Origin: a virus
Lineage: Duplodnaviria; Heunggongvirae; Uroviricota; Caudoviricetes
Length of the DNA stretch: 64,000 bases
IMG/VR virus record: IMGVR_UViG_3300037461_001229
Coordinates: 1 to 64,000 of that record
Reading direction: 5' to 3' (one strand)
The notes under the pieces were generated by a model. That model saw only the letters and a list, made by a program, of their open reading frames with translations. It did not search any database and was not told the DNA's origin. A program made the translations under genes and the position numbers. This document shows positions 1 to 64,000 of the stretch, one piece after another; within the stretch, counting starts at the first letter, position 1, and the number at the start of each line of letters is the position of its first letter.

Positions 1-136
1 CTCATTAAGCCGAGCAAAATAGAGGTATAGATTATGAACGAAATCGAGATATTCAACTTAATAGACAAGGCACTGAGCCGGTACGCTGAGAGCACATCGA
101 CACTTATTGCTACTGAGCTGGATAAATGCAATTAAT

Positions 137-667
137 ATGGCGGAAGAAAGGGATCATACCATACCATGTTCACAGGTGGATAATATAGCACATCTGAAGA
201 ATGATATTGCTGAATTAAAAGAGAGCAATAGAAAGATTTTCAATGTTATTGATGGTAATGGATCAGGCAAGGGGATGAAGACTGACCTGGCATTGGTAGT
301 TCAAAAATTATCCAAGATGGAAGAGTGGGCTTCCTCACAAGGAGAAATAAATATTGAAATTGAAGTACAAAAAAGGGTAAAGGATGAACTGGAGAGGAAG
401 CAGGTAGTGCAGGAAGATAAAAAAATCAAGAAATTTCAGATGCGCAAAGACCTTATTCTTGTTATAGTTGCTATTGCAGGTCTCGGAGTTGCTATTACAG
501 GTCTCGGAGTTTCTGTTTTTCTGGGATTCAGAAATCAGAATAGAAGCCTAACGGAATTTAAAGAAGAAGTAAGGAGTGCAGGAGTGCCAATAAAAGACAG
601 CAGGGGAAATATAGAGGGAGTATGGCCGTGGAGCTATATACAAGACAGTACTTCCATAATTCAATAA
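137..667 (+). CDS. hypothetical protein with coiled-coil N-terminus and one central transmembrane helix
   Basis: ORF 107..667 trimmed to first ATG (MAEERD...); hydrophobic stretch LILVIVAIAGLGVAITGLGVSVFLGF; no recognisable catalytic motif. Confidence 0.35.
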   Translation: MAEERDHTIPCSQVDNIAHLKNDIAELKESNRKIFNVIDGNGSGKGMKTDLALVVQKLSKMEEWASSQGEINIEIEVQKRVKDELERKQVVQEDKKIKKFQMRKDLILVIVAIAGLGVAITGLGVSVFLGFRNQNRSLTEFKEEVRSAGVPIKDSRGNIEGVWPWSYIQDSTSIIQ

Positions 668-831
668 AATGCATAAAGTAGAATACCCATTTAAGGAATG
701 TGAGGATTGTACCAATATCAGCGACTGCCCGCACCCGGATGTAAAGCTGGACGATAGCGGGGTCTGTATCCCATGCCCTCCCGATGGTTGTCCACGCCCG
801 CTAAAGATAGCATTAACAAAAAGAAAACGTA

Positions 832-1188
832 ATGCAGATATGGAACCAAATAATAAAAGAGGTTGAGCACTGGTGGGCTCTAATACTACAGTTAGACCTA
901 TGGACAAGCATTGCTCTTTTCTTAATTTATGGGGTTTTCTTCGAATATCTATACAGCAAATCGTTATATGCATACAGGGATTTTAAGAGATTCTCTGCTG
1001 CAGCCCTTAATACGAGTCTTTTCTTGCTTTCACTATGGGGATTTTCAGAAGCCCTGACAAATAACATCATGTATGCATTGCCAATTTCGATTGGCAGTTT
1101 TTTAGGTACCTTTGTGCAGGTAACAATTGAAAAAAGAAAAGCAGAAAGTGAAACCAAAAGAAGAGCCTCCGGCGAGACCGCGCTATAG
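832..1188 (+). CDS. small multi-TM membrane protein, holin-like candidate
   Basis: 118 aa, 2-3 hydrophobic helices, lies directly upstream of a peptidoglycan-enzyme-like gene. Confidence 0.3.
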   Translation: MQIWNQIIKEVEHWWALILQLDLWTSIALFLIYGVFFEYLYSKSLYAYRDFKRFSAAALNTSLFLLSLWGFSEALTNNIMYALPISIGSFLGTFVQVTIEKRKAESETKRRASGETAL

Positions 1189-1209
1189 ACATTTAAAATA
1201 TTTCAGATA

Positions 1210-1680
1210 ATGGAACTGAATCTTGAATTATACAGGAAATACCTGAAAGAGACTTACACGATAGGTAACCTTACCGATGTGGATGGGGTTCTATACCCGG
1301 GTCGCCATATCTGTAATACCCTGGAGGATGTAGTGCGTGACCTGAGTGACTATAATCATGATGGCGACTTTGATGATCCGGGCGAGGGTAAGATATACGG
1401 AGAGACAGCTATACCTGCAGGACGTTACGAGGTGAGGATGGTATGGTGGCAGAAACATAAGGGCTACTACCCCATGCTGCATGATGTGCCGGGCTTCACG
1501 GGCATACTTATACATAGCGGCACGTCTCAGAAAGACACCCTTGGCTGTATTCTGGTGGGGGAGAATAAGATAAAAGGAGGACTGGTTAATAGTGCCTTCT
1601 GGTCATCGGACCTCAAGATTAAGCTTGGGGAGTTTCTGAAAGACAAGAAAAATAAGTGTTTCATAACAATAAAACAGTAA
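1210..1680 (+). CDS. YkuD-like L,D-transpeptidase-fold protein (putative cell-wall acting enzyme, lysis candidate)
   Basis: motif ILIHSGTSQKDTLGCILVG matches the H..G..S.GC(I/V) catalytic signature of L,D-transpeptidase domains. Confidence 0.45.
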   Translation: MELNLELYRKYLKETYTIGNLTDVDGVLYPGRHICNTLEDVVRDLSDYNHDGDFDDPGEGKIYGETAIPAGRYEVRMVWWQKHKGYYPMLHDVPGFTGILIHSGTSQKDTLGCILVGENKIKGGLVNSAFWSSDLKIKLGEFLKDKKNKCFITIKQ

Positions 1681-1684
1681 TATC

Positions 1685-1900
1685 ATGCTGAGTTTAAGTA
1701 ATATCAACAAGCCTTCCAATAAGAAATGGAAGAAAGTAGCAGATTATTTGCTCTATACCGGGCTTCCGGCTATCAATGCCTTCTTTGTGGCAGTCCAGCC
1801 CGTGAGTCCCGAGTTCACTATCTGGGCTATTGCCGGGTCAAACCTTCTCATAGCCCTGTTTAAGGGGATGACAAAACTAACCGCGGAGGAAGAGCTGTGA
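1685..1900 (+). CDS. small membrane protein (holin/antiholin-like candidate)
   Basis: 71 aa, two hydrophobic segments, translationally coupled (GTGA overlap) to the next gene. Confidence 0.3.
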   Translation: MLSLSNINKPSNKKWKKVADYLLYTGLPAINAFFVAVQPVSPEFTIWAIAGSNLLIALFKGMTKLTAEEEL

Positions 1901-2649
1901 GTATCCAGATTAAGTCAAAATACATAGTACTTGCTATCATGGGAGTGGTTTTGGCAGCCTTCCTCTTTGGTGGGTACGTTGGTCGGCAAAAAGGTATTAA
2001 TTCCCGTAAGCCACTCATAGATGCACTTACGAGCCAAATATCGCATTATACAGCCGTTATTCATGGCGACTCCCTGGAAATAGCACAGACAAGACAGGAA
2101 TTAGTCACCGAGAGACAGGCGAGGCGAGAATTGGAAATCACAAACCGTGATCTCCGGGCGTTAAACGTCAAGCAGGCTAACGAGATATCTAGGTTAAACC
2201 TGCAGATAGATACACTCCTTAAGGATGTGATGCATAACGGTGAGGTAATCTCCATTCTTGACTCCCAAATACAGGGGCTTAAGGAGGCCGGGGAGAGCAT
2301 AAAGAAACAAAAAGCAATCCTCCTGCCGTTCCAGTTCTCAAAGAAAGACAAATATCTTGATCTTGGTGGTAATTTTGATATCAATGGACGGCTGGATATA
2401 TCGCTGAAGATGACTGCCGAGGTTGATGTTATCACCGGGATAGATAAAGAAAAGAAACCGACCATAGTCATAACCTCCGATAACCCGTATCTTAAAACAA
2501 TAGGAGTCAGATCATTCAAGACTGACACACCGAAGCCCAAGAGATATGGACTGGGGGTGCAGATAGGCTATGGCATCCCGGCCAGTAACCCATTAAGTCT
2601 CAAACCTTATGTGGGGGTGGGGATAAGCTATAATTTAATAGTATTCTAA
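1897..2649 (+). CDS. membrane-anchored coiled-coil protein with OMP-like C-terminal beta signature (spanin-like candidate)
   Basis: N-terminal TM (VLAIMGVVLAAFLFGG), long heptad-like central region, C-terminus ...YVGVGISYNLIVF ends in aromatic Phe as in outer-membrane beta-barrel proteins. Confidence 0.35.
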   Translation: MSIQIKSKYIVLAIMGVVLAAFLFGGYVGRQKGINSRKPLIDALTSQISHYTAVIHGDSLEIAQTRQELVTERQARRELEITNRDLRALNVKQANEISRLNLQIDTLLKDVMHNGEVISILDSQIQGLKEAGESIKKQKAILLPFQFSKKDKYLDLGGNFDINGRLDISLKMTAEVDVITGIDKEKKPTIVITSDNPYLKTIGVRSFKTDTPKPKRYGLGVQIGYGIPASNPLSLKPYVGVGISYNLIVF

Positions 2650-2833
2650 TGGCACGTAACCCATCAGCTCACGTCTTTGTCCGCAAGCCGCGTAAGCGCA
2701 GGCCGTATAGGCACTCCAAGAGCCCGAATAAGCATCTTTCTCAGAAAAAATACGTCGGGCAGGGAAAATAATTAAAGGAATACTTGTTTTTCTGAATTAT
2801 TTGTTTCATATTTGTGTTATTATTAACAACAAT

Positions 2834-3736
2834 ATGAAAACATTTGACTCTGTACTGTCGTTATTCCTTCCCTATATCAAGATGCAGGTAGGGGATAAAT
2901 CCTATGCGTCATACGTAGGAAAGAATAAGGTCTTCAGTGAGTGGTTGTCCTCTGCCGGGCTTGACCAGATTTGCATTTCGCAAATCACGAATCAGAATAT
3001 AGCCGATTTCTTTGTTTACCTGGCCACAGAGAAGGGCCTGGATAGGACTACCTGTCAAAAGTACTACCTTAATATCAGGAAAGTTTTCAGTTATGCCCAC
3101 CAAAGAGGGGAGATAGAATCGATACCATTCTCCCTTGTTGTATTCCCACAGAAGAAGGAAGATAAGTCTGCAGGGGTCATACCACAGGATCATATGAGGG
3201 TATTGATGGAGACAATTAAAAAAAAAGATAAGCAGCTATACCTTGCCTGTATGACTGAGTTCTACTGTTTTATTCGCCCCGGGACTGAGCTACGCCTGCT
3301 AAAGGTATCGGATATAGACCTTAATAACGGTACTATCCAGGTAGGATCAGACCATGCTAAGAACGGACATAAAAGGATAGTTACTGTCCCAAATCAGCTT
3401 ATTGAACTATTTAAGGAATACGGTATTGATAAGGCTGAGAAGGGGATGTATGTCTTTGGGCGGAGCAAGAGACCAGATACCGCCCCTTGCAGTGTCAATA
3501 TGCTCAGGTACCGCTTCAATAAGTACCGCAATAAACTAAAAATGGCACGACAATATAAACTATATTCGATGAAGCACAGCGGCGCCACACTTCTCCATAA
3601 CTCTAACCAGGTATCACTAAGGGATATGATGGACCAGTTAGGGCATTCACGTATGGAGGCTACACAGAGGTATATAAAAAAACATGCGGGGATAATCAAC
3701 CCCCGCATAAAAGAGAACTTCCCCAACCCATATTAA
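2834..3736 (+). CDS. int: tyrosine-type site-specific integrase
   Basis: N-terminal SAM-like core-binding domain; C-terminal catalytic region with HSGATLL...R...H..RY-like arrangement (HSRMEATQRYIKKH); typical Bacteroidota phage integrase architecture. Confidence 0.85.
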   Translation: MKTFDSVLSLFLPYIKMQVGDKSYASYVGKNKVFSEWLSSAGLDQICISQITNQNIADFFVYLATEKGLDRTTCQKYYLNIRKVFSYAHQRGEIESIPFSLVVFPQKKEDKSAGVIPQDHMRVLMETIKKKDKQLYLACMTEFYCFIRPGTELRLLKVSDIDLNNGTIQVGSDHAKNGHKRIVTVPNQLIELFKEYGIDKAEKGMYVFGRSKRPDTAPCSVNMLRYRFNKYRNKLKMARQYKLYSMKHSGATLLHNSNQVSLRDMMDQLGHSRMEATQRYIKKHAGIINPRIKENFPNPY

Positions 3737-3758
3737 ATAAACCATTATCTGACTATAT

Positions 3759-4148
3759 TTAGATCAGATCGGCAAAACCATCCATAGTCAGATTAGCGAA
3801 GGAGATAATATAGTCTCCTTCCTTATTATGGCACACCCAGATGCCTCCTGCTCCTGTTCTGACATATATGATATCTCTGGTTGTTAGTGTGAATTCTTTA
3901 AGGTTTATCTCTCTAGGAGGCTTGAGCATTGAAGCAGTCTTGATCTGATCCAGTGATGAGTTAAATTCCATAATACCAGCTCTTATCTCACCATCTTTCT
4001 CTGAGTCTATAAACCAGGTTCTTATGCACGATGATCTCTGAGTGATGTCGGTCATATTATTAACATTAAGGAAAAACTCAGTATCGCGATTAATAACATT
4101 ATGACCCTTTGAGTTCTTCCATCTTATGACAGTAGTCCGTAAAAACAT
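3759..4148 (-). CDS. hypothetical protein
   Basis: 129-aa ORF, no motif recognised. Confidence 0.3.
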   Translation of the reverse strand: MFLRTTVIRWKNSKGHNVINRDTEFFLNVNNMTDITQRSSCIRTWFIDSEKDGEIRAGIMEFNSSLDQIKTASMLKPPREINLKEFTLTTRDIIYVRTGAGGIWVCHNKEGDYIISFANLTMDGFADLI

Positions 4149-4202
4149 ATTACCTTTTCTTACCGCCCTTACCGCATCTCTTTTTTGCCATTGTCTTAAG
4201 TA

Positions 4203-5054
4203 TTAAATTATTCTTATCCAGCGTAGTGTTGCCCCAGCCTTGGCCGTGATAGCGGAAGACAGGACTTCCGAGGCAAACCTTGCTGTAACTGTACCATCTT
4301 GGGACGGCTTAATAATCCCCCACATTGTTGCCACATTACCAGCAGTGAGCGATGTCGCATTGGCCCCCGATGGTGTATCATACGCCGTTACCGAGTTCAC
4401 TGTAGTAGTAGTTGCTGTAAGCGTGTATTCACTCCTCATATTAAGAAGTGTTGGTGCTGCCGGGCCGTTAATAGCCCATCTCGAGCCCGTTGTTGTTGCT
4501 GCTGATGTATAAGGAATGACAAACTCAAACCAATAAGTTTGATCTGCTGTAACAGCAAAACTAAGTCCTGTAACATCAGCTATTGTATTAGCAGTACCAT
4601 TATTATTAACAACATCTCCCGAGAGGACTACCATATTAAGGGTATTAATTACAGGGGGAGCTATATTAGTAGTGGATGATGTCTTTAGCCGGCCATAGAC
4701 ATCATTAGACACAAAACCAGAGTCATCAGTATACTGGACTGACTCTCCTGTAGCAATAGTGCCTTTCCATAGGATATACTCGGTGCCATTAGCATCAAGC
4801 TTAATGGTTATTGTTGCGTTAGCAGTATCGGCATTATAGACCGAGAGAAAATCCACCACCCTCTGTGTGGAAGCCCCGGGGCTGCCAACTATATCCACGT
4901 CGGTAGTGTTATTGGTATTAACCAGCGTCCTCCCTGGTACATAGGTGGTGGTTGTCACGTCTCTCCATGAGGACATGCACTGCAGTTGATTGGCGGTGAC
5001 TGATCCACCAAGAACTACTTGTATTTTGTCTGTTGATTCTGAAAGTACTATCAT
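4203..5054 (-). CDS. Ser/Thr/Asn-rich fibre-like structural protein (tail fibre / receptor-binding candidate)
   Basis: 283 aa, very T/S/N/G/V-rich low-complexity beta-rich composition typical of fibre tips. Confidence 0.4.
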   Translation of the reverse strand: MIVLSESTDKIQVVLGGSVTANQLQCMSSWRDVTTTTYVPGRTLVNTNNTTDVDIVGSPGASTQRVVDFLSVYNADTANATITIKLDANGTEYILWKGTIATGESVQYTDDSGFVSNDVYGRLKTSSTTNIAPPVINTLNMVVLSGDVVNNNGTANTIADVTGLSFAVTADQTYWFEFVIPYTSAATTTGSRWAINGPAAPTLLNMRSEYTLTATTTTVNSVTAYDTPSGANATSLTAGNVATMWGIIKPSQDGTVTARFASEVLSSAITAKAGATLRWIRII

Positions 5055-5335
5055 AATTGTCGTGTTAATATTTGTGCTTGTGTTAATCCACCGCTGCTTG
5101 CATGGGAGTGTGTTGATATTTCCCCGGTAAGAACGGCCTCTACATTAGACTTAGTGACGCTGGCGTCCGACCCATCTTCTCCGTCTGCTCCATGTAGCGA
5201 AATAAGCCATTGCTCTAACGTCCCGCTATATCCCTCCTGTACGGCAAGTTCATATGCAGAGAGCCCATTGCCTCCCGGCAGAGTAGCCACATGATCTTCT
5301 ATAATAGCTTGTATTATCTGCTTTAACTTTGCCAT
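5051..5335 (-). CDS. small tail-fibre-associated protein with short collagen-like segment
   Basis: GADGEDGSDAS Gly-X-Y-like run; overlaps stop/start with flanking fibre-like genes. Confidence 0.3.
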   Translation of the reverse strand: MAKLKQIIQAIIEDHVATLPGGNGLSAYELAVQEGYSGTLEQWLISLHGADGEDGSDASVTKSNVEAVLTGEISTHSHASSGGLTQAQILTRQL

Positions 5336-6399
5336 TATTTACTAGATTTAGTTCGTGAACCACATGTATCCTGCTCGAAATGTATGTCGAACTCGATAAA
5401 AATAGGAAGATTATTACCGGTTCCAACCCACGTATCACTGGCGTCATTCCACCTATATATTTTGCCCCACATCTGGGATGAAATACCTAAGCCTACACCA
5501 GATATAGCCGCCTCAGCGGTCATCTGGTGCTTGTGATTAGTGCCATCACAAGTATCGGCAAGAGGTACGGTGGATGCGGCAGGGAAATTACTACCTATGG
5601 CCGCAAATGAGTAGTCCAACCGCCATTGTACCACATGACCTGATTCAGCCACACCCCTGGGTCCCGGCGTCCAGTGAACATGAGCATACATCGTGGAACC
5701 CTCTTTATATGAGTGTGGCATCTGGATGGTAAAAAAACCCTCATCCCCCTTGGCAAAAGCATAGACCTTAAACGTAGCGCCACTGCCTGCAGGCTGATAG
5801 CTGATAACATCAGGATCGGTACCTCCGGGAATATCAAAGATATTAGGGACTATCCTTATATCATCCCATACGGTGGCATCACCAGCGAAGGTTAGGGTGC
5901 CGTCAGCCTCAAACTCGCTATAGTTACTATCCCCTCCTATCCTCCTGTGGTCGGCGAGCCTTGTGAGGTCAGTATCCAGTGGCTGAAAATCCCCGGTAGA
6001 GGTAGTGTTTATATAAGCTGGGTTAAGAGATACCCTTACCATACCCCTGCCATTCTCCAACGCAGTCCCCACCCTGAGATAAGGCACGTCAGACTCCCTG
6101 GCTATCTTGCATGTCCCCTGCGATGCCCTGTCGGTAGACTTGGCAGCACGGATAACGCTCCCCTTGATCACATTATCATTGACATAGACGAGACATTCCC
6201 CCTCTGTTATGATCTCAGTTGGCTCACGGTAGGCTCGCTGTTGGCTCACCACCCCGAGAAAAGAGGTCTCATTGGCCGATAATAACAGGAATGAATCAGT
6301 CCTTGATGTATCTATCTTAGCCAGAGTGCCTATCTTTGATACCGATCTTGTATTGTTCTTTAGCGTTACCGTTAAAGCCATTAGAGTTATTTTATGCAA
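5335..6399 (-). CDS. putative tail fibre / receptor-binding protein
   Basis: 354 aa beta-rich G/T/S-rich protein co-oriented with the other fibre-like ORFs. Confidence 0.4.
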   Translation of the reverse strand: MHKITLMALTVTLKNNTRSVSKIGTLAKIDTSRTDSFLLLSANETSFLGVVSQQRAYREPTEIITEGECLVYVNDNVIKGSVIRAAKSTDRASQGTCKIARESDVPYLRVGTALENGRGMVRVSLNPAYINTTSTGDFQPLDTDLTRLADHRRIGGDSNYSEFEADGTLTFAGDATVWDDIRIVPNIFDIPGGTDPDVISYQPAGSGATFKVYAFAKGDEGFFTIQMPHSYKEGSTMYAHVHWTPGPRGVAESGHVVQWRLDYSFAAIGSNFPAASTVPLADTCDGTNHKHQMTAEAAISGVGLGISSQMWGKIYRWNDASDTWVGTGNNLPIFIEFDIHFEQDTCGSRTKSSK

Positions 6400-6479
6400 A
6401 GATAGTTATAAAAAAGAAGCCCTCCATAATGCGCTTGAATCAGAGGCGTGGAGGGCATTGTTAATCCAAAGATAGTTAT

Positions 6480-7328
6480 TTATTTGAATAACGGAGGTAA
6501 TACAGAACCATTTCCCATATACGTCGGAGAAGTACCGTTCCATTTCTTGGCTAATTCATAATTAACTAGCGTGGGGGTTATTGAATTGCTTAGAAGCGTA
6601 TTCGCCTTAGCCTGCGCTTCAGCTACTTTTAAGATGGAGATAGCCTCCCCTTCTGCTGTTGCTATCTTTTTCTGTGCATCAGCCCTGGACTGGAATATTT
6701 CCTGTTCCTTTTGGAGCGCTATCTGCGTTGCTGCTATTTTTTCATTAATGGCATCTATAACATTCTGCGGAAATCTTATATCCGATTTATAGGCGATATC
6801 TTCAATTATAATCCCGCTAGGAGCAAACTTTTCCCTCATCTTATCCTTAACGAAACTCAACATAGCCATTTTCTGGGTCGAGTAAATCTCTTCCACATTA
6901 AGGCGAGATGCAAACTCCACAAAGTAATTATTCATATCCTGCTTACCATACATCTTAATTATATCTAGCATCTCCTTTCGGTAGAATTGGAATGCAATAG
7001 CCGCTAATGGGGCATCTACCCTGGCAGATAATGCAACATCCACATTACAGGAAATACCTTCTTTACTCTGGAACCGCATCGCTTCATCGATTTCAGACCC
7101 CTCATCGGAGCTAGCCGTAAACGGGAAAATGGTGACAAATGTCGGATAGGTGTAGAGATCATACTGAACCCCCAACCAAAACCTACCAACAGGCAGTACC
7201 TCCGGCTCTACTCCCTTGTTTTGTCCAAGGGTTTTAACTTTTACCCCAATATATCCGGGGTCGACACGAGCACATGACATAAACACAGTGGCCAAAATGA
7301 CCACGAAGAACAAACTACTTTTTTTCAT
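6480..7328 (-). CDS. SPFH/band-7 (prohibitin/stomatin-like) domain lipoprotein
   Basis: signal peptide with lipobox-like FMSC; SPFH core followed by Ala/Glu/Gln/Lys coiled-coil (IAATQIALQKEQEIFQSRADAQKKIATAEGEA) typical of band-7 proteins. Confidence 0.75.
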   Translation of the reverse strand: MKKSSLFFVVILATVFMSCARVDPGYIGVKVKTLGQNKGVEPEVLPVGRFWLGVQYDLYTYPTFVTIFPFTASSDEGSEIDEAMRFQSKEGISCNVDVALSARVDAPLAAIAFQFYRKEMLDIIKMYGKQDMNNYFVEFASRLNVEEIYSTQKMAMLSFVKDKMREKFAPSGIIIEDIAYKSDIRFPQNVIDAINEKIAATQIALQKEQEIFQSRADAQKKIATAEGEAISILKVAEAQAKANTLLSNSITPTLVNYELAKKWNGTSPTYMGNGSVLPPLFK

Positions 7329-7590
7329 TTTCTTTTGACTTTAGTAAAACATTATTTTTAAAAATAGGTTTGAGTAACCAGTACGGGACGAGCAGGGTAA
7401 GTGGCACCAAGGCTATCCCAAGGAGAACTCCGGCATCAGAGTCGGCATTGCTGACTAACATGGGGCATATTACTCCCCAGGATACGAGCACCACTAGGAA
7501 TGATGCTGTAATTCTTAATACTTTAAATTCCGTCTTCATTGTTTTTTCTGTAAATATAAATTGTATATTTGGATTTACCAAATATTTCAA
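7315..7590 (-). CDS. small two-TM membrane protein, possible NfeD-like partner of the SPFH protein
   Basis: 91 aa, two hydrophobic helices, 14-bp overlap with SPFH gene start. Confidence 0.3.
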   Translation of the reverse strand: MKYLVNPNIQFIFTEKTMKTEFKVLRITASFLVVLVSWGVICPMLVSNADSDAGVLLGIALVPLTLLVPYWLLKPIFKNNVLLKSKENEKK

Positions 7591-8213
7591 CGATTATTTT
7601 TAAAATATTTTTCAGTATGAGGATAAAGCTCTCCCAAACCCCTTGCAGGGCTAGCCAACCCCGGTATGGATCAGAGTGAAATGCCCCTTAACTGTAACTT
7701 TCCACAGAGCAGACTCGCTTCCCTTCAGTTCCTGACTACTGCTTTTATACTCACACCCTTGGTGCTTTGTCTTCTTTTGCAAGGCGTGACGAACACGCAT
7801 GATTCGCACCTCAGATTCCTGTCCACTACATTACTCTTTTATTGGGGAAGAGAACAAGTAATAAGAAACCCCACTTCGAGTTGGTTGATGGAAATAGAAC
7901 CCAATGCAAGTCGAGCGCAACACAACCCTCCGTGGGGCATTTATTTTAATGTTACTATTATCAAGAATCTCTTGCATCGGTTTTCAATTTCCAATGCAAA
8001 GATAAACATTATTTTTTATATATTTTATTAGCTAATTCACTGGTTGAAATCTCCACTTCCACCCCGTTATGAGACAAAGAGCAAGGTATTCCATTTTCGG
8101 CAGAGAATGCGATGCAGCTATTTATGCAATCGAATACATCAGCTCCGGCTTCAGCTATAAATTCAACTTTCTTTATTCTAGTGTGTCTTGTCCTTGTTTC
8201 CATAATTATAAAT

Positions 8214-8783
8214 TTATTTTTGCCTTTCTTTAGCGATCTTCCATAGCTCAGATATCTTATCTTCCCGGAGCTTACATACAGTTTTAAAACCAGTCATGGT
8301 CTTGGAATTATTCCGTTGGAACTCTTGCAGGCGCAGGCTCTCATCCAGTAACTCCAGCCATATTCTGTACTGAAGTTTACTATCACTCTTCCAATAGGCG
8401 TTATAGACACGGTTGAGCATAGCTGAGAAGTCAGCAGCCATTTCCTTGGTAAAGAGCAGCCATACCTCTCCTAGCTTTATACGTTGGCGCAGTATCTCCA
8501 CCGCCTCGTCCTCCCCACTAAAGGTAAGAGTACGCTTATAAAAATACATAGTATCCAAGTCCCATCCCCTGTACTCCTTAAGGTAATATTTATCCTCAGC
8601 CAGATAAAGGTATGTCATTGCCGGGATTACCTCAAGATTCTCAGCTAACATAGCCGTTTTCTTGCCCTGGAGCCTAAAAAAGCACAAAGGTGACGGGCAT
8701 TTGACCGGAGCATACCCGTCCTCCCGGGCATCATCCAGACTCAAATACCAGCTAAAAGTATCGTTTTGGAGTAGTTTTGACAT
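8214..8783 (-). CDS. hypothetical protein
   Basis: 189-aa ORF, aromatic-rich, no motif recognised. Confidence 0.3.
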   Translation of the reverse strand: MSKLLQNDTFSWYLSLDDAREDGYAPVKCPSPLCFFRLQGKKTAMLAENLEVIPAMTYLYLAEDKYYLKEYRGWDLDTMYFYKRTLTFSGEDEAVEILRQRIKLGEVWLLFTKEMAADFSAMLNRVYNAYWKSDSKLQYRIWLELLDESLRLQEFQRNNSKTMTGFKTVCKLREDKISELWKIAKERQK

Positions 8784-8823
8784 ATAAGGGGTCTGGGTGG
8801 TGGTTTATATCATCTGGAGATAA

Positions 8824-9111
8824 TTAATCTTGTAGAACGCTTCCCAGAGCCTCTTCCGGGGCATTTTCCAATACGGATGCTCTCTCCTGCCACTGGATAT
8901 ACCCGCGAAAGCCATAAAGAGGGCAGTCCTTACAGGGACACTCTTTTACTTCTGTTTTCAGCCCCCCAGAGCAGTCAGTACAATAAGCTTTTATTGCTAG
9001 AGATCGGATATTCTTAATCTCGACCTCCTTATCGCAGACTCTTACCTTAATAGTTTTTGGCTTCATATGAATATTCTTATAATTTTGATCTTGGTTCCAC
9101 AGAATGGGCAT
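8824..9111 (-). CDS. Cys-rich zinc-finger protein
   Basis: CTDCSGG...CPCKDCPLYGF cysteine clusters. Confidence 0.3.
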   Translation of the reverse strand: MPILWNQDQNYKNIHMKPKTIKVRVCDKEVEIKNIRSLAIKAYCTDCSGGLKTEVKECPCKDCPLYGFRGYIQWQERASVLENAPEEALGSVLQD

Positions 9112-9596
9112 ACCTTTAGGCGCTCACCCCAAAATCTATCACCAAAGCCTCCATTACCGTACATTATCCCATCGGTAATCTCCTCAAACCGCATCTTTTC
9201 ATAGTTGAATTGATATAGGGGTTGGTTACCGATAACGGCACCATTCTCATCCGTCACTTCTTTATAAAGCTCAGATGCATGCTTAAATTCCTCACAGCAC
9301 CATTGGGTTTTATCAACATCAATACTGCCGCCTATAGCTTCACTAAAAACAACTTTCATAATTCATATGGTGTTAAATGTCTTATCTTCCACTTCCCTAT
9401 ATACAGGTACCGCCTATAGCCCATCCTCTCTGAAAATAATGGATAATATTTATGGGAATCAAGGATTGTTAGTCCATAGCCAAATATCCTGAACCAGAAT
9501 CCCCCGTCATAGATTTCATAGCGAATTACTTTGGTTAGTATCCCCAGCCAGATAAGGTAAATAAGACAGACTATAACTAATACAGTACTCATGGCT

Positions 9597-10550
9597 TCAT
9601 TTATATTGTTTTACGATTTCAGTAAACGATTTTTCAGCGATATTTTTAGATATGCCTTCAAGAAGATTGATCTGTCCTGAAACAATAGTAATAATATCTT
9701 CTCTCTTGTCGGCCTCGATCTTAGCTAGTTCAACCAGGTACGGGAGCTTCTTGATATTTTTACTATCAGTCTGATCCTGCAGGTTATAGGTGGGTACCTT
9801 GCGCCACGCCTTCGGGCTCCAGTTAAACGTGCGCTCTACCGGGGTATCAGGAAAATGAACCTTCCACATCTCAAGGTAAGCCCCAAGCTGTACCTCGTGA
9901 CTTTCATAAAAGCCTTTGCGTCCCGATTTCAGGTCAACCACAGCCCGTATCCTCTTCTTATTGAAGTCCATCTCACAGACCAAGTCCAATGCCCCGGCAT
10001 AGCCATCAGTAGGATGGTAGAGGCATATCTCTATAGCCAGCGGCTTGACATTCCGGTCTATAATAAACTGAGCAAAGGCCAGCACATCTTTCTTAAGCTC
10101 ATCCTCCCATCCTTTCTCTGCAGTGACCTTTTCTTTCGTCAGAAATATAGCAAGTTTTTCTGACAGTTTATCGAGATCATACCGGCCATGGATGAGTAGC
10201 TCCGCACATTGCTCGTGGAGAAAGGTGCCATAGGCTGCCCGCGATAGTGCCTCATCCTTGCCAGCATCACCGCCCTTGCTTATCATCCATTTGATCAGGT
10301 GGGGGCTAGTAGGGAGGGTATTCTTGATCAGTGTCGTGACCGAGGTATAAAACACCGGCTCTCCCTTCTCAAAGCGGTAGTAATACCTGTTTGATGGACT
10401 ATCCATCCGGTAGAGTGGCTCTGGCTGGTGCAGTAGTGACTGCAGGTCAAAAAACATCGGGTTGAGTTTCTCGATAGTAGTATCAGGAGCTACGTCCATA
10501 ACCCCGCCAGAGATCACGTCTGATAATTTATATTGCTTCTTTTTTGCCAT
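9597..10550 (-). CDS. PD-(D/E)XK family exonuclease (YqaJ/lambda-Exo/Cas4-like recombination nuclease)
   Basis: motifs DLVCEMD ... VVDLKSG ... QLGAYLEMW give the D...(D/E)-L-K ... Q..Y arrangement of this nuclease fold. Confidence 0.65.
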   Translation of the reverse strand: MAKKKQYKLSDVISGGVMDVAPDTTIEKLNPMFFDLQSLLHQPEPLYRMDSPSNRYYYRFEKGEPVFYTSVTTLIKNTLPTSPHLIKWMISKGGDAGKDEALSRAAYGTFLHEQCAELLIHGRYDLDKLSEKLAIFLTKEKVTAEKGWEDELKKDVLAFAQFIIDRNVKPLAIEICLYHPTDGYAGALDLVCEMDFNKKRIRAVVDLKSGRKGFYESHEVQLGAYLEMWKVHFPDTPVERTFNWSPKAWRKVPTYNLQDQTDSKNIKKLPYLVELAKIEADKREDIITIVSGQINLLEGISKNIAEKSFTEIVKQYK

Positions 10551-11346
10551 TTCTTTTAAGTATTAGTGAAATTCTTCTTCTCTGAACCACAAAGTATAAT
10601 TTATCGTCATTAAAAACACTGGTAAACTTATTTCTCTCAAGGTAGTAAAGAGGTGATTGGGGATCAAACTGAACCAGATCACCGACCTGGATATCGGCAA
10701 TGTCAGTATATTGCTCACGGATATATCTCTTGACGGGCTCACCGATAAAACGCACTATCCCCCGGCTCTTGTCGATCTTATCCTGTGAAATGACATCGAG
10801 GGCACTGACGTTCTCCAGATAGACAGGCTCGCAAAGGATAAAGCCATTAAGCATGATAACAATAGTCTCCTTTTTCTGAGTCCATTTATCAACCCATATC
10901 TCTCTTTTGGCACAGTAACAATCCTGGTAGGGGATGCTCTTATAGACTTTACTTTCACATTCAATCTCAACGGCATTTTTACTCTCGAGCGCGCTAAAGA
11001 ACACAATATCATCTTCCCCTATTTCCATATCACATTCCCATGGCATACCATTCTCATCATCGGGATTAAAGTAGAGTCTCTCGGGCACCCGTACTACCTT
11101 GCCATATACCTGTGCGGTATCGGCGGCATGTTCCCCGTGTTCAAAGGTCTCGTCCGACCTGAAACCGGTAATAATCCCAGCCCTGGTGCGCTGCTCCTCA
11201 TCAGAACGAAGAGGCATCTCCACAAGGATATGGTTTGCTGGGATGAAAGAACTATCAAGCTCCTTCCTGGTTATCTCCTGTCTGTATCTCTTTGGCATGT
11301 TTATCTCTTCTGAATATTTCAACATCCGGGGTAAAGGCAAATTCAT
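10528..11346 (-). CDS. hypothetical protein (possible recombination partner of the exonuclease)
   Basis: 272-aa ORF immediately upstream of exonuclease; no motif recognised. Confidence 0.3.
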   Translation of the reverse strand: MNLPLPRMLKYSEEINMPKRYRQEITRKELDSSFIPANHILVEMPLRSDEEQRTRAGIITGFRSDETFEHGEHAADTAQVYGKVVRVPERLYFNPDDENGMPWECDMEIGEDDIVFFSALESKNAVEIECESKVYKSIPYQDCYCAKREIWVDKWTQKKETIVIMLNGFILCEPVYLENVSALDVISQDKIDKSRGIVRFIGEPVKRYIREQYTDIADIQVGDLVQFDPQSPLYYLERNKFTSVFNDDKLYFVVQRRRISLILKRNGKKEAI

Positions 11347-11520
11347 GTCTTATACCCAATTCCTTGAATTCTACAATGACCCGCTCATCCTTAATGGTGA
11401 TCTTTTGCGGGGTAAGCATCTCTCCATCAACCCATCCAGGGCAGTCAAGGGTGTACATCGTACCGCTGGGGACGCCCTCGGCAGTGAGGTACTTATTGAA
11501 CTTAACTTTATAAATCTCTT

Positions 11521-12210
11521 TCATATCTTAGCTAATAATTGCTTCTCTTCCTCTCCAAGTATCCCGTAGAATATCTCCGGGTCTACCATAGGACGTGTCT
11601 TCCCTAATGCCGACCAATGGTTAATATTAAGGCTGGTCTTAACATCAACACATACCCCATCTACCACTGCCTTTGTAGTCACATGGGGTTTAATGGCATT
11701 GCTCATAATGGCATCTATTCCCCAGTTCTTGTCTATCGGACTGACATGCCACTTAATAGGATCAAGTGCACTATGATGGATGGCCTTAGCCACGCCAAGT
11801 ATCTGTTTACTCTGCAGCCTGGCCAGCTTTCCCTTATACATGCCTTCCGCACTATAGAAATAGATAGTATTAATCCCAATAAGTGAGACACCTCTCTCCA
11901 TTTGCTCCACTATAGCCCGCAATAGCTCTGTGGAAATAATATCATCCGACCCAAGGATAATCACATAATCCACACCAATACTCCTGAAATACCCAAAGGC
12001 CCTGTTCCATTTACGGCTAATTGGCTTATTAGGTTCGGTGAAATGCTCTATGTAGTATTTATTACACATTGGCTTGTCAGATTCTTCACTTACGCAGGCT
12101 ACCGGTATATAAGTATTGAGGTCATATCTTAGTCTTTTTATTGAGGCACAAAAGAGCTCGAACACTCTTGGCCGGCCATAGTTGATTGTGGCTATGCCAA
12201 AATTTACCAT
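11521..12210 (-). CDS. glycosyltransferase family 2-like protein
   Basis: N-terminal IATINYGRP Rossmann-like start and DYVIILGSDD acidic motif. Confidence 0.55.
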   Translation of the reverse strand: MVNFGIATINYGRPRVFELFCASIKRLRYDLNTYIPVACVSEESDKPMCNKYYIEHFTEPNKPISRKWNRAFGYFRSIGVDYVIILGSDDIISTELLRAIVEQMERGVSLIGINTIYFYSAEGMYKGKLARLQSKQILGVAKAIHHSALDPIKWHVSPIDKNWGIDAIMSNAIKPHVTTKAVVDGVCVDVKTSLNINHWSALGKTRPMVDPEIFYGILGEEEKQLLAKI

Positions 12211-12211
12211 A

Positions 12212-12487
12212 CTATTTCTTTACGACTGGCGGATTGGGATTAGCTACGGGGATACATTCCGCCCTGTAGAAATAATTATTACCAGCGGGATAATCACGGC
12301 TATCTCTTCTTTCAATCACCTTACAGACCTCAAGGATATCGTACCTCTCGTTTACCAAGAAGTTTATGGTATCACCTATCTCAAGTGGCTCCCTGGTCTC
12401 TCCAGAGATTAAAATTCTTCCTCCTTTTTCAAGCTTAGGCCATGTAAGCATATTAAAGGTCTCGTTACGTACATAATTATGTTCCAT
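12212..12487 (-). CDS. hypothetical protein
   Basis: 91-aa ORF. Confidence 0.25.
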   Translation of the reverse strand: MEHNYVRNETFNMLTWPKLEKGGRILISGETREPLEIGDTINFLVNERYDILEVCKVIERRDSRDYPAGNNYFYRAECIPVANPNPPVVKK

Positions 12488-12495
12488 GATATTTA

Positions 12496-12735
12496 CTATT
12501 TACCAAATTTATCAGTATGCCAAATATAATACCCGTGTTCTTTAACCAGGTAGTCTATCTTTCCCCATGAGCCATTACCCAAGTCCCATGATTTATTAGG
12601 GTTCAGGACGGTCTCGCCCTCCTTGGTAAGGACCTTATCCTTTAAAACCGCTACGGTTTTCCCAGAGACTCTCACGTCTCTCTTATATCTGAGTGCTCTC
12701 AGCACTTCTTCCTCTGAATGTCGTTTACGTGCCAT
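12496..12735 (-). CDS. hypothetical protein
   Basis: 79-aa basic ORF. Confidence 0.25.
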   Translation of the reverse strand: MARKRHSEEEVLRALRYKRDVRVSGKTVAVLKDKVLTKEGETVLNPNKSWDLGNGSWGKIDYLVKEHGYYIWHTDKFGK

Positions 12736-12797
12736 GTGATTTATTTAAAGTTAAACTTAACACGTCAAATGTAAAACAAGAAATCGAGATTTCCAAA

Positions 12798-13457
12798 TTA
12801 TTTGATAACTTTTTTTAATAAAAGATTATGAATACTATAATCTCTGGTGGTCTGCCAGATAGTAGAACCCTGTGGATGGGTATAGGTGAGGATATCTTTG
12901 GGGTGCGCCAGAACTGTCATGGGAATACCACGCTGCAGACAGTAGGTACTAAGCAGGATATCTGCCATGTTCTTATATTGACAATCAGAGAACCTGAAGC
13001 CAACTTTATTCGTATCAAAAGCGCACACTCCCGTTCCCACCACATCAACCCGGGTATCGGTCCCATTAGCGTTAAGGCAGTGGATGCTCCTAGACCATGA
13101 CTTATAGCCCATGAAGGGTCTTCTCATAACCTTCCCATGTAGGGAGACCACACCGCCATGGCGCCTAAGCCCATCAACCATAAGCTGTGTATAATTAGGC
13201 GAGTACTGAAGATCGTCATCACAAATAAGAGCAATACCGTCAGCCTTATCAAGAAACATAAACTTATGGGCATCACCAAGGCGGTTGTCGGAGATTACAT
13301 ATTCTACGTTACGTATACCCTGTAACCATCCGGGAACCCCGCTATAGTTGTTAAGCGCTATATAAATACTATCTACCTGGCTTGCCAAGGATTCTACGGT
13401 AGCTCTCAGGCTTCCTTCCCTTTCTGGCAAACTCGCCATATGTGCTGATATTCTCAT
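12798..13457 (-). CDS. glycosyltransferase-like protein
   Basis: LICDDDLQY acidic motif in Rossmann-like context; start overlaps the upstream ORF, so the true start is probably an internal Met. Confidence 0.4.
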   Translation of the reverse strand: MRISAHMASLPEREGSLRATVESLASQVDSIYIALNNYSGVPGWLQGIRNVEYVISDNRLGDAHKFMFLDKADGIALICDDDLQYSPNYTQLMVDGLRRHGGVVSLHGKVMRRPFMGYKSWSRSIHCLNANGTDTRVDVVGTGVCAFDTNKVGFRFSDCQYKNMADILLSTYCLQRGIPMTVLAHPKDILTYTHPQGSTIWQTTRDYSIHNLLLKKVIK

Positions 13458-14073
13458 TATTATGCATCTGACTTATTGCGTGCTCTTCCTGTGGATAGAC
13501 TAAGCTTTCCTTGACCTGGTAAAGGCTGAACTTACTATAGTGGAATCTCCTACTGATTAATGCCCCTACGCCACTCCCGGTAGCGGTAGCTATGGAACCC
13601 CTTGCCGTATGGCGGTTAGAATAGAAGAATATCTTAAAGAACTTTTCCTCGGCTAAGAAACACATATCCACCCATTGTGTCTGCCATATACTACCACAAT
13701 CTGCCGGCTTGAAATTAGTCCAGCATTTCATCCCTATCCTGTCGGCATAGAGGTTAAGACATATCTTTTGCGGGTCATTAATTTCATGCCATAGCCTTAA
13801 ACCCAATCGGGTAGCGTCAGGCATTAACATGAAATCATCCGGTAGCATGAAGTAATAATCAGCCTTGCCACGATTCCCCCATAATGCCTCTACCACCCGC
13901 AAATATCCAGTCCTTCCGTAATGGATGGGGAGATTGATAAACTTACAGCCGGTTATGATATAATCAACCTTATCACCCACAACGACTATATTGCCTAGTC
14001 CCTGAAGTGAGTCTACAAGCCGCTGACAGGATTCCCGTCTATTATAGGTAGTTATCAAGAATGTTATATCCAT
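13369..14073 (-). CDS. glycosyltransferase family 2-like protein
   Basis: FLITTYNRRESCQRLVDSL start and LPDDFML motif. Confidence 0.5.
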   Translation of the reverse strand: MDITFLITTYNRRESCQRLVDSLQGLGNIVVVGDKVDYIITGCKFINLPIHYGRTGYLRVVEALWGNRGKADYYFMLPDDFMLMPDATRLGLRLWHEINDPQKICLNLYADRIGMKCWTNFKPADCGSIWQTQWVDMCFLAEEKFFKIFFYSNRHTARGSIATATGSGVGALISRRFHYSKFSLYQVKESLVYPQEEHAISQMHNNENISTYGEFARKGRKPESYRRILGKPGR

Positions 14074-14702
14074 GTCTTTATATCTATTGACGAGATGCCG
14101 TACTCTCTCATTAATCGTTTTCTCTCAACAGAGGGATATATCCTTTGCGAAGAAAGGGTTTTATACAGCATACCGCCCCCCACTGGACGAGTATGCTTAA
14201 CGGCAATGTTATTTATCACAGCCATCTTCTCTCCAGAGCCAATTTTACTCCATACCAAATCTAGTCCCCATCCCGATACGGACTTATTGAATAACGACAA
14301 GCACTTTCTTAATGCAGAATTAGAGAAACACGGACACATTATCTCCACAAAATTAGTCATAATAATATCCGGGCCATCACTATGAGCCAGTTGTTTCCAT
14401 GACGGGAATGAATCAGGCGTGTCTGCAATAGAGGGCTGCCCCAGCCAGATATTAAATTTATTCATGGATGCAAACAAGTCATCTATCATATCCGGGGTTG
14501 CCCATATGTCTTCATCTGGCATCCAATAATAATCATAATTAAGCAGATGTGGATTATTAGTAATAGTATTAAATATCCCAGGATACTTGAATGTATTAAT
14601 TATTCTGTAATCTATAGGGTAAAGATCATAGCTATGAGTACCTTCAGCCCATAGAGAATAGTGATTATATTCACCAATAGTGGTTATAATCAGGTTTCTC
14701 AT
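14064..14702 (-). CDS. hypothetical glycan-cluster protein
   Basis: 212-aa ORF embedded between glycosyltransferases. Confidence 0.3.
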   Translation of the reverse strand: MRNLIITTIGEYNHYSLWAEGTHSYDLYPIDYRIINTFKYPGIFNTITNNPHLLNYDYYWMPDEDIWATPDMIDDLFASMNKFNIWLGQPSIADTPDSFPSWKQLAHSDGPDIIMTNFVEIMCPCFSNSALRKCLSLFNKSVSGWGLDLVWSKIGSGEKMAVINNIAVKHTRPVGGGMLYKTLSSQRIYPSVERKRLMREYGISSIDIKTWI

Positions 14703-15286
14703 TAATTATGTACAAATAACGGCTTGGGGATATATTCTACTTTTAACTTATGAGTTCTGCAATATTGAGCACACGCACAAGCATAATAACCATCCCCGTT
14801 AAAAGCAAAATTATTAAAGCCTACTTTTTTAGCTACATCTGCCCTTACGGCAAAAGAACCCACATCTATCCGATCTACCTTAACTTCTGTCTTAAGCACA
14901 TTGTATAAGAAATGGCTATGCACTGTATCAAAGTATACCATACCAACATCTGGCTTGCACCTTGTAAGTATCTCTATCGCCAGTATAGGAACATAATAAT
15001 TATCGTCATTAGTAAGTATGATAAACTCCTCTTTACTACCCGATAACTCTGATAAGAATATTTTCCTGTTTGGATGTCCGTACTGGCCATATCGCTCGGG
15101 AGATTCCCTGAATTGAATACGGGGATCATCATATAAAGAAACTGTCTTGAGTACATCTGCACTTGCATTGCCGTCATGGATAATAATTAACTCCCAGTTC
15201 GGCACTGTCTGCATTAAAAAACAATCCAGCAAAATCCTCATTGATATTGGACGCTCATAGGCGACGCTCATTACCTTAATTTTCAT
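14702..15286 (-). CDS. glycosyltransferase family 2
   Basis: VMSVAYERPISMRILLDCFLMQT ... IIIHDGNASADV ... ILTNDDNYY (DXD-type). Confidence 0.65.
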   Translation of the reverse strand: MKIKVMSVAYERPISMRILLDCFLMQTVPNWELIIIHDGNASADVLKTVSLYDDPRIQFRESPERYGQYGHPNRKIFLSELSGSKEEFIILTNDDNYYVPILAIEILTRCKPDVGMVYFDTVHSHFLYNVLKTEVKVDRIDVGSFAVRADVAKKVGFNNFAFNGDGYYACACAQYCRTHKLKVEYIPKPLFVHN

Positions 15287-15300
15287 AAAAAATATTTATA

Positions 15301-15990
15301 TTAACCATCCATTCTTAATCCATAAGTACTTCTCCTGCCGCCGGTATGCATAGCATAATCATCGGTAAGGCTTACCGCCAGTAATCCCAGGGCATGATAC
15401 GCCAGTCCTATCCGGCACTCTCTTATAGTTATAAACTCATCCGGGGTTGAATACTGGGTATATGGTCTCACCAGATCATAGGCGCTCTTACGGATCATCC
15501 CACATTGAAAGCCAAACCCAAACCAGAACTGGTTACCCCATGCATCCTGGTCCATAGAATATACTGCGGGTAATTTATATTTAACATCCCCGGCTATATA
15601 TTCTACCTTTCCAAAGGATTTTCTATGTGTAAAGCCCCTTATACCAACCCTGAATATTTTAGGATCATGCTCCATGACTGAAATACATCTTTCTATAAAT
15701 CCCGGTTTAATATAGTCAAAATCATCTTCTGAATGAAAGATATATGGCGTGGTAACCCTGGTATATGCCTTGTCGATACTCTCCACTAGCCCTATATTCT
15801 TTTCATTAATAATAAGATTATATTTTGAGTATAATCTAACCATGGAATTATGCATCTTCTTACTACCCGAATCATCTATAATGATCGTATCATTCACTGG
15901 ATATGTATTGACCTTATTAAAACTACTTACTGTACGGTGGAGTAAGTCGGGGCGATTAAATGATGTTATGACTAAAGAAACCTCGCTCAT
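15301..15990 (-). CDS. glycosyltransferase family 2
   Basis: VSLVITSFNRPDLLHRTVSSF ... IIIDDSGS ... FHSEDDFD. Confidence 0.65.
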   Translation of the reverse strand: MSEVSLVITSFNRPDLLHRTVSSFNKVNTYPVNDTIIIDDSGSKKMHNSMVRLYSKYNLIINEKNIGLVESIDKAYTRVTTPYIFHSEDDFDYIKPGFIERCISVMEHDPKIFRVGIRGFTHRKSFGKVEYIAGDVKYKLPAVYSMDQDAWGNQFWFGFGFQCGMIRKSAYDLVRPYTQYSTPDEFITIRECRIGLAYHALGLLAVSLTDDYAMHTGGRRSTYGLRMDG

Positions 15991-17270
15991 TTACGTATGA
16001 TAAATAAGACACTATTTGGGTTATTGGATTGATTTCTAAGGTCTACTACCTCGTATGGATGCCCAAATCCCCTGACTTCATTAACAAGATCATCTATCCC
16101 CCCGACACTTTCTATTATCAACATCCCGCCCTCCTTGATAAAAGGATACATGGTGCCTATAAATGCAATCTGATTAGATAAGTTACTGGGGCGGCTATCA
16201 ATAGCTATATCTACAGGGAAATCCTCAAAATAAGCAGGGGTTAATATATTAAAGTCAACAATTTTAAAGCTAACCCTGTCTGAACTAAATCTTACCATAT
16301 CAGTATTACCAGTAGGGATATGCCGGTCTGCTGTATCAATATTTCTTATCTTAGCGTGCATAAAGTAATCTTCCCATAGTTTACAACTCCCGCCCTCCGG
16401 GCAACCAACCTGAAAAACATTTATCTCCCTGTCCTTGTAGGGCAAGAATATCTCATCATAATAACTCAGGTATGATGGGAATTCATCACTGGATGTCGGA
16501 TATATCCTATACTTACCATAATCCCACAACCTTGTCAGTCCCCACCTTACATTAGAAATAACAGGATCATAAATTATTGACCCATTCAGTACCCCATAAA
16601 ACCAGTCCATTGGTCTCTGGGGCACATTAACATAACCTGTTCCCCTGTTTCTTTTAAGCACCCATTCATCATAAGACCTGGTAAAGTAATGATTAATCTT
16701 ACATATCTTTCTGGGAGAGGAGGTTAGAGACCCAAGGAAGGACTCAAAAGCCTCATTAACAACGGGACGTGAGGAATAGACGAAGTGCGGATCATTCATG
16801 TTAGTGAAGTACTGCGTATTGGCTATGGTTTTAACATACTGCTTATCTGGGGTATCTACCGTCCTCCATAGATAATTATCCCTTACCAGTCCCTCGGGCT
16901 TATTGATATGACCTGAACTTCCGTACATAGACCACGGTATGCCAAGGCCGCCAAACTGCTCATAACCCACCAATAAATCTCTTACATCTTTATGATGAAG
17001 CAATACAAGAAACTCATCAACATCACAGGTCATCATCCAGAATGGCTTAAAATCACGGAAGGTAGACAGATGAAGGTATTCCTTAAATGGGAGATCAACA
17101 TCTATTCTTTTAACTATTACCCTATCACCCCATTTTGCCTCAACCGGGATAGTGCTTTTATGATCATAGATAAGCACCCTCTCAAATCCTATAGACATAT
17201 GATAATCCACCCACTCGTCTATATAACTATTGTCATCCCTGACCATAGTTGCTATCATTGTATATGTCAT
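15987..17270 (-). CDS. two-domain glycosyltransferase-like protein (GT-A-like N-terminus plus unassigned C-terminal domain)
   Basis: N-terminal MIATMVRDDNSYIDEWVDYHMSIGFERVLIYDHKS resembles GT92/GT-A nucleotide-sugar binding starts; C-terminal 150 aa unassigned. Confidence 0.35.
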   Translation of the reverse strand: MTYTMIATMVRDDNSYIDEWVDYHMSIGFERVLIYDHKSTIPVEAKWGDRVIVKRIDVDLPFKEYLHLSTFRDFKPFWMMTCDVDEFLVLLHHKDVRDLLVGYEQFGGLGIPWSMYGSSGHINKPEGLVRDNYLWRTVDTPDKQYVKTIANTQYFTNMNDPHFVYSSRPVVNEAFESFLGSLTSSPRKICKINHYFTRSYDEWVLKRNRGTGYVNVPQRPMDWFYGVLNGSIIYDPVISNVRWGLTRLWDYGKYRIYPTSSDEFPSYLSYYDEIFLPYKDREINVFQVGCPEGGSCKLWEDYFMHAKIRNIDTADRHIPTGNTDMVRFSSDRVSFKIVDFNILTPAYFEDFPVDIAIDSRPSNLSNQIAFIGTMYPFIKEGGMLIIESVGGIDDLVNEVRGFGHPYEVVDLRNQSNNPNSVLFIIRK

Positions 17271-17275
17271 ATCCC

Positions 17276-18187
17276 CTATATTTTCCTTACTGCGTGGCCA
17301 AACCCCGTTTTACCAAACTGATTGCCATTATATAACATATGATAATGGCCATTATACTTAAGCACCGATGCATATTCGATCATCTCAGAGTCCCAGCCCT
17401 CGTCCGATGTAGATATATCTATTGGTTCTCTTCTGAAATTCTCTCCATTATTAGATTCGGCATATCCCAGCATATAGTGCTGTCCATTCTTATCCCTATA
17501 ACCCTCCGGGCCTCTTACAGAGTACCACATCTTATACACGCCTCCGTCTTTTATAACCCACGGCCTGGCAAATGACTCCCCTTGATATTTAGATTTAAAA
17601 CAAGGCTTGGCTACCGGAGTCCAGTTTATCCCATCATATGAATAGGCCGTCTTTATTACAAAGGTGGGCTCCATCCTTCCGTTATACATCTCCCAGCTTG
17701 TAAATGAAATAAACCACATGCGGAACGTGTCATAATCATCTCGTATCACCATAGGCGCCGACACGCATATTGGATCATGTATCGACCGCTCCATAATGGG
17801 ACCATCAAACCTTTTCTCTACAACATCCCCATTTACCACGGCCAATCCTATGCTTAACGAATACGGCACCGATCCTCCCTTATTCCATCCGCAATAATAG
17901 AGATACTTGTAATTATCTGTATCTACTATGGATGTCATGGTTATGCCATTATCGTCAAAAGTCCCGGGAGCTCCTGGGGTAAATAATGGTTCCCTGTCTA
18001 CACTAAGAATATTAGATGGATTCCCGGCCTCTACGTCCATACGAAAAGGCAGGCTCACCACCTCCTTAGTCCTGGATGTAAAATATATTCTCCATACCTT
18101 ATCACTTATAATATCTATAAATGCATCCTGAGCATAGCCCGTCCCCAGGATGTCACAGGCGTATATTAATCCTTTTTTTTGCCACAT
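17276..18187 (-). CDS. 5-bladed beta-propeller glycosidase / glycoside phosphorylase-like protein (GH43/GH130-like)
   Basis: repeated W/Y..DG... blade-like segments (GTFDDNGITMTSIVD, IKDGGVYKMWYS, GYAESNNGENF). Confidence 0.45.
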   Translation of the reverse strand: MWQKKGLIYACDILGTGYAQDAFIDIISDKVWRIYFTSRTKEVVSLPFRMDVEAGNPSNILSVDREPLFTPGAPGTFDDNGITMTSIVDTDNYKYLYYCGWNKGGSVPYSLSIGLAVVNGDVVEKRFDGPIMERSIHDPICVSAPMVIRDDYDTFRMWFISFTSWEMYNGRMEPTFVIKTAYSYDGINWTPVAKPCFKSKYQGESFARPWVIKDGGVYKMWYSVRGPEGYRDKNGQHYMLGYAESNNGENFRREPIDISTSDEGWDSEMIEYASVLKYNGHYHMLYNGNQFGKTGFGHAVRKI

Positions 18188-18190
18188 ATA

Positions 18191-19138
18191 TTAAAAAATA
18201 AAGTCCTCCATATATCTTATTGCTTTCCTTCCTGTTAGTATAGACTTATCAGTCATCTGCGGGCGTATAAAATTAATAAAATAATCGATACTCATTTTTG
18301 CCTCATTATACATAAAGAGCGCCCTTATTGATGTTGCTGAAGATATTCGCGGATTTATCTCCAGCAGCTTAGGCATGCCGTCCTGCATCCTGAATTGGAA
18401 GTTGGTGGGACCAATGGGCTTGAATATCTTGGCTAGCTCGATTAAAACATTACCAAAATTCCTGTCCTCTACCTCTGCCTCCTGAGTAAATCCCTCTTTG
18501 GATAGTTTTCTTTTTAGTGGGAAATAATCTACCAAGCTGGATTTCTTATCGAAAAAACCAGATACCGTGTACTCCTCTTCTTCTGTTCCTATAATGGGCT
18601 GTATCATAAGATCGCATCCCCGTATCTTATCCTGATAAAACCCAAAGTCCTTTTCGTCTTTTATTTTTATTATCCCACGGGAACCATAACCATGCCTGGG
18701 TTTTAGGAGAAAGGGGAAGGGATAGGGACTATCTCTGGTTCCGATTACGGTTGGGATAGCGTATTGCGGGCTATTATCCATGAGTTTCTCATAGAAAGCC
18801 CACTTATCATAGCACAGGTCAATAAGCTCACTGTTATTCAAAAGGGGGAATGCTCTTGTAGATAGCAAAACATTTCTTGCTTTATTCCACTTATACATAT
18901 CACATTCTATGCTTGGTATTATCATATCAACATGGTATTTGTCTATGATAGTACATAACTGCTCTATATAACCAGGATGTTCGGTAGGAAGTATCTTCTC
19001 TACATAATCGCAGAATGCCGTAGCTATAGAGTAATCATATATTGTTGTCCCTATGAGAAGATGATCGGTATCAGCAAGAGATTTTAGTATACCATAACCC
19101 ACTACGCCCGACGCACCGGATACCAGAATTGTTCTCAT
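18191..19138 (-). CDS. ATP-grasp domain enzyme
   Basis: LLKPRHGYGSRGIIKIKD ... KLLEINPRISSATSI, the conserved ATP-grasp C-terminal motif (E-x-N-x-R). Confidence 0.65.
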   Translation of the reverse strand: MRTILVSGASGVVGYGILKSLADTDHLLIGTTIYDYSIATAFCDYVEKILPTEHPGYIEQLCTIIDKYHVDMIIPSIECDMYKWNKARNVLLSTRAFPLLNNSELIDLCYDKWAFYEKLMDNSPQYAIPTVIGTRDSPYPFPFLLKPRHGYGSRGIIKIKDEKDFGFYQDKIRGCDLMIQPIIGTEEEEYTVSGFFDKKSSLVDYFPLKRKLSKEGFTQEAEVEDRNFGNVLIELAKIFKPIGPTNFQFRMQDGMPKLLEINPRISSATSIRALFMYNEAKMSIDYFINFIRPQMTDKSILTGRKAIRYMEDFIF

Positions 19139-19662
19139 AATACAACATCTCCTTCCTGATAAAACAAGCTTCTATCGGAAAAATAAATAACCGGGTCATT
19201 GTCACGGATAGCCCCCCTTAACATCCTATAGGCATCCTGCGGAGATGTCGGGGTGACCACCTTTAGGCCGGAGATCATACGAAACATATCGTGGGGTCTA
19301 TCAGAATGCTGAGGACCCATACCTTCCATTTCTGCACACATTATCGTGACAGGCAGATCAATATTATGCATGGATCGCATTTTCGAAGCTACATTTACTA
19401 TCTGGTCCATTGCCATGTACAGGAAGTTAGCAACAGTCAGGTCTACAATGGGGCGTAATCCGGTCATAGACGCACCTATAGCCATGCCTACGATAGTATA
19501 CTCCATCAGGGGAACGTCTATTACCCTGGAGGGAAATTCTTCGTATAAGCCCCCCGTATATCCATAAAGATTATATCTTATGTCTTCCCCAAATAAGACA
19601 ACTGAATCGTCAGATTTTAACTCCTGGTATAATGCCTCTCTTATAGCTTCTCCGTATTTCAT
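19135..19662 (-). CDS. TPP-dependent dehydrogenase E1 beta subunit, N-terminal (pyrimidine-binding) domain only
   Basis: MKYGEAIREALYQELKSDDSVVLFGEDI ... typical E1-beta/transketolase Pyr-domain start; 175 aa, roughly half of a normal E1 beta; ATGA overlap with ATP-grasp gene. Confidence 0.6.
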   Translation of the reverse strand: MKYGEAIREALYQELKSDDSVVLFGEDIRYNLYGYTGGLYEEFPSRVIDVPLMEYTIVGMAIGASMTGLRPIVDLTVANFLYMAMDQIVNVASKMRSMHNIDLPVTIMCAEMEGMGPQHSDRPHDMFRMISGLKVVTPTSPQDAYRMLRGAIRDNDPVIYFSDRSLFYQEGDVVL

Positions 19663-20498
19663 TGTTCTATAGATTTAAACGCATCTTCTACTAGCTCCAT
19701 TTCCTGTTCTATAATATGACCAATGGCATAATAGCCAATAGGGTCTTCGTTTTCCCGAAAATATTGCGCCACGATCTCGTTTCGATAACCTGTCTCCTTC
19801 ATGCGTTCATAGGCCGCCCCTTCTTGATGTTCACGGAACCTGTGTGTATTTACTTCCAGTAGATAGGGCCTATTCTCCCTCACGCGCCCTATCGCCTCTT
19901 TCGCTGCCGTATTCACCTCAACTACATTCTGACCATCAACCTCCCAATAGTCCATCCTATAGGCCGAAGTGAATTCTTCCAGATTAATATGGGTTGTATT
20001 GATAGTAGTCACGGCTACATGATTGTTTTCTAAAACAAAAAGAACTGGCAATCCCCATCTAGATGAAATATTCATACACTCATGGAATGTTCCCTCATTG
20101 ACTGCTCCATCTCCAAAGAAGACACAAACCACCCGATTTTCTTTCTTAAACTTAGAGGCATATGCCATCCCGCAGGCGAGAGAAAGTCCAGACCCGACGA
20201 TTGCGGTAGATAAGATAAACCCAAGAGAGGGGTCATTGACATGCATTGATCCTACACCATGAACTATCTGGCGTACAAGTCTCTTCAGGTCGGTACCGCG
20301 GGCTATGATATGACCATGAGACCGGTGGTTGCCTATAATATAATCATCTTTTCCCAAGGCGGAACAAACTCCGACAGAAACAGCCTCCTGTCCTATACAT
20401 GAATGAACCGGACCTTTTATTAATCCCTTTAATTTATATTCAGAAACCTTTTCTTCAAATAGTCGTATCCGAACCATCATCCTTAATAAATCATTCAT
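19659..20498 (-). CDS. TPP-dependent dehydrogenase E1 alpha subunit (acetoin/pyruvate dehydrogenase E1-like)
   Basis: LLRMMVRIRLFEEKVSEYKLKGLIKGPVHSCIGQEAVSVG ... GDGAVNEG ... NN, a TPP-binding motif (GDG...N). Confidence 0.7.
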   Translation of the reverse strand: MNDLLRMMVRIRLFEEKVSEYKLKGLIKGPVHSCIGQEAVSVGVCSALGKDDYIIGNHRSHGHIIARGTDLKRLVRQIVHGVGSMHVNDPSLGFILSTAIVGSGLSLACGMAYASKFKKENRVVCVFFGDGAVNEGTFHECMNISSRWGLPVLFVLENNHVAVTTINTTHINLEEFTSAYRMDYWEVDGQNVVEVNTAAKEAIGRVRENRPYLLEVNTHRFREHQEGAAYERMKETGYRNEIVAQYFRENEDPIGYYAIGHIIEQEMELVEDAFKSIEQ

Positions 20499-21157
20499 AT
20501 AAGCGTATATTTAGTTAACATAGTTCTGATGTCTCCCGGGCTGTGATTCATAATAACGTCTATGATAGATAAGTTAGGCAGATTTTCATCAGACTTCAAG
20601 AAAAATAAATCTATCCCCTGTTGTTTAAATTCCTCCTTGTCATATAAAGACTGGCCACCTATAGCATTAACATAAGATGTAGCCTTAAGACGCTTACAGA
20701 TATCTATAACCTTATCTTTCCCATGCAGGGAACAGTCCTTTTCTATTTTTGAGGAGATGATAAAGTTAATATCAATACCTAAATATCCGAAAAGAATCTG
20801 GTGTGTCTGAAGTATGTAGTTAAAGAGATTATCGCATTGAGAATGGAATATCTCATAAATAACCCAATGTGCTTGTTCAAAATAAGGATGATTAGAATAT
20901 GCCTGCACAAACGTCTTATACAACTTTTGCCTATTTGCGCCCACCTCTATCTCATTTATCTTCTTAAAAGAGCTTACTCCACGCAACTCAAGAGTAAATC
21001 TATAATTATTCCTATTAAGCTGTATATTATTCCTATTTATCCAACCCTGCTTAATGTAAGTAACATCATCATAATAAACAAAAGTATCTACTGCTTTCAT
21101 TAATTGAAAGTATCCCAGGTAGGGAAGAAAATATGGTTGCATTATACCCAGCCTCAT
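20495..21157 (-). CDS. WbqC-like family protein
   Basis: N-terminus MRLGIMQPYFLPYLGYFQLM is the hallmark WbqC-family start. Confidence 0.65.
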   Translation of the reverse strand: MRLGIMQPYFLPYLGYFQLMKAVDTFVYYDDVTYIKQGWINRNNIQLNRNNYRFTLELRGVSSFKKINEIEVGANRQKLYKTFVQAYSNHPYFEQAHWVIYEIFHSQCDNLFNYILQTHQILFGYLGIDINFIISSKIEKDCSLHGKDKVIDICKRLKATSYVNAIGGQSLYDKEEFKQQGIDLFFLKSDENLPNLSIIDVIMNHSPGDIRTMLTKYTLI

Positions 21158-21780
21158 GTCTTATATACTGGGAATTTAGACAGGTCTGGATATGGTAATT
21201 CTATGTCTTCCATATCTCTCTTAGTTCCATCCTGGTTATAAAACCCAAGCATCTGCTGTAGTCCTATAGCGGCCAGAATATGAGGGAGATAATAATTATG
21301 GCCTAACATATCAAGATTATCATCATGATACGAGCATTCCCTCCTCCCACTATAACGAAATCTCTTAAGCCATAAATAGGCAGTATAATCATCGGTAAGT
21401 ATAGCACCTCCCTTGCCTATCTTAAGGCGCTTCCATTGTCCCGTGAAAGACAAGCACATGAATGTACCAGGGATATACATATCGGCGGTAAATCTAAGCG
21501 CCGAATCCCATACCCGAGTTGGTTTTAATTGATATGCACCTTTTAGTAATCGCGGGGATGGCTCAAAGACAACCTTTCCTCCAGCCCATATTATTTCGCA
21601 GGGCACGGAAGGATATGTATGGGAAGGAATGGTTATTTCCTTGCCCTTTATATCCTCATACATCAATGCCATAAAAAGAGCATTGCTCTGATTATCTACG
21701 GTCACACAATAAGGAGCCCCGGTGTAGTCCGAGATCATCTCCTCAAATGCTTTGGTTATGTCATGTGGATTCATGGGCAA
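21154..21780 (-). CDS. DegT/DnrJ/EryC1/StrS-like aminotransferase, compact form
   Basis: FTGQWKRLKIGKGGAILTDD matches the PLP-lysine region (F..H..K....GEGG...T.D); only 208 aa so possibly truncated. Confidence 0.45.
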   Translation of the reverse strand: MPMNPHDITKAFEEMISDYTGAPYCVTVDNQSNALFMALMYEDIKGKEITIPSHTYPSVPCEIIWAGGKVVFEPSPRLLKGAYQLKPTRVWDSALRFTADMYIPGTFMCLSFTGQWKRLKIGKGGAILTDDYTAYLWLKRFRYSGRRECSYHDDNLDMLGHNYYLPHILAAIGLQQMLGFYNQDGTKRDMEDIELPYPDLSKFPVYKT

Positions 21781-22364
21781 TATTTTTTATAATTCACCAA
21801 AATTGTGCTAACATCCGATCTGGTACAGGTGTCACTTTTATACTGCCTCTGTGAGCATAGGATCGGCCATGTGACAAAGACATTATAATTAGGCATTATC
21901 TTTTCGCTAAGGAACACGTCCCATTTACCTATCTCATCACGATCCTCGGCATTTAGTATGTCATTTATTACTGTACTATGCGGGTTCCACATAATAGCAT
22001 GAGTAGTCCATGCTTTAGACAGCCTATAGAGATGAGGAGAATATCTTTGCTGTGGCCCTTGCGGGCTCGCTCCAAGGTATAGGACATCCCAGTTTTTGGG
22101 CAGTTCCTCCATGGCAAAGAGCAAGAAATCAGTAAACTCCTCCCTATTATAAAGGAATATCACATCGTCTTCATAGACTACGCTTATCTCTTTTGTGATG
22201 TAGATATTCATAAGGCACTTAAGGTGACTCTGACGACAGCCCACCCATCCCGGCTTAGTGACATAAGCGGATATGCGCTTTACAGTTATCCCCATCCTCT
22301 CAAACTCGTTAAGGACATTTATCTGTCTTTCGAGCCTATCGTCCCGATTAATACAATAATTCAT
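21771..22364 (-). CDS. glycosyltransferase family 25 (LPS/LOS-type)
   Basis: MNYCINRDDRLERQ...; VGCRQSHLKCL and VYEDDVIF motifs as in Lic2A/LgtB-type GT25 enzymes. Confidence 0.65.
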   Translation of the reverse strand: MNYCINRDDRLERQINVLNEFERMGITVKRISAYVTKPGWVGCRQSHLKCLMNIYITKEISVVYEDDVIFLYNREEFTDFLLFAMEELPKNWDVLYLGASPQGPQQRYSPHLYRLSKAWTTHAIMWNPHSTVINDILNAEDRDEIGKWDVFLSEKIMPNYNVFVTWPILCSQRQYKSDTCTRSDVSTILVNYKKYCP

Positions 22365-22436
22365 GATCCAAATGTAAAAAACATTTTTAACAAATCCAAA
22401 TATTTCCCTATCTTTGTTGCATAAAAAACAAGAAAA

Positions 22437-22742
22437 ATGTCAGAAAGAATAGGCGCAACAAAATTATTAGTTAAAGAACTGCCAAAGAAAGAAGAAGTAC
22501 GTGCCAGTGGTCTTATTGTCCCCAACCAGGTTAAAGGAGAACCATCTGCCCTTAGTGTTGTGGTGATGACCGGAAAAGGTACTGCCGCACTACCCATGGA
22601 TGTTAATGTTGGTGATAAGGTGCTCCATAGCCCGCATGCCATACTTAAAGTTGTCATCCCAGACCGGGAGGAGACTAAAGACTTACCGTTTTCGGGCGAA
22701 CTAGGTCTTCTGGACTTGAAGGATGCGCTTCTGGTCTTTTAA
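22437..22742 (+). CDS. groES: co-chaperonin GroES homologue
   Basis: KLLVKELPKKEEVRASGLIVPNQVKGEPSALSVVVMTGKG...VNVGDKVLHSP aligns with GroES mobile loop, G-I-V-P, VVAVG-G and VKVGD-VLF blocks. Confidence 0.6.
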   Translation: MSERIGATKLLVKELPKKEEVRASGLIVPNQVKGEPSALSVVVMTGKGTAALPMDVNVGDKVLHSPHAILKVVIPDREETKDLPFSGELGLLDLKDALLVF

Positions 22743-23013
22743 GTGCCCAGTACCTGAAGTTTAATTGGGTTACCCGATCAAACAATCCTTTCATTAATGT
22801 AAAGCGTTCCTGAAGATTCTTATCAGGGTGTTCCCCCTTTGATAAGAGTTCCAGGGTTTCTTTATCTAATGAGGCAAACTCATTACCCTGCATCAGCTTC
22901 CTGAACGGGGTATGCTTATCGATATATTGAAACTCCTTGGTGATGCGCTTCATCTCCCTGCGTCTTTCTGGCCTTGTCATATCTTTGAAACTATTATATT
23001 TATACCGCCCCAT
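22675..23013 (-). CDS. hypothetical protein
   Basis: 112-aa basic ORF. Confidence 0.25.
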   Translation of the reverse strand: MGRYKYNSFKDMTRPERRREMKRITKEFQYIDKHTPFRKLMQGNEFASLDKETLELLSKGEHPDKNLQERFTLMKGLFDRVTQLNFRYWALKRPEAHPSSPEDLVRPKTVSL

Positions 23014-23140
23014 AGAGGAATGGGAGATTCCACTATACGCATAATAAGAGCATCTCTCTTTTGCTTATAGAGCTCCTTGTTTCTAAGGGCATCCTTATGC
23101 TGTGCCTTGGCGATCTTAATTAGTTCTCTTTCTCTTATTG

Positions 23141-23461
23141 TCATTTTAATATGTCTGATAGGTTAAATGATTTCTCTTCTTTTAATGCCCAGCCATAGCG
23201 GTCTGGACGTGGCTCACCATTATTCGGATTATGGAGATTGGGATTCCATTTCTCGTTATAATAAATTTCCACCATATGCTGGTATGTGCCTGATCTTATG
23301 AATTCTGATTTGTAATGACGCTGTAGCAGGCCAAGCATGTCTATAAAAAAGTCAAACTCGCCATAGTACCATGCATCCAGGCAGAACTGATAATACCCTT
23401 CCCTAAGATAATGCCGGAAGGCTGATCTAAGATGAAACTTGCTTTTATAAGGTATCCTCAC
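23141..23461 (-). CDS. hypothetical protein
   Basis: 106-aa ORF. Confidence 0.25.
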   Translation of the reverse strand: MRIPYKSKFHLRSAFRHYLREGYYQFCLDAWYYGEFDFFIDMLGLLQRHYKSEFIRSGTYQHMVEIYYNEKWNPNLHNPNNGEPRPDRYGWALKEEKSFNLSDILK

Positions 23462-23829
23462 ATCTCAAGGTATTGGTCTATTATCTCTCTTGCTTGGTCA
23501 AAGCCTATTGCGAATTGAGCCTCGTAACCGCGCTCACGGAGCATCTTAAGACACTCGGCCTGTTCAGCTATATGTGGAGTAGCCGGACTGCCGTCTTTCT
23601 TGTAGATGCGCTCCCCGTCGCGCTTAAGCTCAATAAACAGGGCATTCCAACCACACCTGGCCTCATAGATAACTATATCCGGGAATCCCTGATTTGACCT
23701 CAATCTCTTTGCCTGGGTAGCCTGCCCAATGGTAAGCCTGATCCCGGACATGTCTGAGTTAAACAGGACCTTGGGATACTGGAGCCGGATATAGTCACAG
23801 ACCGATTTATGCAATGATTTTTCACTCAT
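23458..23829 (-). CDS. VRR-NUC domain nuclease
   Basis: LHKSVCDYIRLQYPKVLFNSDMSG ... GFPDIVIYEARCGWNALFIELKRDGE, with PD..(D/E)xK core matching VRR-NUC. Confidence 0.65.
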   Translation of the reverse strand: MSEKSLHKSVCDYIRLQYPKVLFNSDMSGIRLTIGQATQAKRLRSNQGFPDIVIYEARCGWNALFIELKRDGERIYKKDGSPATPHIAEQAECLKMLRERGYEAQFAIGFDQAREIIDQYLEM

Positions 23830-23991
23830 CTTCTGCCATTAAGACATCACATAAAGCCAGTTCATCTATGACATCAAAGTCATCTAACATCACGACCTCG
23901 AAATTATCCTTGAGATCGTCATTTACGGTCCATGCCTTGCGTGCCTGTTTTCTTTGTTTGGTAACTTGCTTGGTTTTCATAATTTTAAGCA

Positions 23992-24405
23992 TTAAAATCC
24001 ATTATAATTATCTTTAATTCTATTTGTTCCGATCCTGTCCTGAGTAAAATCATAACTCATGAAGCGCCTTTCTTTATTATCCCGAATAAAATGGCTTAGT
24101 TGCCCCCTGGCCACATCATAAACGAAATCTATAAAACAAGCTTTCCCTGATCTCTGCCACGATACATCCTCGCTGATTATTTTCTCCATAACCATCATGG
24201 CAAAATCAGAAGATTCAAGTCCCTGTAGAGATTTAGTCTTGAACCTTAATTTTGTTCTATAGTAATCATTAATTCTTCTGTAGACATGCAGGGCGTTCCA
24301 ATATTCCAGCTCTTCATGGACGGTAGTCTTATTGGGATTAGGCTTTAACGGTATGCCATTCCTCCCAATACTGCCCTGCCTGAAAAATAAACTACGCATT
24401 TTCAT
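23992..24405 (-). CDS. hypothetical protein
   Basis: 137-aa ORF. Confidence 0.25.
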   Translation of the reverse strand: MKMRSLFFRQGSIGRNGIPLKPNPNKTTVHEELEYWNALHVYRRINDYYRTKLRFKTKSLQGLESSDFAMMVMEKIISEDVSWQRSGKACFIDFVYDVARGQLSHFIRDNKERRFMSYDFTQDRIGTNRIKDNYNGF

Positions 24406-24612
24406 TTATTTTGATAGTATCCAATAAATTGCCTTTAATTCCTCAAGTGTAAAACACCCATATTCCTCAGACACGCCATCAGTTCTATGGAGAAACATTC
24501 CAAAGTCTTCTTTCCCTAGTCTGACTATCTCCAGGGTATCTCCTGTCTCGCCAATGCTAGCCTTAGCGTGGTCAAAGTCTTTATTGATAGCGAAGCTCAT
24601 TTTGTCCGTGTA

Positions 24613-24909
24613 TTATCGTTTACTGTCGTATTCTTTTCCATTATCTTCATAGACGAGTATTCCTCCGGCCCAAAGTACCTTACGTCCACGTACCTCTGTG
24701 ATCTCTGGCAGGGGTTCCTTTTCCTCGAATGATTTAATATCTCTTGCCCGCAGGTGGAAAACCTTTCGCATTGTTGATTTGAATGTGATCTCGTCCTTTT
24801 CATCGTCTATACACTTTATCTTCCCGTGGAGCTGTTTGAGTTCTGATGTTTTGCCAAATGTTATCAAACCAAACTTCCCCTCTAATTGTACCAGTTCTTT
24901 TAATTTCAT
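24613..24909 (-). CDS. hypothetical protein
   Basis: 98-aa ORF; overlapping 24597..24803 alternative frame judged less likely. Confidence 0.25.
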   Translation of the reverse strand: MKLKELVQLEGKFGLITFGKTSELKQLHGKIKCIDDEKDEITFKSTMRKVFHLRARDIKSFEEKEPLPEITEVRGRKVLWAGGILVYEDNGKEYDSKR

Positions 24910-24913
24910 CTAT

Positions 24914-25225
24914 TTATAAAAATTCCCAACATTCTGAAAGGGGCATTGAATCAATGTTTTCCGGCATAGCCCCGCTAGTCCTTAAGAATATACCCAACTC
25001 GCTGGCATACCAAGCCACGATTGTAAAAATAAACTCAGACACATACTCATAAGGTCTCCCGGATATTGACTCGGTATCGTATATTTTCTTATGAGCTTCA
25101 TGTAATCTGAGTTTATTTTCTTTTGTAGGTGCCAGGCCAGTCTTTTCGCAAGCATCATTAAGGATCAGTCCCCAATATACTTTTAATAAAAAATAAGTAT
25201 CCCGGTTATCTGCTTGCGAGCTCAT
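24914..25225 (-). CDS. hypothetical protein
   Basis: 103-aa ORF. Confidence 0.25.
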   Translation of the reverse strand: MSSQADNRDTYFLLKVYWGLILNDACEKTGLAPTKENKLRLHEAHKKIYDTESISGRPYEYVSEFIFTIVAWYASELGIFLRTSGAMPENIDSMPLSECWEFL

Positions 25226-25661
25226 CGATTACTCCCTCCAGAACGGTTCTCCATTCCTTATGCCTCTCAATAGCTTTCAGGGTGTCAATCTTGTCATTAA
25301 AGAAAGCCTCAAGGATAACCTCGGCGAGCCTGATGCTTGCTTCCACCTTGAGCTCAAAGACCTTATCTTTCGGAACCTCTTTCTCTGTATTAACAGGAAA
25401 TTGCTGGAGCGGGACAGGGGTAAATGTTGGCACAGATTGACTAACGGGAGTCTTCGCTACCTTCTGGAGCGTGACCAGGTTCGAATGCCTTCCTTTACCT
25501 TTACTCACATAATCTACCACTTGGGAGGATACTTCATCCCCGACCTGTAGGCCGGGTGTAGATTCTTTTTGTAAATACCCACTAACGCCATTATCAAGTT
25601 CAACCGTAGTGCTTGGGTTCCCATCAAACATCTTTGTTTCTAATTTAATAATCTTTGCCAT
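25206..25661 (-). CDS. hypothetical protein
   Basis: 151-aa ORF. Confidence 0.25.
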   Translation of the reverse strand: MAKIIKLETKMFDGNPSTTVELDNGVSGYLQKESTPGLQVGDEVSSQVVDYVSKGKGRHSNLVTLQKVAKTPVSQSVPTFTPVPLQQFPVNTEKEVPKDKVFELKVEASIRLAEVILEAFFNDKIDTLKAIERHKEWRTVLEGVIDELASR

Positions 25662-25731
25662 TTCTTCTTATTTTTAGTTTATGATTTAAAAGTCAAATAT
25701 AAAATATGTTTTTGACATTACCAAATTTATT

Positions 25732-26286
25732 TTAAAGTATTTCGTCATCATCCCATAATTTTGGGTGTAGTGGTTTACTCTTGTCGGCCATCCTCATTAC
25801 CTTATTATAACTAGCCTCGTCCTTAGCCTTTAATCTTACGAGAAAGTCCGGCCACCAGGGCTGAACCCTTAACTGGTCGTAGGTCATGCGCCCATGGAAT
25901 ACCTTACCATGATTGCCCTGTCTGGTCAAAATCCAGAATTCCTTATCTAGATAATAATCCCCGGTTCTCCCCCTGAGATGATGAATAGTCCAATGACCGT
26001 CTATAGTATCATCAAAGGGCTCCTTCGTTATAAAACAATAGAACGTGCCATTATCCTTGCATTCTTGGACAAACATCTTAATCTGATCCAGATATCGGAT
26101 GTGTTCTTTCTTACGCTTATCTGACTCCGGTTTAATCTTGCGAGGTCTTGCCTTATAGAGATCACCTCCGCGGCGATGCCTTTGGTATTGATGATACCGA
26201 CAATATGAGTGTGAGAAAACAGGCCGATCACACTCAGGAAAGCTACAGGTCTTCATCTCGATAGAATATCTATTATCTGCCCACAA
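25732..26286 (-). CDS. HNH-type endonuclease-like protein with N-terminal zinc finger
   Basis: CSFPECDRPVFSHSYCRYHQYQRH plus WTIHHLRGRTG...NHGKVFHG (H-H...N...H). Confidence 0.45.
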   Translation of the reverse strand: MWADNRYSIEMKTCSFPECDRPVFSHSYCRYHQYQRHRRGGDLYKARPRKIKPESDKRKKEHIRYLDQIKMFVQECKDNGTFYCFITKEPFDDTIDGHWTIHHLRGRTGDYYLDKEFWILTRQGNHGKVFHGRMTYDQLRVQPWWPDFLVRLKAKDEASYNKVMRMADKSKPLHPKLWDDDEIL

Positions 26287-26451
26287 AGATAGACCCCCGC
26301 TAAAGATATCATACCTATAACCGTTAACAGGCAGATCGCATTTATTATTATTCTTTTTTTCATGATGTTTTACTTATATCTGCTCAAATAGAGTGATTAA
26401 AGTAGGATTGTTACTTATACCCGGTAGTTAGGCGCAAAACCGAAATAAAAA

Positions 26452-26742
26452 TTAGCTTGCGCTTTCGTTTAATATAGACAGTGCTTGGTCAATCGCTTTC
26501 TCAATATCATAATGATAAACTCGATAAAATCCAACGGGAGTATTGGGATAGAACTGAATCTCAATAATAGTATCTGTCTCTACCATCTTATTAAACACAT
26601 CCTCGTCAATTTCTTCTCTAAAATCAGCATCTGGGCCACTATTGAATTTTTCCCTTACTGTCTCATAACAGTTCCGGTGTTCATTAACACTAATTGTTAC
26701 AGACGCCTTACATTTCGTTATTAATTCTTTCATCTTTTCCAT
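26452..26742 (-). CDS. hypothetical protein
   Basis: 96-aa acidic ORF. Confidence 0.25.
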   Translation of the reverse strand: MEKMKELITKCKASVTISVNEHRNCYETVREKFNSGPDADFREEIDEDVFNKMVETDTIIEIQFYPNTPVGFYRVYHYDIEKAIDQALSILNESAS

Positions 26743-26763
26743 TGTCCGTTAGCAACAATGCCA

Positions 26764-27003
26764 CTAACCCTGTATCTTATGTTCTGTAGGGATTATGTGC
26801 ATAGGTATTATCATTGCCCCACCGCACAAATTACAGGTTTGTAGTCCGCTACTAATCGAAGTAGGTGAGCCATTCCAATTTTGGACCATTACTGTACCAT
26901 CTCCACCGCACTTTGGACATAGTTGATAAGGCACAGTTGCTAACACAGTATAACCGCAATTGGCGGGTTTCTGCGTTTTTGATACTTTTGTTTTCTTTTC
27001 CAT
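26764..27003 (-). CDS. small zinc-ribbon protein
   Basis: CPKCGGDG...CNLCGG. Confidence 0.3.
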   Translation of the reverse strand: MEKKTKVSKTQKPANCGYTVLATVPYQLCPKCGGDGTVMVQNWNGSPTSISSGLQTCNLCGGAMIIPMHIIPTEHKIQG

Positions 27004-27057
27004 CTCTACCTGTATTTTGAAAGTTATTACTATTTAATCGCCAACTGGCGGTTATAC

Positions 27058-27429
27058 TCAGCCGTTAGGTTGCATACTCGCCCTCGCTATTTTTTGCAGA
27101 TTTACCTTGCTCTCTTGCCCCTGAGTGAGTTCATCGGCAATCTTATCAAAACGTCTTATTTGCGCTGCTATTTCATAAGTTGTATAATGAGCAGTAGAAT
27201 AACCAAGATGTTTATTTAATACCTTAATTATTCTCTCCCTATTGAGTTGTGTCTCGGAAATAGGCTGAAGATACCAGTCGTAAACACCATTACCAATAAT
27301 TAAATCATTTAATGTGCATTGTATTAAACTAATTTTACTCATTACTGAATGTGCAAAATATACCCCTTCTTCTTTTGGCAAATCCGCTTCTGAGCGGATG
27401 TAAACCTTTTTAAATAATTCTGTTTTCAT
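27058..27429 (-). CDS. hypothetical protein
   Basis: 123-aa ORF. Confidence 0.25.
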   Translation of the reverse strand: MKTELFKKVYIRSEADLPKEEGVYFAHSVMSKISLIQCTLNDLIIGNGVYDWYLQPISETQLNRERIIKVLNKHLGYSTAHYTTYEIAAQIRRFDKIADELTQGQESKVNLQKIARASMQPNG

Positions 27430-27750
27430 ATCTTTTTAGCTTAATAAACAAACCATTAAAAACAACAGCAAGCCAATTAACTCAAGTATGTAATAGAGCT
27501 TTTTCATGGCTTAATTGAATTTTATTTGTCCTTTGCTCCATGCTTCAAATTCACTTTTTAATGGGTCTTCCCCGCTAAAGAGATGATCAATAATACTCTG
27601 GGAGGCATCCACTACATATGGATTTTTAATATCCTCCCCATAGGCTGATAATAGCTTCAGGAATATCTCCAAGTCTTTTGTATTGACCCCTATTGTGTCG
27701 TTTATTAGTTTCATAATGCGAATATAAATTAAATGTTTGACAATTCCAAA

Positions 27751-28197
27751 TTATTTGACAATATTTTTAAGTTTTGTGATATAGCCCTTATCCTCAGCAT
27801 ACCCTATCTGGTGCAGGAAGGCGTAATAATCACCCCCGCTATAGTACAAGTCCTGCCATAATTTATAATCCCTTATACAGTCCTCATAAGAACTATAGAG
27901 GGCATGATTGTTTTGTGATCCTATGGCAGTAGTCTCCCTTAGCGGGGCATAGCGCATGCCAAAGAGGTTTTTATTGAGCCTGTAGAGATCGCTTTTTAAC
28001 CATCCTGTTTCTAAGATGATCTGTGACCGGACAATAGCCGGATGCATTATCTGGTATTTATGCATCAGAATCTCAATATCCTGCCAATCCAAATACAGGA
28101 TCGCACCTGATTCTTTAATAGGGATAGTCCTGAATTCTGGTGCGAATCCCGCTATAGGGGTCAGGCTAAAAATAAGTAGTAGTAATAGCTTTTTCAT
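27751..28197 (-). CDS. secreted glucosaminidase-family peptidoglycan hydrolase (endolysin)
   Basis: signal peptide MKKLLLLLIFSLTPIAG; AIVRSQIILETGWLKSDLYRLNKNLFGM matches the mannosyl-glycoprotein endo-beta-N-acetylglucosaminidase/FlgJ-type catalytic block (Q..LE(S/T)GW....N.FG). Confidence 0.7.
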   Translation of the reverse strand: MKKLLLLLIFSLTPIAGFAPEFRTIPIKESGAILYLDWQDIEILMHKYQIMHPAIVRSQIILETGWLKSDLYRLNKNLFGMRYAPLRETTAIGSQNNHALYSSYEDCIRDYKLWQDLYYSGGDYYAFLHQIGYAEDKGYITKLKNIVK

Positions 28198-28597
28198 GGT
28201 TTTTAGTGATTTCTGATTGATTTAAGCCTATCTATAGGCAGGGAGGTATTTATCTCCCCCAGTTGCACCCATAGATTCAACTACCCGATAATAAACACTC
28301 CTTTTTGCTTATCATAGGTGACATTTTCGCTCATTAGATACTCAGCTACTTTAGCTATTGTCTCCGGTGAGGCATTGCAGATTAATTCAGTCAGGCAGAT
28401 TAATTCAGTCAGGTTATAGGTCATTTGTTCAATGTCCATCTGATCCGGTGAGTTGTCTGGCTCTGTTGATTGCGGACTCATACGATAACCGCCCATAGTA
28501 CCACCAGTTTTGGTGGTGATCTTAGTTTTGATGTTATTAGATACTGTTCTCATTGCTTTGTGTATTTATGTGATTTGACAAATATAGTTATTTAATG

Positions 28598-29620
28598 CTA
28601 TTCAGCAACAATAAACTTACCGCCCTGTAGTTTATACCATGTATCAGCTTTGAGTTTTTTACCGTCTATTTTAGCGGTTTTGACGGTTTTTAAAATCCAC
28701 TCATTATCACAATATTCCAATTCAGATAGGGTGATATAAGAATTTAGGGATGCTCTCGCCTTACTATCTACGCCAAAAGCCACAGCAAGAGAGTCCCTGC
28801 CTGATGTCTCGGCCAGACCCCCGTACCCTGAGTTAGAGGCCAGACCCCTGTCCCCTGAGTTAGAGGCCAGACCATAGTTCCCTGAGTTAGAGGCCAGACC
28901 ACTGTACCCTGAGTTAGAGGCCAGACCATAGTTCCCTGAGTTAGAGGCCAGACCACTGTCCCCTGAGTTAGAGGCCAGACCATAGTCCCCTGAGTTAGAG
29001 GCCAGACCACTGTACCCTGAGTTAGAGGCCAGACCATAGTCCCCTGAGTTAGAGGCCAGACCATTGTACCCTGAGTTAGAGGCCAGACCCCTGTCCCCTG
29101 AGTTAGAGGCCAGACCATAGTCCCCTGAGTTAGAGGCCAGACCATAGTTCCCTGAGTTAGAGGCCAAACCCCTGTACCCTAAGTTAGAGGCCAAACCCCT
29201 GTACCCTGAGTTAGAGGCCAAACCCCTGTACCCTGAGTTAGAGGCCAGACCCCTGTCCCCTGAGTTAGAAACCCTCTTAACACCCCTTCTCTTAAAAACA
29301 GCCTCAATGGCTAGTTTACAGAATTCTCCTATCCCGACCCTTGCACCTATCTTAATTTTAGAGACAGCAATCTTACTGTCTTTGTTATCAGTATCAGCCT
29401 CGCCAAAGCCTTCTACTAGATGAAATACACTATCGGACGGATAGTAGTATCTTAAAACATCTAATGGCTCGGTACAGAAGTGAAAGCCATTTTTCGTACA
29501 TCTTACTGGTTTTTCATCGGTCTCGTATGTCTTACCTTCCTCATACTGAAACCCCTTACAGGTCATACCCTTATTAAAGGCCTTTACGCCTGTGATTACT
29601 TTTTCTGTTGATTTTTTCAT
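28598..29620 (-). CDS. tandem 9-aa repeat protein, 18 x S-G-[DYN]-[RYNSG]-G-L-A-S-N
   Basis: translation shows 18 consecutive near-identical nonapeptides between a Cys-containing N-terminal domain (KGMTCKGFQYEEGKTYETDEKPVRCTKNGFHFC) and a C-terminal domain; start trimmed to internal MKKSTEKV. Confidence 0.55.
   Translation of the reverse strand: MKKSTEKVITGVKAFNKGMTCKGFQYEEGKTYETDEKPVRCTKNGFHFCTEPLDVLRYYYPSDSVFHLVEGFGEADTDNKDSKIAVSKIKIGARVGIGEFCKLAIEAVFKRRGVKRVSNSGDRGLASNSGYRGLASNSGYRGLASNLGYRGLASNSGNYGLASNSGDYGLASNSGDRGLASNSGYNGLASNSGDYGLASNSGYSGLASNSGDYGLASNSGDSGLASNSGNYGLASNSGYSGLASNSGNYGLASNSGDRGLASNSGYGGLAETSGRDSLAVAFGVDSKARASLNSYITLSELEYCDNEWILKTVKTAKIDGKKLKADTWYKLQGGKFIVAE
28795..29270. 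repeat. 27-bp tandem direct repeat array (~18 copies, consensus cctgagttagaggccagaccNNNgtNc)
   Basis: direct reading of sequence; period 27, variation confined to about 4-5 nt per unit. Confidence 0.9.
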
Positions 29621-29639
29621 AATGATAATATTTAAGTGA

Positions 29640-30032
29640 TTAATTAATCTCTCTATAGAATGCCTCGCCATTAGAGGCCACACCAATGCACCCAACCTCA
29701 GTCAGTCCATAGCCATCCCTGAGTATATCCAGAAACTCATTCATTATGGTAGTCTCTTTTTCAAGGAGAGCCTGATATTCATCTTCGGTCAGACCGTCCT
29801 CCTGATAATCATAGTCTGCCTCAATATAGTCTATACATGCCCCGCTATAGTAAGCAAAAGTCATAATAGCTATAAGAGTCTTAACATCTGGCTGTTCCCT
29901 TAGTTCATAGGAAGGATAATTTCTGTTGTACTCTCTTGTCATCCGGTCTATTACCGGATAATTACCGCCTTCGTAGTCCTCATCTGTGACCACTATACAG
30001 CGATTTTTGTAGCAGAAATTTGGCGTGCTCAT
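29640..30032 (-). CDS. hypothetical protein
   Basis: 130-aa acidic ORF. Confidence 0.25.
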   Translation of the reverse strand: MSTPNFCYKNRCIVVTDEDYEGGNYPVIDRMTREYNRNYPSYELREQPDVKTLIAIMTFAYYSGACIDYIEADYDYQEDGLTEDEYQALLEKETTIMNEFLDILRDGYGLTEVGCIGVASNGEAFYREIN

Positions 30033-30681
30033 AATTAATTGAATTTAAGGTTTATACATTGTTTTGCTATTTGTTTGTCGCCCTCTATAGTTATAAGGTC
30101 AAACATAATCTTACCAGTATTATATTTCTCCCCTAGATCAGTTAATAGAATCCTCTGTTTTAAGGCATATATAGCCCTATCCTGAGAACTATAGGGGGTT
30201 TTGCGTATTGGATGACTGCCCCAGATTGAGGTAATCAGTACATTGAATTTGATTGCTGTATTCATATCTTTATTGGTGTTAATTTGCTCCCTGATTGCAC
30301 ATTGAAGGCCACAGCCTAGCTGTATCAGGGATTGTGATTACTGATTACGATAAACAATGATTATGTTATCGTCAGTCCTGTGGTCTCTGTTGGAATGCAT
30401 GGTCAATGCCTGCCCTACTTTTAAATCTAGAATAGCATCCAGACTCTCTTGCATCGCATAAGCTATCTCGAAATTATTTCCCTCGTCCAGAAACTCACCT
30501 AAAAAATAGGTAAAATGCACAGGGATGCCCCTGTCTAGTCCGGTGATATAAAACCTCCGTTTACTGTTAATTGTTTTCATTGCCCGCTAGAGTTAAAAAA
30601 TGGTTACTACTAAAATAAAGATCATCACAATGGCATAATACAGCCATAAGCCTACTGATAATGTTCTTTGTGTTCTCATAA

Positions 30682-30972
30682 TTACTGAATATTAAGTTTA
30701 TTTAAGAATATTCTGAATCCCTTCCTGATATCAGCCTTATAGTTCTGACTCATATGGCTAAAGGTAGCCGGATTGCTGAGTATAATAGAGGTTATGGAGC
30801 AATACCTGATCTCAATCTCTTCATATAATATTCTAATGGTCTCGCCCCTCAATAGAGCCTCTTTAATGCCTGCCCAACTGCCGTCCAAGGCAGGATCAGA
30901 AAACTTACCCTCTGATTTAGCCTTAAGGTGTGCATTCACAATGCTTGTCTGTAATTTGGTTAGTCTATTCAT
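30682..30972 (-). CDS. hypothetical protein
   Basis: 96-aa ORF. Confidence 0.25.
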   Translation of the reverse strand: MNRLTKLQTSIVNAHLKAKSEGKFSDPALDGSWAGIKEALLRGETIRILYEEIEIRYCSITSIILSNPATFSHMSQNYKADIRKGFRIFLNKLNIQ

Positions 30973-31071
30973 CTCTTTGTGTATTAGTTAAACATAATCA
31001 CATTAATAATTAGCTATGAGCGACCCCCCGAAGGGAGGGGCGGCCTTTCACCGCCCAGACCTTGCGCTACG

Positions 31072-31371
31072 TTATTTTTCATCGGCCTCAACAATCTTAT
31101 ACTTTTTGAGAAGCAAATTATTCCACGTGTCTACGGTGAAACCATCGCCATACCTAACCACCCAATCCCTTGTAATTTTCCTCTCAGTCTCAGACTCCAC
31201 GAGGTCTATAATATCATTCTCATCCCCGTCAAAGCTTGCATCAATAACAATATTCCTATTAGCAACATGACCTATTGCCAATATAGAGTTACAAACTCTC
31301 TTTTCTCTCCGTTCATCAGAATAGATAATAAAATTCTCAAGATTAATCCACATAAAGGTTAAAGTTTCCAT
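31072..31371 (-). CDS. hypothetical protein
   Basis: 99-aa acidic ORF. Confidence 0.25.
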   Translation of the reverse strand: METLTFMWINLENFIIYSDERREKRVCNSILAIGHVANRNIVIDASFDGDENDIIDLVESETERKITRDWVVRYGDGFTVDTWNNLLLKKYKIVEADEK

Positions 31372-31742
31372 TGTCTTAATTATTAGTTAAACATAATATT
31401 AATTAAACTTGCGCCGTGTGCAGTATCGGACTGCATTAACTACGAGACACGGCAAAATATCACATCTATTTGATGATTTAATCACTTGACACTATCCCGA
31501 TAAGTTTTAAATCTGGGGTGTATACGTCACCTGCGTTGGCGTTTATACTCTCTCGAAACGCTCAGTTAATCTAATCGGTATCATCACGACACGAACCAAT
31601 AACAAAGCAATATTAAACCAATTAATTTAATTGGCAATACAAAAAACAAATTATTTTTAAGAAAAATGAATTTTTAACATATCGATTGATATATATCAAC
31701 TTTGGGATAGCTGTATATCAATCACAGGGCTGACATCGCCCG

Positions 31743-32192
31743 CTATAAGTCTATCTTATGATCAGATAAAAACTTACTCAACTGAGCCTGATATGTACTA
31801 TTAAAGTAATTAATAACTTCTATGCCCGCTATAGTTATCCTATAATACCTAATATCCTTTATAATATCACTATTCTCTATATACCCTAAACCTAATAACA
31901 ATCCAATATAATACTTTATCCTTCCCTTATCATAATACCCAGTTAACAAATATATCTGCCTCTCTGTAAACATCGATCCCTTGTAACAATGATATAAATA
32001 ACAGTTATTCAATACAACTATGGCATTGACAGGTAGCTTATACTTACTGCGTGTTGGCTTGATCAACCGGAACAGGTTGCTGAATAGTATGTATACTGCA
32101 TCCGGCCTACTGTTGAGTAATTGTAATGTATTGATAGATTGTGTGCTATTCACTTGTGTAACGCCCTCTTGTTTGTCTACCTTTGTAGTCAT
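31743..32192 (-). CDS. hypothetical protein
   Basis: 149-aa ORF; its 3' flank has operator-like palindromes. Confidence 0.25.
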   Translation of the reverse strand: MTTKVDKQEGVTQVNSTQSINTLQLLNSRPDAVYILFSNLFRLIKPTRSKYKLPVNAIVVLNNCYLYHCYKGSMFTERQIYLLTGYYDKGRIKYYIGLLLGLGYIENSDIIKDIRYYRITIAGIEVINYFNSTYQAQLSKFLSDHKIDL

Positions 32193-33352
32193 GTGACCAT
32201 AAATATAGTCGTTATTACTTAATCCCTCTCCCTATGTGGCTCTGAGTCATTAACCCTGCCCCTAAACAGCCTATAAATTGCTCTTTTTTAGTGGAGTCTA
32301 TGTTATGCTCAACTATTTTTAATGCATCTGGGTATAAAAAGAATTCTTTTCTGAAGCCGGTGGGATCGATAAATCGGTTTGCCTGAGCGATCCATGCCCC
32401 CTTATATTGATGGGTGACTCCCATCATACAAATATGTTTCATTTCAGCCAGGTATATATTATGATATTCTATTTTATCAGTCATTTGGGCTTATTTGCTT
32501 ACAGTTTCTTGTCTCCGTTCGGGGGGTAATTTACGAATTGTAACCAAATAGGGATATTTTCATGGTTATTTATTAATATTTTCTATATTTCTCTCCTTAA
32601 ACCACTGAATAAAGTCAATATCGGCCTTATTGGCTGGTATATTTGCGCATGTCTCCATGAATTCGAGTATTATACCTGCTAATTCGGCAGCCATAAGGGG
32701 TTGGTATTTCCTGTATGGAGGGTATGATTGGATTATATCAAGGAGTATTTTATTCATTTAGTAAGGGGTTAGGGTGTTTATGTGCTATAGCGGGTTTGAG
32801 GGGTGACTTTTCAACATCCCAGTAGTGGTCACAGGACTTGGTATTCTTGTCATATTGGAATGAGCCATAGGATTGCCAGTATTTGCTGGCTGGTGCCAGG
32901 AAGCGATAGCAGGACCTCTTTTTAGGGCACTTAACCCCTGAGCATTTTGATATATCAGTCATTATTTAATAATTTGCCTGATTTCTTTAATAACTCAAGG
33001 TCAAGAATTATATCATTCGCATCCTTTAATTTACGGGCCCTGCCAATGAACCAGATAAACGCATTGACTATTAACACAATTAAGGCGGAATACATCAGTA
33101 GTTTTATCATCGTGGTAGCTCGTTAATGTTTATATTGTAGTCATCACAAACCTCAACAATCCTGTTGAATATATATTCAATTGCCTGATTGACCGTCTTA
33201 GGCTTTCTCCTGTCCTCAGTTTCTTGTCTTAGGTTGTGTGTTATATAAAACAACACGATACCTATATCCAGCGACTTAACGCATCTCATGTGCGCCATAC
33301 TGTCATCAGGATCATCCAGGTTAAATTCAAGTGTTGCTTTCATGGTTTCTTA

Positions 33353-33811
33353 TTAAAATGGTAAATCTCCTTCCTCTTCATCGGGATCAGGCATGGGCTC
33401 TAACATGCTCTTTTCTGCTTTCTCTAGCCGGCGTTTCTCTGCCGGGGTGTAATTCCCCACGCTTTTGGAATCATCAGTGGTAATATCTGAATGTCTGATA
33501 TACATTGCCTTATTTTTGGATATATGCTTGGATACCCTATTCCCCTGCTTGTCAGTCCACGATATATCCTCCCCCTCGGCAAAGAAGGTTATCTCCACGT
33601 TATCCCCAACCTCAAAATCATCTATCCCAAGCCCCTTGGAGCCAAGCTCAAACTCCGGGAAGGTCTTGGACTTACGCATGGGATGATCAGTCTCTAGGAT
33701 TATTGAGGTAAAAACATAGTCCTGGCCGCCATTCTTACCCTTCTTATCTGGTGCGGTGCGGGTGGGCTTAGAATAGATCACCCCTGTTATCTTATTCTGG
33801 TTATTCGGCAT
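33353..33811 (-). CDS. ssb: single-stranded DNA-binding protein (SSB)
   Basis: OB-fold-like N-terminus; C-terminus ...PDPDEEEGDLPF is the canonical acidic SSB tail (DDDIPF-type). Confidence 0.6.
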   Translation of the reverse strand: MPNNQNKITGVIYSKPTRTAPDKKGKNGGQDYVFTSIILETDHPMRKSKTFPEFELGSKGLGIDDFEVGDNVEITFFAEGEDISWTDKQGNRVSKHISKNKAMYIRHSDITTDDSKSVGNYTPAEKRRLEKAEKSMLEPMPDPDEEEGDLPF

Positions 33812-34121
33812 CTAGAGCGTCTTTAAAGTATTCCTCTATTACATTAACCAGTTTGTCTTCTGGGGCATCAAGATAACTTCCCCCGGTATTAAGGTTTGTT
33901 ATTATGTGCCTTGCCAGGCGTTGAGCTCTTACAGACATATCTGAGAGACAGGACTTATAGCCGAGGTTAAACTTATTTTCGTCATAACTATCAAGGAGAT
34001 ACTCTATGGCATCCATCAAATCATCAAAATGACCTTTCTTGATGCCCTTGATTGCTTTCTTTGTTATTTTTCTCATAATAATATTTTCAGCAAATATAAA
34101 AGGAATAAATGAGAAAAGCAA
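33801..34121 (-). CDS. hypothetical protein
   Basis: 106-aa ORF. Confidence 0.25.
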   Translation of the reverse strand: MLFSFIPFIFAENIIMRKITKKAIKGIKKGHFDDLMDAIEYLLDSYDENKFNLGYKSCLSDMSVRAQRLARHIITNLNTGGSYLDAPEDKLVNVIEEYFKDALDAE

Positions 34122-34658
34122 GAAAAATCTCAGAAAAATGCATAGTATGGGAATACCGTTCAGAAAATCAGCATGTTCAAGTTACGTGAATATAAGTTAA
34201 ATTTGAACACCTTAGCCGGTCATAAAGAAAAAGGTTCTCTTCAAATCGCTTTCTCAGCTCTGGGTGAGTAGCTACACTCCCCCCACCCCCTCATTTCTGA
34301 AGGTCTACTCACCCGTCGCCTCGTCGCTTCATCTCATCAAACCACGGCCTATATCGTCAGACTATCCACGATAACATACCCACCTTGGATCGGCTATGCC
34401 ATTACCCCTACCTTGGCGGCGTAGGGTTGATAATAAATTACTATGGGGGGCTATAAAATAACGTGGGGGTGCATTTGGTAGTTCCGATAATTGGAAACGA
34501 AGGTTGGAAACCTTCTCTTGAGCACCCCCCGCTATTATATTCTTCGACAAATCTAATCATAAATTTCCAATTATCAAAGCAAATCTACCAGAATTTCTGC
34601 AAAGATAAACATTATTTTTTAATATCCAAATTTATTTGGATAATTTACAAATTGTAAT

Positions 34659-34666
34659 TAACTTTG
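34659..34666 (+). promoter_or_regulatory. Bacteroidota -7 element upstream of pdxH
   Basis: taactttg. Confidence 0.4.
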
Positions 34667-34672
34667 ACGCAA

Positions 34673-35257
34673 ATGATAAAGAATCCATTTACAAGATTTA
34701 AGGTCTGGTATAACTTAAGAACTAAGACCTATAGCGGGGATGCATCATATATGATCCTATCCACTGCTGATTCTTCCGGCGATGTGTCATCCAGGGTGGT
34801 ACTACTGAAATCATTTGACGAGGATGGTTTTGTCTTCTACACCAACTATAATAGTAAGAAAGGAAGGCATCTTGATGATAACCCAAGGGCAGCGCTGCTG
34901 TTCTATTGGCCCGAGCTGGATAAGCAGATACGTATAGAAGGGGATGTTGAGCGGGTACCGGAGGATGTCTCTAATGATTATTTTACCACCAGACCCAGGA
35001 TAAGTAAGGTTGGTGCTCATGCCTCAAGACAAAGCAAGGTATTAAGCAGCAGAATCAGGCTTATTTTCAGGGTGGCAAGATATATATTTAAATACCCCAG
35101 GGAGGTTCCGAGGCCGTTACACTGGGGTGGCTACCGGCTAAAGCCCAATATGTTTGAGTTCTGGGATAACGGCAAATATAGACTACATGACAGAACCCGC
35201 TATAGGCTCAAGGTTGGCTCAGTGGGATCGTGGGTTATTGAAAAACTTTATCCTTAA
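34673..35257 (+). CDS. pdxH: pyridoxamine 5'-phosphate oxidase
   Basis: RVVLLKSFDEDGFVFYTNYNSKKG...NPRAALLFYWPELDKQIRIEG...FEFWDNGKYRLHDRTRYR...WVIEKLYP aligns along the full length with bacterial PdxH including the C-terminal FW..G...RLHDR block; start moved from TTG 34664 to ATG 34673. Confidence 0.85.
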   Translation: MIKNPFTRFKVWYNLRTKTYSGDASYMILSTADSSGDVSSRVVLLKSFDEDGFVFYTNYNSKKGRHLDDNPRAALLFYWPELDKQIRIEGDVERVPEDVSNDYFTTRPRISKVGAHASRQSKVLSSRIRLIFRVARYIFKYPREVPRPLHWGGYRLKPNMFEFWDNGKYRLHDRTRYRLKVGSVGSWVIEKLYP

Positions 35258-35315
35258 ACATTTGGAAATATCAAAAACAATTCTTATCTTTGTTTTTGAA
35301 TTGAATTATTAATAT

Positions 35316-35540
35316 TTTGCCCCCGCCACGGGAGATTTTGCCAACGAGTGTGGCCTGGATAAGTCGATATCAACGCTTCTGGCGGGGGTTTGAAAGTTCT
35401 TCGAAATGATGATATTGTCTCTAAAACCCCCAAGAGGGCGACCTGTCGTGGGCCGATAAGTAATGTAGGAGACCCCCGGGAGGGTATTGCCAGGTTCAGT
35501 TTCGGTAACGGGGCTGTTTTTCGGATACCCGCCCATCACC
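35316..35540 (+). ncRNA. GC-rich structured RNA-like region of unknown identity
   Basis: GC content far above flanks; competing helices cccccgcca(35320-28)/tggcggggg(35380-88) and gggggttt(35384-91)/aaaccccc(35424-31); spurious antisense ORF 35309..35539 is typical of an RNA gene. Confidence 0.25.
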
Positions 35541-35612
35541 GTGGCAGAGTGAAACGGATAATCATCAAAGACTCATAATCTTTGGATAGTGGGTTCGACT
35601 CCCATTGCCGCA
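35541..35612 (+). tRNA. tRNA-like element with CAT anticodon (Met/Ile2-like); imperfect, possibly pseudo-tRNA or att remnant
   Basis: manual cloverleaf: acceptor gtggcag/ttgccgc (2 GU), D stem gtga/tcat, perfect anticodon stem aaaga/tcttt with loop CTCATAA, T loop TTCGACT but only 4-bp T stem. Confidence 0.3.
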
Positions 35613-36247
35613 ACAAGGGCTAGCGTCCGTCAGAGTCGCATAGCGTCTCGAGGGCCGGAAGGTACAATGGTCGTGCGCCCTTTTTAAAATGTCACGTTTT
35701 CGCCGGCAAAAACGTGACAAATTGATAATAATTAATAATTAAATATAAAATGGCATTTATCCCATTATTGGTATTGTACTACATGGATAGTGAGGAGGAG
35801 ATAGAAAGAAAATCCAATCTTGGCCAGGAGCCCAGAATGGAAGAGGGGGAGATACGTATAAACACCATGCATATATGTTCTTATAATGAGACCGATAAGA
35901 GTCATGTGATATGCCGCATGACTAATGGAGATATACTTGAGCTCCCAATGCCGGTAGAGACATTCGAGGCGTTATTAGCCCAGTCTGAGGTGATATTGAA
36001 TTTTTCGGAGTTAAGCGATAATTAGTTCTTTATAGGTTGCCCGTAGGCGGGCAGACAGAACAATAACGGTTTGGATTACCGATTCATACTGTTTCTCACG
36101 GGTTTTATTGTTTGACGTGAGGGAATTCGTGAGCCTGCAAGAGAGAGTAAATGCAGTATCCCTACAATACGCGAGACCTTGTAAAGAATAGAAAAGGGGC
36201 AATTAAGCCCCTTTTCTTATTTACAAATTGTAAATTGCATCTATGAA

Positions 36248-37162
36248 TCACCTTGCTGTTGGTGCCATTATTCCCCCCTTGCACTTTAGTGGAGTATCTA
36301 TTTTTCTGGATCGGCATATAGCTCCACAATCCTTACACCTAAATGCAAGATACCTATTGACAGACGTGGTATAATAACCACATTCCTCTATCTCAGTGGA
36401 GCCGCACGTTGGACAACTAGGTTCAATTGCTTCTTGGTATATCGCCATGTTTGGATGTGATTTGATGTACGGTCTTAAAAACACATACGCCTCTTCCGCC
36501 AGAAATACATCCTTCTGGTTATAAACAGACATCTCTTCTAAGGACTTCTGATCACCAGCCATACACCTAAGCCATAAGGCATACTCGGTGTGTATCTTGC
36601 GGTCATTAAGCATAAGTTCCCCTATATAGTCAAGCCTGTTAGATGAGAACCTGAAGTTCTTCTGTGCTACTATAAGGGTATCTATCATCTGGAATGGCGA
36701 TGGAGGGGCTAGCTTATTCATTATAAACCTTGTCTGGGCTTTTGGTACGTCAAATTTGATGATGTTATGGCCTATTAGGATATCCGCCTGGTCAAATAGT
36801 TTCCAAAGCTCCCGGGTGATCCGGCTATCATCTTTAGCTATGGCTTCCTTGGGAGTCAGAACCCCGGAATAGATATTAGGACCAAACAGCCACTTGGCAG
36901 CATAGGACAGCATGTGCCATTCATTTATTATCTGTTCATAGCCTATTCGCTGTTTCCCGGTGTGCCAGGTGTGGGCTTGTAGTGGGGTGACCTCAATATC
37001 TATGATCAGGGCTTTAGGCTGCTTTGTTTCCCAGAACCTCTTACGCCTCTTATATCTTTCCAGGGAATCTTGTCGCAGGTTGAAGTGTTCAAGGGTAGCT
37101 GGCTCGCCGTACTCCTGCAGGTAGGCAAGTACCCGTTCAATGTGTTCAATGGATACTGCCAT
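36248..37162 (-). CDS. DEDD-family 3'-5' exonuclease with C-terminal zinc finger
   Basis: ALIIDIEVTP (Exo I D-x-E), HNIIKFDVP (Exo II), YIGELM (Exo III region), C-terminal CPTCGS...CKDCGAIC. Confidence 0.6.
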   Translation of the reverse strand: MAVSIEHIERVLAYLQEYGEPATLEHFNLRQDSLERYKRRKRFWETKQPKALIIDIEVTPLQAHTWHTGKQRIGYEQIINEWHMLSYAAKWLFGPNIYSGVLTPKEAIAKDDSRITRELWKLFDQADILIGHNIIKFDVPKAQTRFIMNKLAPPSPFQMIDTLIVAQKNFRFSSNRLDYIGELMLNDRKIHTEYALWLRCMAGDQKSLEEMSVYNQKDVFLAEEAYVFLRPYIKSHPNMAIYQEAIEPSCPTCGSTEIEECGYYTTSVNRYLAFRCKDCGAICRSRKIDTPLKCKGGIMAPTAR

Positions 37163-37476
37163 TACTTATCGGATTTATTATTAATGTAATCATCAATCTT
37201 TGTTCTTTCTGCATCCCAGTCATTCTTAAAGGCTTTTGCCTGCTTGTCCCTGAAGAACTTGGCATCCGATAACCGCCAGAAGTATCCCTTGGCCAGGAGC
37301 TCCTCTGCGAAGCTCACCAAGGTATTCTTGATTATCTGCTTTGTTGGCTGCTCCTGGTGTATGCGGGTAGCCAATGCTTCTATGTATGCCATGGGCAGCT
37401 TCCGTGTCCTGTTGGCACGCTTGCGGGTGAAGATGTTACCAAACCAGCTATCACCTTTCTTTTTCTTTTTCGACAT
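37162..37476 (-). CDS. hypothetical basic protein
   Basis: 104-aa K/R-rich ORF. Confidence 0.25.
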   Translation of the reverse strand: MSKKKKKGDSWFGNIFTRKRANRTRKLPMAYIEALATRIHQEQPTKQIIKNTLVSFAEELLAKGYFWRLSDAKFFRDKQAKAFKNDWDAERTKIDDYINNKSDK

Positions 37477-37738
37477 AGTTTTTAAGATTTTCGTTTATAT
37501 AATCAGCAATGTACTTAGCATTTGTGTGATCTAATATTATCTTATTAAAAGTTATCGTTCCAAAGAATAAAAATTTCAGCCTCCGCTTAAAGTTATAGAA
37601 ATGGGGAAGGTACTTAAACTGTGTAAAGCAGAAAGACTTCTCTTCTTTCCAGTATTCCACTTCCATAATTTCAGCTCCACATTCACACTTAGCCGAGGCT
37701 TGAATAAGCTGTTTTTCCATTATCTCAATTTTCGACAA
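37451..37738 (-). CDS. small zinc-finger protein
   Basis: CECGAEIMEVEY... Confidence 0.25.
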   Translation of the reverse strand: MSKIEIMEKQLIQASAKCECGAEIMEVEYWKEEKSFCFTQFKYLPHFYNFKRRLKFLFFGTITFNKIILDHTNAKYIADYINENLKNYVEKEKER

Positions 37739-37853
37739 ATGTATAAACTATATTCGACATTTCCAAACGATTAAGATAAAAAGTGAAAAAATATTGTAAA
37801 ATATTTGGATTTGTCAAAAGTATGGTTTATCTTTGTGGAAATTTACGGATAAT

Positions 37854-38163
37854 GAACCCGCAAGAGAAAGAATTAGATTTTATAGATTATACCAACATTA
37901 ATAATAGCTGGCTTTTAAGGTTTAATGAAAAACTGACCTTAATTCTACTCAAGCTCAGGGATAAGACAGACCTTATTGAGGATGATTATGAATGCATAGA
38001 GGTGCTGTATCGGATACACAGGGATCAGGAATACCCATTATACCGACCAGTTGGTGATTTACATGACGATGTGGCAGTACAAGTAGGGCTTTTTGCGGAG
38101 AATCTGTCAGGTAATGACGCAAAACCCGCGGTGATTAATCCGAATGACGATTTAGCATTATGA
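37854..38163 (+). CDS. hypothetical protein
   Basis: ORF 37783..38163 trimmed to ATG downstream of the -7 box at 37828-37835. Confidence 0.3.
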
Positions 38164-38184
38164 ATTAATATTAAATAATAAATT

Positions 38185-39078
38185 ATGATTTGTATTTATC
38201 ATTCAAGAGACCTTGATGGATGGATGTCGGCAGCCATTGTTAAACTTAAATATCCTGACGTTGAATTAATCGGATGGGACTACGGTGTCCCCATTCCCGA
38301 CCTTTCTAGACATGATCAGATTGTCATGTGTGATGTTAGCTTTCCCCTTGCTGAAATGGACTTGATAGCATCAAGAGTAAAATCAATCCAGAGAGATTTT
38401 ATTTGGATTGATCATCACCTGTCGGCTATAAAAGCAAATTCTTTTGAGGTGGACGGTAACTTCATGTGTGGCTATGGGGGAATAAGAGATTCAAGATTTG
38501 CTGCCTGTGAACTTACATGGAAATTTTTTTTCCCAGATGAAACCATGCCGGAGATTGTTCGTCTCCTTGGCCGTTATGATTGTTTTGGGCACAAAGGAAC
38601 AGATGAGGAGTTGAAGGTGTTGGAGTTTCAGTATGGAGCAAGGGCGAATTTTTTTGATCCTGAAACGTGTCTGCAAGCGTTAAAGGACTGGGATGATAAT
38701 TTGGAGCATTCCATTCAGGTAGCAGGATATAACATATACAACTACCTTTGTACCGAGGCGCAACAGATATATGCAAGACGGTTTACCGTAAGACTCGATG
38801 GTAAATTATTTGCCTGTGTAAATCAGGAACGATTCAATCCTGTGAATTTCGGTATTGATTATCATAAGGACGGATATGATGGGTTCGCTTGTTTTCATTA
38901 TCAGAACGGCCAATTCACTTATTCTCTTTATAGTGATAACGGGAATGTAGATTGTTCGGTATTATGTAAGCGGCGTGGTGGCGGTGGTCATAAGGGCGCC
39001 GCAGGGTTCCGTACCGACAAAATGCTTCAGGAAATAGAGAAAATAAGCCAAGATGGCATGATATGTGAGTCGGCATAA
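38185..39078 (+). CDS. DHH-family phosphoesterase (nanoRNase/RecJ-like catalytic domain)
   Basis: N-terminal CIYHSRDLDG (motif I/II Asp) and WIDHH (DHH motif III); glycine-rich GGGGHKGAAG near C-terminus as in DHHA1. Confidence 0.55.
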   Translation: MICIYHSRDLDGWMSAAIVKLKYPDVELIGWDYGVPIPDLSRHDQIVMCDVSFPLAEMDLIASRVKSIQRDFIWIDHHLSAIKANSFEVDGNFMCGYGGIRDSRFAACELTWKFFFPDETMPEIVRLLGRYDCFGHKGTDEELKVLEFQYGARANFFDPETCLQALKDWDDNLEHSIQVAGYNIYNYLCTEAQQIYARRFTVRLDGKLFACVNQERFNPVNFGIDYHKDGYDGFACFHYQNGQFTYSLYSDNGNVDCSVLCKRRGGGGHKGAAGFRTDKMLQEIEKISQDGMICESA

Positions 39079-39120
39079 CTTTTGATTATGGTTTAGCATA
39101 ACCATAAAATTATTAAAACG

Positions 39121-39357
39121 ATGATAAGGAGATTTTGGGAATACATGTGGTGGGAAGGCCCATGGAGAACAAGCTGGACATTCGGGGAGATAGTTGATAC
39201 CAGTAAATTTGACATAATTAACGGAGAGAAGGTTCCCCGGAAAGATTACCGTAAGCGCCTGCTAGAGGAAAAAGATCAGGAGCTTAAACAACTTGAAGAA
39301 TACTACGAGAAAAGAAAAAATGAGATTGCTATTAAAAAGAAAGCTCTGCTAGAGTAG
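39121..39357 (+). CDS. hypothetical coiled-coil protein
   Basis: 78-aa ORF. Confidence 0.25.
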   Translation: MIRRFWEYMWWEGPWRTSWTFGEIVDTSKFDIINGEKVPRKDYRKRLLEEKDQELKQLEEYYEKRKNEIAIKKKALLE

Positions 39358-39606
39358 ACATTAAAAACAGGAAGGTTCAGTAGCAGGAAGAGGGAGGAAG
39401 AGATTCCTCCTTTTTTTATGCGGTAAGGAATGTTGTAAATATCCAACACTATAGGCAAAATAAGGCTATAATGATGGTTCTTTGCTACAAAAAAAGTGAC
39501 CACGGGGCGGCAGAAAACTGAATATTTATTTGGAAATCTCAAGTATCTTTTCTATATTTGCTGCGTTAAGTGATACTTTAATAGAAAATTTACTAAAAAC
39601 AAGCAG

Positions 39607-40152
39607 ATGTTAAAGAAACAAAGAATTTTATTGGACATGGATGGTGTCCTGGTTGATTTCCTTGGCGGGGCGCTCAAGGCGCTCAATAGGGTTCATAAGC
39701 AGAACATTACCATTGAGGAGTATGCTACTAAGTTTGGCAAGTGGGAAACCTATGATTATTATGGCATCTCCATAAGTGATTTTTGGATGTCAATAGGTCT
39801 TGTCCCTGATTTTTGGTACGAGCTTGAACCTATACCATGGTTCCGGGAACTATATGATTTTCTTAAGGAATTTGGGGAAGTAACCATTCTTACCTCTCCT
39901 AATTACGATCCATCATGTGCCGAGCAGAAGCTAAGGTGGCTTAACTCAAGGATGAACATAAGATCAGACTCGGTGTTTATAGGGTCACGTAAGTATCTTA
40001 TGGCCGGCAATGGTATCCTTATTGATGATTATTCCAAGAATATTGAAGCCTTCAGAGAGGCGGGAGGTGAAGCCATTCTCGTCCCCTCTACATGGAACAC
40101 GGCAGGTCTTACTTTCGAAGATGTTAAGAACGCAATACTTGGAAGAAAATGA
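39607..40152 (+). CDS. HAD-superfamily 5'(3')-deoxyribonucleotidase
   Basis: ILLDMDGVLVDF (HAD motif I DxDGxL) and overall NT5C-like size and arrangement. Confidence 0.65.
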   Translation: MLKKQRILLDMDGVLVDFLGGALKALNRVHKQNITIEEYATKFGKWETYDYYGISISDFWMSIGLVPDFWYELEPIPWFRELYDFLKEFGEVTILTSPNYDPSCAEQKLRWLNSRMNIRSDSVFIGSRKYLMAGNGILIDDYSKNIEAFREAGGEAILVPSTWNTAGLTFEDVKNAILGRK

Positions 40153-40511
40153 ACGAATTCATTATAAAAGATTCCGGCGAGAGGAAAGAATTTGCATCCG
40201 GCATGCAGAGAGATACCAATATTGGTAAGGCAAGACCCGACCTCTGTTATCCATTAGGTATTCCTTATGAAGAGCAGATGCTTATCAGGTTTGCAAAGCA
40301 TATGGCTGCGGGCGCTCAAAAATACTCCAGTCGTAACTGGGAGAAGGCGTCCGGGCAGGAGGAGCTAGACAGGTTCCGGGAGTCGGCGCTTAGGCACTGC
40401 CTGCAGTGGTTCCTGGGAGAGCGCGACGAGGATCATGCGTCTGCAACATGGTTTAATATGATGGCCTATGAGACCACTAAGTATAAGATAGATCATGATA
40501 ACGTTAAATAG
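40149..40511 (+). CDS. dATP/dGTP diphosphohydrolase N-terminal-domain-like protein
   Basis: ARPDLCYPLGIPYEEQMLIRFAKHMAAGAQKYSSRNWEKA...ALRHCLQWFLGERDEDHASATWFNMMAY resembles the phage dGTP_diPhyd_N family pattern (KYG..NW.KG ... RH...W..GE..D.SG..H..H...N..F). Confidence 0.45.
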   Translation: MNEFIIKDSGERKEFASGMQRDTNIGKARPDLCYPLGIPYEEQMLIRFAKHMAAGAQKYSSRNWEKASGQEELDRFRESALRHCLQWFLGERDEDHASATWFNMMAYETTKYKIDHDNVK

Positions 40512-40560
40512 AATTTACAATTATATGGATTTTTATCAAATGTATTTAACATTATGAATT

Positions 40561-40809
40561 ATGGCGACAATATACAGAAGTAAAACTGCAAAATATCGTA
40601 TCAGTAAGGAGACCCGGGGTGATGGAACTGAATGGTTTTACCCAGAGAAATGTCGTGGTTTTCTTTTATTTCGATATGAGTGGGCTGCAATTGGAGCCCA
40701 CCGTGATTATGTCACGGCACTTAGGCAAATATCCGAACAAATAATAGCGGATGACGAGGATTATAGGGCTTATTTAAGGTGTTATGTTGTTAAAAGAGAA
40801 ATACTTTAA
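40561..40809 (+). CDS. hypothetical protein
   Basis: 82-aa ORF. Confidence 0.25.
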   Translation: MATIYRSKTAKYRISKETRGDGTEWFYPEKCRGFLLFRYEWAAIGAHRDYVTALRQISEQIIADDEDYRAYLRCYVVKREIL

Positions 40810-40812
40810 GGA

Positions 40813-41172
40813 ATGGAGGGGCAATACGTTTTAGACGGCTGTGAATATGAGGATTTAGAATCCTATGTGTGTACTGGAATATTTGGCTTTTGCGGATGTG
40901 TTGGCGAGTCGGCGTTACGTATTATAGATAAGGCTCTAGATCATTTTTCTACCTGCAGAGATAAGGGCACTTATTGGGACGACTTAGTAAAGGAGGTATT
41001 TAATGGCGACGAAGGTTCGGCCTATATCGTATCAAGCCTTCTTGATAATACTGAGCTAATAGAGCACGGCATGGCTATAAGGGGATCATGGCTCACGGAT
41101 AAGGGGACAGAAGTCCATTCTGACATTAAAAAAATAATTTCTCTATGGGATAATCAATCTCAGGTTACATGA
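40813..41172 (+). CDS. hypothetical protein
   Basis: 119-aa ORF with Cys pair CTGIFGFCGC. Confidence 0.25.
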   Translation: MEGQYVLDGCEYEDLESYVCTGIFGFCGCVGESALRIIDKALDHFSTCRDKGTYWDDLVKEVFNGDEGSAYIVSSLLDNTELIEHGMAIRGSWLTDKGTEVHSDIKKIISLWDNQSQVT

Positions 41173-42206
41173 TATCAGTAATAATACCATTTAAGAATGA
41201 TTTCAGCACTATAGAGGGCGTCCTGCATAATGTCTACCTGGGCATACAGCAAGATGACCTGGAGATTATCCTTGTGAACGACGGGAGCAAGCATACCAAT
41301 ACCAGGTTCCGCCCCATAGAACCCGCTAAAGACTTCTCCTTAAGAACCCAGAGATACGTTAAGGTAATCAATAACCCCATGGGCTATGGTGTGGGATACT
41401 CGTTCGATAGAGGTGCAGAGATAGCGCGTGGGGACATACTAGTACTCATGGGAGCCGACGTTTTCCCCAGGAGTGGTTGGGATAGTAAAGTAAAGGATGC
41501 CGTCCAAAGCAACCCTAATACACTTGGTTGTGCTACCTGCATAGGCTTGAATCCAGACAGGAAGAACCTGGATGATCCTAAAAATAAGATGAGGTATGGA
41601 GCAGACCTGTTATTTACCTATGGGCCGGAAGACACGCCGAAGGGGAGCGGGCTAAGGGACATCCATAATTTCTCTAACCTCTTCCGTGGCAGGTGGAGGA
41701 CAGATAAGGTAAGTGATTCGCCATGCGATATACCGTGCCTCATGGGTGCTTTCTATTTTACAAGCAGGGAGTACTATAGGTTGCTTGCCGGTTGGGACAC
41801 GAGGAGTGGAAATCATTGGAGGGGGCACCGTGCCTGGGGGCACCTGGAGCCATATATTAGCCTTAAGTCATGGTTAGTGGGCGGTGGCTGTACACTATAC
41901 CCGGATATCCAGGCCGGGCATGTTTTTGCTCGCATAACAGACAGGACTAAGAAATGGGACGGGGGTGTCCGTAACGAGAGTGATAGGTACTGGAATCAAC
42001 TCTTTATGCTTGAGACTATGATTATGGATACTGATCTCCAGCTAAAGCTCAATAACTTCCTTAAACCAAGAAAGAACCTTGGTATTGCTCGCAAGTGGAT
42101 AAAACAACACTATGATACTATTGAGCAGGTTAGGGCCGCCAATAGTCTTCTATTTAAGAACACTCCAGAGATATTCACAGAGAAATTTGGGTATAAACTA
42201 GACTAA
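41169..42206 (+). CDS. glycosyltransferase family 2
   Basis: MISVIIPFKNDFSTIEGVLHNV...EIILVNDGSKH ... LMGADVF (DXD-like). Confidence 0.65.
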   Translation: MISVIIPFKNDFSTIEGVLHNVYLGIQQDDLEIILVNDGSKHTNTRFRPIEPAKDFSLRTQRYVKVINNPMGYGVGYSFDRGAEIARGDILVLMGADVFPRSGWDSKVKDAVQSNPNTLGCATCIGLNPDRKNLDDPKNKMRYGADLLFTYGPEDTPKGSGLRDIHNFSNLFRGRWRTDKVSDSPCDIPCLMGAFYFTSREYYRLLAGWDTRSGNHWRGHRAWGHLEPYISLKSWLVGGGCTLYPDIQAGHVFARITDRTKKWDGGVRNESDRYWNQLFMLETMIMDTDLQLKLNNFLKPRKNLGIARKWIKQHYDTIEQVRAANSLLFKNTPEIFTEKFGYKLD

Positions 42207-42207
42207 G

Positions 42208-42453
42208 ATGAATAATAACTTTATACAAGTATTAGAGACCGCTGATAAGGAGAAGAGAAAAATGTATTCTCGTTGCACCAAAAAAGAGCTTATTAGTATG
42301 CTAATAGAGTGCAATAAGATAATTGATCGCATAGATAGCCCCGAATATATTGTGTTTTATGGCGATGCTTTTAAGGCGGCCCAGGAGGGTGGTTTTACCT
42401 GTAAATATGTTAATGACGAGATAATCCCTGATTTAAAGCAAGAAAACCATTAA
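42208..42453 (+). CDS. hypothetical protein
   Basis: 81-aa ORF. Confidence 0.25.
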   Translation: MNNNFIQVLETADKEKRKMYSRCTKKELISMLIECNKIIDRIDSPEYIVFYGDAFKAAQEGGFTCKYVNDEIIPDLKQENH

Positions 42454-42533
42454 ATTTTAAATTATTATCTTTGCGCTGCCAAATGAAACATGTTGGCTGA
42501 AATAGCGGAGTAATAATTAAATTTTAAAAAGAA

Positions 42534-43067
42534 ATGGCACTTTTTTTGACCCAAGTTACGCTCTGGAGGGACAATAGAGATTCTAGTAATCGTGTCGCCG
42601 CCCATGACGAAAACCAGGTAGGGTATAAACTCTATCTGATGAACCCTAATCGAATCAGCGATATGGTTGACCTTAGCACACTGGCTATTGCCAAGAGTAG
42701 ATTCTTATTTTCCGATAACCATCGGGATAGGAGAGAAAATAACTCTTTGGTAGAATGTCTGCTCTCGCCGGCCCAGATTCAAACCGCTCACGACACAGAC
42801 TTTGCTTCTAAGTTTGTAACGCTACCATTTTTCCCCAAAAACGATCCAACGAAAACGCCTGTAGACACGACCATTGACGTTGAGGATATTGCGTATTTTG
42901 AGGAATACAATCCAGACCCGGACAATTATTGTTATTTAATATACAATCGTAAGGCATTTCGCCGGGTAGAGCAGCTTGTTAATCTTAATATATACCAGGC
43001 AGAAGACCAGGTTAATGACGGAGCAACTACGACTACTACGACTACTACAGAAGAACGTGAGCAGTAG
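42534..43067 (+). CDS. hypothetical protein, paralogue of N-terminal domain of downstream FISUMP protein
   Basis: shares block ...AQIQTAHDTDFASKFVTLPFFP with 43093..44232 (LITAHDTAPPSKFMTLPIFP); ends in poly-Thr linker. Confidence 0.4.
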   Translation: MALFLTQVTLWRDNRDSSNRVAAHDENQVGYKLYLMNPNRISDMVDLSTLAIAKSRFLFSDNHRDRRENNSLVECLLSPAQIQTAHDTDFASKFVTLPFFPKNDPTKTPVDTTIDVEDIAYFEEYNPDPDNYCYLIYNRKAFRRVEQLVNLNIYQAEDQVNDGATTTTTTTTEEREQ

Positions 43068-43092
43068 TCTTTAACCATTAAAACTTAAAGAC

Positions 43093-44232
43093 ATGAGTTT
43101 AGTTTTTCTTCAAGTAGATAGCTGGCACAGCGTCCGTCCCGGGAAATACGTCAGGGACAGGGCTAATGGCTCGTATGTTGCGGTAGGCGACTACTACCTC
43201 CTGAACACAAACAGGATGGTGGATATCGTCTCGCTGGACATGGCGCATGTGCAGTTCAAATATAACCAGGCGCCGGATGACGCCAGATGCTCTCCCGATA
43301 CCATAACTGCTAATATTACGTTAGCTAGTTTGATAACGGCGCATGATACCGCACCTCCGTCTAAGTTTATGACACTACCTATCTTCCCCACCTGCGATAT
43401 TACCAGGATAGGGTTGGATACGCCGGTCTTTACTCAGATAGAGGGTGATGATATAGCTATGATCTATGCCACCCCAAAGGATTTCCTTCATGGGGTATGC
43501 CATATGGTCTATTACAGGAATTCATTCGAGAGGGTAACGTGCATCATTAATCTCGGACTGATGGATGTTTATTATCTCGTTGGATGGCCGTTAGAGGACT
43601 ATGACGGCAATGTCTATCGTACAGTAGCTATTGGTTCACAGGAGTGGATTTGTAGTGATCTTAAGGTTACTCATTATAGTAACGGTGTTGCAATACCCTA
43701 CATTACTCTTGGCGTGGACTGGATGGCGGATATAAGTGGGTGTTATTGTTTCTACAATAACGATCCCACTAATAAGGATGCTCTTGGGGCACTATACAAT
43801 TGGTATGCCGTTAATAATGCTAATGGGCTTGCTTACTTCAAGAGAGCAGGTGTGGCGGAGGCTGGATGGAGGATTCCTACCGTGGCTGACTGGACGACAC
43901 TAAGCACTACTGCTGGTGGAAATACTATTTCCGGGGGTAGGTTAAAAGAGAAGGGATTGGCTTATTGGGAGTCTCCCAATCTTGGAGCTACCGATCTCTA
44001 TGGATTTAGTTCTGTGGGTGCCGGCAATAGATATGTGGATTCAGATGACGGGGAGGGATGGGCTAGTATTAAGATATGGAATGATATTTGGTCTGCTGAT
44101 GCAGTTCCAGCCCCAGATGATGATGAGGCTTATTCTATATATCTTGGTTATCTTTCAGCAGCGTTTTTCCCATGGAATCACGAAAAATTTGGTGGTATGT
44201 CTGTACGTTGCGTAAGGGATATAGTTATTTAA
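43093..44232 (+). CDS. FISUMP (Fibrobacter succinogenes major paralogous) domain protein, receptor-binding/adhesin candidate
   Basis: GNVYRTVAIGSQEWICSDLKV...GALYNWYAV...AGWRIPTVADWTTL matches TIGR02145-type FISUMP blocks (G..Y.TV.IG.Q.WM.ENL ... G.LYNW.A ... GW.LP...EW..L). Confidence 0.6.
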   Translation: MSLVFLQVDSWHSVRPGKYVRDRANGSYVAVGDYYLLNTNRMVDIVSLDMAHVQFKYNQAPDDARCSPDTITANITLASLITAHDTAPPSKFMTLPIFPTCDITRIGLDTPVFTQIEGDDIAMIYATPKDFLHGVCHMVYYRNSFERVTCIINLGLMDVYYLVGWPLEDYDGNVYRTVAIGSQEWICSDLKVTHYSNGVAIPYITLGVDWMADISGCYCFYNNDPTNKDALGALYNWYAVNNANGLAYFKRAGVAEAGWRIPTVADWTTLSTTAGGNTISGGRLKEKGLAYWESPNLGATDLYGFSSVGAGNRYVDSDDGEGWASIKIWNDIWSADAVPAPDDDEAYSIYLGYLSAAFFPWNHEKFGGMSVRCVRDIVI

Positions 44233-44262
44233 CATCTTGTTTGATAGTTATCATACAACCGA

Positions 44263-44290
44263 CCCGCTAGAATTCTGGCGGGTTTCTTTA
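44263..44290 (+). terminator. Rho-independent terminator
   Basis: cccgc-tagaattctg-gcggg followed by TTTCTTTATTT. Confidence 0.5.
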
Positions 44291-44335
44291 TTTCCATAAT
44301 GCACTAAATATGTATCTTTGCAGAAACAAGAAGAC

Positions 44336-46894
44336 ATGGCTCAGAAGAAGAAAGAGACCAAATTATCATTTGAGAAAGATTTACAGGTAGAAGAGGCGAG
44401 CAAGCTTGGCATACGCCCGGAAGAGATCATACGCAACTTTGAGGACGTTGGCCGGCTGCCGGATGATTTTAACCCCTATGGAGGCGGCTATACTATAGCC
44501 AGGTCTAAGTTCTTGGGCGATGAGCCTCCCCATGGCCAGTACTGTGGGGGAGACTTTAAGCTGTGGGAAGTTATTAACGACGGAGACCCGTCACTAACCC
44601 CGGTTTACTTTAGCATGCCCGAGCCGCCGACAGATAGGACATTGATCGATGGCTATGGGCTAGACCCTGATGAGCAGTACTTCCGCCGGATCGAACTACC
44701 GAGGAAATTTCGGTTGATCGAAACCAAGGCCCTACAAGACCTGGCAGAGATCGAGAAGAAGAACCGGCAAGAGACCATACAGGGTTATAAGTTCTATCTT
44801 AAGTTCTGGGAGATAGTAGAACAGGAGAGAGATAACCTGGAGGAGGAGCTTATATGGCTTAAAAGGGTATGGTGGTGGAGAACTTATGGTTATTGGTACT
44901 ATAATGACGGGGAGCCGGTATTCCTACCTCCCGACTATTACGACTTCCTTAATTTCTACTTTATAGAGGAAGCGGTCAGGTACCCGGAGTACCGTGATGA
45001 CGTCAGGCGTAAGTACTGTTACTCACGTTATCTAGAAAGCTGTACTGAGACATTCAAAGATTTCGATGCTAACGGTATGGCCAAGAAGAATGCCGATGGT
45101 AAGTACGAGATGGTTGACCTTGGCCGACGGTTATTCTTCGGGGATGTGGAGCCCAAGACTCGTAGGACGGGGGCCACACACGAGGCCGTCCATAAGATAT
45201 TAAAGGGAGCCATGACCCATCTCTCTTATTTCAGTACCATCATCTCTTTTGAGGGTAATAACGCTGAAGTCCACTATAAAAAGAAGCTCTTGCCGGCTTT
45301 CGATGCTTATCCTATGGTTCTGAAGCCTATATGGGAGGGGAATCGCAGGCCCAATATACTAAGGCTTGATGCGCCGCCCAATGTCTACCACACAAGAGGT
45401 CTTAAAAGTGCCATAGCTTACTCGGACTCAGGGGGGCTGTTCGCTAATGAGGGGGATAGGCTTAATGGGGTGTTAAATGATGAGCAAGGCAAAAGTCTCG
45501 GATCAACAGCAGACATCTTTGAGAGGTGGCACATCAACAAATTCACCATGTCTACGGGTATGGGTATCAACATCCTTAAGGGAGTATATGTCAAGAACCC
45601 AAGTACGGTGGAGGATATGGAATCAACAAGTACGCCGTACCATAAGCTCTGTGAGTTATCTAATTTCTATAGACGGGTACCGGTTAAGGGTCAGACCATG
45701 GAGGGCTTTGCCAGGATATTTTTGCCGGCCTATCTCAGGCTTGAGGGGTATATTGACCGATTTGGTAAGTCAGTGGTGGAGACGCCTACAGAGAGACAGA
45801 TAAGGCTGTCGCCGGATGCGATCTTTGCAGTAAGTAAGAAGGGAGCCAGGGAGACGATGCAGGCAGAGAGAGACGCACTACTTGCACTCAACACGCCTGA
45901 GTCTCTTGAGCTCTACCGTAGTATCCGCAGAAAATCCCCGTTTACCTGGGATGAATGCTGGTTGGGGTCTGCAGGTAATGCCGGCTATAATCTTGAGATT
46001 ATAGATAAGCGCATGGGGGAACTTAACCAGCTTAAGTCCTTTGGTAAGATGCCTTATCGTGTGGGTTATTTTTATCGGGACACCTATCCTGATGGGACAG
46101 TGCTCTGGAAAGACGATCCTAATGACATACGGTTCAGGATATCGATGATTCTCCCGCCGGAACTATCTAATCAGAGGGAGATGATCGAGGTATGGGATGG
46201 TCTTAACCAGAAGTTTATCCCGGGATGGCGCCCAAGGAATGGGCAGCGGTTCACTCTCGGGTGCGACCCCTTCCGAAACCTTAAGGCTATAGAGGTTAAA
46301 TCAATGAGCAAGGCGGGTATGAGGTCGAGCACGTCACGGCAGTCCGATGGTGGTATCGCTGTACTATGGGAGTATGACCCCGCTATAGATGGCAACAAAC
46401 CTAAAAAAGACTGGGATAGCTTTAAATTCGTTTGTACATACAGGCATAGGCCATTAACACAAGAAGCGTATTTCGATGATGTACTGATGTGTGCCCAGTA
46501 TTTCGGAGCTATGATCTATCCTGAGCAGAACGTGGAAGCATTCCTCGTGCACCTCTATAAGAGAGGTTATGGAGGCTATGGTCTGCATGACTTTGATATT
46601 ATGACCGGTAGGCCCAAGGCGCTTCCCGGGAGGTATAACGCTACTGAGACTAATCAGGATATGGTTCGTGAGATCAAGGATTATATTGAGTTTAGGGGGC
46701 ATGTCGAAGATCACGATGACCTGCTAGCAGAAATTAAGTCGTTCAGGGGCGTTGAGGACTTTACCAGGCTTGACCTTAAGACTGCTGCCGGTATGGCACT
46801 ACTTGGCTCTAAGTCCCGCCATAGGGAGATATTAGGAGATAATAAAAGTATTGGGCTAGATTTGGACGATATCTTCCCGGTGAGATATTATTGA
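44336..46894 (+). CDS. terL: putative terminase large subunit
   Basis: position immediately upstream of portal-scaffold-capsid block; deviant P-loop-like PKTRRTGAT; nuclease-like LGCDPF / EYDPA Asp motifs in C-terminal half; start moved to ATG 44336 downstream of -7 box 44313-44320. Confidence 0.5.
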   Translation: MAQKKKETKLSFEKDLQVEEASKLGIRPEEIIRNFEDVGRLPDDFNPYGGGYTIARSKFLGDEPPHGQYCGGDFKLWEVINDGDPSLTPVYFSMPEPPTDRTLIDGYGLDPDEQYFRRIELPRKFRLIETKALQDLAEIEKKNRQETIQGYKFYLKFWEIVEQERDNLEEELIWLKRVWWWRTYGYWYYNDGEPVFLPPDYYDFLNFYFIEEAVRYPEYRDDVRRKYCYSRYLESCTETFKDFDANGMAKKNADGKYEMVDLGRRLFFGDVEPKTRRTGATHEAVHKILKGAMTHLSYFSTIISFEGNNAEVHYKKKLLPAFDAYPMVLKPIWEGNRRPNILRLDAPPNVYHTRGLKSAIAYSDSGGLFANEGDRLNGVLNDEQGKSLGSTADIFERWHINKFTMSTGMGINILKGVYVKNPSTVEDMESTSTPYHKLCELSNFYRRVPVKGQTMEGFARIFLPAYLRLEGYIDRFGKSVVETPTERQIRLSPDAIFAVSKKGARETMQAERDALLALNTPESLELYRSIRRKSPFTWDECWLGSAGNAGYNLEIIDKRMGELNQLKSFGKMPYRVGYFYRDTYPDGTVLWKDDPNDIRFRISMILPPELSNQREMIEVWDGLNQKFIPGWRPRNGQRFTLGCDPFRNLKAIEVKSMSKAGMRSSTSRQSDGGIAVLWEYDPAIDGNKPKKDWDSFKFVCTYRHRPLTQEAYFDDVLMCAQYFGAMIYPEQNVEAFLVHLYKRGYGGYGLHDFDIMTGRPKALPGRYNATETNQDMVREIKDYIEFRGHVEDHDDLLAEIKSFRGVEDFTRLDLKTAAGMALLGSKSRHREILGDNKSIGLDLDDIFPVRYY

Positions 46895-46923
46895 AAATAT
46901 TTTGTAATATTAAATATTATATT

Positions 46924-46931
46924 TATCTTTG
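46924..46931 (+). promoter_or_regulatory. Bacteroidota sigma-A -7 element TAnnTTTG (tRNA sub-operon 1)
   Basis: tatctttg. Confidence 0.5.
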
Positions 46932-46979
46932 CGTTATGATTAGAATCCAACATATAGAGCAGCCTATAGACTTACTTAC

Positions 46980-47036
46980 GGGGTGAGACAACTCTCTATT
47001 TGAGTATATACCCACCCCATAAGGTGGGTTTTTTAT
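46980..47036 (+). promoter_or_regulatory. attenuator-like leader: antiterminator ggggtg/cacccc versus terminator cccacc-ccataa-ggtggg + T7
   Basis: mutually exclusive helices share segment 47013-47018; terminator T-run abuts first tRNA. Confidence 0.4.
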
Positions 47037-47038
47037 TT

Positions 47039-47113
47039 CTGGGTGTTCCGCAGATGGCTATACGGGCCTCCCCTGGAAGGAGGTGTTCGGGGGTTCGAAT
47101 CCCTCTACCCAGA
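47039..47113 (+). tRNA. tRNA-Pro (TGG)
   Basis: manual fold: acceptor ctgggtg/tacccag, anticodon stem cctcc/ggagg loop CCTGGAA, T arm ggggg-TTCGAAT-ccctc. Confidence 0.55.
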
Positions 47114-47119
47114 CAATAT

Positions 47120-47191
47120 TGGCATATAGTTCAATGGTAAGAACGCACGGCTTATACCCCTGTAATTCTGGTTCGAGTCCAGGTATGCCAA
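47120..47191 (+). tRNA. tRNA with TAT anticodon (Ile2-like)
   Basis: acceptor tggcata/tatgcca perfect; D stem gttc/gaac; loop CTTATAC; T arm tctgg-TTCGAGT-ccagg. Confidence 0.5.
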
Positions 47192-47193
47192 CT

Positions 47194-47266
47194 GTGTACG
47201 ATGCTCGTATGGAAGAGTACCGGATTGTGACCCCGGTTAAAGGGAGTTCGAATCTCCTCGTACACC
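47194..47266 (+). tRNA. tRNA-His (GTG)
   Basis: acceptor gtgtacg/cgtacac; loop TTGTGAC; T arm gggag-TTCGAAT-ctcct. Confidence 0.6.
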
Positions 47267-47269
47267 TAT

Positions 47270-47343
47270 GCTCGGTTGGTGAAGTTGGCTAACACGCAGG
47301 ACTTTCAATCCTGTATTCAGGAGTTCGAGACTCCTACCGAGCA
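47270..47343 (+). tRNA. tRNA-Glu (TTC)
   Basis: acceptor gctcggt/accgagc; anticodon stem cagga/tcctg loop CTTTCAA; T arm aggag-TTCGAGA-ctcct. Confidence 0.65.
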
Positions 47344-47346
47344 CAT

Positions 47347-47417
47347 TGCCTAGTCGTATAAAGGCAGTACATCTGGCTTTGAACCAGGCGGAATTGGATC
47401 GTTACCAGTCTAGGCAT
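47347..47417 (+). tRNA. tRNA-Gln (TTG)
   Basis: acceptor tgcctag/ctaggca; anticodon stem tctgg/ccagg loop CTTTGAA; T arm attgg-ATCGTTA-ccagt (A54). Confidence 0.5.
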
Positions 47418-47448
47418 CAAATAAATTTGGAAATTAAAAATAAAGTAT

Positions 47449-47456
47449 TATCTTTG
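47449..47456 (+). promoter_or_regulatory. Bacteroidota -7 element (tRNA sub-operon 2)
   Basis: tatctttg. Confidence 0.5.
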
Positions 47457-47533
47457 CAGTGTAAAATAAAGTTAATGCAGAGCATAAAGAGAAATATGGT
47501 GAATATTGATCGTACAGGCGCAACCTTACGGAA

Positions 47534-47603
47534 GGGCATTCCCATATGATCTTTTAAGAGATTAGAAGTGGAATGCCCTCAGAGATGGGGGCATTCTTAT
47601 TTT
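47534..47603 (+). promoter_or_regulatory. attenuator-like leader: antiterminator gggcattcc/ggaatgccc versus terminator gaatgccc/gggcattc + TTATTTT
   Basis: 9-bp and 8-bp alternative helices sharing 47571-47578. Confidence 0.45.
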
Positions 47604-47673
47604 GGCGCATAGTCTAAAGGTACGACGCTTCTCTGATACGGAAGTAGTGATAGTTCGAGTCTGTCTGTGCCAA
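47603..47673 (+). tRNA. tRNA-Ile (GAT)
   Basis: acceptor tggcgca/tgtgcca; loop CTGATAC; T arm gatag-TTCGAGT-ctgtc. Confidence 0.55.
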
Positions 47674-47676
47674 CAT

Positions 47677-47755
47677 AGCGGGTTAGGCTGAAGGTGGTTA
47701 CAGCGCGGTCTCATAAGCCGTAACGTCGGGAGTTCGATTCTCTCACCCGCTACCA
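47677..47755 (+). tRNA. tRNA-Met (CAT), CCA encoded
   Basis: acceptor agcgggt/acccgct; loop CTCATAA; T arm gggag-TTCGATT-ctctc; 3' ACCA present. Confidence 0.55.
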
Positions 47756-47756
47756 T

Positions 47757-47831
47757 GGGGGATTAGCTCAGAGGCAGAGCGGCATCCTGTTAAGATGAGG
47801 GTCGGGTTTTCAATATACTCATCCCCCGCCA
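47757..47831 (+). tRNA. tRNA-Asn (GTT), CCA encoded
   Basis: acceptor gggggat/atccccc; D stem gctc/gagc; loop CTGTTAA; T loop TTCAATA. Confidence 0.55.
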
Positions 47832-47834
47832 AAG

Positions 47835-47906
47835 GTCCTTATGGTGTAATGGAGAGCACACGGGTCTTCTAAGCCCTTAGTCAGGGTTCGACTCCTTGTA
47901 GGGACG
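47835..47906 (+). tRNA. tRNA-Arg (TCT)
   Basis: acceptor gtcctta/tagggac; loop CTTCTAA; T arm caggg-TTCGACT-ccttg. Confidence 0.55.
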
Positions 47907-47911
47907 CACAT

Positions 47912-47984
47912 AGCTCGTAGGTCAAACGGTTAAGATGTCACCCTGTCACGGTGTACGGAACGGGTTCAACTCCCGCACGAGCTG
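47912..47984 (+). tRNA. tRNA-Asp (GTC)
   Basis: acceptor agctcgt/acgagct; loop CTGTCAC; T loop TTCAACT. Confidence 0.6.
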
Positions 47985-47989
47985 CAAAT

Positions 47990-48061
47990 GGGACGTTAGT
48001 ATAATGGCTATTATTTCTGATTTGCACTCAGAAGATGAGGTTTCGATTACCTCACGCTCCA
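47990..48061 (+). tRNA. tRNA-Ala (TGC)
   Basis: G3:U70 Ala identity pair present; anticodon stem tctga/tcaga loop TTTGCAC; T arm gaggt-TTCGATT-acctc. Confidence 0.65.
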
Positions 48062-48066
48062 CTAAT

Positions 48067-48138
48067 GCGTCGTAGGTGTTGATGGTTGCATGTCAGTCTT
48101 CCAAACTGAGGGAGTGAATTCGAATTTCACACGATGCT
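48067..48138 (+). tRNA. tRNA-Gly (TCC)
   Basis: acceptor gcgtcgt/acgatgc; stem tcagt/actga loop CTTCCAA; T arm gtgaa-TTCGAAT-ttcac. Confidence 0.65.
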
Positions 48139-48142
48139 CTAA

Positions 48143-48215
48143 GTCCTCTTAGCAAAGCGGCGTATAGCTCCACCCTTTTAAGGTGGCGAGGATGGTTCGA
48201 CTCCATCAGGGGACA
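48143..48215 (+). tRNA. tRNA-Lys (TTT)
   Basis: acceptor gtcctct/aggggac; stem ccacc/ggtgg loop CTTTTAA; T arm gatgg-TTCGACT-ccatc. Confidence 0.65.
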
Positions 48216-48216
48216 C

Positions 48217-48291
48217 ACGCTCGTAGCATAATGGAAAGTGCACTTGGCAACGAACCAAGGTTATGTGAGGGTTCGATTCCTTCCGGGCGTA
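48217..48291 (+). tRNA. tRNA-Arg (ACG) with A33
   Basis: acceptor acgctcg/cgggcgt; stem cttgg/ccaag loop CAACGAA; 7-nt variable loop; T arm gaggg-TTCGATT-ccttc. Confidence 0.5.
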
Positions 48292-48296
48292 CATAT

Positions 48297-48368
48297 GCTC
48301 CACAAGCATTGTTGGCGATGCTCTCGCCTTGTAAGCCTGAGAGCGGGGTTCGATTCCTCGGTGGAGCT
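48297..48368 (+). tRNA. tRNA-Thr (TGT)-like with irregular anticodon arm
   Basis: perfect acceptor gctccac/gtggagc, D stem gcat/atgc, T arm cgggg-TTCGATT-cctcg; anticodon region ctctc-gccTTGTAAgcct-gagag folds either as 5-bp stem with 13-nt loop or as a mismatched canonical stem. Confidence 0.4.
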
Positions 48369-48371
48369 CAT

Positions 48372-48444
48372 AGCCTGATAGTGTAGTGGTTAAGCACGGC
48401 ACCCTTACAAGATGTTAGCTACAGTTCGACTCTGTATCGGGCTA
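48372..48444 (+). tRNA. tRNA-Val (TAC)
   Basis: acceptor agcctga/tcgggct; loop CTTACAA; T arm tacag-TTCGACT-ctgta. Confidence 0.6.
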
Positions 48445-48487
48445 CAAAAATAAATCCATAAAAGTTTGCATATTAAAAAATAATTAT

Positions 48488-48495
48488 TATCTTTG
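48488..48495 (+). promoter_or_regulatory. Bacteroidota -7 element (tRNA sub-operon 3)
   Basis: tatctttg. Confidence 0.5.
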
Positions 48496-48548
48496 TGGTA
48501 TGAAAAAACTATGGTGTTCATATAGTTCGTTTTTACTCTTGCTCTCGG

Positions 48549-48620
48549 GGCGAGGTAGTTGAGCTATATCCACTGCAGATATACAAGGAGCCTCGCCTAT
48601 AAAGCGGGGCTTTTTGTTTT
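48549..48620 (+). promoter_or_regulatory. attenuator-like leader: antiterminator ggcgagg/cctcgcc versus terminator gcctcgc-ctataaa-gcggggc + T-run
   Basis: alternative helices share 48590-48597; T-run ends one nt before tRNA. Confidence 0.45.
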
Positions 48621-48696
48621 GCTCTGGTAGTCCAATTGGCAGAATGACAACAGACTTAAACCCTGTCCAGTGTCGGTTCGAATCCGACTCAGAGCA
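48621..48696 (+). tRNA. tRNA with TAA anticodon (Leu-type anticodon, class I architecture)
   Basis: acceptor gctctgg/tcagagc; loop CTTAAAC; T arm gtcgg-TTCGAAT-ccgac; only 76 nt, no long variable arm. Confidence 0.45.
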
Positions 48697-48699
48697 CAC

Positions 48700-48772
48700 G
48701 CTACGGTAGCGAATTGGTATAGCACGGTGACTTAGAATCATCGGATTGTGGATTCGAATTCCACCCGTAGCA
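48700..48772 (+). tRNA. tRNA with TAG anticodon (Leu-type anticodon, class I architecture)
   Basis: acceptor gctacgg/ccgtagc perfect; stem ggtga/tcatc loop CTTAGAA; T arm gtgga-TTCGAAT-tccac; 73 nt. Confidence 0.5.
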
Positions 48773-48776
48773 CAAT

Positions 48777-48860
48777 GGAGGGTTCGCCAGCGGCCTGGCA
48801 ACTGGTCTTGAAAACCAGGATGCATCTGAAAGGACGGGGGATCGACACCTCAACCCTCCG
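48777..48860 (+). tRNA. tRNA-Ser (TGA), class II
   Basis: acceptor ggagggt/accctcc; stem ctggt/accag loop CTTGAAA; long variable arm; T loop ATCGACA. Confidence 0.6.
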
Positions 48861-48866
48861 CAATAT

Positions 48867-48947
48867 GGAAGTACTCCCAAGATGGTGAATGGGGCATGAC
48901 TGTAAATCATGTGCTTCGGCTGAGAGGTTCGAATCCTTATACTTCCA
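48867..48947 (+). tRNA. tRNA-Tyr (GTA), class II
   Basis: acceptor ggaagta/tacttcc; stem catga/tcatg loop CTGTAAA; variable arm gcttcggc; T loop TTCGAAT. Confidence 0.6.
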
Positions 48948-48990
48948 CGGGGGTTTATTAAACTTTTGTTATCTTTGTAAGAAAAAAAAT

Positions 48991-49386
48991 ATGTTTAATA
49001 ATGTAAAGAACACAAAGAAGCAGGGGGATATTGGAATGGGCATGGCAATAGGTTATTTTACTGCCCAGGGATATACGGTATTGATTCCTTTAACCGATAG
49101 TCAGGATTATGATTTGGTTATAGAGAAAAATGGTCTTTTAAAGAAGGTACAGGTAAAGACAACTTCGTATAAGACTCCTAATGGGATATTTAATATCAAT
49201 CTTAGCGTGAAAGGTGGGAATAGGTCTTATAATACCATAAAGAAGTTTAACCCTGATCTTGTTGATTATTTATTTATTTTTACATCTAATGGAGATATGT
49301 ATTTTATCCCATCTCCCCAAAATATTACGAGTCACCTGAATCTCGGTAAAAAATATCAGGACTTTAAAGTATTCATGGATGGTTGA
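48991..49386 (+). CDS. small PD-(D/E)XK-like nuclease candidate embedded in the tRNA array
   Basis: ORF 48889..49386 trimmed to ATG after -7 box 48970-48977; DYDLVIEKNGLLKKVQVKT gives D...E.K-like motif; 3' end overlaps tRNA-Ser by 10 nt. Confidence 0.35.
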   Translation: MFNNVKNTKKQGDIGMGMAIGYFTAQGYTVLIPLTDSQDYDLVIEKNGLLKKVQVKTTSYKTPNGIFNINLSVKGGNRSYNTIKKFNPDLVDYLFIFTSNGDMYFIPSPQNITSHLNLGKKYQDFKVFMDG

Positions 49387-49461
49387 CCGAGAGGTAAGGT
49401 ACAAGTTTGCTAAACTTAGGTTGGGATAAAACCCAGGGGGGATCGTTACCCTCACCCTCCG
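49377..49461 (+). tRNA. tRNA-Ser (GCT), class II
   Basis: acceptor ggatggt/accctcc (one mismatch); loop TTGCTAA; variable-arm stem tggg/ccca; T loop ATCGTTA. Confidence 0.5.
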
Positions 49462-49464
49462 CAT

Positions 49465-49535
49465 GGGCAATTAGTGTAATGGTAGCACGACAGCCTCCAA
49501 AACTGTTTGTAACTGTTCGAGTCGGTTATCGCCCG
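49465..49535 (+). tRNA. tRNA-Trp (CCA)
   Basis: acceptor gggcaat/atcgccc (one mismatch); D stem gtgt/gcac; loop CTCCAAA; T arm aactg-TTCGAGT-cggtt. Confidence 0.55.
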
Positions 49536-49539
49536 CAAT

Positions 49540-49612
49540 GGAGATTAAGCAAATCTGGTGATCGCAGATGCCTGAAGAGCATAAGAGCGTGGATCGTAAC
49601 CACAAATCTCCA
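49540..49612 (+). tRNA. tRNA-Phe (GAA)
   Basis: acceptor ggagatt/aatctcc perfect; loop CTGAAGA; T loop ATCGTAA. Confidence 0.5.
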
Positions 49613-49616
49613 CTAC

Positions 49617-49683
49617 GGCCATATAAGAGCACAGAATTATGTTTGCAAAACATAAGAGGAGGGTGCGTCTCCCTCTATGGCCT
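49617..49683 (+). tRNA. tRNA-Cys (GCA)-like, short D arm and non-canonical T loop (possible pseudo-tRNA)
   Basis: acceptor ggccata/tatggcc perfect; anticodon stem tatgt/acata loop TTGCAAA; T-position helix gaggg-tgcgtct-ccctc lacks TTC; 67 nt. Confidence 0.3.
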
Positions 49684-49707
49684 CAAAGCAGTTATAATAA
49701 AATGAAT

Positions 49708-49715
49708 TATCTTTG
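49708..49715 (+). promoter_or_regulatory. Bacteroidota -7 element upstream of portal gene
   Basis: tatctttg 19 nt before ATG 49734. Confidence 0.5.
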
Positions 49716-49733
49716 CATTATAATTTATAGTGC

Positions 49734-52100
49734 ATGATACCTATCATTGACGATTCTTACAAGAATAAGGAGTGGGCGTTTCCCCCACGTGATCAGAATC
49801 CAGCTAATAAAGGAGCGGAATATTGCAGGCAGAATAACCAGGCTATATACAGCCTTTTCTGTCGTAATAAAATGGCGTGGGGAGCGGGTGATCTTCGAAC
49901 ATTCGGGACACTAAGGGATTATTCTAATGGCCGCCAAAGCACAGATCAGTATAAATCGTTTCTATTAAATGATATAAACGACAACGGCACTTCTGTATCT
50001 TTCGACTCATTCGATCAACTACCGCTTTCCCGTGTTGCAAAACGCCAGGGCTGGTACAATATGATTTGGGATAACATTTCCCCGGCTCCGATGATTATGA
50101 ATGCCTTACATGGGCAATTCGATAAGCTTGACTTTGATCTTAACGTAAGTGTTGTTGACCCTGATTCCCGGGCCCTGGAAGAAGAGCAAGCATTCCTTAA
50201 ACTTATAGAGGCACAGAACGCCGAATGGCAGAATAAGATCAAGATGGAGATGGGTATTCCTATTGATGAAGATGTTATGATGCCAAGGTCTAAGGAAGAG
50301 TTAGATATGCTCAAGGCCAAGGATGGGTTTAAGCTTAACGTAGCCCGGGCAATGCAGAAGATACTCAGGCATTCATTTGAGGTCAGCCGGTGGGATAATG
50401 TAGTAAGAAAGAAGCTTATTGATGATCTTATATGTCTTGGCTATTGCGTGGTCAGGGATTTCTATAATGCTGAGACCGGCATGTGGGAATGCGAATATGT
50501 TGATCCAGCCACCTATGTCACACAGGTTTCTAATGAGACGGATTATTCTGACGCCGAGTATGGTGGTCAGTTTATCCTTATGACGATATCAAACCTGAGA
50601 AATAAATTACCTGATGTACCGGAAGAAGAGTTAAAGGCCATGGCCGGTACTATGCTTGGTAATTACGGCAACCCCAAGGAAGACTGGCCCAATCATTACT
50701 CACTACTTGACCCAAGTACCGGTATCTGCAATTATGATGGGTTTAAGGTGCCGGTATTCAAGGCGTGGTGGGTGGATACTGATACTAAGAAAAGGTTATG
50801 GGTTAAGTCCCGCTATGGCAGGGAAAAGATACTTGACATCCCTTATGATTCCGATGAGAAGACTATGGATAAGCTCGCCGGTGGGAGACAGGAGGTACGT
50901 CCGGTATTCATAAGGAATATCCGTGAGTGCTCGTGGGTTATAGGGAAGGATTGGGTGTTCGACTACGGTGTTATAAAGATGGCGTCAAGGGATGGTTACA
51001 AGAAGCCACAGGCTCCCTATCACGTTGAGCAGTTACTTCAGCCGTCCATAATTGAGAGGATACGTTCTATCTTAGACCAGATAGAGATCACCTTCCTCAG
51101 ATACCAGAACTCGCTCGCACAGATGTTTGAGAATGGTATTGCAGTTAACGTCTCGATGTTGGGGAATGTCAACCTCGGTGGTGGGATGCTTAAGCCCGCC
51201 CAGGTTATTAAACTGTACAAACAGACAGGGGTCTTACCGTATCAATATGGTGCCAGCACGGGTCATTATACAGGTGGAGCAGCACTGCCGATCACTCCTA
51301 TCCCCGGGGGTATGCAAACCAGAGTGGAGGAGACCATACGTATGATGGATATGTGGATGCAGCAGATAGAGAGGCATACCGGTATTAACCCGGTGACCCT
51401 TGGGGCTACTCCTGATCCTAATGCGCCCGTTGGTACTACCGAAGCAGCCATGCAGGCAACCGCCAATGTTATTAAACCAATAGCAGATGCATGCTTTGAG
51501 GTTAAGGAAAGCGTGGGTACTTCTATGATGAGAAGAATTCAGATAGGGATACGGAATAGTGAACAGGTACGCAAGAGCTATGGCGGAATAGTCAGCCCTA
51601 TGGATATAGATGCATTAAGGCTTATGGAGTCGGATGGTGTGCAATATGGGCTATCACTTAAGGCCAAGCCGGATACCAGGGCTAAGATGCGGTTCGAGAA
51701 GTGGATCGACATTGCCCTGCAGAATACTCGTGAGAAGAGGCCGGGTATTGATCTTAATGATGCTATATACTTCATGTCAAGACTTGAGGCTGGTGATGAC
51801 CTTAATGACCTTGAAAAACAGCTTGAGTACGCGATAGAGAAGAACAAGCAGGAAGCTGCCGCCCAGAGTGAGAGAATGATTCAGGCACAGGGAGAACAGA
51901 ACACACAGCTTGAACAGGCTAAGATGCAATCGGAGATGGCAAGGATCAAGGCAGAAGCAGAAGCCAGTATGGCCGAAGAGGCTCTGCGCGGTCAGATAAA
52001 GGCACAGCAGTCAAGTAAAGAGATAGTAGCACAACTATGGTCTGATTTAAGGCAGACTGCCGATGCTGAAGACGGTATCTTAACACAGACAGGAAGATGA
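49734..52100 (+). CDS. putative portal protein
   Basis: 788 aa, position between terminase and scaffold/capsid, C-terminal Ala/Glu/Gln-rich coiled-coil tail. Confidence 0.5.
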   Translation: MIPIIDDSYKNKEWAFPPRDQNPANKGAEYCRQNNQAIYSLFCRNKMAWGAGDLRTFGTLRDYSNGRQSTDQYKSFLLNDINDNGTSVSFDSFDQLPLSRVAKRQGWYNMIWDNISPAPMIMNALHGQFDKLDFDLNVSVVDPDSRALEEEQAFLKLIEAQNAEWQNKIKMEMGIPIDEDVMMPRSKEELDMLKAKDGFKLNVARAMQKILRHSFEVSRWDNVVRKKLIDDLICLGYCVVRDFYNAETGMWECEYVDPATYVTQVSNETDYSDAEYGGQFILMTISNLRNKLPDVPEEELKAMAGTMLGNYGNPKEDWPNHYSLLDPSTGICNYDGFKVPVFKAWWVDTDTKKRLWVKSRYGREKILDIPYDSDEKTMDKLAGGRQEVRPVFIRNIRECSWVIGKDWVFDYGVIKMASRDGYKKPQAPYHVEQLLQPSIIERIRSILDQIEITFLRYQNSLAQMFENGIAVNVSMLGNVNLGGGMLKPAQVIKLYKQTGVLPYQYGASTGHYTGGAALPITPIPGGMQTRVEETIRMMDMWMQQIERHTGINPVTLGATPDPNAPVGTTEAAMQATANVIKPIADACFEVKESVGTSMMRRIQIGIRNSEQVRKSYGGIVSPMDIDALRLMESDGVQYGLSLKAKPDTRAKMRFEKWIDIALQNTREKRPGIDLNDAIYFMSRLEAGDDLNDLEKQLEYAIEKNKQEAAAQSERMIQAQGEQNTQLEQAKMQSEMARIKAEAEASMAEEALRGQIKAQQSSKEIVAQLWSDLRQTADAEDGILTQTGR

Positions 52101-52342
52101 AAGCTAAAGATAGATTAACAATTTTAGAGAATGTTATTGCCAGGGTTGGTCTTGACGGACCGGTACTGGAGGAGTATACCAAAGCGTTGGCTACGCATAA
52201 CGGGATAAGTAGTATGCAAGTTATGCAGCCGATAATCCCTCCACAGGCGCCAGTACAGCCCGGAATGCCCCCAATGGGGGTAAATACTACCCCGGGAGAG
52301 ATGCCTCCACAAGAAGCCCCCATGGGGTCTACTATGGCCTAA
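52097..52342 (+). CDS. small Pro/Gly/Met-rich protein
   Basis: 81 aa; ATGA-coupled to portal. Confidence 0.3.
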   Translation: MKAKDRLTILENVIARVGLDGPVLEEYTKALATHNGISSMQVMQPIIPPQAPVQPGMPPMGVNTTPGEMPPQEAPMGSTMA

Positions 52343-52365
52343 AAAACCATATTAAAATAATATAT

Positions 52366-52373
52366 TATCTTTG
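52366..52373 (+). promoter_or_regulatory. Bacteroidota -7 element upstream of scaffold gene
   Basis: tatctttg. Confidence 0.45.
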
Positions 52374-52396
52374 CAAAAACAAAGAAGTACGGAATT

Positions 52397-53518
52397 ATGG
52401 CAGAATTTGAACACATGTCAACGACACCGCCCGAAGAGGTAACTCAGCCGGCGGCAGAAGATAATCAGGCTGCGGCAGCTCCGGTGGAACAGCCAGGTGC
52501 ACAGGCTCCCACTACTGATCCTGCCGAAGCAGAACAGGACACGTTCATTGAAACATTTAATAAAAGGTACGGCACTGCGTACAAGAATGACGAAGAAATT
52601 AAACCAATCTTTGAGTCACCGAAGAAGGTAGCTGAACTCTCAGAGAAGTATAAGGACTACGACACGCTAAAGCAGAGTGCCGAATCATATAAAAAGGAAT
52701 TGGAAGACTTAAGGAATGCCGGTTACTCGGAGTTCCTTTCCAAACCATTGATCCGTAACGCTTATGTAGCGGACAAACTGTTAGAGAAATATCCAGACAG
52801 AGACCCATTTGTATTGCAGGAGATTGCTATGAGTGATGTCGATAAAATGGATGATCTTGATGCAGTTGCCAAGGAGCAGAAGATACGCCTGCCAAAGTTA
52901 GCTTTGTCAGACATAAAAGCTGCTATACTTAGCGAGCTTAATATAGATGCCGAACAGAAACCCGAAGAATGGGATAGCGTGGCAAAGACAAAGTTAGCTA
53001 TAAAGGCTGCAGATGCAAGGGAGAAAATCAAGGACCTTACTAAAGGTATCGAAGTTCCTAAGTTCAAAACTAAGGAGGAGAGACAGCAGGAACAGGCTCA
53101 GTTACTTGCCGAGAGGGAGAAGCTGATAGCCCCTGTAAAAGATAAGTTTGTGGCCTTTGATGAGTATACCAACGGTGATTTTAAGTTTGGAGTCCCGCCA
53201 GAGTTCAAGGAAGAAGCCAAGGCAATGTTCGATGGTATCTTCAAGGACGCTGGGCTCGAAGTTAATGCAGAGAATCTAGCAATAGCTGAAGCACTTAAAA
53301 AGGGGTTATTTTTAGAGAAATACCTCCCGAAGATACTTGAGACAAAGGAGTCCCAGGTAAGAACAGCGCTCCAGCAAAAGACTGATAAGGAATTAAGCAA
53401 CACTGAGTTGCCCAACACCGCAACAGCGACAGATAATCCGGCACAGGAACAAGGGTTACCGGGACTTAGTAAGTTCTTTCAAGACCAAACACAAGGACAA
53501 AGAGCTACTAAACTTTAA
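52397..53518 (+). CDS. putative scaffolding protein
   Basis: 373 aa, highly acidic E/K/A-rich predicted helical protein placed between portal and capsid genes. Confidence 0.5.
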   Translation: MAEFEHMSTTPPEEVTQPAAEDNQAAAAPVEQPGAQAPTTDPAEAEQDTFIETFNKRYGTAYKNDEEIKPIFESPKKVAELSEKYKDYDTLKQSAESYKKELEDLRNAGYSEFLSKPLIRNAYVADKLLEKYPDRDPFVLQEIAMSDVDKMDDLDAVAKEQKIRLPKLALSDIKAAILSELNIDAEQKPEEWDSVAKTKLAIKAADAREKIKDLTKGIEVPKFKTKEERQQEQAQLLAEREKLIAPVKDKFVAFDEYTNGDFKFGVPPEFKEEAKAMFDGIFKDAGLEVNAENLAIAEALKKGLFLEKYLPKILETKESQVRTALQQKTDKELSNTELPNTATATDNPAQEQGLPGLSKFFQDQTQGQRATKL

Positions 53519-53534
53519 AAACGATTTTTAACCA

Positions 53535-54989
53535 ATGTCAACAATAACAAAAGGTACCGTCACATCGGTTACCAACAATGCCCGCTATGGGTATTCTTTT
53601 GATAGTATCTATAACACGATGCTTAAACCCCAGATTTATGGGGACTATGTAAAATACTACGGTAAGGGGATTGGACTCCTGGAGTTCATCTATCTTACTG
53701 GTGCAACCGTCAATGTCGCAGGATCAAGCAAGACACTGTGGGCTGAGGGTTCGCTGACCAAGCTTGTCAAGCTGAACGGGCAGATAGCTACCGCTCTCAT
53801 GGGCGCAGATATCACCTTCTCGCTGGACGCCGCCGAGTTTGATGCAAACCATAACTGCTACCTGAGTGTTAATGACCAGATTATCATCCCGGCATTCTAC
53901 ATGCAGGACACCGCAACACAGTCGATCATGCCTCACAGGTATCAGGTCATAAGTGTTGATGATGTTACTCTTGACGAGAACGCAACATTCACAGCAAGAC
54001 CACTTCTTGCTACATCCACGCTCGCTATAGCTGTTCCTGACGATACCGAACTGATGGTAACCGGAGGTAACTACGCTCTTGAAAGCAATAGTGGAAGTCC
54101 TAAATCAAGCGGATGGCTTTCTGCTACCTTCTATAACTCAATCAAAAAAGCTGACTGGGGTATCGGTGGAGGAACACAGTCCAACCAGAGGTATTATGAG
54201 GAACTGCGTGGTGGAGGTACAGGTATCCTTACCAAAAACACCATGGAGGCCGACTACTGGCTTGATAAGTATATCAACGACGAAATCTGGCTATCACAGG
54301 GTGTTACCAACACAGCTCTCGTTCAGGCCAACAGGAATGCCGAAAATATAAAGGTTGACGGAACAGTGGGCGTGCTAAAACACCTGGTAGATAGTGGTAT
54401 GAAACAGTACTACACTACAGCCTACCAGCTCTCCGACTTCGACGATATCAAGGAACTTCTGCTCTCACAGGGTGTGATGGACAGGAGTATGACCTTCTTC
54501 ATGGGAAGCAACCTCTACAAGCAGATCGAGAACAGCACTCTTGACTTCGTTAAGGAATTCTCCGGTGGAACAGATTTCGCTAAAACACTGACAGCAATCG
54601 ACGTTGCCTTCAAGATGATCCATAAGAATGGCGTAACAACCGTCTTCAAGGAGCTGCCTTCACTGAGCGACCCGACCAACTACGGTGCCGAAGCTTTTGA
54701 CGACTACTTCAAAGACCTTGGATTTATACTGCCAGATGTCGATGTTACTGTTAAAGGTAGTATCGAAGACCCGGCTAGTGCTAAGATCAGGTCGCTGACT
54801 ATTGGCTTCAAGAATTACAACGGGGAGAACCGTACCAGGGTTGTTAAAAATCTTCCCAGTATGGCTGGTCAGGGCGATATAGCAATATCAACATGGGACG
54901 ACTCTTATGGGTCAATGTTGAGTGAATTCAGCCTGATTTACCCAAAACCAAATCAAAGTATTCTAGTGCTCAATGACAACATACTCTGA
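53535..54989 (+). CDS. putative major capsid protein
   Basis: 484 aa, directly after scaffold, strong own promoter/RBS context, composition typical of HK97-fold capsid proteins; not verifiable without search. Confidence 0.5.
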   Translation: MSTITKGTVTSVTNNARYGYSFDSIYNTMLKPQIYGDYVKYYGKGIGLLEFIYLTGATVNVAGSSKTLWAEGSLTKLVKLNGQIATALMGADITFSLDAAEFDANHNCYLSVNDQIIIPAFYMQDTATQSIMPHRYQVISVDDVTLDENATFTARPLLATSTLAIAVPDDTELMVTGGNYALESNSGSPKSSGWLSATFYNSIKKADWGIGGGTQSNQRYYEELRGGGTGILTKNTMEADYWLDKYINDEIWLSQGVTNTALVQANRNAENIKVDGTVGVLKHLVDSGMKQYYTTAYQLSDFDDIKELLLSQGVMDRSMTFFMGSNLYKQIENSTLDFVKEFSGGTDFAKTLTAIDVAFKMIHKNGVTTVFKELPSLSDPTNYGAEAFDDYFKDLGFILPDVDVTVKGSIEDPASAKIRSLTIGFKNYNGENRTRVVKNLPSMAGQGDIAISTWDDSYGSMLSEFSLIYPKPNQSILVLNDNIL

Positions 54990-55062
54990 TCTTTAGGTGT
55001 ATAATCTAAGAGGGGAAGTGAAAATTTCCCCTTTTTTATTTGGATAATTGTAAATAATCACG

Positions 55063-55070
55063 TATCTTTG
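55063..55070 (+). promoter_or_regulatory. Bacteroidota -7 element
   Basis: tatctttg upstream of 55110 ORF. Confidence 0.45.
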
Positions 55071-55109
55071 TTGATGATTACTTAATATAAATTGTAATAG
55101 AGTTAAGTT

Positions 55110-55946
55110 ATGACAACAAAGATTTGTACAAAATGTGGCTGCGAGAAGTCGATAGACTTGTTCGTGGTAAAGTCCTCTTATCCTGATGGGCATGCAAGTG
55201 AATGTAAGGAGTGCCATAGGATTAGGAATAGGGAGGCTTATCATAGGGACTTAGAAAAGAATAGAGCTAAGTCTAGAATACATGCCAAGCGATCTTATCA
55301 AAGGCATAAAGAGAAGCGGAAGGAATATTCTCGTAGATACGCTAAAGAACACCCCAAGCCTTCCAATAAGCCCATCCCATTAAGCCCCGAAGAACGGATG
55401 TTACGTAAGAAACAGTATTATGAAAATAATAAGGATCGGATTGCTCAATATAAGAAAGCATATGCTAAGAAAAATAGAGAGAGAATACGGGCTTATAGGA
55501 GAGACTACTATAATGAAAAAAAGGATATTCTGAAGGAAAAGGCGTCTGTGTATTATGATAAGAATAGGGAAAGGTCTAATGCTCGACAAAGGGCGAGGAT
55601 GAAAAATATCCCTCAATTAAGAATAGCCCACAATTTAAGAACCAGGATAAGTGCTGTTTTAAAGGGGAGAAGTAAGGGTGGTCGTTTAAATAGACTTGTT
55701 GGCTGTAGTATGGACTTTTTAAAAGAATATCTTGAATCTTATTTTAAGCAGGGGATGACCTGGGATAATTATGGAAGGGGTATAGGGAAATGGAGCTTGG
55801 ATCATACAACCCCCTTAGATCACTTCAATCTTGAGGACGAAAACGAACAGAGGAAGGCTTTCCATTATACTAATCTTCGTCCAATGTGGTATTCTCATAA
55901 CGCCTCTAAGGGCAATAGATATGTAGGCGATTATAAACCATATTAA
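55110..55946 (+). CDS. HNH homing-endonuclease-like protein with Cys4 finger and Lys/Arg-rich repeat linker
   Basis: CTKCGCEK...CKECH zinc knuckle; C-terminal KWSLDHTTPLDHFNLEDENEQ...N...H (HNH); long KR-rich RxxKxYxxxN repeats. Confidence 0.65.
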   Translation: MTTKICTKCGCEKSIDLFVVKSSYPDGHASECKECHRIRNREAYHRDLEKNRAKSRIHAKRSYQRHKEKRKEYSRRYAKEHPKPSNKPIPLSPEERMLRKKQYYENNKDRIAQYKKAYAKKNRERIRAYRRDYYNEKKDILKEKASVYYDKNRERSNARQRARMKNIPQLRIAHNLRTRISAVLKGRSKGGRLNRLVGCSMDFLKEYLESYFKQGMTWDNYGRGIGKWSLDHTTPLDHFNLEDENEQRKAFHYTNLRPMWYSHNASKGNRYVGDYKPY

Positions 55947-55987
55947 AAAATAATGCTTATCTTTGTCAAAACAAAAAACAAGAAGAA

Positions 55988-57043
55988 ATGATTTTAATCA
56001 ACCAGGAGAGGCTTTTGCCGGATGCGCTTAAAAACGAAGATGATAAGCTGCATGCATTTGCGAAGCTATATGATAGCACGCTAAATGAATTAAAGAAGAA
56101 GTTTGGCAAGACTGTTCATTTCATAAGACCAGACAGGCCAAGGAAAACCAAGGGAGCTACTGCCAGGGGGAAAGAGGTCCCCGGCATGTCAATTCCCGTT
56201 GAGCCCATTGTGATCCCGCTCAGTGCTACCGTAGTGCTGGATGAGATACCTATGGGCAGTAATACATGGACATGCAGTATGCGTGCCCCGAGACCTATTG
56301 ACGGGGGGTTATGGGAGCCAGGAGGGCGCAGGAGTTTAATAATAAAGAGCGCCGAGCTTTCGGTGAGCATAGAAAATGATCCTGATTTAGCTGTGTTCAT
56401 GTATAAAATATGTCCTTTTGTCAAGAAGGGGATACTCAAGCTTAAGGATGCACAGGCTGAGGCTGAGGCATTGGCTAAGAGAGAACATCTTATTACCGAG
56501 CGTAAGATGGCGGTATGGAAGGTGCTTCCCGCCGATAAAGTGCCTACGATGGCCAGGGCTTATGGTCTTAATAATGTCGATGGTAAGTCCGAGGCTATAC
56601 TCAGGGCTGAACTTGAGAGACAGCTTGAGATTAATGACTCGCTGAAGTTGCGCAACCCGGCTGTTAAGGGTACGCTGGACTTTATTGAGGAGATGAAGAT
56701 CAATGATAATGTGCTGATCCGTGCTTTTGTGCGGAGGATGCAGGATGAGAAGAGGCTTACTCTTGCCTTTGATAAGTTCAAGATAGGGGACAAGGTAGTC
56801 TACCACGTACCCGCTATGGAGATAAAAAGAGCTAATGATGCCCTATGCCAGTACCTTAATGCCAGTAATAACACAGAGAAGCTGGCTGAGTTTATAAGAG
56901 ACCTTATCTACAAGGAGTATCTTGCAGGGATCACAGACAAGAAAGAACTGCAGTGGCTTGCACGGATCGCGGGGATCAATCCCGAGTTTAAAAAGCTTGA
57001 CGATCTGAAGGTGCAGGTAGCAAATGTTTTCTGCCCGGCGTAA
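55988..57043 (+). CDS. hypothetical structural protein
   Basis: 351 aa, own -7 box 55958-55965, located in head/tail module. Confidence 0.3.
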   Translation: MILINQERLLPDALKNEDDKLHAFAKLYDSTLNELKKKFGKTVHFIRPDRPRKTKGATARGKEVPGMSIPVEPIVIPLSATVVLDEIPMGSNTWTCSMRAPRPIDGGLWEPGGRRSLIIKSAELSVSIENDPDLAVFMYKICPFVKKGILKLKDAQAEAEALAKREHLITERKMAVWKVLPADKVPTMARAYGLNNVDGKSEAILRAELERQLEINDSLKLRNPAVKGTLDFIEEMKINDNVLIRAFVRRMQDEKRLTLAFDKFKIGDKVVYHVPAMEIKRANDALCQYLNASNNTEKLAEFIRDLIYKEYLAGITDKKELQWLARIAGINPEFKKLDDLKVQVANVFCPA

Positions 57044-57055
57044 GCCGGTTCTGTA

Positions 57056-57083
57056 GTCCCCATGCGGGACACCTTCTTGTTTT
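57056..57083 (+). terminator. Rho-independent terminator
   Basis: gtccc-catgc-gggac followed by accttcttgtttt. Confidence 0.45.
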
Positions 57084-57519
57084 CCCCCGGGGTTTTCCCT
57101 GGGGGTTTGTGCTTTAAGGGTTTTGTCGCATAAATTTGCTTAATTTGGGACAAATATTATCCGCCAATTATCATTCAGTGGGCAATAGAGCGATAATAAA
57201 TAGCCAAGGGGGGTTCGCAAACATTGGACACTAAACGCTACTTACTGTCTTTTGTTTGGAAAATAATCTTTAAAATATTTGGAATTGTCAATTATCTGTT
57301 TTATCTTTGATGCAGTTCTGTGAAAAGTTGTGCGCACAATGGTGAGAAAGAAAGGTGTATACAGGCGATTTGTCTGGAGATTCCAGACAGAGGCAAATGA
57401 AGGCACTTGTTATTTCCTCGGTTTAGAGTATCCGTTAAACCCACAGAACTTTTAACTTAAATATTTAGATTATGAGTAAATTACAAGAGTATTTATATGA
57501 CCAATAAAATAGAAAACCC

Positions 57520-57702
57520 ATGAGTGATAAATGTAAGATATGCGGGGAAGAAACAGATGTTATTTTTAATATTGACTTTGTAGCTACTCCTATATGTGAG
57601 TTTTGTGCTAGGGCAATAACTATTCAACAAGTAGCGTGGTATGTGGATAAAGAATACAAGTTCTTTCCGCCAAAGAACCCTGAAAAACCTAAAATAAAAT
57701 AA
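57520..57702 (+). CDS. small zinc-ribbon protein
   Basis: CKICGEE...CEFC. Confidence 0.3.
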   Translation: MSDKCKICGEETDVIFNIDFVATPICEFCARAITIQQVAWYVDKEYKFFPPKNPEKPKIK

Positions 57703-57705
57703 AAG

Positions 57706-58008
57706 ATGGGAGAAAAGAGAACGAGCGCCGAGTGGTATAAAAACCTACAAAAGTATTACGACATTACCATCATGGATTACGATGGATGGGATAGGGATAA
57801 TTTTCACTACTCTTTCTATGAGGAGTTGATATATAGTGAGGAGTTTGATAAAAGGCTTGAAAGAAGTACCTTGTTGGTTAAGGATTGCCCTTATGGTGTT
57901 AAGTGGGATAATGGTACTTATCGTGCTATTATGGAGGAAAAATATTTTGATGAACAGAGTAACCTTGATGGGTATTATAAGGACAGATATGAAAAGGGAC
58001 AGGTATGA
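57706..58008 (+). CDS. hypothetical protein
   Basis: 100-aa aromatic-rich ORF. Confidence 0.25.
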   Translation: MGEKRTSAEWYKNLQKYYDITIMDYDGWDRDNFHYSFYEELIYSEEFDKRLERSTLLVKDCPYGVKWDNGTYRAIMEEKYFDEQSNLDGYYKDRYEKGQV

Positions 58009-58196
58009 GTAGATTAGGTAGTCATAAGGATGAAGTTGACAGAGAACTCTATGTTCTTGCGTCTATTCTAAAGGATTTAGCGATGTCTAAGGCCGAGGTA
58101 CATCATTCATATTGGGATTCAAAGATAAGAGATATTGAAAATGTAATGAATCACATTCAAAACAGGAGATTTGGTTCACCCACGGAAGGACATTGA
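58005..58196 (+). CDS. hypothetical protein
   Basis: 63-aa ORF, ATGA-coupled. Confidence 0.25.
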   Translation: MSRLGSHKDEVDRELYVLASILKDLAMSKAEVHHSYWDSKIRDIENVMNHIQNRRFGSPTEGH

Positions 58197-58313
58197 AGAT
58201 AAGGGCAATGCCGACAAGTGAGCAAGAAGCCCCTTTCAGCACGTGCGACCCGGTAGAAATACCGGGTTTTTTGTTGTCGCTGATTATTCCTATCTTTGTA
58301 AAAATATTCAAAG

Positions 58314-59063
58314 ATGATTTATTCGTATGTCGTTTACGATACGCTGATTGACCTAATAAGGACGGATAAAAGGGGATTATCCCTTAGTATAGAGGAATTT
58401 AATCGGCTGGCAAGGGTAGTTAATGAGCGCGTTTATTCCAAATATTACGAGGAATTTGAGGGGGATACCAGCAGTATTGATTCTATGGGCGGATTTAAGC
58501 AGCTCAGGCAGTCAGTGTCCCTGGCTTCCGGGATAGGCATACTCCCTTCTGATTACTGGGAGATGATAGGGAAGGGGAGGTATGTGGACTCCAGTGCCGT
58601 GACTAGATATATTGATCTGGTGACTACTCTGGAGCGTGCCGAAAGAGAAGATGATTATCTTACCATGCCCACGACTACTCATCCGGTGATGGAGATAGGA
58701 GACCTGGATGGCAGTGATAATCTGCAGATAAGAGTTTACCCGTCTACGCTAACGACAGTGCCCGCTAATACTATCTATATCGATTACCTGAGGACTGCAG
58801 ACATACCGTTTCTTGATTTCTATACCAATGACACTACGCTGGTTCATACCTATATGGCTGCAGGGGTTAATGTTAACGTGCCAGTAGGGTATACATACAG
58901 GGATGGCAGTGCGGGTGCGGCAGTAAAAGCCAGTCAGACAGTGAACTGGGAATGGTCGGATAGTGATTTTAACCTCATACTGGCTATATTCTGCCAATTG
59001 ATAGGAATCACATTGCCAGATCAGTTACTCGTAGAGACGGGGACTATTAACGAAAAAAAATAA
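58314..59063 (+). CDS. hypothetical structural protein
   Basis: 249 aa, -7 box 58291-58298. Confidence 0.3.
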   Translation: MIYSYVVYDTLIDLIRTDKRGLSLSIEEFNRLARVVNERVYSKYYEEFEGDTSSIDSMGGFKQLRQSVSLASGIGILPSDYWEMIGKGRYVDSSAVTRYIDLVTTLERAEREDDYLTMPTTTHPVMEIGDLDGSDNLQIRVYPSTLTTVPANTIYIDYLRTADIPFLDFYTNDTTLVHTYMAAGVNVNVPVGYTYRDGSAGAAVKASQTVNWEWSDSDFNLILAIFCQLIGITLPDQLLVETGTINEKK

Positions 59064-59069
59064 TAAGAT

Positions 59070-59711
59070 ATGGATAAACGTGCGCTGCGGTCTCTTGTAA
59101 AGAATTTACTCCCTAAGTATGGTTATGAGAGTGAGTTTCATCCCAGGTTTATTGATGCAGTAATTGAGAAGGCTATTGCGAGGCTCTATAATATAGTCTA
59201 TGAAAGGAATCCTTTATCCCTGCAGAGGTTCTGCAAGCGCTTTGGAGGGTCTGGGACACCGATCACTGTATCCAAGGATATTAATACCAATATTTACTAT
59301 TCTAATTACCCAACCGGCTATACTATCATAAATTTCCCAGATAAGGCCTCTGGGGTGCGTAGAGTATCACCTAAGGTACAGTCAGGGGTAGTTTACTATC
59401 CTATGGATGAGAGGGAGGTGGAGTTGGCCTCTGCGGGGTCCTACTTCGATACTGTAACGGCAAAGATAGGGTATATAGTAACGCCGGAAAGGATAGAGTA
59501 CTACGGGATGGATGCGGTGACTGCGGCTGCCGGTGTGAGGCTTGATCTCATTATTCCCTTTAGCCAGTATGCAGATACTGACGAGGTGACCGTGCCTGAG
59601 ATAACCGATGAAGAGGGGAAGGCTTTTACTGATGTGGTGATGGAGGTTATGAGCATAATCAAGCCCTCCGATTTTATTGATGACAATACTAAACAAGATA
59701 ATAAAGAATAA
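59070..59711 (+). CDS. hypothetical structural protein
   Basis: 213-aa ORF. Confidence 0.3.
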   Translation: MDKRALRSLVKNLLPKYGYESEFHPRFIDAVIEKAIARLYNIVYERNPLSLQRFCKRFGGSGTPITVSKDINTNIYYSNYPTGYTIINFPDKASGVRRVSPKVQSGVVYYPMDEREVELASAGSYFDTVTAKIGYIVTPERIEYYGMDAVTAAAGVRLDLIIPFSQYADTDEVTVPEITDEEGKAFTDVVMEVMSIIKPSDFIDDNTKQDNKE

Positions 59712-59713
59712 GC

Positions 59714-60424
59714 ATGGCAACTAATGCGCTGTTGAGTATAGAGGAGGTGGTAACCAGGTTCTGTCTTAAGTATGAGCTGAGCCTCGACCATGCGGTATCT
59801 TTCACCGAGCATGCATGTAACTGTGTCAGGGATTTCAGGGTTTATGATTCTAACCAGGTGGAGTCTTCTAAGGTCACCGTTAGCGCCCTGGGGATAATTG
59901 AGATGCCTGATGATATGCTATCCTTTGTTGATCTCTGCAAGCCTTATAATGGTCAATGGGTAAGTCTTACCGAGATAGATACTATAGTCAATACTACTAC
60001 TATGGCGGGGTTGGTGGAAACAAGAGATTCTGATTTTGGGGAGGGAGAGGTTATTCTTCATCCCGAGGATACCGGCTATGGTGCAAGAGGAGCTGTAAAT
60101 AGTTATAATTACACTATAGACTGGGAGGCTAGAAGGATATTCTGCGAGGGGATTACCAGCGACACATTGCTATTGAGGTATGTAAGCAGCGGTATAGAGA
60201 CATCCGGGACTACCACGGTGCCCGATATTCTCACGCCGGTCATAGATGCCTACCTGTTATGGAAAGGTTCTTATTACATACAGGTATGGGAGAGAAAAAC
60301 AGCATTATATAAAGAGGATTACAAGGAAGAGAAACAAAAGATTCGCAATCTTATTAATTCCATGTCTTACAGTCAGTGGTCCGATCTGCTTCTTGGATTG
60401 ACTACACAGGCGCCTATAAGGTAA
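59714..60424 (+). CDS. hypothetical structural protein
   Basis: 236-aa ORF. Confidence 0.3.
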   Translation: MATNALLSIEEVVTRFCLKYELSLDHAVSFTEHACNCVRDFRVYDSNQVESSKVTVSALGIIEMPDDMLSFVDLCKPYNGQWVSLTEIDTIVNTTTMAGLVETRDSDFGEGEVILHPEDTGYGARGAVNSYNYTIDWEARRIFCEGITSDTLLLRYVSSGIETSGTTTVPDILTPVIDAYLLWKGSYYIQVWERKTALYKEDYKEEKQKIRNLINSMSYSQWSDLLLGLTTQAPIR

Positions 60425-60428
60425 AAGT

Positions 60429-63400
60429 ATGAGTGATTTAAAGAGCGAGATTATATTTGAAGGTACGGGACTGAATTGGGATGACAGCCAGAGGGTGATG
60501 AACGCTGGCGATGCTCCCTATAAGCTTAATATACTCATGGGAGAAGATTATTCCCAGGGGGAGGTGACAAATATGCAGGGTAATTCAGTAGTCACGTATA
60601 ATCTATTTGCCGAGGGGTGTAATACTCATTTTGTATTAGGGAGCCATTATGATCAACTAAACAGGTGTGTATATTATTGGGTTTTCAGTCAGCCGTATGA
60701 CACTACCGGCAGTGGTGATTATGAGTACGACAATAGGCTGTTAAGATATAATGAGGACACCAATACCATCGATACTATTTTCATAGACACCAAGAACTAT
60801 TTTGGTCTGCATCCTAATTACCTCATGAAGGACCCGTTCATTATTGGTAGCTGGCTGTACTTTAATCCAAGGGTTAGTGAGCCTAGGATGATAGATGTGG
60901 TGATGGCTTATAACTACACTAATTATGATGCTTATGATGAATATCGTACGTATGTATTAGGAGATAAGTGTACGTACTTTGGCGGGTTGTTTCTTGCTAA
61001 TCAGGCCGTAGGATTAGGTGAGACGCCGGTCAGTGATCAGGATAAGTGGGACAGGATCGGTGATAGCTACCAGAACTTTACCGGGATAAATGAGGATTCG
61101 GAATTCAGGTATGCCTTTAATGTTCTGAAGATGCCTCCCGTGACAAGGCCGGTATGCGTGTACGATTCAGATACTACATTTACTTCTAATAACGTAAGGG
61201 GTATCATAGGTAGATTTTCATACAGGTACAAATATTTCGACGGTACACATTCCAGGTATTCGGCTTTTTCTGATGTGACACTCCCTGATTATGATGAGTA
61301 CTATAATGGAGAGGTACCTAATGACATTACTTATAAGAACTTTATTAATGTTGTACTTCCATTACACTCAGCCGCGCTGGTAGACGAGATAGAGGTAGTA
61401 TACCAGGTGGTTGGTGAGGATTGGAAGCGGGTAAAGGTAATAAACAGGAAAGATATAGAACTTCTGGCCGAGCAGACCTATTTCTACAGGTTTTACAATA
61501 ACGAGACCTATCCATCGGTTCCTAATGAGGATGTGGGAGTGCCTTACGACGCCGTGCCAAGGACTGCTGAATGCCAGGAGGTCATAAATAAGAATATCCT
61601 ATGCTATGGTCACTGCAAGGAGGGATTTGATAATATAGATAAGAACGACATAGCGGTGACGTTACTTCCGGTTCTGCAGGACATAAGTATCTCTGAAGAC
61701 GTTGATGTAGTGCTGAGAGATAATATCGCAGAGCGCGATTTCAGGATGAGGGAAGGGACTCCTTATGAGGCTTTACCAGTATGGTCTTTTTACCTTTTTA
61801 TAGATAACTGGTACGCTGGGGCTGCGCTTCAGGCTGGGGATATCTACATATTAAACATTAATGAGGTCAATGTAGAATACACGATACAGGCTGCAGATGT
61901 TGCTGCTGGTGCTATAAATTTTGCTATTGCGTTAGCCGCACAGCTAAAGGTACTATATCCTACTATGGAATTTAGTGCGTTAACAGACCCATCTAATGGT
62001 TACTTTGTTATAGCCATGTATTCTGAGACATCCGGGGGCCTTACCAGTATAGGTAAATCATTATTTTACAGGCCGAGTGGCGCTCCTACATCATCTCTTA
62101 CCAAATATCGCGATTTTAAGTCAGGGGCACATCACCCGTTCTGTTTATACTATTACGATGGATCGTTACGCAGATGGGACGCCCAAGTGTCAAAGACCAG
62201 TGTTAATGCCGGGATACCAAATATGGTTGATGGAACTACGGTATATGTTCCGATGCTTAACGAATATGCTCCACTCCCGGTAGATACGGCAAATAAATGG
62301 GTGATAGACTGGGAGATTAATCACACTCCTCCCGAAGGAGCTAAATACTGGAGGTGGGGATATGCCGGGAATAGTCTATGTTCATGGTTTGTTCAGTATG
62401 TTATCAGTAGTATTGCGGCTTCCGCTCCCGGGGCGGGAGAGCCGGCCAATACTATAAAAATAGACATAACACCACTACAGGAGATAGCTACCACTACCAA
62501 TGGTGCATGGAACCAGCTTCCGCAGAGTAATATCTCTCCTTATGAATGGCAAAGAGGTGATAGGGTGAGGTTTATCACCGAGGATATAGATAGCGGTAAT
62601 ATGGGGGCTATCATAGACGGTATGTATGATTACGAAATTCTTAAATTTGATAGTGATAATAATCTTATATTTATCACTGATGAGTTTAATTTTGCTGCAG
62701 TGGTGGGCGGGACGGGAGATAGGGCTCTTATAGAAATATACAGGCCGCGTAAAGCAGACTCCCAGATAGAATATTACGAGTTCGGACCGCTATATCCAGT
62801 AATTAAGGATATAAATGGATTACTTCTTCACGGTGGACAATCCCAGGATCAGGATTTATTGTTATCGCTACCAGCCACAGGGAGGTTCGAGTATGGAGAT
62901 ATTTATAGGATAATACGAACACCCAGCTATCCTATAAGTACTATAGTGGGTTATTTCCATGAGTCATTATGGTATTCCGATTTCTATGATAGTGATGACT
63001 ACGATAGGGGAAAGGTGGGATACGAGCTTAACTTCGGGGAGAGATATCTTAATATAATCCGCTATTCCAACCAGTATCTTCAGGATACTGAGATCAATGG
63101 GCTATCTACCTTTGATGGTAATAACTATAAAGAGCTCAATGATGTCTATGGCAAGCTACTGAGGATAATAGAGATAGGTGATACTCTTAAGTTCTACCAG
63201 CGCAAGAAACCGGGATCGATCATGATAGGGAGAACCGAATATGTAGATGCCGAGGGTAATGCTAATATTGTTCAGACAAGCACGAGAGTACTGGGAGCCA
63301 TAAGATACTCCGGGACTAATTACGGGACAGAATTCCCGGAGAGCATAAGTCGCAATAACCGGTATGTCTATGGTTTTGATGTCTATAATGGTGTCTTCTG

Positions 63401-64000
63401 GCGTGACTCGGCTAATGGTATATTTCCTATCAGTGGTAAGTATACTGGTTCGGAGGGAGCTGGTGATTACAAGATGGATTCTTATTTCAAACAGAAAGCT
63501 AAGGCGCTACTGACATCAGGCGTAGGGTATTGTGATGTAATGACCGTATGGGATGAGCGATACAAGAACCTCTTTGTTACATTCAGGGACCTGGTTAATG
63601 ATGATAATGACGAGACTATAGTCTTCCACGAGCCCAGTAACAGGTGGATATGCTTTACCGAGTTTGATCAGACACCTATTGGGGGATGGAACCAGATGCT
63701 TGAACTGACATACGAGGTGATCCAGGGCTTTGATGCCGGGATAGGCTTTTATTTTGACGAGGATACCAGGTTTGCGGTGTTTGATATAGGTCTCGGGCTA
63801 GGAACTACTGATAATTATAGTAGGAACCCAGGAACTTCTGCTCTTACCTATGCCGCGCCTAATCCCACAGTCCAGGTGGATAATGAAGTAACGGGATTGA
63901 CAGCCGCACTGACATATTCCGCTCCTGACCCTTCGGCGGTGCATACATATGTCACCCTATCCGAAACTCTTATGGAATGGGACCAGTTATTCGGACAGTC
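60429..64000 (+). CDS. giant structural (tail/tail-fibre) protein, 5' partial within window (>1190 aa, runs past window end)
   Basis: manual codon walk from ATG 60429 finds no in-frame stop to nt 64000; consistent with absence of annotated complete ORFs in this span. Confidence 0.55.
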   Translation, partial: MSDLKSEIIFEGTGLNWDDSQRVMNAGDAPYKLNILMGEDYSQGEVTNMQGNSVVTYNLFAEGCNTHFVLGSHYDQLNRCVYYWVFSQPYDTTGSGDYEYDNRLLRYNEDTNTIDTIFIDTKNYFGLHPNYLMKDPFIIGSWLYFNPRVSEPRMIDVVMAYNYTNYDAYDEYRTYVLGDKCTYFGGLFLANQAVGLGETPVSDQDKWDRIGDSYQNFTGINEDSEFRYAFNVLKMPPVTRPVCVYDSDTTFTSNNVRGIIGRFSYRYKYFDGTHSRYSAFSDVTLPDYDEYYNGEVPNDITYKNFINVVLPLHSAALVDEIEVVYQVVGEDWKRVKVINRKDIELLAEQTYFYRFYNNETYPSVPNEDVGVPYDAVPRTAECQEVINKNILCYGHCKEGFDNIDKNDIAVTLLPVLQDISISEDVDVVLRDNIAERDFRMREGTPYEALPVWSFYLFIDNWYAGAALQAGDIYILNINEVNVEYTIQAADVAAGAINFAIALAAQLKVLYPTMEFSALTDPSNGYFVIAMYSETSGGLTSIGKSLFYRPSGAPTSSLTKYRDFKSGAHHPFCLYYYDGSLRRWDAQVSKTSVNAGIPNMVDGTTVYVPMLNEYAPLPVDTANKWVIDWEINHTPPEGAKYWRWGYAGNSLCSWFVQYVISSIAASAPGAGEPANTIKIDITPLQEIATTTNGAWNQLPQSNISPYEWQRGDRVRFITEDIDSGNMGAIIDGMYDYEILKFDSDNNLIFITDEFNFAAVVGGTGDRALIEIYRPRKADSQIEYYEFGPLYPVIKDINGLLLHGGQSQDQDLLLSLPATGRFEYGDIYRIIRTPSYPISTIVGYFHESLWYSDFYDSDDYDRGKVGYELNFGERYLNIIRYSNQYLQDTEINGLSTFDGNNYKELNDVYGKLLRIIEIGDTLKFYQRKKPGSIMIGRTEYVDAEGNANIVQTSTRVLGAIRYSGTNYGTEFPESISRNNRYVYGFDVYNGVFWRDSANGIFPISGKYTGSEGAGDYKMDSYFKQKAKALLTSGVGYCDVMTVWDERYKNLFVTFRDLVNDDNDETIVFHEPSNRWICFTEFDQTPIGGWNQMLELTYEVIQGFDAGIGFYFDEDTRFAVFDIGLGLGTTDNYSRNPGTSALTYAAPNPTVQVDNEVTGLTAALTYSAPDPSAVHTYVTLSETLMEWDQLFGQ

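Follow-up and report, generated by a model that had tools for sequence, protein, structure and literature searches.

The phage segment at 11521-22364 carries a miniaturised, phage-adapted version of a sugar cassette which, judged by sequence homology, is a conserved component of bacterial O-antigen/CPS loci and is kept across a clade of related phages. The acceptor of the resulting glycan is most likely a protein of the phage itself, rather than a host lipid-linked glycan or DNA. More specifically, the island enzymes may O-glycosylate a phage fibre protein in the cytoplasm; this reading is given about an even chance, with both the acceptor and its incorporation into the virion putative.

Genome setting and layout of the island

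The window, that is, the whole 64,000-nt stretch analysed, belongs to a phage of Bacteroidota with a genome of ~86 kb, of which about 15-22 kb lies outside. It contains phage hallmark genes (TerL, portal and a DNA polymerase exonuclease subunit), and no host genes were seen in it or in the source contig stretches read. It also codes for an NT5C nucleotidase and a MazZ-like dATP/dGTP diphosphohydrolase. Genes that bear on the setting are:

2801-3736: tyrosine integrase
9597-10550: PD-(D/E)XK exonuclease, island flank
22437-22742, + strand: GroES (Cpn10 7e-8)
23458-23829: VRR-NUC, weak (1.4e-3, below cut-off)
34664..35257, + strand: pyridoxamine-5'-phosphate oxidase of PLP salvage (Pfam PNPOx_N 7.4e-23, PNP_phzG_C 4.6e-16)

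The first-pass annotation had placed a glycan-biosynthesis block within a phage, flanked by a recombination exonuclease and by GroES/VRR-NUC. HMM families and phage genes on both sides bear this out for the block, the exonuclease and GroES, but the VRR-NUC match is below threshold. The alternative of an ordinary CPS locus on a host chromosome fails, since the flanks are phage genes.

The block is, as first described, a contiguous and tightly packed run: 16 ORFs, all on the minus strand, tile 11521-22364, with 4-nt overlaps at 21157/21154, 20498/20495, 19662/19659, 19138/19135, 15990/15987 and 11524/11521, and a further one at 21774/21771 if the ATG start of the NCBI call is taken for the DegT ORF (206 aa). 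The sole sizeable gap (12736-12797) holds a promoter-like motif, TACATTTG, at 12766-12773, which precedes two small ORFs. The island sits without gaps in a replication/recombination block and is not moron-like beside the integrase. Its GC and GC3 are both 0.409, against 0.444-0.458 and 0.47-0.49 in other phage genes; the codon-usage distance from those genes is 0.13-0.14, against 0.087 between two non-island sets. The composition check proposed at first pass has returned a mild difference from the rest of the phage and no sharp foreign island.

The sugar cassette and its bacterial counterpart

Family calls were made with Pfam at curated bit cut-offs, and NCBIfam, PHROG and PDB comparisons were added for some ORFs. 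The first gene of the island and the core module (21780-17276) are:

21771..22364, - strand: GT25-like GT-A glycosyltransferase, 197 aa (Pfam GT25 1.1e-4, 22.6 bits vs 24-bit cut-off)
21154..21780, - strand: mini-DegT, truncated sugar aminotransferase-like, 208 aa, or 206 aa if started at the ATG (21774) (Pfam DegT 1e-20)
20495..21157, - strand: WbqC-family protein (Pfam WbqC 2.4e-55)
19659..20498, - strand: TPP-dependent E1 alpha-like subunit, 279 aa (Pfam E1_dh 2.8e-50)
19135..19662, - strand: E1 beta-like subunit of 175 aa with only the pyrimidine-binding domain (Pfam Transket_pyr 3.1e-30)
18191..19138, - strand: ATP-grasp ligase (Pfam ATPgrasp_Ter 6e-8, ATP-grasp_3 3e-7)
17276..18187, - strand: GH130-like five-bladed propeller (Pfam Glyco_hydro_130 4.8e-7, 29.5 bits vs 26-bit cut-off)

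The GT25-like gene is divergent from GroES, and its homologues adjoin GroES at the equivalent position in L014 (40% identity) and L026 (47%). DegT, E1 alpha and E1 beta had been assigned to the right families at first pass, but all three are truncated, phage-specific forms. The mini-DegT aligns to PDB sugar aminotransferases in two blocks; compared with the DegT of Vibrio and L015, it retains the Asp of D-S-A and the Lys of SFxxxK and is shorter by about 36 residues at the N-terminus, about 22 internally and about 100 at the C-terminus. This short form is found in six phage contigs. The E1 alpha-like protein contains the GDG-X26-NN TPP motif and shares 45-50% identity with its bacterial cassette counterparts, which are 324-327 aa long. 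E1 beta measures 323-326 aa with Transketolase_C in bacterial cassettes, against 175-177 aa in the phage relatives, and the phage protein has no Pfam match to Transketolase_C. The WbqC-family protein is predicted to have a class-I aaRS/BshC-like adenylate-forming ligase fold. The ATP-grasp ligase is 51-61% identical to bacterial cassette copies and matches an NCBIfam PRK12767-type model at 4e-50 (170 bits, under the 218-bit cut-off). The GH130-like propeller, the most conserved cassette member, matches a PDB beta-1,2-mannan phosphorylase (5.7e-4) and is 62-65% identical to the Vibrio and metagenome copies, with a mean column identity of 78% in the alignment.

In Vibrio CP011464.1 the gene order is DegT-WbqC-E1a-E1b-ATP-grasp-Metallophos-GH130-like, placed between Wzz/dehydratases/NTP-transferase and Wzx/GTs. 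Metagenomic loci hold the same members, but with DegT after the GH130-like gene, and the cassette is also present in Bacteroidota, Firmicutes, Selenomonadales and Melainabacteria MAGs. The likeness to an O-antigen or capsule locus noted early on is thus upheld: polysaccharide loci of Vibrio and other bacteria contain direct homologues of the six-gene core (DegT-WbqC-E1ab-ATP-grasp-GH130-like) in matching order. An ALS/YerE-type TPP enzyme replaces E1ab in L031; a TPP enzyme is obligate in the cassette, yet replaceable. The phage core differs from its bacterial counterpart in the 208-aa DegT, the E1 beta without C-domain and the absence of the metallophosphatase, which occurs in bacterial cassettes only. 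At least five distinct lineages of phage-like contigs (L014, L017, L018/19, L020/21 and L024) conserve this miniature form, and a neighbour-joining tree places the phage GH130-like proteins in one monophyletic group.

The rest of the island (17270-11521) is made up of:

15987..17270, - strand: GT + sugar O-methyltransferase-like fusion, 427 aa (Glyco_tranf_2_4 9.7e-10; Methyltransf_31 7.9e-6)
15301..15990, - strand: GT2 glycosyltransferase, 229 aa (Pfam GT2 1.2e-11)
14702..15286, - strand: GT-A-like protein, 194 aa (Pfam GT2 1.7e-4, 22 bits vs 23.3-bit cut-off)
14064..14702, - strand: DUF707-like protein, putative GT-A (Pfam DUF707 5e-5, 23.1 bits vs 24.1-bit cut-off)
13369..14073, - strand: 234-aa protein, its likeness to GT-A seen only by eye (motifs ITTYNR... 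and PDD)
12798..13457, - strand: weak GT2-like protein (Pfam GT2 9.6e-3)
12496-12735 and 12212-12487, - strand: two small ORFs, 79 and 91 aa, no family
11521..12210, - strand: weak GT2-like protein with which the block ends (Pfam GT2 6e-3)

In the fusion protein, a GT2_4/GT92-like GT (residues 1-242) is joined to a methyltransferase-like domain (residues 267-398) that matches MycE (3ssm) and is just under the Methyltransf_31 threshold (26.1 bits vs 27). All phage relatives have the GT half, at 70-77% identity, with their methyltransferases (Methyltransf_24) encoded by separate genes. The GT2 at 15301-15990 (NCBIfam TIGR04440 1.2e-13, 51.3 bits, under the 70-bit cut-off) is 59-73% identical in L014, L017, L020 and L024, and the GT-A-like protein at 14702-15286 is kept in all phage relatives (45-71% in L014, L017, L018, L019, L020 and L024). 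The DUF707-like protein and the GT2-like 12798-13457 belong to the variable part of the island, with homologues in L014 (the former there only, 48%; the latter 39%), where 11521-12210 also has one (43%). The 234-aa protein matches no Pfam family up to E=5 and no PHROG up to E=0.01, and the two small ORFs match no Pfam family even at E<=5.

Above-threshold HMM support was obtained for DegT, WbqC, E1 alpha, the E1 beta N-domain, ATP-grasp, the GH130-like propeller, the GT half of the fusion and one GT2. The families proposed at first pass were mostly correct, but GT25 and several 'GT2' assignments are below curated thresholds; in all, five GT-A calls are affected (GT25, the GT2-like 14702-15286, 12798-13457 and 11521-12210, and the DUF707-like 14064-14702), several of them nonetheless kept in relatives. 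The sugar pathway, first described as complete, is not: the island contains no nucleotidyltransferase or 4,6-dehydratase, and Pfam scan and hydropathy reveal no flippase (Wzx), polymerase (Wzy), Wzz, priming phosphoglycosyltransferase or ABC transporter. Transmembrane segments are absent from all island ORFs (highest 19-residue Kyte-Doolittle hydropathy 1.73).

A candidate initiating transferase and acceptor

Two parts relevant to the target, a GT and a poly-Thr-tailed fibre paralogue, lie beyond the block that the first-pass annotation covered, and are followed by a related gene:

41169..42206, + strand: ppGalNAc-T-like (GT27-like) GT-A, candidate initiating protein O-glycosyltransferase, outside 11521-22364
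42534..43067, + strand: 177-aa protein with a fibre-type N-terminal adaptor domain and the C-terminal tail TTTTTTTTEEREQ, candidate glycan acceptor
43093..44232, + strand: paralogue with the adaptor domain and a Fib_succ_major domain, a putative binding module (Pfam Fib_succ_major 9.3e-25; alignment with 42534-43067)

The transferase is GT27-like by sequence, profile and structure, with a protein O-GalNAc transferase as its best structural match; it is clade-specific and has neither the DxH motif nor a lectin domain. The candidate acceptor holds the sole run of at least six S/T residues among window ORFs of at least 80 aa, and its orthologues in L026, L027 and L042 likewise end in S/T tails. 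It matched no PHROG or Pfam family. Among 89 representative homologues, the C-terminal modules are swappable, and in about 26 the adaptor domain is followed immediately by a poly-T tail or linker. This modular architecture of the adaptor family is tail-fibre-like. The poly-T segment could merely be a flexible linker. The motif TATCTTTG, common to TerL, portal and other late genes, lies 61 nt upstream and is probably a late-type promoter motif of the tailed gene. No signal peptide is present in its translation, so any glycosylation would have to be cytoplasmic.

The order GT, S/T-tailed adaptor protein, paralogue, TerL, portal is kept in L026, L027 and L042. L026 has an SDR dehydratase/epimerase beside its GT25-like gene and L027 has a different GT island; the glycan locus thus seems to change from phage to phage without loss of the initiating GT and acceptor. 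The GT27-like/poly-T pair lies 19 kb from the island, on the opposite strand, and the tie between them is circumstantial.

Target of the glycan

What, then, would the glycan be built on? It is conceivable, though on balance unlikely, that the modified-sugar cassette and the soluble GTs of the phage work, at the inner membrane face, on undecaprenyl-linked O-antigen, capsule or O-glycan precursors of the host, whose flippase and polymerase would export the altered glycan. During lysogeny or late in infection, this would block superinfection or reduce the number of progeny lost on cell debris. The cassette is known only from bacterial O-antigen/CPS loci, the island seems to vary among relatives as serotype loci do, and the integrase (2801-3736) makes lysogenic conversion possible. 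Peripheral GTs of ordinary bacterial O-antigen loci commonly lack transmembrane segments, so an all-soluble island is compatible with action on host lipid-linked intermediates. However, every export and priming component named above is absent, and the host machinery would have to accept a glycan made by six to nine GTs. The location within a replication/recombination block is not that of a moron near the integrase, and a core that is miniaturised and vertically conserved throughout the phage clade looks unlike a host-range-specific conversion module. The conserved pair of ppGalNAc-T-like GT and Thr tail would also be left unexplained.

Alternatively, the module could yield a soluble glycoconjugate or glycolipid acting in the infected cell (metabolite, inhibitor or osmolyte), or glycosylate phage and host proteins non-specifically. 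This is improbable: although every enzyme is soluble and the ATP-grasp protein matches ATPgrasp_Ter, a family originally reported from a predicted pathway for a nucleoside-like metabolite, the bacterial homologues lie in export-competent polysaccharide loci, multiple GTs imply an acceptor-bound oligosaccharide, and nothing points to a specific small-molecule product.

T-even phages glycosylate DNA bases and thereby evade restriction. That the GTs described here place a complex glycan on a hydroxymethylated or otherwise activated phage DNA base for the same end is the least probable reading, despite the position of the island among DNA-metabolism genes, the nucleotidase and the MazZ-like enzyme, and N6_N4 DNA methyltransferases beside or inside the island in relatives. 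In 5hmC-glycan clusters, LPS-enzyme-related phage GT-A enzymes put mono- to trisaccharides on 5hmC (Pyle et al., bioRxiv 10.1101/2023.12.21.572611). Yet neither a thymidylate-synthase-type hydroxymethylase nor a TET/JBP dioxygenase turned up in the scanned window ORFs or in the loci of relatives, whose methyltransferases are of N6/N4 and not C5 type, and the conserved GT best matches a protein O-GalNAc transferase in structure. About nine GTs, an O-methyltransferase and an unusual-sugar cassette also exceed, to our knowledge, what any known DNA glycan needs. Among the targets first proposed, the virion or a phage protein is therefore favoured, the host surface is retained at lower probability, and DNA is without support.

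If a phage fibre protein is the acceptor, the island would be a phage-encoded, wholly cytoplasmic glycan assembly line. Its core would make a modified sugar by steps that are all putative: the mini-DegT would aminate a host-supplied NDP-keto-sugar, two ATP-dependent ligases (WbqC and ATP-grasp) would elaborate the product, and the stand-alone TPP enzyme would give a 2-oxo-acid-derived unit. The ligase role of WbqC is drawn from a predicted fold like that of BshC/MshC-type amino-acid:amino-sugar ligases. The pyridoxamine-5'-phosphate oxidase possibly supports the PLP-dependent mini-DegT, a presumed tie to the island. An oligosaccharide would be built and trimmed by the 17270-11521 part, with its sugar O-methyltransferase and about eight soluble transferases of the GT-A type. 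The ppGalNAc-T-like enzyme would initiate O-glycosylation at the poly-threonine tail of the fibre-adaptor protein, and the island enzymes would then extend the glycans. The virion would, in that case, bear a mucin-like glycosylated fibre.

Layout and phage setting of the glycan island

Sixteen ORFs tile the minus strand between 11521 and 22364, joined mostly by 4-nt overlaps of the ATGA type or set 1-14 nt apart, with the sole real gap within the island at 12736-12797. This bears out the packed run with 4-bp overlaps described in the first-pass annotation. Its family assignments hold for the eight ORFs listed here, whereas the GT25 (21771-22364), three more GT2-like calls and one DUF707-like call fall slightly under the Pfam thresholds. 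The ORFs 13369-14073, 12496-12735 and 12212-12487 have no Pfam or PHROGs match.

Island ORFs with Pfam matches above the curated threshold
21154-21780, minus strand: DegT, 1e-20 (74.7 bits against a 19.8-bit cut-off)
20495-21157, minus strand: WbqC, 2.4e-55
19659-20498, minus strand: E1_dh, TPP-dependent E1 alpha (E1a), 2.8e-50
19135-19662, minus strand: Transket_pyr, E1 beta (E1b), 3.1e-30
18191-19138, minus strand: ATP-grasp families, 6e-8 and 3e-7
17276-18187, minus strand: GH130, 4.8e-7 (29.5 bits against a 26-bit cut-off, spanning just 58 residues)
15987-17270, minus strand: Glyco_tranf_2_4, 9.7e-10; the same protein matches Methyltransf_31 slightly under the cut-off (7.9e-6, 26.1 against 27 bits)
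15301-15990, minus strand: GT2, 1.2e-11

The claim that the island is carried by a phage is upheld by its surroundings. It is flanked by phage genes (a PD-(D/E)XK exonuclease, an opposite-strand GroES and a weak VRR-NUC match), the window also encodes TerL, portal and a polymerase exonuclease subunit, and no host genes are seen in the window or in the stretches covered of the matching contig JAOQIC010000012.1. A sharp compositional island is ruled out: GC3 is 0.41 in the island against 0.47-0.49 elsewhere, and the shift in GC/GC3 and codon usage is merely mild. The window and JAOQIC010000012.1 (GCA_025490955.1) correspond with small indels. Their offset varies (+11 at ~1.2 kb, -25 at ~9.6 kb, +71 at ~19.7 kb) and gene lengths around 12.2-12.7 kb differ, so the window represents a slightly different assembly or strain.

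Just below the island, 10528-11346 (minus strand) encodes a 272-aa protein with homologues in three relatives (L018, L024 and L042) that show a faint Pfam trace of Cpn10; besides the GroES at 22437-22742, this may be another co-chaperonin-like protein. The early region encodes a Band_7/SPFH-family protein (6480-7328, minus strand; PHROG 'lipoprotein' 3.5e-60, precomputed Pfam Band_7).

A bacterial cassette and its short phage form

The island core (21780-17276) has a counterpart in bacterial O-antigen/CPS loci. On Vibrio chromosomes (CP011464.1, L013), Wzz, a UDP-sugar dehydrogenase, two SDR dehydratases and an NTP-transferase precede a cassette that runs DegT, WbqC, E1a, E1b, ATP-grasp, metallophosphatase and GH130-like, followed by Wzx and GTs. 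Metagenomic loci hold the same cassette members, but with DegT downstream of the GH130-like gene. When one genome from each species was scanned, the GH130-like gene and cassette partners were found in MAGs of Oribacterium, Mobilitalea, Selenomonadales and Gastranaerophilales, and a 2.6-kb Mariniphaga fragment carries ATP-grasp alone beside the GH130-like gene. The phage and bacterial genes are homologous and share their order, with identities of 40-50% (WbqC), 45-50% (E1a), 51-60% (E1b), 51-61% (ATP-grasp) and 58-65% (GH130-like). Wzz, Wzx, the NTP-transferase, the dehydratases and the metallophosphatase are confined to the bacterial loci, within which the phage GTs have no homologues.

WbqC and the GH130-like protein form a tight pair. 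E1ab is absent from three of the scanned MAG loci, and in L031, from the MAG of an uncultured bacterium, a single-chain ALS/YerE-type TPP enzyme stands between the GH130-like and ATP-grasp genes in its place. This swap is a non-orthologous displacement within the cassette, indicating that a TPP enzyme belongs to the pathway while its type is replaceable. The WbqC and GH130-like pair is duplicated in L031, where the tandem copies (within 2210-12272) have 441-443-aa GT2s between them. The cassette of WbqC, GH130-like protein, TPP enzyme and ATP-grasp is defined here as a widespread element of bacterial polysaccharide loci, whatever its target in the phage. No function is assigned to WbqC or the cassette in the literature searched, where the WbqC papers are non-functional and do not co-mention ATP-grasp, and NCBIfam holds no specific model for either.

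Both this bacterial cassette and its miniaturised, vertically inherited phage form are newly identified here. DegT measures 208 aa in the phage against 359-383 aa in bacterial cassettes, and E1a 279 aa against 324-327 aa; the phage E1b (175 aa) lacks, by Pfam, the Transketolase_C domain that bacterial E1b carries, and the metallophosphatase is missing. The mini-DegT lacks ~36 N-terminal, ~22 internal and ~100 C-terminal residues and so falls short of a complete fold-type-I architecture (~360-400 aa). Its D-S-A and SFTGQWK segments nevertheless align with DAAHA and SFHATK of the cassette DegTs, and with 7kz3, keeping the Asp that contacts the pyridine N and the PLP-binding Lys of SFxxxK. If functional, the 208-aa DegT and the E1b without its C-domain would mark dispensable parts of such enzymes.

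The short forms occur, with order kept, in at least five distinct metagenomic phage-like contig lineages (L014/L028, L017, L018/19, L020/21 and L024), whose E1a is 55-75% identical to the window copy; the short DegT is kept in six phage contigs. Furthermore, the phage GH130-like copies form a single clade in an unbootstrapped neighbour-joining tree, and phage and bacterial versions of this protein share 62-65% identity. Taken together, this points to a single acquisition with vertical inheritance ever since, and away from a recently gained moron. Downstream, most phage contigs keep a GT92-like GT and a 194-aa GT-A-like protein, and most also a 229-aa GT2, for which L018/L019 have no match. The O-methyltransferases differ among the contigs, as do the GT25-like, the DUF707-like and the remaining GT-like genes.

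Beyond these relatives, the island has no DNA match by megablast among 50,697 phage records, and the whole cassette is in none of the deposited phage records searched. Among cultured or deposited phages, WbqC occurs in one 5.8-kb human-faecal fragment only. IMG/VR locus scans with E1a or the GH130-like protein singly found nothing, and the alignment-based scan returned a single contig, the same as L014; TerL relatives in IMG/VR are 4.6-7.3-kb fragments, of no use for synteny. The acoA matches of 'Acinetobacter phage MD-2021a' were rejected as a bacterial acetoin dehydrogenase operon (lipA, E2, E3) in a mislabelled record.

What chemistry might the cassette perform? The E1a reads, in translation, a TPP motif of GDG, 26 residues and NN. 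E1ab lacks an E2-binding domain, and the window ORFs scanned include neither E2 nor E3; the pair would therefore act by itself as a TPP decarboxylase or carboligase rather than within a dehydrogenase complex. WbqC matches PF08889 along its full length (188 bits, positions 1-216 of 218), and its predicted fold is BshC-like, a likeness that we count as new. Identity to BshC and MshC (the bacillithiol and mycothiol cysteine ligases) and to class-I aminoacyl-tRNA synthetase catalytic domains is 10-13%, and WbqC is half the size. A BshC-like ligase would be a testable function for WbqC, and the ATP-grasp enzyme may act as a second ligase. The GH130-like protein matches a beta-1,2-mannan phosphorylase in the PDB (5.7e-4, residues 190-288), and the methyltransferase domain of 15987-17270 resembles the sugar O-methyltransferase MycE. 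Since nucleotidyltransferase and 4,6-dehydratase genes are absent from the island, the NDP-keto-sugar precursor would have to be supplied by the host. PLP supply may be maintained by the phage pyridoxamine-5'-phosphate oxidase, perhaps feeding the PLP-dependent mini-DegT. This PLP salvage enzyme (34664-35257, plus strand; PNPOx_N 7e-23 with a PNP_phzG_C dimerisation region) is an unusual auxiliary gene.

A GT27-like enzyme and a putative poly-threonine-tailed fibre adaptor

Away from the island, two neighbouring genes encode a candidate initiating enzyme and a candidate acceptor:
41169-42206, plus strand: GT27-like (polypeptide GalNAc-transferase-like) glycosyltransferase
42534-43067, plus strand: putative fibre-adaptor protein with a poly-threonine tail

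CAZy GT27 polypeptide GalNAc-transferases initiate mucin-type O-glycosylation. These animal and apicomplexan enzymes are the best match of 41169-42206 by sequence (best in the PDB, E 3.8e-6, residues 3-280), by profile (T12, 6.5e-18, Gal/GalNAc-T motif region included) and by fold, at an identity of 19%. The phage protein retains the GT-A catalytic domain, its Gal/GalNAc-T motif and a C-terminal His that binds metal, whereas the DxH metal motif is not kept, the DCH of T12 aligning with G-S-D. Unlike the type-II membrane-anchored GT27 enzymes, the 345-aa phage protein has no hydrophobic N-terminus or signal anchor, and only helices, with no ricin-type lectin domain, lie beyond the catalytic domain. 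The family numbers 129 members among 5.8 billion proteins, all metagenomic, with the largest contigs at 74-88 kb. Cultured or deposited phages gave no meaningful match, and the BFVD viral structure library holds no close analogue of the model (best TM-score 0.60).

The second gene lies 330 nt downstream and is preceded by the octamer TATCTTTG. Its 177-aa product, for which Pfam and PHROGs give no match, has the C-terminal end TTTTTTTTEEREQ, the only run of at least six Ser/Thr residues among window ORFs of at least 80 aa. Exhaustive search yielded 89 representative homologues. In nearly all matches a ~155-aa adaptor domain opens the protein or lies close to its N-terminus, and exchangeable modules come after it: Fib_succ_major, FN3 with beta-helix, SGNH-esterase-like, LamG-like and small C-terminal modules (the FN3, beta-helix, SGNH-like and LamG-like ones judged by eye from sequence). 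By this architecture the family is a putative group of tail-fibre or receptor-binding proteins. In ~26 of the 89 homologues a poly-Thr/Ser tail or linker comes straight after the adaptor domain; the tail could be a mere linker.

Three relatives (L026, L027 and L042) keep the order GT, S/T-tailed protein, paralogue, TerL and portal. Beside GroES, where the edge of its island is covered, L026 has a GT25-like gene and then an SDR dehydratase/epimerase, and L027 carries a different GT island. The candidate initiating GT and acceptor are thus conserved, and the glycan genes seem to differ from one relative to the next. A further new element is that, in this clade of Bacteroidota phages, a GT27-like enzyme appears to be paired with a fibre-adaptor family whose tail is mucin-like and conserved.

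A second candidate acceptor was considered and rejected: action of the GT25 on a collagen-like tail fibre is ruled out, as the repeats of 28598-29695 are SNSGxxGLA nonapeptides, not G-X-Y. This minus-strand gene encodes a 365-aa DUF7666 protein with PHROG tail-fibre matches and ~18 tandem SNSG(D/Y/N)xGLA nonapeptides. Among the structural genes, an endonuclease VII/HNH-like gene lies at 55110-55946 (plus strand) and a PD-(D/E)XK endonuclease (48889-49386, plus strand; PDDEXK_5 8e-22) between TerL and portal. GIY-YIG/NUMOD or HNH genes sit at comparable positions in L014, L026 and L042, and all of these are probably homing endonucleases. From ~60430 to 64000 (plus strand), one frame of more than 1193 codons continues past the window end and presumably encodes a giant tail or fibre protein.

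In the window, 97 matches to TAnnTTTG, the Bacteroidota -7 promoter motif, stand against 52 +/- 7 expected. One form of this motif, TATCTTTG, precedes by 16-61 nt GroES, the poly-Thr gene, TerL, portal and several structural genes (for example at 22409, 42466, 44313, 49708, 52366, 55063, 55958 and 58291, plus strand), is also found in L026 and L027, and resembles a signature of late phage promoters. TerL shows a distant relationship (23-25% identity) with its counterparts in Flavobacterium, Cellulophaga and Tenacibaculum phages, the phage genes have no Shine-Dalgarno sequences, and the phage GH130-like group lies next to the Mariniphaga copy in the tree. With the TAnnTTTG excess, this makes a Bacteroidota host a reasonable inference.

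Possible destinations of the glycan

Where would the glycan be attached? The phage encodes GTs, and the candidate acceptor combines a conserved C-terminal S/T tail with an N-terminal domain family that appears tail-fibre-like. At roughly even confidence, we favour a reading in which a phage fibre-type protein is O-glycosylated in the cytoplasm and the island would provide both an unusual sugar and the enzymes for elongation; the tie between the island and this candidate acceptor is circumstantial.

The first-pass annotation had likened the island to an O-antigen or capsule locus. The likeness extends to an operon that joins nucleotide-sugar modification genes to several GTs, with a core syntenic with Vibrio and MAG polysaccharide loci, but not to the priming, export and polymerase genes of a full Wzx/Wzy-type locus: none of the 16 island ORFs matches an initiating phosphoglycosyltransferase, Wzx, an ABC transporter, Wzy or a chain-length regulator such as Wzz. 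Island proteins have no transmembrane segments (hydrophobic 19-mer maximum 1.73, Kyte-Doolittle). Remodelling of the host surface by the island seems to us somewhat unlikely, even with the natural home of the cassette in O-antigen/CPS loci, an integrase in the window and the normal solubility of peripheral GTs in its favour. Serotype conversion by GtrABC/Oac likewise involves glycan-modifying genes in an integrase-bearing phage; it uses 1-3 genes including membrane proteins (the GtrA flippase, GtrC) beside att/int, whereas the island encodes 16 soluble proteins inside the replication block. The GT at 41169-42206 matches the GtrB-like PHROG at merely 7.7e-4. The tyrosine integrase (2801-3736, plus strand; Phage_integrase 2e-17), beside DUF5675 and DUF6808 proteins, stands out in a genome that otherwise resembles a large lytic phage.

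A broader and decidedly speculative version of fibre glycosylation, which we hold improbable as a whole, would apply to a clade of ~75-90-kb Bacteroidota phages that build a mucin-like glycosylated tail fibre in the cytoplasm. The eukaryote-like, polypeptide-GalNAc-transferase-type enzyme would start O-glycans on the poly-threonine tail, and a swappable glycan island, here including the miniaturised bacterial unusual-sugar cassette, would complete them. The phage would use the glycan as a shield, or else as an adhesin or bait directed at surface proteins of the host that bind glycans, and the variable island would do here what variable receptor-binding domains do elsewhere among phages.

DNA glycosylation is very improbable: phage 5hmC-glycan clusters (Pyle et al., bioRxiv 10.1101/2023.12.21.572611) and T4 alpha/beta-GT resemble the island in having LPS-type-derived phage GT-A enzymes near DNA-metabolism genes, and this phage encodes NT5C and a MazZ-like dNTP pyrophosphohydrolase, but the base-activating partners that define such clusters, 5mYOX/TET or ThyS hydroxymethylase, were not found among the scanned window ORFs (64 kb of a 79-86-kb genome) or in the relatives' loci. 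The NT5C-type deoxyribonucleotidase (3.8e-15) and the MazZ-like dATP/dGTP diphosphohydrolase N-domain protein (4e-12) are adjacent (39607-40511, plus strand); the pair hints at manipulation of the purine dNTP pool, no PurZ is seen in the window, and L020/L021 have a related dATP-dGTP_PPHyd gene close to the cassette. Relatives carry N6_N4/MT-A70 DNA methyltransferase genes inside or beside glycan islands or the GT27-like gene (L014 8748-9380, between E1b and ATP-grasp; L024 7419-8111; L027 5450-7882; L042 8030-8683 and 9447-10001). These insertions may reflect a plastic region or a DNA-modification link.

Phage GT islands as such are already known. For glycosylation of a fibre-type protein, the documented cases of virus-encoded protein glycosylation so far are giant viruses and mycobacteriophages. 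Giant-virus glycosylation is virus-encoded, host-independent and cytoplasmic, and combines several soluble GTs with a fused GT-methyltransferase and with a DegT-type aminotransferase that serves an amino sugar. A064R of chlorovirus PBCV-1 is a GT-GT-methyltransferase, and mimivirus has fibril glycan gene clusters. Hosts there are eukaryotic, sugars and acceptors are others, and to our knowledge no sequence relationship with the phage glycan enzymes is detectable past the superfamily level. Mycobacteriophages are reported to glycosylate virion subunits at their C-termini, in the cytoplasm, with phage GTs and methyltransferases (Freeman et al., 2023, as described in PMC12619734). Phage GTs and methyltransferases are common to both, and the candidate acceptor here also has its tail at the C-terminus. 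By the same account (PMC12619734), the acceptors there are capsid and tail tube, whereas here the candidate is a poly-Thr-tailed fibre-adaptor paralogue; host phylum and enzymes are unrelated, and the present phage adds an unusual-sugar cassette and a GT27-like candidate initiating enzyme.

If the glycan goes onto the phage fibre, Bacteroidota phages would join the known cases of virus-encoded protein glycosylation, using enzymes of another kind. They would offer a genetically compact cytoplasmic O-glycosylation system of initiating GT, short acceptor tag and modular elongation genes, with possible use in glyco-engineering. Relatives keep the initiating GT and the acceptor but seem to have different glycan genes, a hint that a displayed glycan is under diversifying selection.

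Follow-up and report, generated by a model that had tools for sequence, protein, structure and literature searches.

The minus strand of a 64,000 nt stretch of Caudoviricetes DNA (the whole stretch analysed, hereafter the window) carries a gene of the DUF7666 family in which a 27 bp unit, encoding nine residues, is repeated in tandem. Across the family, the units of each array are homogenised even at synonymous sites while two adjacent codons stay diverse, a pattern of concerted evolution, and the arrays turn over between near-identical alleles. On balance, we favour the view that the product is a cytoplasmic phage accessory protein, made up of an ADP-ribosyltransferase (ART)-like head, a solenoid serving as a recognition ladder and a C-terminal domain, that acts as a host-takeover or anti-defence effector.

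The repeat gene and its array

The open reading frame described in the sequence-only reading (28598–29695) contains a real gene but begins too early. Its TTG start at 29695 was judged spurious because it overlaps the upstream gene (29640–30032) and because gene calls on NCBI contig L001, which is identical, place the start at the ATG at 29620, as in homologues. This ATG is almost certainly the true start, giving a protein of 340 aa that opens with MKKSTEK (Table 1). Scans for a consensus promoter or terminator of the repeat gene itself gave background levels, and no paralogue of the repeat protein was found within the window.

Table 1. Features of the repeat gene in the window
Feature	Position	Strand	Details
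Repeat-protein CDS, 340 aa	28598–29620	minus	ATG at 29620, stop at 28598–28600; member of DUF7666 and PHROG 4433
TTG-initiated 5′ extension in the ORF list, spurious	29621–29695	minus	Overlaps gene 29640–30032; homologues begin at MKK...
N-terminal DUF7666 domain, aa 9–101	29318–29596	minus	Invariant C21, G45, H47, C49, P52, Y59 and G73
Helical linker from N-terminal domain to array, about aa 102–119	29264–29317	minus	AF2 helix 97–110/112
Sixteen canonical 27 bp (9 aa) units, S-G-X1-X2-G-L-A-S-N	28832–29263	minus	TRF, translation, pattern scan, AF2
Run of three Y-R units (units 2–4)	29156–29236	minus	Only site differing from public contig L001
Unit 17 (SGYGGLAET) and degenerate unit 18 (SGRDSLAVA), bridging the array and the C-terminal domain	28778–28831	minus	Translation
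C-terminal beta-rich domain, aa 282–340	28601–28777	minus	phrog_27197; AF2; conserved across the family

TRF detected a single array at 28811–29269 (period 27, 17.0 copies, 90% matches, score 673) and the in-frame translation agreed, confirming the repeat array with variation at two codons that had been described earlier. Read downwards from 29263 in the minus-strand frame, units 1–16 encode S-G-X1-X2-G-L-A-S-N, where X1 is D, Y or N (GAC, TAC or AAC) and X2 is R, Y, N, S or G (AGG, TAT, AAT, AGT or GGG). Besides these two codons, the only differences between units are one synonymous change (CTG/TTG) and one TCA to TTA change that makes L the first residue of unit 4. The 18 units originally counted are reached only when the near-canonical unit 17 (28805–28831) and the degenerate unit 18 (28778–28804) are added to the 16 canonical ones. 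The A-E-[TV]-S-G...S-[IL]-A motif formed by units 17 and 18 also closes the arrays of homologues. When the window was scanned for the pattern TCAGGGNACNNNGGTCTGGCCTCTAAC with up to three mismatches, 16 matches were found, all of them within the array, against 0.00 expected.

A large family of phage and prophage proteins

The N-terminal domain matched Pfam DUF7666 (PF24703) over profile positions 1–93 of 95, scoring 110.8 bits where the cut-off is 27 (E=4.7e-32). Two PHROG families, both annotated 'unknown function', also matched: phrog_4433 at aa 3–222, covering the N-terminal domain and the repeats (E=9e-85), and phrog_27197 at aa 245–337 (E=4.2e-32), a span that takes in the last repeat units before the C-terminal domain. 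A word-indexed search with the repeat protein returned 369 hits and a profile search with the N-terminal domain returned 6580 clusters at 50% identity; the DUF7666 profile was matched by all 112 of the aligned homologues. The Cys motif noted earlier in the N-terminal domain is real and conserved: C21, H47 and C49 do not vary, and a further Cys at about position 41 is almost invariant.

The gene is a further member of a catalogued, large and functionally blank family with thousands of members in more than 10 bacterial phyla. We found 281 loci in species-representative genomes from many phyla. The 6580 clusters came from prophages of Pseudomonas, Salmonella and Acinetobacter, of gut Bacillota and Bacteroidota, and of other bacteria. 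The arrays of 92 homologues contained 4–19 units with the consensus S-G-[YDN]-[SRYKNC]-[GS]-[AVLM]-A-S-N, while those of known phages contained 10–28 units, giving a family-wide range of 4–28. Salmonella phage ES18 gp53, Pseudomonas phage phi2 ALY08205, YA3 QDB70960 and Blautia phage Montmirail WAK79228 share the three-part architecture including the C-terminal domain; their repeat is S-G-X1-X2-[GS]-x-A-[ST]-N, and in it too X1 and X2 are the residues that vary (30–45% identity). The window protein, with its G-L-A-S-N scaffold and 17 units, is a divergent member that does not differ in kind from other DUF7666 proteins.

The source of the window DNA is probably a Bacteroidota phage. The phage collection held no near-identical DNA, relatives in IMG/VR were at most 65% identical and were mostly truncated inside the array, and an exact flank search for additional alleles from this phage in JGI metagenomes gave 0 hits. 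Complete Escherichia coli genomes, which would have supplied unit counts based on long reads, gave no match in near or distant mode when the ES18 and ECO95 genes were used as queries. DUF7666 is not mentioned in the searched literature, which also contained nothing relevant on nonapeptide or 27 bp repeats in prophages or on ES18 gene 53.

Location in early and lysogeny regions

In Salmonella phage ES18, gp53 directly follows the N-like antiterminator gp54 in the PL operon, with an annotated PL promoter and nutL upstream. In SEN22, phi2, YA3, Flu_PA14_4, P7869 and fLi-Aba02 the homologue is found downstream of cI or N, and in the Pseudomonas and Acinetobacter phages it lies on the cI strand, 2–4 genes after cI. 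The SEN22 homologue adjoins a superinfection-exclusion gene, and that of Blautia phage Montmirail is found among replication genes. The neighbours at 89 loci included HTH/cI repressors, DNA methylases, SSB, RecT, ERF, RusA and integrase. No conserved partner gene, and no hint of a target, was detected in the 89 loci, the largest cluster of neighbours being generic HTH repressors (23 of 89). The homologue was not located in a structural module in any of eight annotated phages. In the window, the repeat gene is surrounded by small early-type genes, more than 11 kb from a packaging and head block on the other strand. The repeat protein has no signal peptide and no transmembrane or hydrophobic segment, and it is best read as an intracellular, early-region, non-structural protein.

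This location also accommodates a role in prophage defence or superinfection exclusion, in which a protein expressed by the lysogen would sense proteins of an invading phage with its array and use the ART-like head as a toxic or abortive effector. The region downstream of cI is known for defences expressed in the lysogen, such as rex. The position behind cI in the Pseudomonas and Acinetobacter phages and the neighbour of the SEN22 gene are consistent with this role, as are the conserved repeats with hypervariable sites, which are a hallmark of fungal NLR sensors. An integrase-like open reading frame at 2801–3736 in the window indicates that the phage may be temperate, and the argument that a virulent phage would have no use for a lysogen function was dropped for that reason. 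Against a defence role, the ES18 promoter arrangement places gp53 in an N-dependent early lytic operon rather than on the cI transcript, and the Montmirail gene is found with replication genes. In addition, the repeat protein matched 0 families in PADLOC-DB v2 at E≤1, and neither an NTPase/STAND module nor an immunity partner was found. We consider a defence role unlikely, though it is the alternative that fares best.

Turnover of units and diversity at two codons

Copy-number variation between isolates, which had been anticipated from the sequence, was observed. The arrays of Pseudomonas phages YA3 and Flu_PA14_4 contain 28 and 27 units in a different order, between flanks that are 99.5% and 100% identical. 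A blastn comparison of contig L001 with the window extended over 21 kb with 0 mismatches and 1 gap, corresponding to one 27 bp unit. The gap falls in the Y-R run, where P0001 lacks one SGYRGLASN while the JGI copy, P0387, has three Y-R units as in the window. As this is a run of identical units, the difference may have arisen during assembly. Many public contigs end inside DUF7666-family arrays, and several deposited phage genomes owe their apparent ends to such arrays. One GenBank record labels a homologous array as CRISPR spacers. Because the arrays break short-read assemblies, unit counts taken from databases are not trustworthy unless they are based on long reads. A phase-variable contingency locus turns a gene on or off through changes in repeat number, with a unit that lies in a promoter or whose length is not a multiple of 3. 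The suggestion that the array is such a locus was not supported, because the 27 bp unit lies inside the coding sequence and the reading frame is preserved whenever a unit is added or removed, as it is in the indel observed.

Within 70 arrays, diversity was 0.61 at the first position of the X1 codon and 0.25–0.37 at the X2 codon, but only 0.046 at the third positions of scaffold codons. Between arrays, the same third positions differed by 0.6–0.75. The pN/pS ratio across the 70 arrays was 2.8 at the X1 and X2 codons against 0.4 at the scaffold, and for the window array alone pN was 0.42 and pS 0, where these values compare paralogous units under gene conversion and are not a formal selection test. 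X1 is limited to D, Y and N; His, which is also one mutation away, was rare (7–8 of 850–958 units). Diversification at defined positions, as proposed in the sequence-only reading, was thus borne out, being restricted to X1 and X2 in 70 independent arrays, and these positions were not fixed in homologues. The same data agree with the statement that simple slippage is not responsible, as slippage alone fails to account for two codons that remain diverse in arrays where even the synonymous sites of the scaffold have become uniform. The description of the two codons as varying combinatorially holds only loosely. X1 and X2 were associated into a few unit types family-wide (p<0.05 in 32 of 60 arrays), and linkage in the window array was weak and not significant (p=0.08). 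The order of units along the arrays was statistically random, with no autocorrelation at lags 1–6 and no strong neighbour preference.

A neutral, unstable spacer, in which the array is a linker of variable length and the diversity at X1 and X2 is left over from its founding units or is assembly error, with no selection for recognition, would fit this random order as well as the frequency with which contigs end inside arrays and the position of the gap between the window and L001. Under drift, such diversity should be lost through homogenisation. Variation nevertheless recurs at these two positions in all 70 independent arrays, even though their scaffolds have drifted apart at synonymous sites. 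The contrast in pN/pS between these codons and the rest, the restriction of X1 and a strict nine-residue period maintained over up to 28 units also argue against a neutral origin, which appears improbable.

Predicted structure

Models of the protein obtained with AF2 placed a strand every nine residues of the array, each unit consisting of a four-residue strand (L-A-S-N) and a five-residue turn (S-G-X1-X2-G). The N- and C-terminal domains were modelled confidently (pLDDT 89–95 for the C-terminal domain, aa 282–340), consistent with capping of the array. A beta-solenoid had been suggested from the sequence with a collagen-like fold as the alternative, and it is the beta-solenoid that is predicted, with moderate confidence as the array itself reached a pLDDT of only 55–70.

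The N-terminal domain is predicted, also with moderate confidence, to have an ART-like fold. Members of the ART superfamily (SCOP d.166) have a split beta-sheet core with an NAD+-binding and catalytic triad (H-Y-E, R-S-E or a variant), and transfer ADP-ribosyl groups from NAD+. In the DUF7666 domain, H47 and Y59 are invariant and E68-x-E70 is common, but this Glu pair is absent from the ES18, phi2, Pseudomonas-phage and some other proteins. The head may therefore be inactive or non-canonical, as there is no invariant catalytic Glu. Another possible role for the invariant Cys and His residues is to bind zinc as a structural site. A Foldseek search of the PDB with the N-terminal domain found nothing significant, and PDB sequence profiles gave no match to the N-terminal or the C-terminal domain; for the whole protein, only matches to repeat composition were seen (Spt5 CTR and collagens). 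No sequence-level match was found to the small ART-fold proteins BC2332-like (SCOP d.166.1.6), Arr, Tpt1/KptA, mono-ARTs of the PARP10/15 type, the phage anti-CRISPR AcrIF11 or T4 Alt, ModA and ModB, from which the DUF7666 head also differs in its extra conserved Cys cluster. An N-terminal fusion of DUF7666 to an A1S_2505 domain recurred in 6 proteins, and in 8 of the 120 top matches in another search. The A1S_2505 domain had weak matches to Pfam Macro in 2 of 6 and 7 of 45 members (best E 4.9e-4) and a deeper A1S_2505 profile gave only macro-like matches in the PDB (BT1257, 2afc), the macro-domain link being sub-threshold throughout.

The low pLDDT of the array would also suit a disordered region in which Tyr and Arg act as stickers within a Gly/Ser/Asn/Ala spacer to drive condensate or amyloid-like assembly. 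The variable sites are composed of Y, R, D, N, Q and S, and the top PDB profile match was the disordered nonapeptide CTR of Schizosaccharomyces pombe Spt5 (E 8e-14). We regard disorder of this kind as quite improbable, as the scaffold is invariant with an exact nine-residue register, no indels and codons under purifying selection, AF2 puts a regular strand in every unit and the confidently modelled terminal domains fit a capped array.

A virion protein, whether receptor-binding, antigenic or a collagen-like fibre, is more improbable still. The repeats did match PHROG tail-fibre and collagen-like minor-tail families (E 1e-13 to 1e-5) and Pfam Collagen (PF01391, 38.8 bits against a cut-off of 27.2). 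Those matches are confined to the Gly/Ser-rich repeats, and NCBIfam collagen-adhesin models scored 47–58 bits against cut-offs of 325–500. A collagen triple helix requires an uninterrupted (Gly-X-Y)n, with Gly at every third residue, and is usually rich in Pro. The unit, G-x-x-G-x-x-S, lacks Pro and has Ser in place of Gly at the head of one triplet in three, and in many homologues only one of the nine residues is Gly. The receptor-binding or antigenic role raised in the sequence-only reading was not upheld, given the early, lysogeny and replication regions in which the 89 loci are found, outside structural modules, and the protein's lack of a signal peptide or transmembrane segment.

Least credible of all are targeted hypermutation resembling that of a DGR and a function of the array as DNA, such as iterons or a CRISPR-like array. 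The variation is centred on AAY-type codons (N, D and Y), which is reminiscent of DGR targets, but the 64 kb window contains no further copy of the unit that could serve as a template. In the NAC codon the second A stays constant, though DGR mutagenesis would hit both adenines. The CRISPR annotation mentioned above is at odds with units that are contiguous and in frame, with no spacers. Between arrays the scaffold residues are kept despite saturation at third codon positions, which places the constraint at the level of the protein. A DNA-mimic protein was rejected on the net charge of the array (−2). An RTX nonapeptide was likewise rejected, as no cyclic register of S-G-X1-X2-G-L-A-S-N fits and HemolysinCabind matched only 1 of 112 members (E=0.07).

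Comparison with known repeat proteins

The RTX consensus is GGxGxDxUx and is accompanied by a type I secretion signal, and MpAFP (3p4g) is a related Ca2+-dependent antifreeze beta-helix. In contrast, no register of the DUF7666 unit positions Gly, Asp and the hydrophobic residue correctly, and the window protein is not secreted. The repeats of curli CsgA are about 19–23 residues long, secreted and amyloid-forming, and neither CsgA nor other two-sided beta-solenoids have a sequence relationship to the window protein.

TAL-effector arrays consist of near-identical repeats with two adjacent variable residues (RVDs) drawn from a small alphabet, and are recombinogenic and hard to assemble. Their repeats are helical hairpins of 33–35 residues with a demonstrated code of one repeat per DNA base. 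The DUF7666 arrays resemble them in being long, near-identical and different at two adjacent residues. Unlike TAL effectors, the array of the window protein is near neutral (net charge −2).

In mode of evolution there is a parallel with the repeats of fungal NLRs, which are highly conserved internally and polymorphic in copy number, with positive selection at a small number of sites on the surface (PMC1805685, PMC4986451). The WD40 repeats of Podospora HET-E and HET-D and the TPR and ANK repeats share concerted evolution, repeat-number polymorphism and reshuffling with the phage arrays (PMC1805685, PMC2873952, PMC4986451). In both, a few codons per repeat diversify; in fungi these lie on the binding surface and have been read as a generator of recognition repertoire. 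Concerted evolution, number polymorphism and an excess of non-synonymous variation at a few sites, which mark NLR-type repeats, were all found in DUF7666 arrays. The fungal repeats are 34–42 residues long, form a propeller or helical solenoid, and belong to eukaryotic proteins with an attached NOD/STAND NTPase, whereas the DUF7666 repeat has nine residues, is predicted to form a beta-solenoid and belongs to a phage gene with no NTPase. The resemblance is one of analogy, not homology.

A proposed mode of action

In the effector model that we favour, the gene would be expressed from the early or lysogeny-replication region as a cytoplasmic protein of three parts. The first, of about 100 aa, is most likely an ART-like domain that would handle NAD+ or ADP-ribose; it contains a His and a Tyr that are invariant, as well as a cluster of Cys and His residues. 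The second would be a beta-solenoid of about 17 nine-residue rungs, in which the invariant L-A-S-N/S-G scaffold forms the core and X1X2, in a glycine-flanked turn, are displayed as an exposed ladder. The third is a small conserved domain, predicted to be beta. The array changes by gain, loss and reshuffling of whole 27 bp units, through unequal recombination or slippage and always in frame. This turnover homogenises the scaffold while selection would keep X1X2 diverse within a restricted set of residues, mainly D/Y/N and R/Y/S/Q/C/K, and because of this the ladder would be a recognition surface that can be rapidly re-programmed. It most likely binds a macromolecule of the host or of a competing phage and so brings the N-terminal domain to its target, making the protein a host-takeover or anti-defence effector in an arms race. 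We hold the binding role and the arms-race function with low to moderate confidence.

Implications for the DUF7666 family

Relative to the searched literature, what is new for DUF7666 is the homogenisation of its repeats at all but two adjacent, diversified residues, together with array turnover. Comparable genes elsewhere, in fungal NLRs and TALEs, are recognition modules in biological conflicts. A bolder and rather unlikely possibility is that the family is a new class of programmable effectors, in which the di-residue rungs of a nine-residue beta-solenoid specify the host or rival macromolecule to be bound, shuffling of units rewrites the array over very brief evolutionary times and the ART-like head is delivered to that target. 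If so, each rung would be read through an RVD-like alphabet (for example DY, NR, YQ and DR), and the family would be a viral counterpart of the repertoire generator of fungal NLR repeats, occurring in thousands of phages whose hosts span more than 10 bacterial phyla. With the early-region location and the possible ART-like head, the pattern of repeat evolution makes the family a concrete candidate for anti-defence and defence screens, for which the cultured phages ES18, YA3 and phi2 are available.

Repeat gene and array

The ORF proposed in the sequence-only reading is the single long minus-strand ORF of the region in the ORF list, but its first 25 codons, read from a TTG, overlap the upstream gene. 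The downstream ATG (protein MKKSTEK...) agrees with the homologues and with the gene called on the identical NCBI contig. Tandem Repeats Finder detected one array, and in-frame translation bore out the description of 27-bp units encoding a nonapeptide that varies at two adjacent residues, X1 and X2. Of the 18 units claimed, 16 are canonical, while unit 17 terminates in A-E-T and unit 18 is degenerate. X1 is encoded by GAC, TAC or AAC (D/Y/N) and X2 by AGG, TAT, AAT, AGT or GGG (R/Y/N/S/G); the only other differences are one synonymous CTG/TTG polymorphism and one TCA to TTA change. A degenerate 27-mer of the unit gave 16 matches, every one within the array, against 0 expected, which confirms that the array is real and beyond chance. 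ORFs in other frames over the array are by-products of the repeat. The small ORF directly downstream carries a perfect 18-bp tandem duplication of its own.

Coordinates of the repeat gene and other features in the window
Feature	Position	Strand	Detail
ORF	28598-29695	-	TTG start
Repeat gene	28598-29620	-	340 aa, ATG at 29620
Upstream gene	29640-30032		
Array	28811-29269		period 27, 17.0 copies, 90% matches, score 673
Units 1-16	29263 down to 28832	-	S-G-X1-X2-G-L-A-S-N in frame
Small downstream ORF	28281-28553		
18-bp duplication	28377-28413		2.1 copies, LTELIC LTELIC
Tyrosine-integrase-like ORF	2801-3736	+	E=1e-22
Sugar/aminosugar-type enzyme block	18191-21780	-	ATP-grasp, transketolase-like E1 pair, WbqC, DegT aminotransferase
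Cpn10 co-chaperonin	22437-22742	+	
Pyridoxamine-phosphate-oxidase-like gene	34664-35257	+	
tRNA-Met	35541-35612		
Terminase	44318-46894		
21 tRNA genes	47039-49536	+	between terminase and portal
Portal	49734-52100		

Family membership and distribution

The gene is a newly added member of a catalogued, uncharacterised family. Its product matches Pfam DUF7666 at aa 9-101 (110.8 bits, cut-off 27) and PHROG 4433 (E=9e-85), and its C-terminus matches PHROG 27197, all three being labelled as of unknown function. Homologues with 30-45% identity are found in Pseudomonas phages phi2, P7869, YA3 and Flu_PA14, Salmonella phages ES18 (gp53) and SEN22, Acinetobacter phage fLi-Aba02, Blautia phage Montmirail, and Vibrio and cyanobacterial phages. 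A word-indexed search returned 369 protein matches, and a profile of only the N-terminal domain, run against 1.84 billion representatives, recovered 6580 clusters at 50% identity. One peptide pattern found 281 loci in species-representative genomes, from phyla including Bacillota, Bacteroidota, Pseudomonadota, Actinomycetota, Omnitrophota, Planctomycetota, Nitrospirota, Spirochaetota and Patescibacteria. None of the papers in the searched library mentions DUF7666.

A single Omnitrophota MAG has four genes of the DUF7666 repeat type (loci L018, L030, L056 and L026); the first three share a 106-kb contig (JALNZI010000004.1) and their arrays all differ. Two such genes occur in Prevotella sp. oral taxon 376. 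In Vibrio phage 1.185.O (GenBank MG592551.1, 27871-28674) a homologous coding array is annotated as CRISPR spacers 1-4, which is probably a wrong label for a protein-coding 27-bp repeat.

Variation within and between arrays

Diversification at defined positions, as proposed from the sequence alone, holds across the family. The arrays of 92 full-length homologues have 4-19 units (median 10) with the consensus S-G-[Y/D/N]-[S/R/Y/K/N/C]-[G/S]-[A/V/L/M]-A-S-N, and those of cultured phages have 10-28. In 70 arrays, mean within-array nucleotide diversity was 0.61 at the first position of the X1 codon and 0.25-0.37 across the X2 codon, but just 0.046 at third positions of the seven scaffold codons. 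Consensus units of different arrays disagree at 0.6-0.75 of their third positions, so concerted evolution homogenises the units within each gene, and what is constrained is the protein rather than the DNA. The X1 and X2 codons escape homogenisation in every lineage. By Nei-Gojobori counts between units, pN/pS was 2.8 at the variable codons and 0.4 at the scaffold codons, a comparison of paralogous units and hence not a formal test; in the window array, pN was 0.42 and pS 0 at the variable codons versus 0.009 and 0.05 at the scaffold. This excess of non-synonymous change points to diversifying selection.

X1 is almost always D, Y or N, and His is rare although likewise one mutation away. The two residues are usually linked as a few unit types (median 4.5 per array, e.g. 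YQ/NR/DY in Pseudomonas phages), significantly so in 32 of 60 arrays; the window array has seven types and weak linkage (p=0.08). The order of types along arrays was not distinguishable from random.

Copy number also varies between isolates, as had been predicted. The genes of YA3 and Flu_PA14_4 are identical at 99.5% of nucleotides in the N-terminal and 100% in the C-terminal domain, but their arrays have 28 and 27 units in different orders, with internal multi-unit duplications. Phages phi2 and P7869 have 16 units apiece in different orders, while ES18 and SEN22, with flanks 93-94% identical, have about 11 and about 22 units and different alphabets. These alleles are stronger evidence of turnover than the difference between the window and the matching NCBI contig L001, which over 21 kb show no mismatch and a single 27-bp gap that drops one of three Y-R units from L001. 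The gap falls among consecutive identical units and could be an assembly artefact; a protein copy from JGI/IMG (P0387) agrees with the window.

Sequences end within the array at 18 of the 80 genome loci and 5 of the 8 IMG/VR loci, and so do several deposited phage genomes. Contigs that break there are L039, L045, L056, L061, L063, L070, L072, L074, L076, L082, L084, L090 and L092-L097, as well as L010-L015, and the linear ends of five deposited 'complete' phage genomes (GenBank MK511048, PP740689, MT740737, PP067092 and MZ089728) also lie inside it. The array is thus a systematic break point of short-read assembly, and copy numbers in databases are unreliable.

Predicted structure and domains

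An AlphaFold2 model from the 92-sequence alignment had a mean pLDDT of 78, with 85-95 in the N- and C-terminal domains and 55-70 in the array, where each unit is predicted to form one four-residue strand (L-A-S-N) and a turn (S-G-X1-X2-G). A Pfam Collagen match was confined to the Gly/Ser-rich repeats, as were tail-fibre and collagen-like PHROG and NCBIfam matches, of which the NCBIfam ones scored far under their cut-offs; the unit reads Gly-x-x-Gly-x-x-Ser, which makes a collagen helix impossible. The array profile (aa 120-272) matched the nonapeptide C-terminal repeat region of Schizosaccharomyces pombe Spt5 (PDB 8qsz_Y, E 8e-14), a coincidence of period and N-S-G composition without homology, but one that illustrates how repeats of nine residues can be disordered.

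For the N-terminal domain, Foldseek found nothing in the PDB and sequence profiles identified no ADP-ribosyltransferase (ART) family. The GenBank annotation of the fLi-Aba02 homologue independently reads 'putative ADP-ribosyltransferase'. Residues C21, G45, H47, C49, P52, Y59 and G73 are invariant, and an E-x-E motif is common, not invariant. H47, with a helix after it, and Y59 are candidates for the His and Tyr that would bind NAD+; alternatively, the Cys/His set could form a zinc site.

Six homologues (P0023, P0144, P0176, P0192, P0238 and P0253) carry about 125 additional residues at the N-terminus, which form the domain that NCBIfam calls 'A1S_2505 family phage non-structural protein' (E as low as 1.5e-43). 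This very large family (at least 8000 matches, alignments A5 and A6) consists mostly of stand-alone phage proteins, with fusion to DUF7666 in 8 of the best 120. Its matches to Pfam Macro (2 of 6 and 7 of 45 members, best E 4.9e-4) and to NCBIfam 'ADP-ribose-binding protein' (E 0.06) were sub-threshold, and PDB profile searches gave macroH2A and the uncharacterised BT1257/2afc at E about 0.6-1. Macro and ART domains are a known pairing (macro-PARPs, DarTG), and although no match is significant alone, the fusion modestly supports an ADP-ribose-related role.

Genomic context and proposed role

Neighbour clustering at 89 loci found no conserved partner gene; the neighbours are typical prophage early genes (HTH/cI repressors, N6/N4 and C5 DNA methylases, SSB, RecT, ERF, RusA, DnaB, integrase). 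ES18 gp53 directly follows the N-like antiterminator gp54; the annotated PL promoter and nutL lie on its upstream side, and a putative terminator, cIII, kil and erf come after it. In SEN22 the gene comes after N and a superinfection-exclusion gene; in phi2, YA3, Flu_PA14_4, P7869 and fLi-Aba02 it shares the strand of cI and lies a few genes further downstream, and in Montmirail it is among replication genes. In the window it belongs to a series of small minus-strand genes that match no PHROG, adjoins a glucosaminidase-type endolysin-like gene, and is more than 11 kb from the terminase-portal-structural block on the opposite strand.

The protein lacks both a signal peptide and any hydrophobic segment, and array charge is near neutral. 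The virion, receptor-binding or antigenic role first suggested is probably wrong, since the early-region context and the lack of such segments argue against it, and so probably is a contingency locus, as a 27-bp unit argues against on/off switching.

The integrase-like gene, detected with an HMM from integrases adjoining homologues, indicates that the window phage may be temperate even though it carries many tRNA genes. There are 22 tRNAs in total, tRNA-Ile(TAT) included. The portal is only about 22% identical to those of Cellulophaga/Flavobacterium podophages. The sugar block, Cpn10 and oxidase-like genes, whose Pfam labels come from L001, are auxiliary metabolism unusual in a phage.

The gene encodes a three-part intracellular protein. 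Whole units are added to, lost from and shuffled within its array, always in frame, and diversity persists at two residues in each unit. The X1X2 ladder may be a quickly re-programmed recognition surface that would target the N-terminal domain, probably NAD+/ADP-ribose-handling, to a macromolecule of the host or a rival phage. A serious, if rather improbable, rival is a defence sensor-effector expressed in the lysogen, which fits the gene position near cI and sieB, an ART-type head and an NLR-like array. By analogy with T4 Alt/Mod and AcrIF11, we favour an early-expressed host-takeover or anti-defence effector. The closest evolutionary analogue of the array is the WD40, TPR or ANK repeat domain of fungal NLRs, with high internal conservation, concerted evolution, varying number and a few positively selected surface sites, a combination interpreted as generating repertoires for recognition (PMC1805685, PMC4986451); a second analogue is the RVD array of TALEs. 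No description of the family-level properties found here came up in the searchable literature, and they are open to experiment.

Follow-up and report, generated by a model that had tools for sequence, protein, structure and literature searches.

The locus described here lies in a 64,000-nucleotide stretch of viral DNA (the window), in which an encoded terminase and portal establish the phage context. The window belongs to a phage of Bacteroidota that carries a borrowed pdxH gene beside a real tRNA gene, and it was compared with 39 related phage loci; the relatives are IMG/VR viral contigs. A preliminary description had set the locus between SSB/early genes and a DEDD exonuclease. The exonuclease is borne out as a member of PHROG 403 ('DNA polymerase exonuclease subunit'), whereas the 152-aa ORF taken for the SSB has no Pfam or PHROG match. 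Neither PdxH nor the product of the 152-aa neighbour retrieved any relatives from IMG/VR, a look-up of the 197-aa ORF gave no match, and the 194-aa form and orf91 returned only their own record. The following features were assigned:

34635–34666, + strand: promoter P1 (TTTG, 20 nt, TAACTTTG), predicted from sequence reading and the alignment of the relatives' promoters to drive pdxH.
34673–35257, + strand: pdxH, encoding a pyridoxamine/pyridoxine 5'-phosphate oxidase of 194 aa (Pfam, TIGR00558 and PDB alignments).
35261–35292, + strand: promoter P2 (TTTG, 20 nt, TATCTTTG), predicted from alignment with P1 and the relatives' promoters to drive the RNA unit.
35319–35389, + strand: leader hairpin, 71 nt in all, with a 10-bp GC stem (GCCCCCGCCA / TGGCGGGGGT) and a variable 51-nt interior (model R1, covariation).
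35395–35417, + strand: boxA-like motif AGTTCTTCGAAA (35395–35406), then conserved GATGATATTG (relatives; host 16S leader motif).
35418–35539, + strand: lineage-variable spacer RNA with a terminator-like hairpin and U-run (35497–35521; terminator scan).
35540–35613, + strand: tRNA(CAU) with a C1–A72 mismatch, A73, G8, U11:A24 and no encoded CCA (ARAGORN, Rfam, covariation).
35614–35689, + strand: branched 3' trailer closed by AAGGGC (35615–35620)/GCCCTT (35677–35682), then U5 (fold).
35690–35719, no strand assigned: perfect 11-bp palindromic hairpin TGTCACGTTTT..AAAACGTGACA (fold).
35750–36025, + strand: orf91, a small conserved ORF, the coding sequence that closes the boxA-led unit (homologues in relatives).

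The pdxH product matches both Pfam domains of the family, PNPOx_N (PF01243, 7e-23) for the N-terminal FMN-binding split barrel and PNP_phzG_C (PF10590, 5e-16) for the C-terminal dimerization region, and scores 223.3 bits with the NCBIfam pdxH equivalog TIGR00558 (cut-off 180) over model positions 1–190 of 190; the PhzG model gives 143, under its own cut-off of 270. It aligns end to end with the E. coli enzyme (1g76; residues 4–194 versus 30–218) and with human 1nrg, against which the RVVLLK, FYTNYxSxKG, YFxxRPRxS and RLHDR motifs are kept. By family membership the product is thus a full-length PNP oxidase, as had been proposed. The closest homologues are 50–56% identical and lie in cellular contexts, including one with a T9SS-tail protein. 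As for cellular PdxH and for the auxiliary metabolic genes or 'morons' of phages, the window gene is full-length with an equivalog-level match, has its own promoter and is inserted amid conserved phage genes. It differs in that no cellular homologue exceeds 56% identity with its protein and that it has no PHROG family, and a pdxH of any kind occurs in only 7 of 50,697 phage records.

P1 was read against the Bacteroidota promoter consensus. The pdxH ATG lies 6 nt past its −7 box, so that the mRNA would be leaderless or nearly so. P1 aligns with the single leader promoter of four relatives (L133, L138, L140 and L146); both P1 and P2 align with the relatives' single promoter, and on this alignment they are two copies of one ancestral promoter. 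The sequence 5' of pdxH (34190–34672) is homologous to the region of L133 directly upstream of the leader hairpin. Since pdxH is absent from all 39 related loci and sits between two promoter copies, we regard it as lineage-specific inserted cargo, which agrees with the earlier reading of the gene as phage cargo with a Bacteroidota-type promoter. We suggest that an intact cellular (Bacteroidota-like) pdxH entered an older transcription unit at its beginning, where it came to lie between the promoter copies, and that it is probably expressed as a leaderless mRNA whose product would top up PLP during infection. The insertion between duplicated promoters offers a plain view of how a phage acquires a metabolic gene. 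The position of pdxH between two copies of one promoter had been overlooked in the preliminary description.

Downstream of P2, the GC enrichment previously reported for 35316–35690 is real: 52.5% GC versus 42.4% for the window, the 99.2nd percentile of 375-nt windows, with flanks of 17% and 3% GC. The accompanying description of a 'GC-rich structured region' applies to part of it. Folded over its full 426 nt, the region is no more stable than its shuffles (z = −0.62); the individual hairpin at 35690–35719 is more stable than any of 200 shuffles (z = −3.1). Rfam searches matched the leader, the spacer and the trailer to no known RNA family. Hidden coding was considered and rejected: the five ORFs of 30–76 aa in 35309–35720 have no counterpart in the relatives (all E > 0.1) and no Pfam match. 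GOLLD and ROOL RNAs were likewise rejected, with no gathering-score match in the window and none at E up to 10 in 34100–35800.

The CAT element within this stretch, described earlier as a cloverleaf with a perfect anticodon stem, is a complete tRNA. ARAGORN calls tRNA-Met(CAT) at 35541–35612, and the Rfam check that had been proposed gives 43.4 bits with RF00005 on 35540–35613 (gathering score 29) over model positions 1–71 of 71. The anticodon arm consists of a 5-bp stem and the loop CUCAUAA. In relatives, too, this slot is occupied by a CAU tRNA. Across the 13 sequences of this family, in a model-fitted alignment of related sequences, 91–93% of the cells of the cloverleaf are paired with 62 double-change cells, a level reached by 0 of 500 shuffles; the D, anticodon and T helices are 97–100% paired and show double changes at 14 of 21 pairs (again 0 of 500 shuffles).

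The element had also been considered as a fragment of a host tRNA left at an attachment site, and we weighed the wider form of this idea, in which integration left a piece of a host tRNA behind, or a pseudo-tRNA is in decay, and the GC-rich flanks are functionless remnants. G8 in place of the near-universal U8, the 1:72 mismatch and the missing CCA would fit such decay, as would the bulged acceptor stem or degenerate T-loop of some relatives' tRNAs, several of which are missed by ARAGORN. However, the tRNA is full-length and above the Rfam threshold, all four helices covary across the 13 sequences, and the counterparts in the relatives occupy the same slot behind a strong promoter. The CCA is unencoded not only here but in 19 of the 21 ARAGORN-called tRNAs of the phage's own array. 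The closest database matches are phage tRNA-Met genes, and the neighbours of the element are pdxH, orf91 and the exonuclease. With its own promoter and same-slot counterparts, the tRNA is very improbable as a remnant, and on these grounds of structure and neighbourhood the att interpretation was dropped.

The acceptor end of the tRNA carries the marks of a bacterial initiator, the identity elements of which are described in PMC8576571. As in bacterial initiator tRNA-fMet, there is no Watson–Crick pair at 1:72, where the Rfam register sets C1 against A72, and A73, G2:C71, G4:C69 and G30:C40 are present. Over the family (n = 13), position 1:72 is mismatched in eight members, A:U or U:A in four and G-U in one, with G:C or C:G in none; G2:C71, G4:C69 and A73 are invariant. 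Ten of the 13 have the initiator pair A11:U24, whereas the window tRNA has U11:A24. Of the formylation determinants in the acceptor stem (G2:C71, C3:G70, G4:C69 and A73), it has U3-G70 in place of C3:G70. The three G:C pairs of canonical initiators are incomplete (A:U, G:C, A:U in the window, 1 of 3), and only G30:C40 is invariant in the family. Given the initiator marks at the acceptor end, the gene most likely encodes a phage initiator-type tRNA-Met, though its anticodon stem is not canonical.

Among known genes, the nearest are the tRNA-Met genes of Lactobacillus Herelleviridae phages (ENFP1, SAC12B, 521B), with 82–86% identity over 72 nt and the top value, 86%, for Levilactobacillus phage ENFP1. 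They have in common with the window tRNA G8, the D-arm (GUGA AACGGAU) and the T-arm, and they have a weak 1:72 pair (U:A) where the window has a C-A mismatch. They differ in lying in ordinary tRNA arrays without such a leader, and in host phylum. The Ile2 alternative raised previously is unlikely: the array already has a tRNA-Ile(UAU), and the acceptor stem has G4:C69 and G5:C68, whereas E. coli TilS uses C4:G69 and C5:G68. A CAAGG following the tRNA was considered as a conserved signal and rejected, being common only to L006 and otherwise a chance occurrence. An IMG/VR search with CTCATAA..GGTTCGANTCC..CAAGG returned at least 119 loci, nearly all ordinary tRNA-Met genes; it is uninformative because CCA+AGG matches such genes by chance.

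Upstream of the tRNA, the leader has a conserved order in the phages: a Bacteroidota promoter, a covarying 71-nt GC hairpin and AGUUCUUCGAAA. A model built from the phage leaders (R1) gives the window hairpin 71 bits and also detects the element in 12 relatives; the combination of promoter, hairpin and GTTC[TA]TT.A occurs in at least 12. The window hairpin itself folds with z = −1.7. In the model-fitted alignment on which these counts rest, 84.7% of the cells of the leader helix are paired (68.9% in shuffles, 42–66% in slid controls), double changes occur at 7 of 10 pairs, and the covariation score is 0.358 versus 0.163, reached by 0 of 500 shuffles. A strict version of the leader pattern gave 0 matches in IMG/VR, and the phage's own large tRNA array contains no boxA. 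Of the options listed in the preliminary description, 'functional phage tRNA-Met' and 'leader RNA' are each partly right. That the promoter, hairpin and boxA resemble the leaders of host rRNA operons had gone unremarked.

When 100 16S leaders of Bacteroidota were examined, 70 contained the core G[TC]TC[TA]TT.A, for an estimated chance expectation of ∼ 0.006 per leader. In 46 of these 70, TAnnTTTG lies within 120 nt upstream, and the host segment from promoter to boxA is structured (mean z = −2.8), so that promoter, hairpin and boxA follow one another as they do in the phages. With a position weight matrix made from the host leaders, the window boxA is the second-best of 128,000 positions; the best lies in coding sequence at 52543, and a 9-nt motif may arise by chance. 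The window copy (GTTCTTCGA versus host GTTCTTTGA) has one deviation, at a position that is T in 70 of 70 host sites, whereas the relatives match the host GTTC[TA]TT[GA]A exactly. G2, C5 and U6, the boxA nucleotides read by NusB (PMC3177189), are retained in the window. Model R1 yields only one marginal match on 100 host rrn loci, so the hairpin of the phages does not duplicate a host leader; what phage and host leaders share is limited to the 9-nt core and the arrangement of the elements.

This limited overlap could mean that the hairpin and GTTCTT form a phage-specific element apart from Nus, such as a stabilizer, an attenuator/terminator or a site for a phage protein, the likeness to boxA being due to chance or to the general AU-rich composition of leaders. 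The failure of R1 on host leaders, the size of the hairpin (65–72 nt in the phages, far bigger than host leader hairpins), and the shortness of the motif, with its better matrix match in coding sequence, would all suit such an element. So would two relatives (L146 and L158) in which five or six U follow the stem, as in an intrinsic terminator. That U-run is, however, missing behind the stem in most relatives (L004, L130, L138, L140, L144). Both host core variants (GTTCTTTGA and GTTCATTGA) appear in the phages at a fixed place past the hairpin and a purine-rich linker, and L144 and L006 have a second boxA immediately 5' of the tRNA, as in rrn spacers. We consider a phage-specific element unlikely and favour a boxA of the host type.

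Between boxA and the tRNA, the stem of the terminator-like hairpin in the spacer ends 24 nt, and its U-run 19 nt, before the tRNA; its stability is not above that of shuffles (z = +0.2). The window spacer has weak similarity to that of L133 and L156. The trailer folds with z = −2.2 (2 of 200 shuffles as good). The 'terminator-like hairpin' formerly placed at 35687–35719 is indeed a hairpin, of 11 bp, but as no U-run follows it on the + strand it is not a canonical + strand terminator. Its palindrome was rejected as a repeated operator, having a single occurrence within the window; an 89% identical copy is present elsewhere in L006. HDV-like theta ribozymes lie 3' of phage tRNAs (PMC10879173); their mark is a nested double pseudoknot (P1, P2, P3, P1.1, P4) that begins a few nt at most from the tRNA 3' end. 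Such a ribozyme was rejected here: an approximate custom descriptor found 0 matches in the window and the trailers of 13 relatives (3 of 280 in shuffles), and the Rfam HDV families gave no match at E up to 10.

Homologues of orf91 come after the leader or the tRNA in the relatives. In L140, L144 and L146 the orf91 ATG is 20–45 nt past the tRNA with no hairpin between, and most relatives have 100–600 nt of structured untranslated RNA between boxA and orf91.

The explanation that we propose starts from the observed gene identities, the tRNA fold, the conservation and covariation of the leader and its match to the host rrn boxA arrangement. Taken as a whole, an inserted pdxH cargo in front of an older boxA-led unit that uses Nus antitermination to express an initiator-type tRNA, it seems to us reasonably probable. 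The older unit would comprise, in order, a strong Bacteroidota promoter, the GC hairpin, the boxA-like motif, the structured spacer, tRNA(CAU), the trailer and orf91. From the sequence we infer that Nus factors bind, that termination is thereby resisted, that orf91 is transcribed together with the tRNA and that the tRNA acts as an initiator. Most likely, boxA in the emerging transcript would be recognized by host NusB–S10, which together with NusA, NusG and SuhB would turn RNA polymerase into a termination-resistant form that also chaperones RNA. The converted polymerase could then traverse the long untranslated and structured RNA, with the terminator-like hairpin of the spacer and the trailer hairpins, to reach orf91, and the tRNA would be freed by host RNase P, 3' trimming and the CCA-adding enzyme. 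Because the RNA of the unit is G-rich (positive GC skew), it makes a poor substrate for Rho, and there is less need for protection against this factor.

The boxA might also be real and act without antitermination, either by repressing orf91, as in E. coli suhB, or as a NusB/S10 sponge that weakens host rRNA synthesis. In L005 and L131, boxA is ∼ 25–40 nt before the orf91 start codon with no RNA cargo between, so that the leader may serve orf91 in another way. The unit ends with one small ORF facing a convergent gene, which leaves no distant genes to reach, and a boxA in a 5' UTR at which Nus factors repress is known (PMC5725501). Against this, the 100–600 nt of untranslated RNA in most relatives is the setting of antitermination in rRNA operons and CRISPR arrays (PMC7665894), and the window unit contains terminator-like structures. 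Repression or titration alone is, in our judgement, a distinctly improbable account, and antitermination remains our preferred reading.

Should the leader function in this way, a phage of Bacteroidota would use an rrn-like site to commandeer the ribosomal antitermination complex of its host directly, for the expression of a tRNA and other structured RNAs. We would go further only tentatively, to the doubtful idea that the lineage keeps a 'stable-RNA expression slot', in which a host-type promoter and an rrn-mimicking leader recruit the antitermination and chaperone machinery without an N-like protein. The RNA cargo behind the leader would be swapped between phages, from initiator-like CAU tRNAs, many of them with a bulge of one base conserved in the acceptor stem, to unassigned RNAs of 115–300 nt, and in the window a metabolic gene would have been added ahead of the leader. 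The leader could, in addition, deprive host rRNA synthesis of Nus factors. As to the atypical tRNAs, a role as specialized initiators is conceivable, and so is one as replacements resistant to host defences that target tRNAs. The family, initiator-like at the acceptor end but with no more than one or two of the initiator's three G:C pairs, provides a small natural experiment on which initiator features can be dispensed with. Were antitermination confirmed, such units would join rRNA operons and CRISPR arrays as a third natural class of boxA client, alongside lambdoid nut sites, and the leader would provide a simple sequence signature for locating non-coding RNA cargo in phage genomes. In the literature that was searched, no paper connected boxA with tRNAs encoded by phages.

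The closest known system is the nut-like site of rrn operons (boxB, boxA and boxC, with NusB–S10, NusA, NusG, SuhB and S4), where boxB precedes boxA and boxA is sufficient (PMC8632103). The phage leader is likewise promoter-proximal, has the same order of hairpin then linear boxA, with its hairpin in the position of boxB, and stands ahead of untranslated structured RNA including a tRNA. Its core is the motif of the Bacteroidota 16S leaders, with one mismatch in the window, and the second boxA before the tRNA in some relatives (L144, L006) recalls rrn spacers. The phage version differs in leading a unit of ∼ 450 nt with a tRNA and a small ORF rather than rRNA, and in its much larger, phage-lineage-specific hairpin; boxC is not defined, and the likeness is one of sequence and arrangement. 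Compared with the lambda nut site (boxA then boxB, acting with N protein), the order of elements is reversed, the hairpin is not a 15-nt boxB, an N-like protein was not identified here, and the host phylum is Bacteroidota. In Bacteroidetes, boxA is also found upstream of non-rRNA untranslated arrays, namely CRISPR (PMC7665894). With lambda nut and the CRISPR boxA leaders (PMC7665894) the phage unit would thus share the principle of a mobile element or non-rRNA array recruiting Nus factors through boxA.

The window is phage DNA, since it carries terminase and portal genes, a tRNA array and a PHROG 403 neighbour; one part of a 79-kb NCBI contig (GCA_025490955.1, JAOQIC010000012.1) is identical to it. 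Related loci (denoted L with a number) were anchored on the PHROG 403 exonuclease and comprise 7 IMG/VR and 32 metagenome loci. The preliminary description had named an SSB gene and an exonuclease as neighbours of pdxH; the exonuclease is borne out by its PHROG 403 match, whereas the 152-aa ORF taken for SSB has zero Pfam or PHROG match. The features discussed are as follows.

31006-31072, minus strand: Twister-sister self-cleaving ribozyme (RF02681; 44.7 bits, gathering score 34)
34190-34560: element A, a conserved non-coding block
34635-34638 (TTTG) and 34659-34666 (TAACTTTG): P1, just before pdxH
34673-35257: pdxH, 194 aa counted from ATG, two Pfam pyridoxamine-5'-phosphate oxidase domains
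35261-35264 (TTTG) and 35285-35292 (TATCTTTG): P2, just after pdxH
35319-35328 with 35380-35389: leader hairpin, 10-bp stem
35395-35406: boxA-like motif AGTTCTTCGAAA
35408-35417: GATGATATTG, after the boxA-like motif
35497-35521: terminator-like hairpin and U-run inside the spacer
35541-35612: tRNA-Met(CAT), called by ARAGORN
35690-35719: hairpin, perfect 11-bp palindrome (z = -3.1)
36248-37162: PHROG 403 'DNA polymerase exonuclease subunit', the neighbour
44318-46894: terminase large subunit
48990-49380, plus strand: protein-coding ORF in the array, after tRNA-Tyr and ahead of the following tRNA-like match
49377-49461 (30.9 bits) and 49540-49612 (34.4 bits), plus strand: Rfam tRNA matches not called by ARAGORN
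49734-52100: portal

The pdxH gene is full length, as had been proposed: besides both Pfam domains, the NCBIfam pdxH equivalog scores 223 bits (cut-off 180) over the whole model, and residues 4-194 align to residues 30-218 of the E. coli enzyme, whose structure is solved, and the usual motifs are present. (The mechanical ORF list starts the gene at a TTG at 34664; the ATG was used for the 194 aa.) The related PhzG model scores below its own cut-off. The gene is cargo, again in line with the earlier proposal, and is lineage-specific, being found in 0 of 39 related loci although the flanking orf104, exonuclease, orf91, orf106 and 152-aa genes do occur there. Of 50,697 phage records only 7 contain any pdxH, and the gene falls in no PHROG family. 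The closest homologues are just 50-56% identical; the two that were looked up adjoin genes for glycogen phosphorylase, GcvH, methylmalonyl-CoA mutase and a protein with a T9SS sorting tail, cellular surroundings that point to a Bacteroidota-like cellular source.

P1 and P2, which we take to be promoters from the promoter consensus, each align with the single promoter of the relatives, and pdxH is therefore flanked by two copies of one promoter. The 480 nt 5' of pdxH (34190-34672) have their homologue in L133 directly upstream of the leader hairpin. The pdxH ATG lies 6 nt downstream of the -7 box, so its mRNA is probably leaderless. Within the same upstream region, element A has about 370 nt of homology to L133 and L135 (nhmmer E 1e-100) and partial homology to L138, L005 and L144, with no Rfam match. 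Two hairpins lie in it: a long one at about 34254-34306 (GGGTGAGTAG..CTACTCACCC), of which L133, L005 and L144 have compensatory versions, and a second at 34466-34530. Upstream of element A is a leftward promoter, CAAAGATA (34600-34607 in + strand coordinates), conserved in all relatives; element A is probably the structured 5' leader, about 450 nt long, of a leftward operon. Among relatives without element A, a hairpin of about 90 nt recurs, located in the leftward gene's 5' UTR (e.g. GCCAGCAC..AAATCCAC..GTGG..GTGCTGGC; L004 about 4300-4400, L130, L161 and L006 about 8180-8270).

Downstream of pdxH, the reported GC enrichment of 35316-35690 is indeed sharp: 52.5% versus 42.4% for the window (99.2nd percentile), between flanks of 17% and 3%. 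The fold of the whole region is thermodynamically unexceptional (z = -0.62), and small ORFs within it are not conserved in relatives. Its upstream part is, by comparison of relatives, a conserved leader, one of the options originally put forward. In the window, 26 nt separate P2 from the leader hairpin, and a purine-rich linker joins the hairpin to the boxA-like motif; the arrangement recurs, with GTTCTTTGA, GTTCATTGA or GTTCTTTAA, in L004, L005, L130, L133, L138, L140, L144, L146, L150 and L158. A covariance model built from these leaders gives 71 bits in the window and additionally matches L131 and L161. In an alignment fitted to that model, of sequences related to each other, stem pairing is kept despite sequence differences (84.7% of cells versus 68.9% in shuffles and 42-66% in slid controls), with double changes at 7 of 10 pairs and a covariation score of 0.358 versus 0.163, reached by 0 of 500 shuffles. 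The hairpin interior is not conserved.

The spacer from boxA to tRNA is 122 nt in the window, no more stable than shuffles, and without any Rfam family match; its resemblance to those of L133 and L156 is limited to the ends. In relatives the slot is empty (L005, L131), gives immediately onto a tRNA (L130, L138, L146) or holds other RNAs of 115-330 nt. Structured RNAs occupy it at L004 3760-3917, L140 2277-2448, L144 4406-4715 and L150 1699-1939 (all minus strand), none with an Rfam match; the L004/L140 RNA is about 190 nt and has the ends UGGCGAU...AUCGCCA, the L144/L150 RNA is about 300 nt and starts GGGG(G/A)(C/U)GAAUGACG. In the trailer, AAGGGC and GCCCUU close a branched fold, with U5 coming next (z = -2.2); an HDV-like fold was absent from every trailer examined. 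The terminator-like hairpin described near 35687-35719 is real as a hairpin but has no + strand U-run. Its palindrome (TGTCACGTTTT..AAAACGTGACA) occurs once in the window, and an 89% identical copy lies at a different place in L006 (3323-3359). We infer that the RNA unit extends from the promoter to orf91, because the orf91 start codon lies 20-45 nt 3' of the tRNA with no intervening hairpin in L140, L144 and L146, and directly after boxA in L005.

That the CAT element is a tRNA is upheld by Rfam (35540-35613, 43.4 bits, gathering score 29) as well as ARAGORN. A CAU tRNA occupies the same slot, 5' of the orf91 homologue, in L006, L133, L135, L136, L151 and L156 by ARAGORN and additionally in L004, L130, L138, L140, L144 and L150 by Rfam; L138 and L146 have an extra tRNA-Thr. 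We aligned 11 slot tRNAs with the two nearest database entries, both tRNA-Met genes from Lactobacillus Herelleviridae phages at 82-86% identity, giving 13 members in all. Here cloverleaf pairing holds in 91-93% of cells (70% in shuffles, 36-47% in slid controls), 62 cells have both-side changes, and pairing reaches 97-100% in the D, anticodon and T helices. The cloverleaf is thus strongly supported by comparative evidence, which counts against the rival view of the CAU element as a decaying tRNA remnant. Eight syntenic CAU tRNAs (L136, L006, L150, L156, L004, L144, L130, L138) have one extra unpaired base in the acceptor 3' strand and keep pair 7:66 as G:C; those of L130 and L138 have a non-standard T-loop, UGCAAGU.

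Numbered as in Rfam, the window tRNA carries C1-A72, A73, G2:C71, U3-G70, G4:C69, G8, U11:A24 and the anticodon stem AAAGA/UCUUU. It thus lacks a Watson-Crick pair at 1:72, as initiators do, and has one of the three G:C anticodon-stem pairs of canonical tRNA-fMet; we class it as initiator-like and do not file it as canonical tRNA-fMet. Across the family, 1:72 is mismatched in 8 members, A:U or U:A in 4, G-U in 1 and never G:C or C:G; G2:C71, G4:C69, A73 and G30:C40 are invariant, and A11:U24 occurs in 10 of 13. The proposal of a phage tRNA-Met/Ile2 is partly supported in its first half; an Ile2 role is unnecessary because the main array (21 tRNAs by ARAGORN, 22 by Rfam) contains a second CAU tRNA, with CCA encoded, and tRNA-Ile(UAU). 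Most tRNAs of this phage's array lack CCA (19 of 21 called by ARAGORN).

We propose that host NusB-S10 would bind boxA in the nascent RNA and an rrn-type complex assemble, so that RNA polymerase could pass the structured untranslated RNA and terminator-like hairpins to reach the tRNA and orf91; the tRNA would be freed by host RNase P, 3' trimming and CCA addition. NusB reads boxA nucleotides G2, C5 and U6 (PMC3177189); the window motif keeps all three and deviates solely at position 8. Our confidence in this Nus-based readthrough is only moderate because the composition is G-rich, L005 and L131 have leaders without cargo, and boxA is missing from the sub-operon leaders of the main tRNA array. 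The L005 and L131 leaders would also suit a rival reading, a real boxA that serves orf91 repression or acts as a Nus sponge; terminator-like structures inside the window's unit would suit readthrough. In the array, each sub-operon opens with a TAnnTTTG promoter, then a leader some 100-130 nt long (46917-47038, 47450-47602, 48490-48620) that ends in a GC hairpin and U-run directly before the first tRNA, which looks like gated or attenuated tRNA expression.

Taken singly, a phage auxiliary gene, a phage tRNA and a boxA are known kinds, and a full-text literature search found no paper linking boxA with phage-encoded tRNAs. What appears new is an rrn-order hairpin and boxA leader in a Bacteroidota phage, heading a structured-RNA slot, together with initiator-like tRNAs lacking the three-G:C signature. 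Because the phage motif resembles boxA, we examined Bacteroidota rRNA leaders, fetched by the 16S gene 5' end and counted only with at least 350 nt upstream (n = 100). G[TC]TC[TA]TT.A occurs in 70 of 100, mostly 85-200 nt before 16S, at an estimated chance rate of about 0.006 per leader. A TAnnTTTG promoter lies at most 120 nt upstream in 46 of these 70 (median 47 nt), with a structured segment separating it from the motif (mean z = -2.8); the host order is therefore promoter, hairpin, A-rich linker, boxA and AAnnATTG. Scored with a matrix of the host sites, the boxA-like site is the second-best of 128,000 positions in the window and takes first or second place in most relatives. The phage leader model does not recognise host rRNA leaders (one marginal match among 100 loci), which counts against a closer link and for the rival reading of hairpin and motif as a phage-specific element unrelated to Nus factors; the matrix ranking favours a Nus-related boxA. 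An rrn site has its hairpin 5' of boxA, the opposite of lambda, and its essential part is boxA (PMC8632103); untranslated CRISPR arrays, Bacteroidetes included, are also protected by boxA (PMC7665894). A further boxA stands immediately 5' of the tRNA in both L144 and L006, preceded in L144 by its own hairpin; this resembles the rrn spacer boxA. The phage leaders share the order of Bacteroidota rrn leaders, but their hairpin is much longer.
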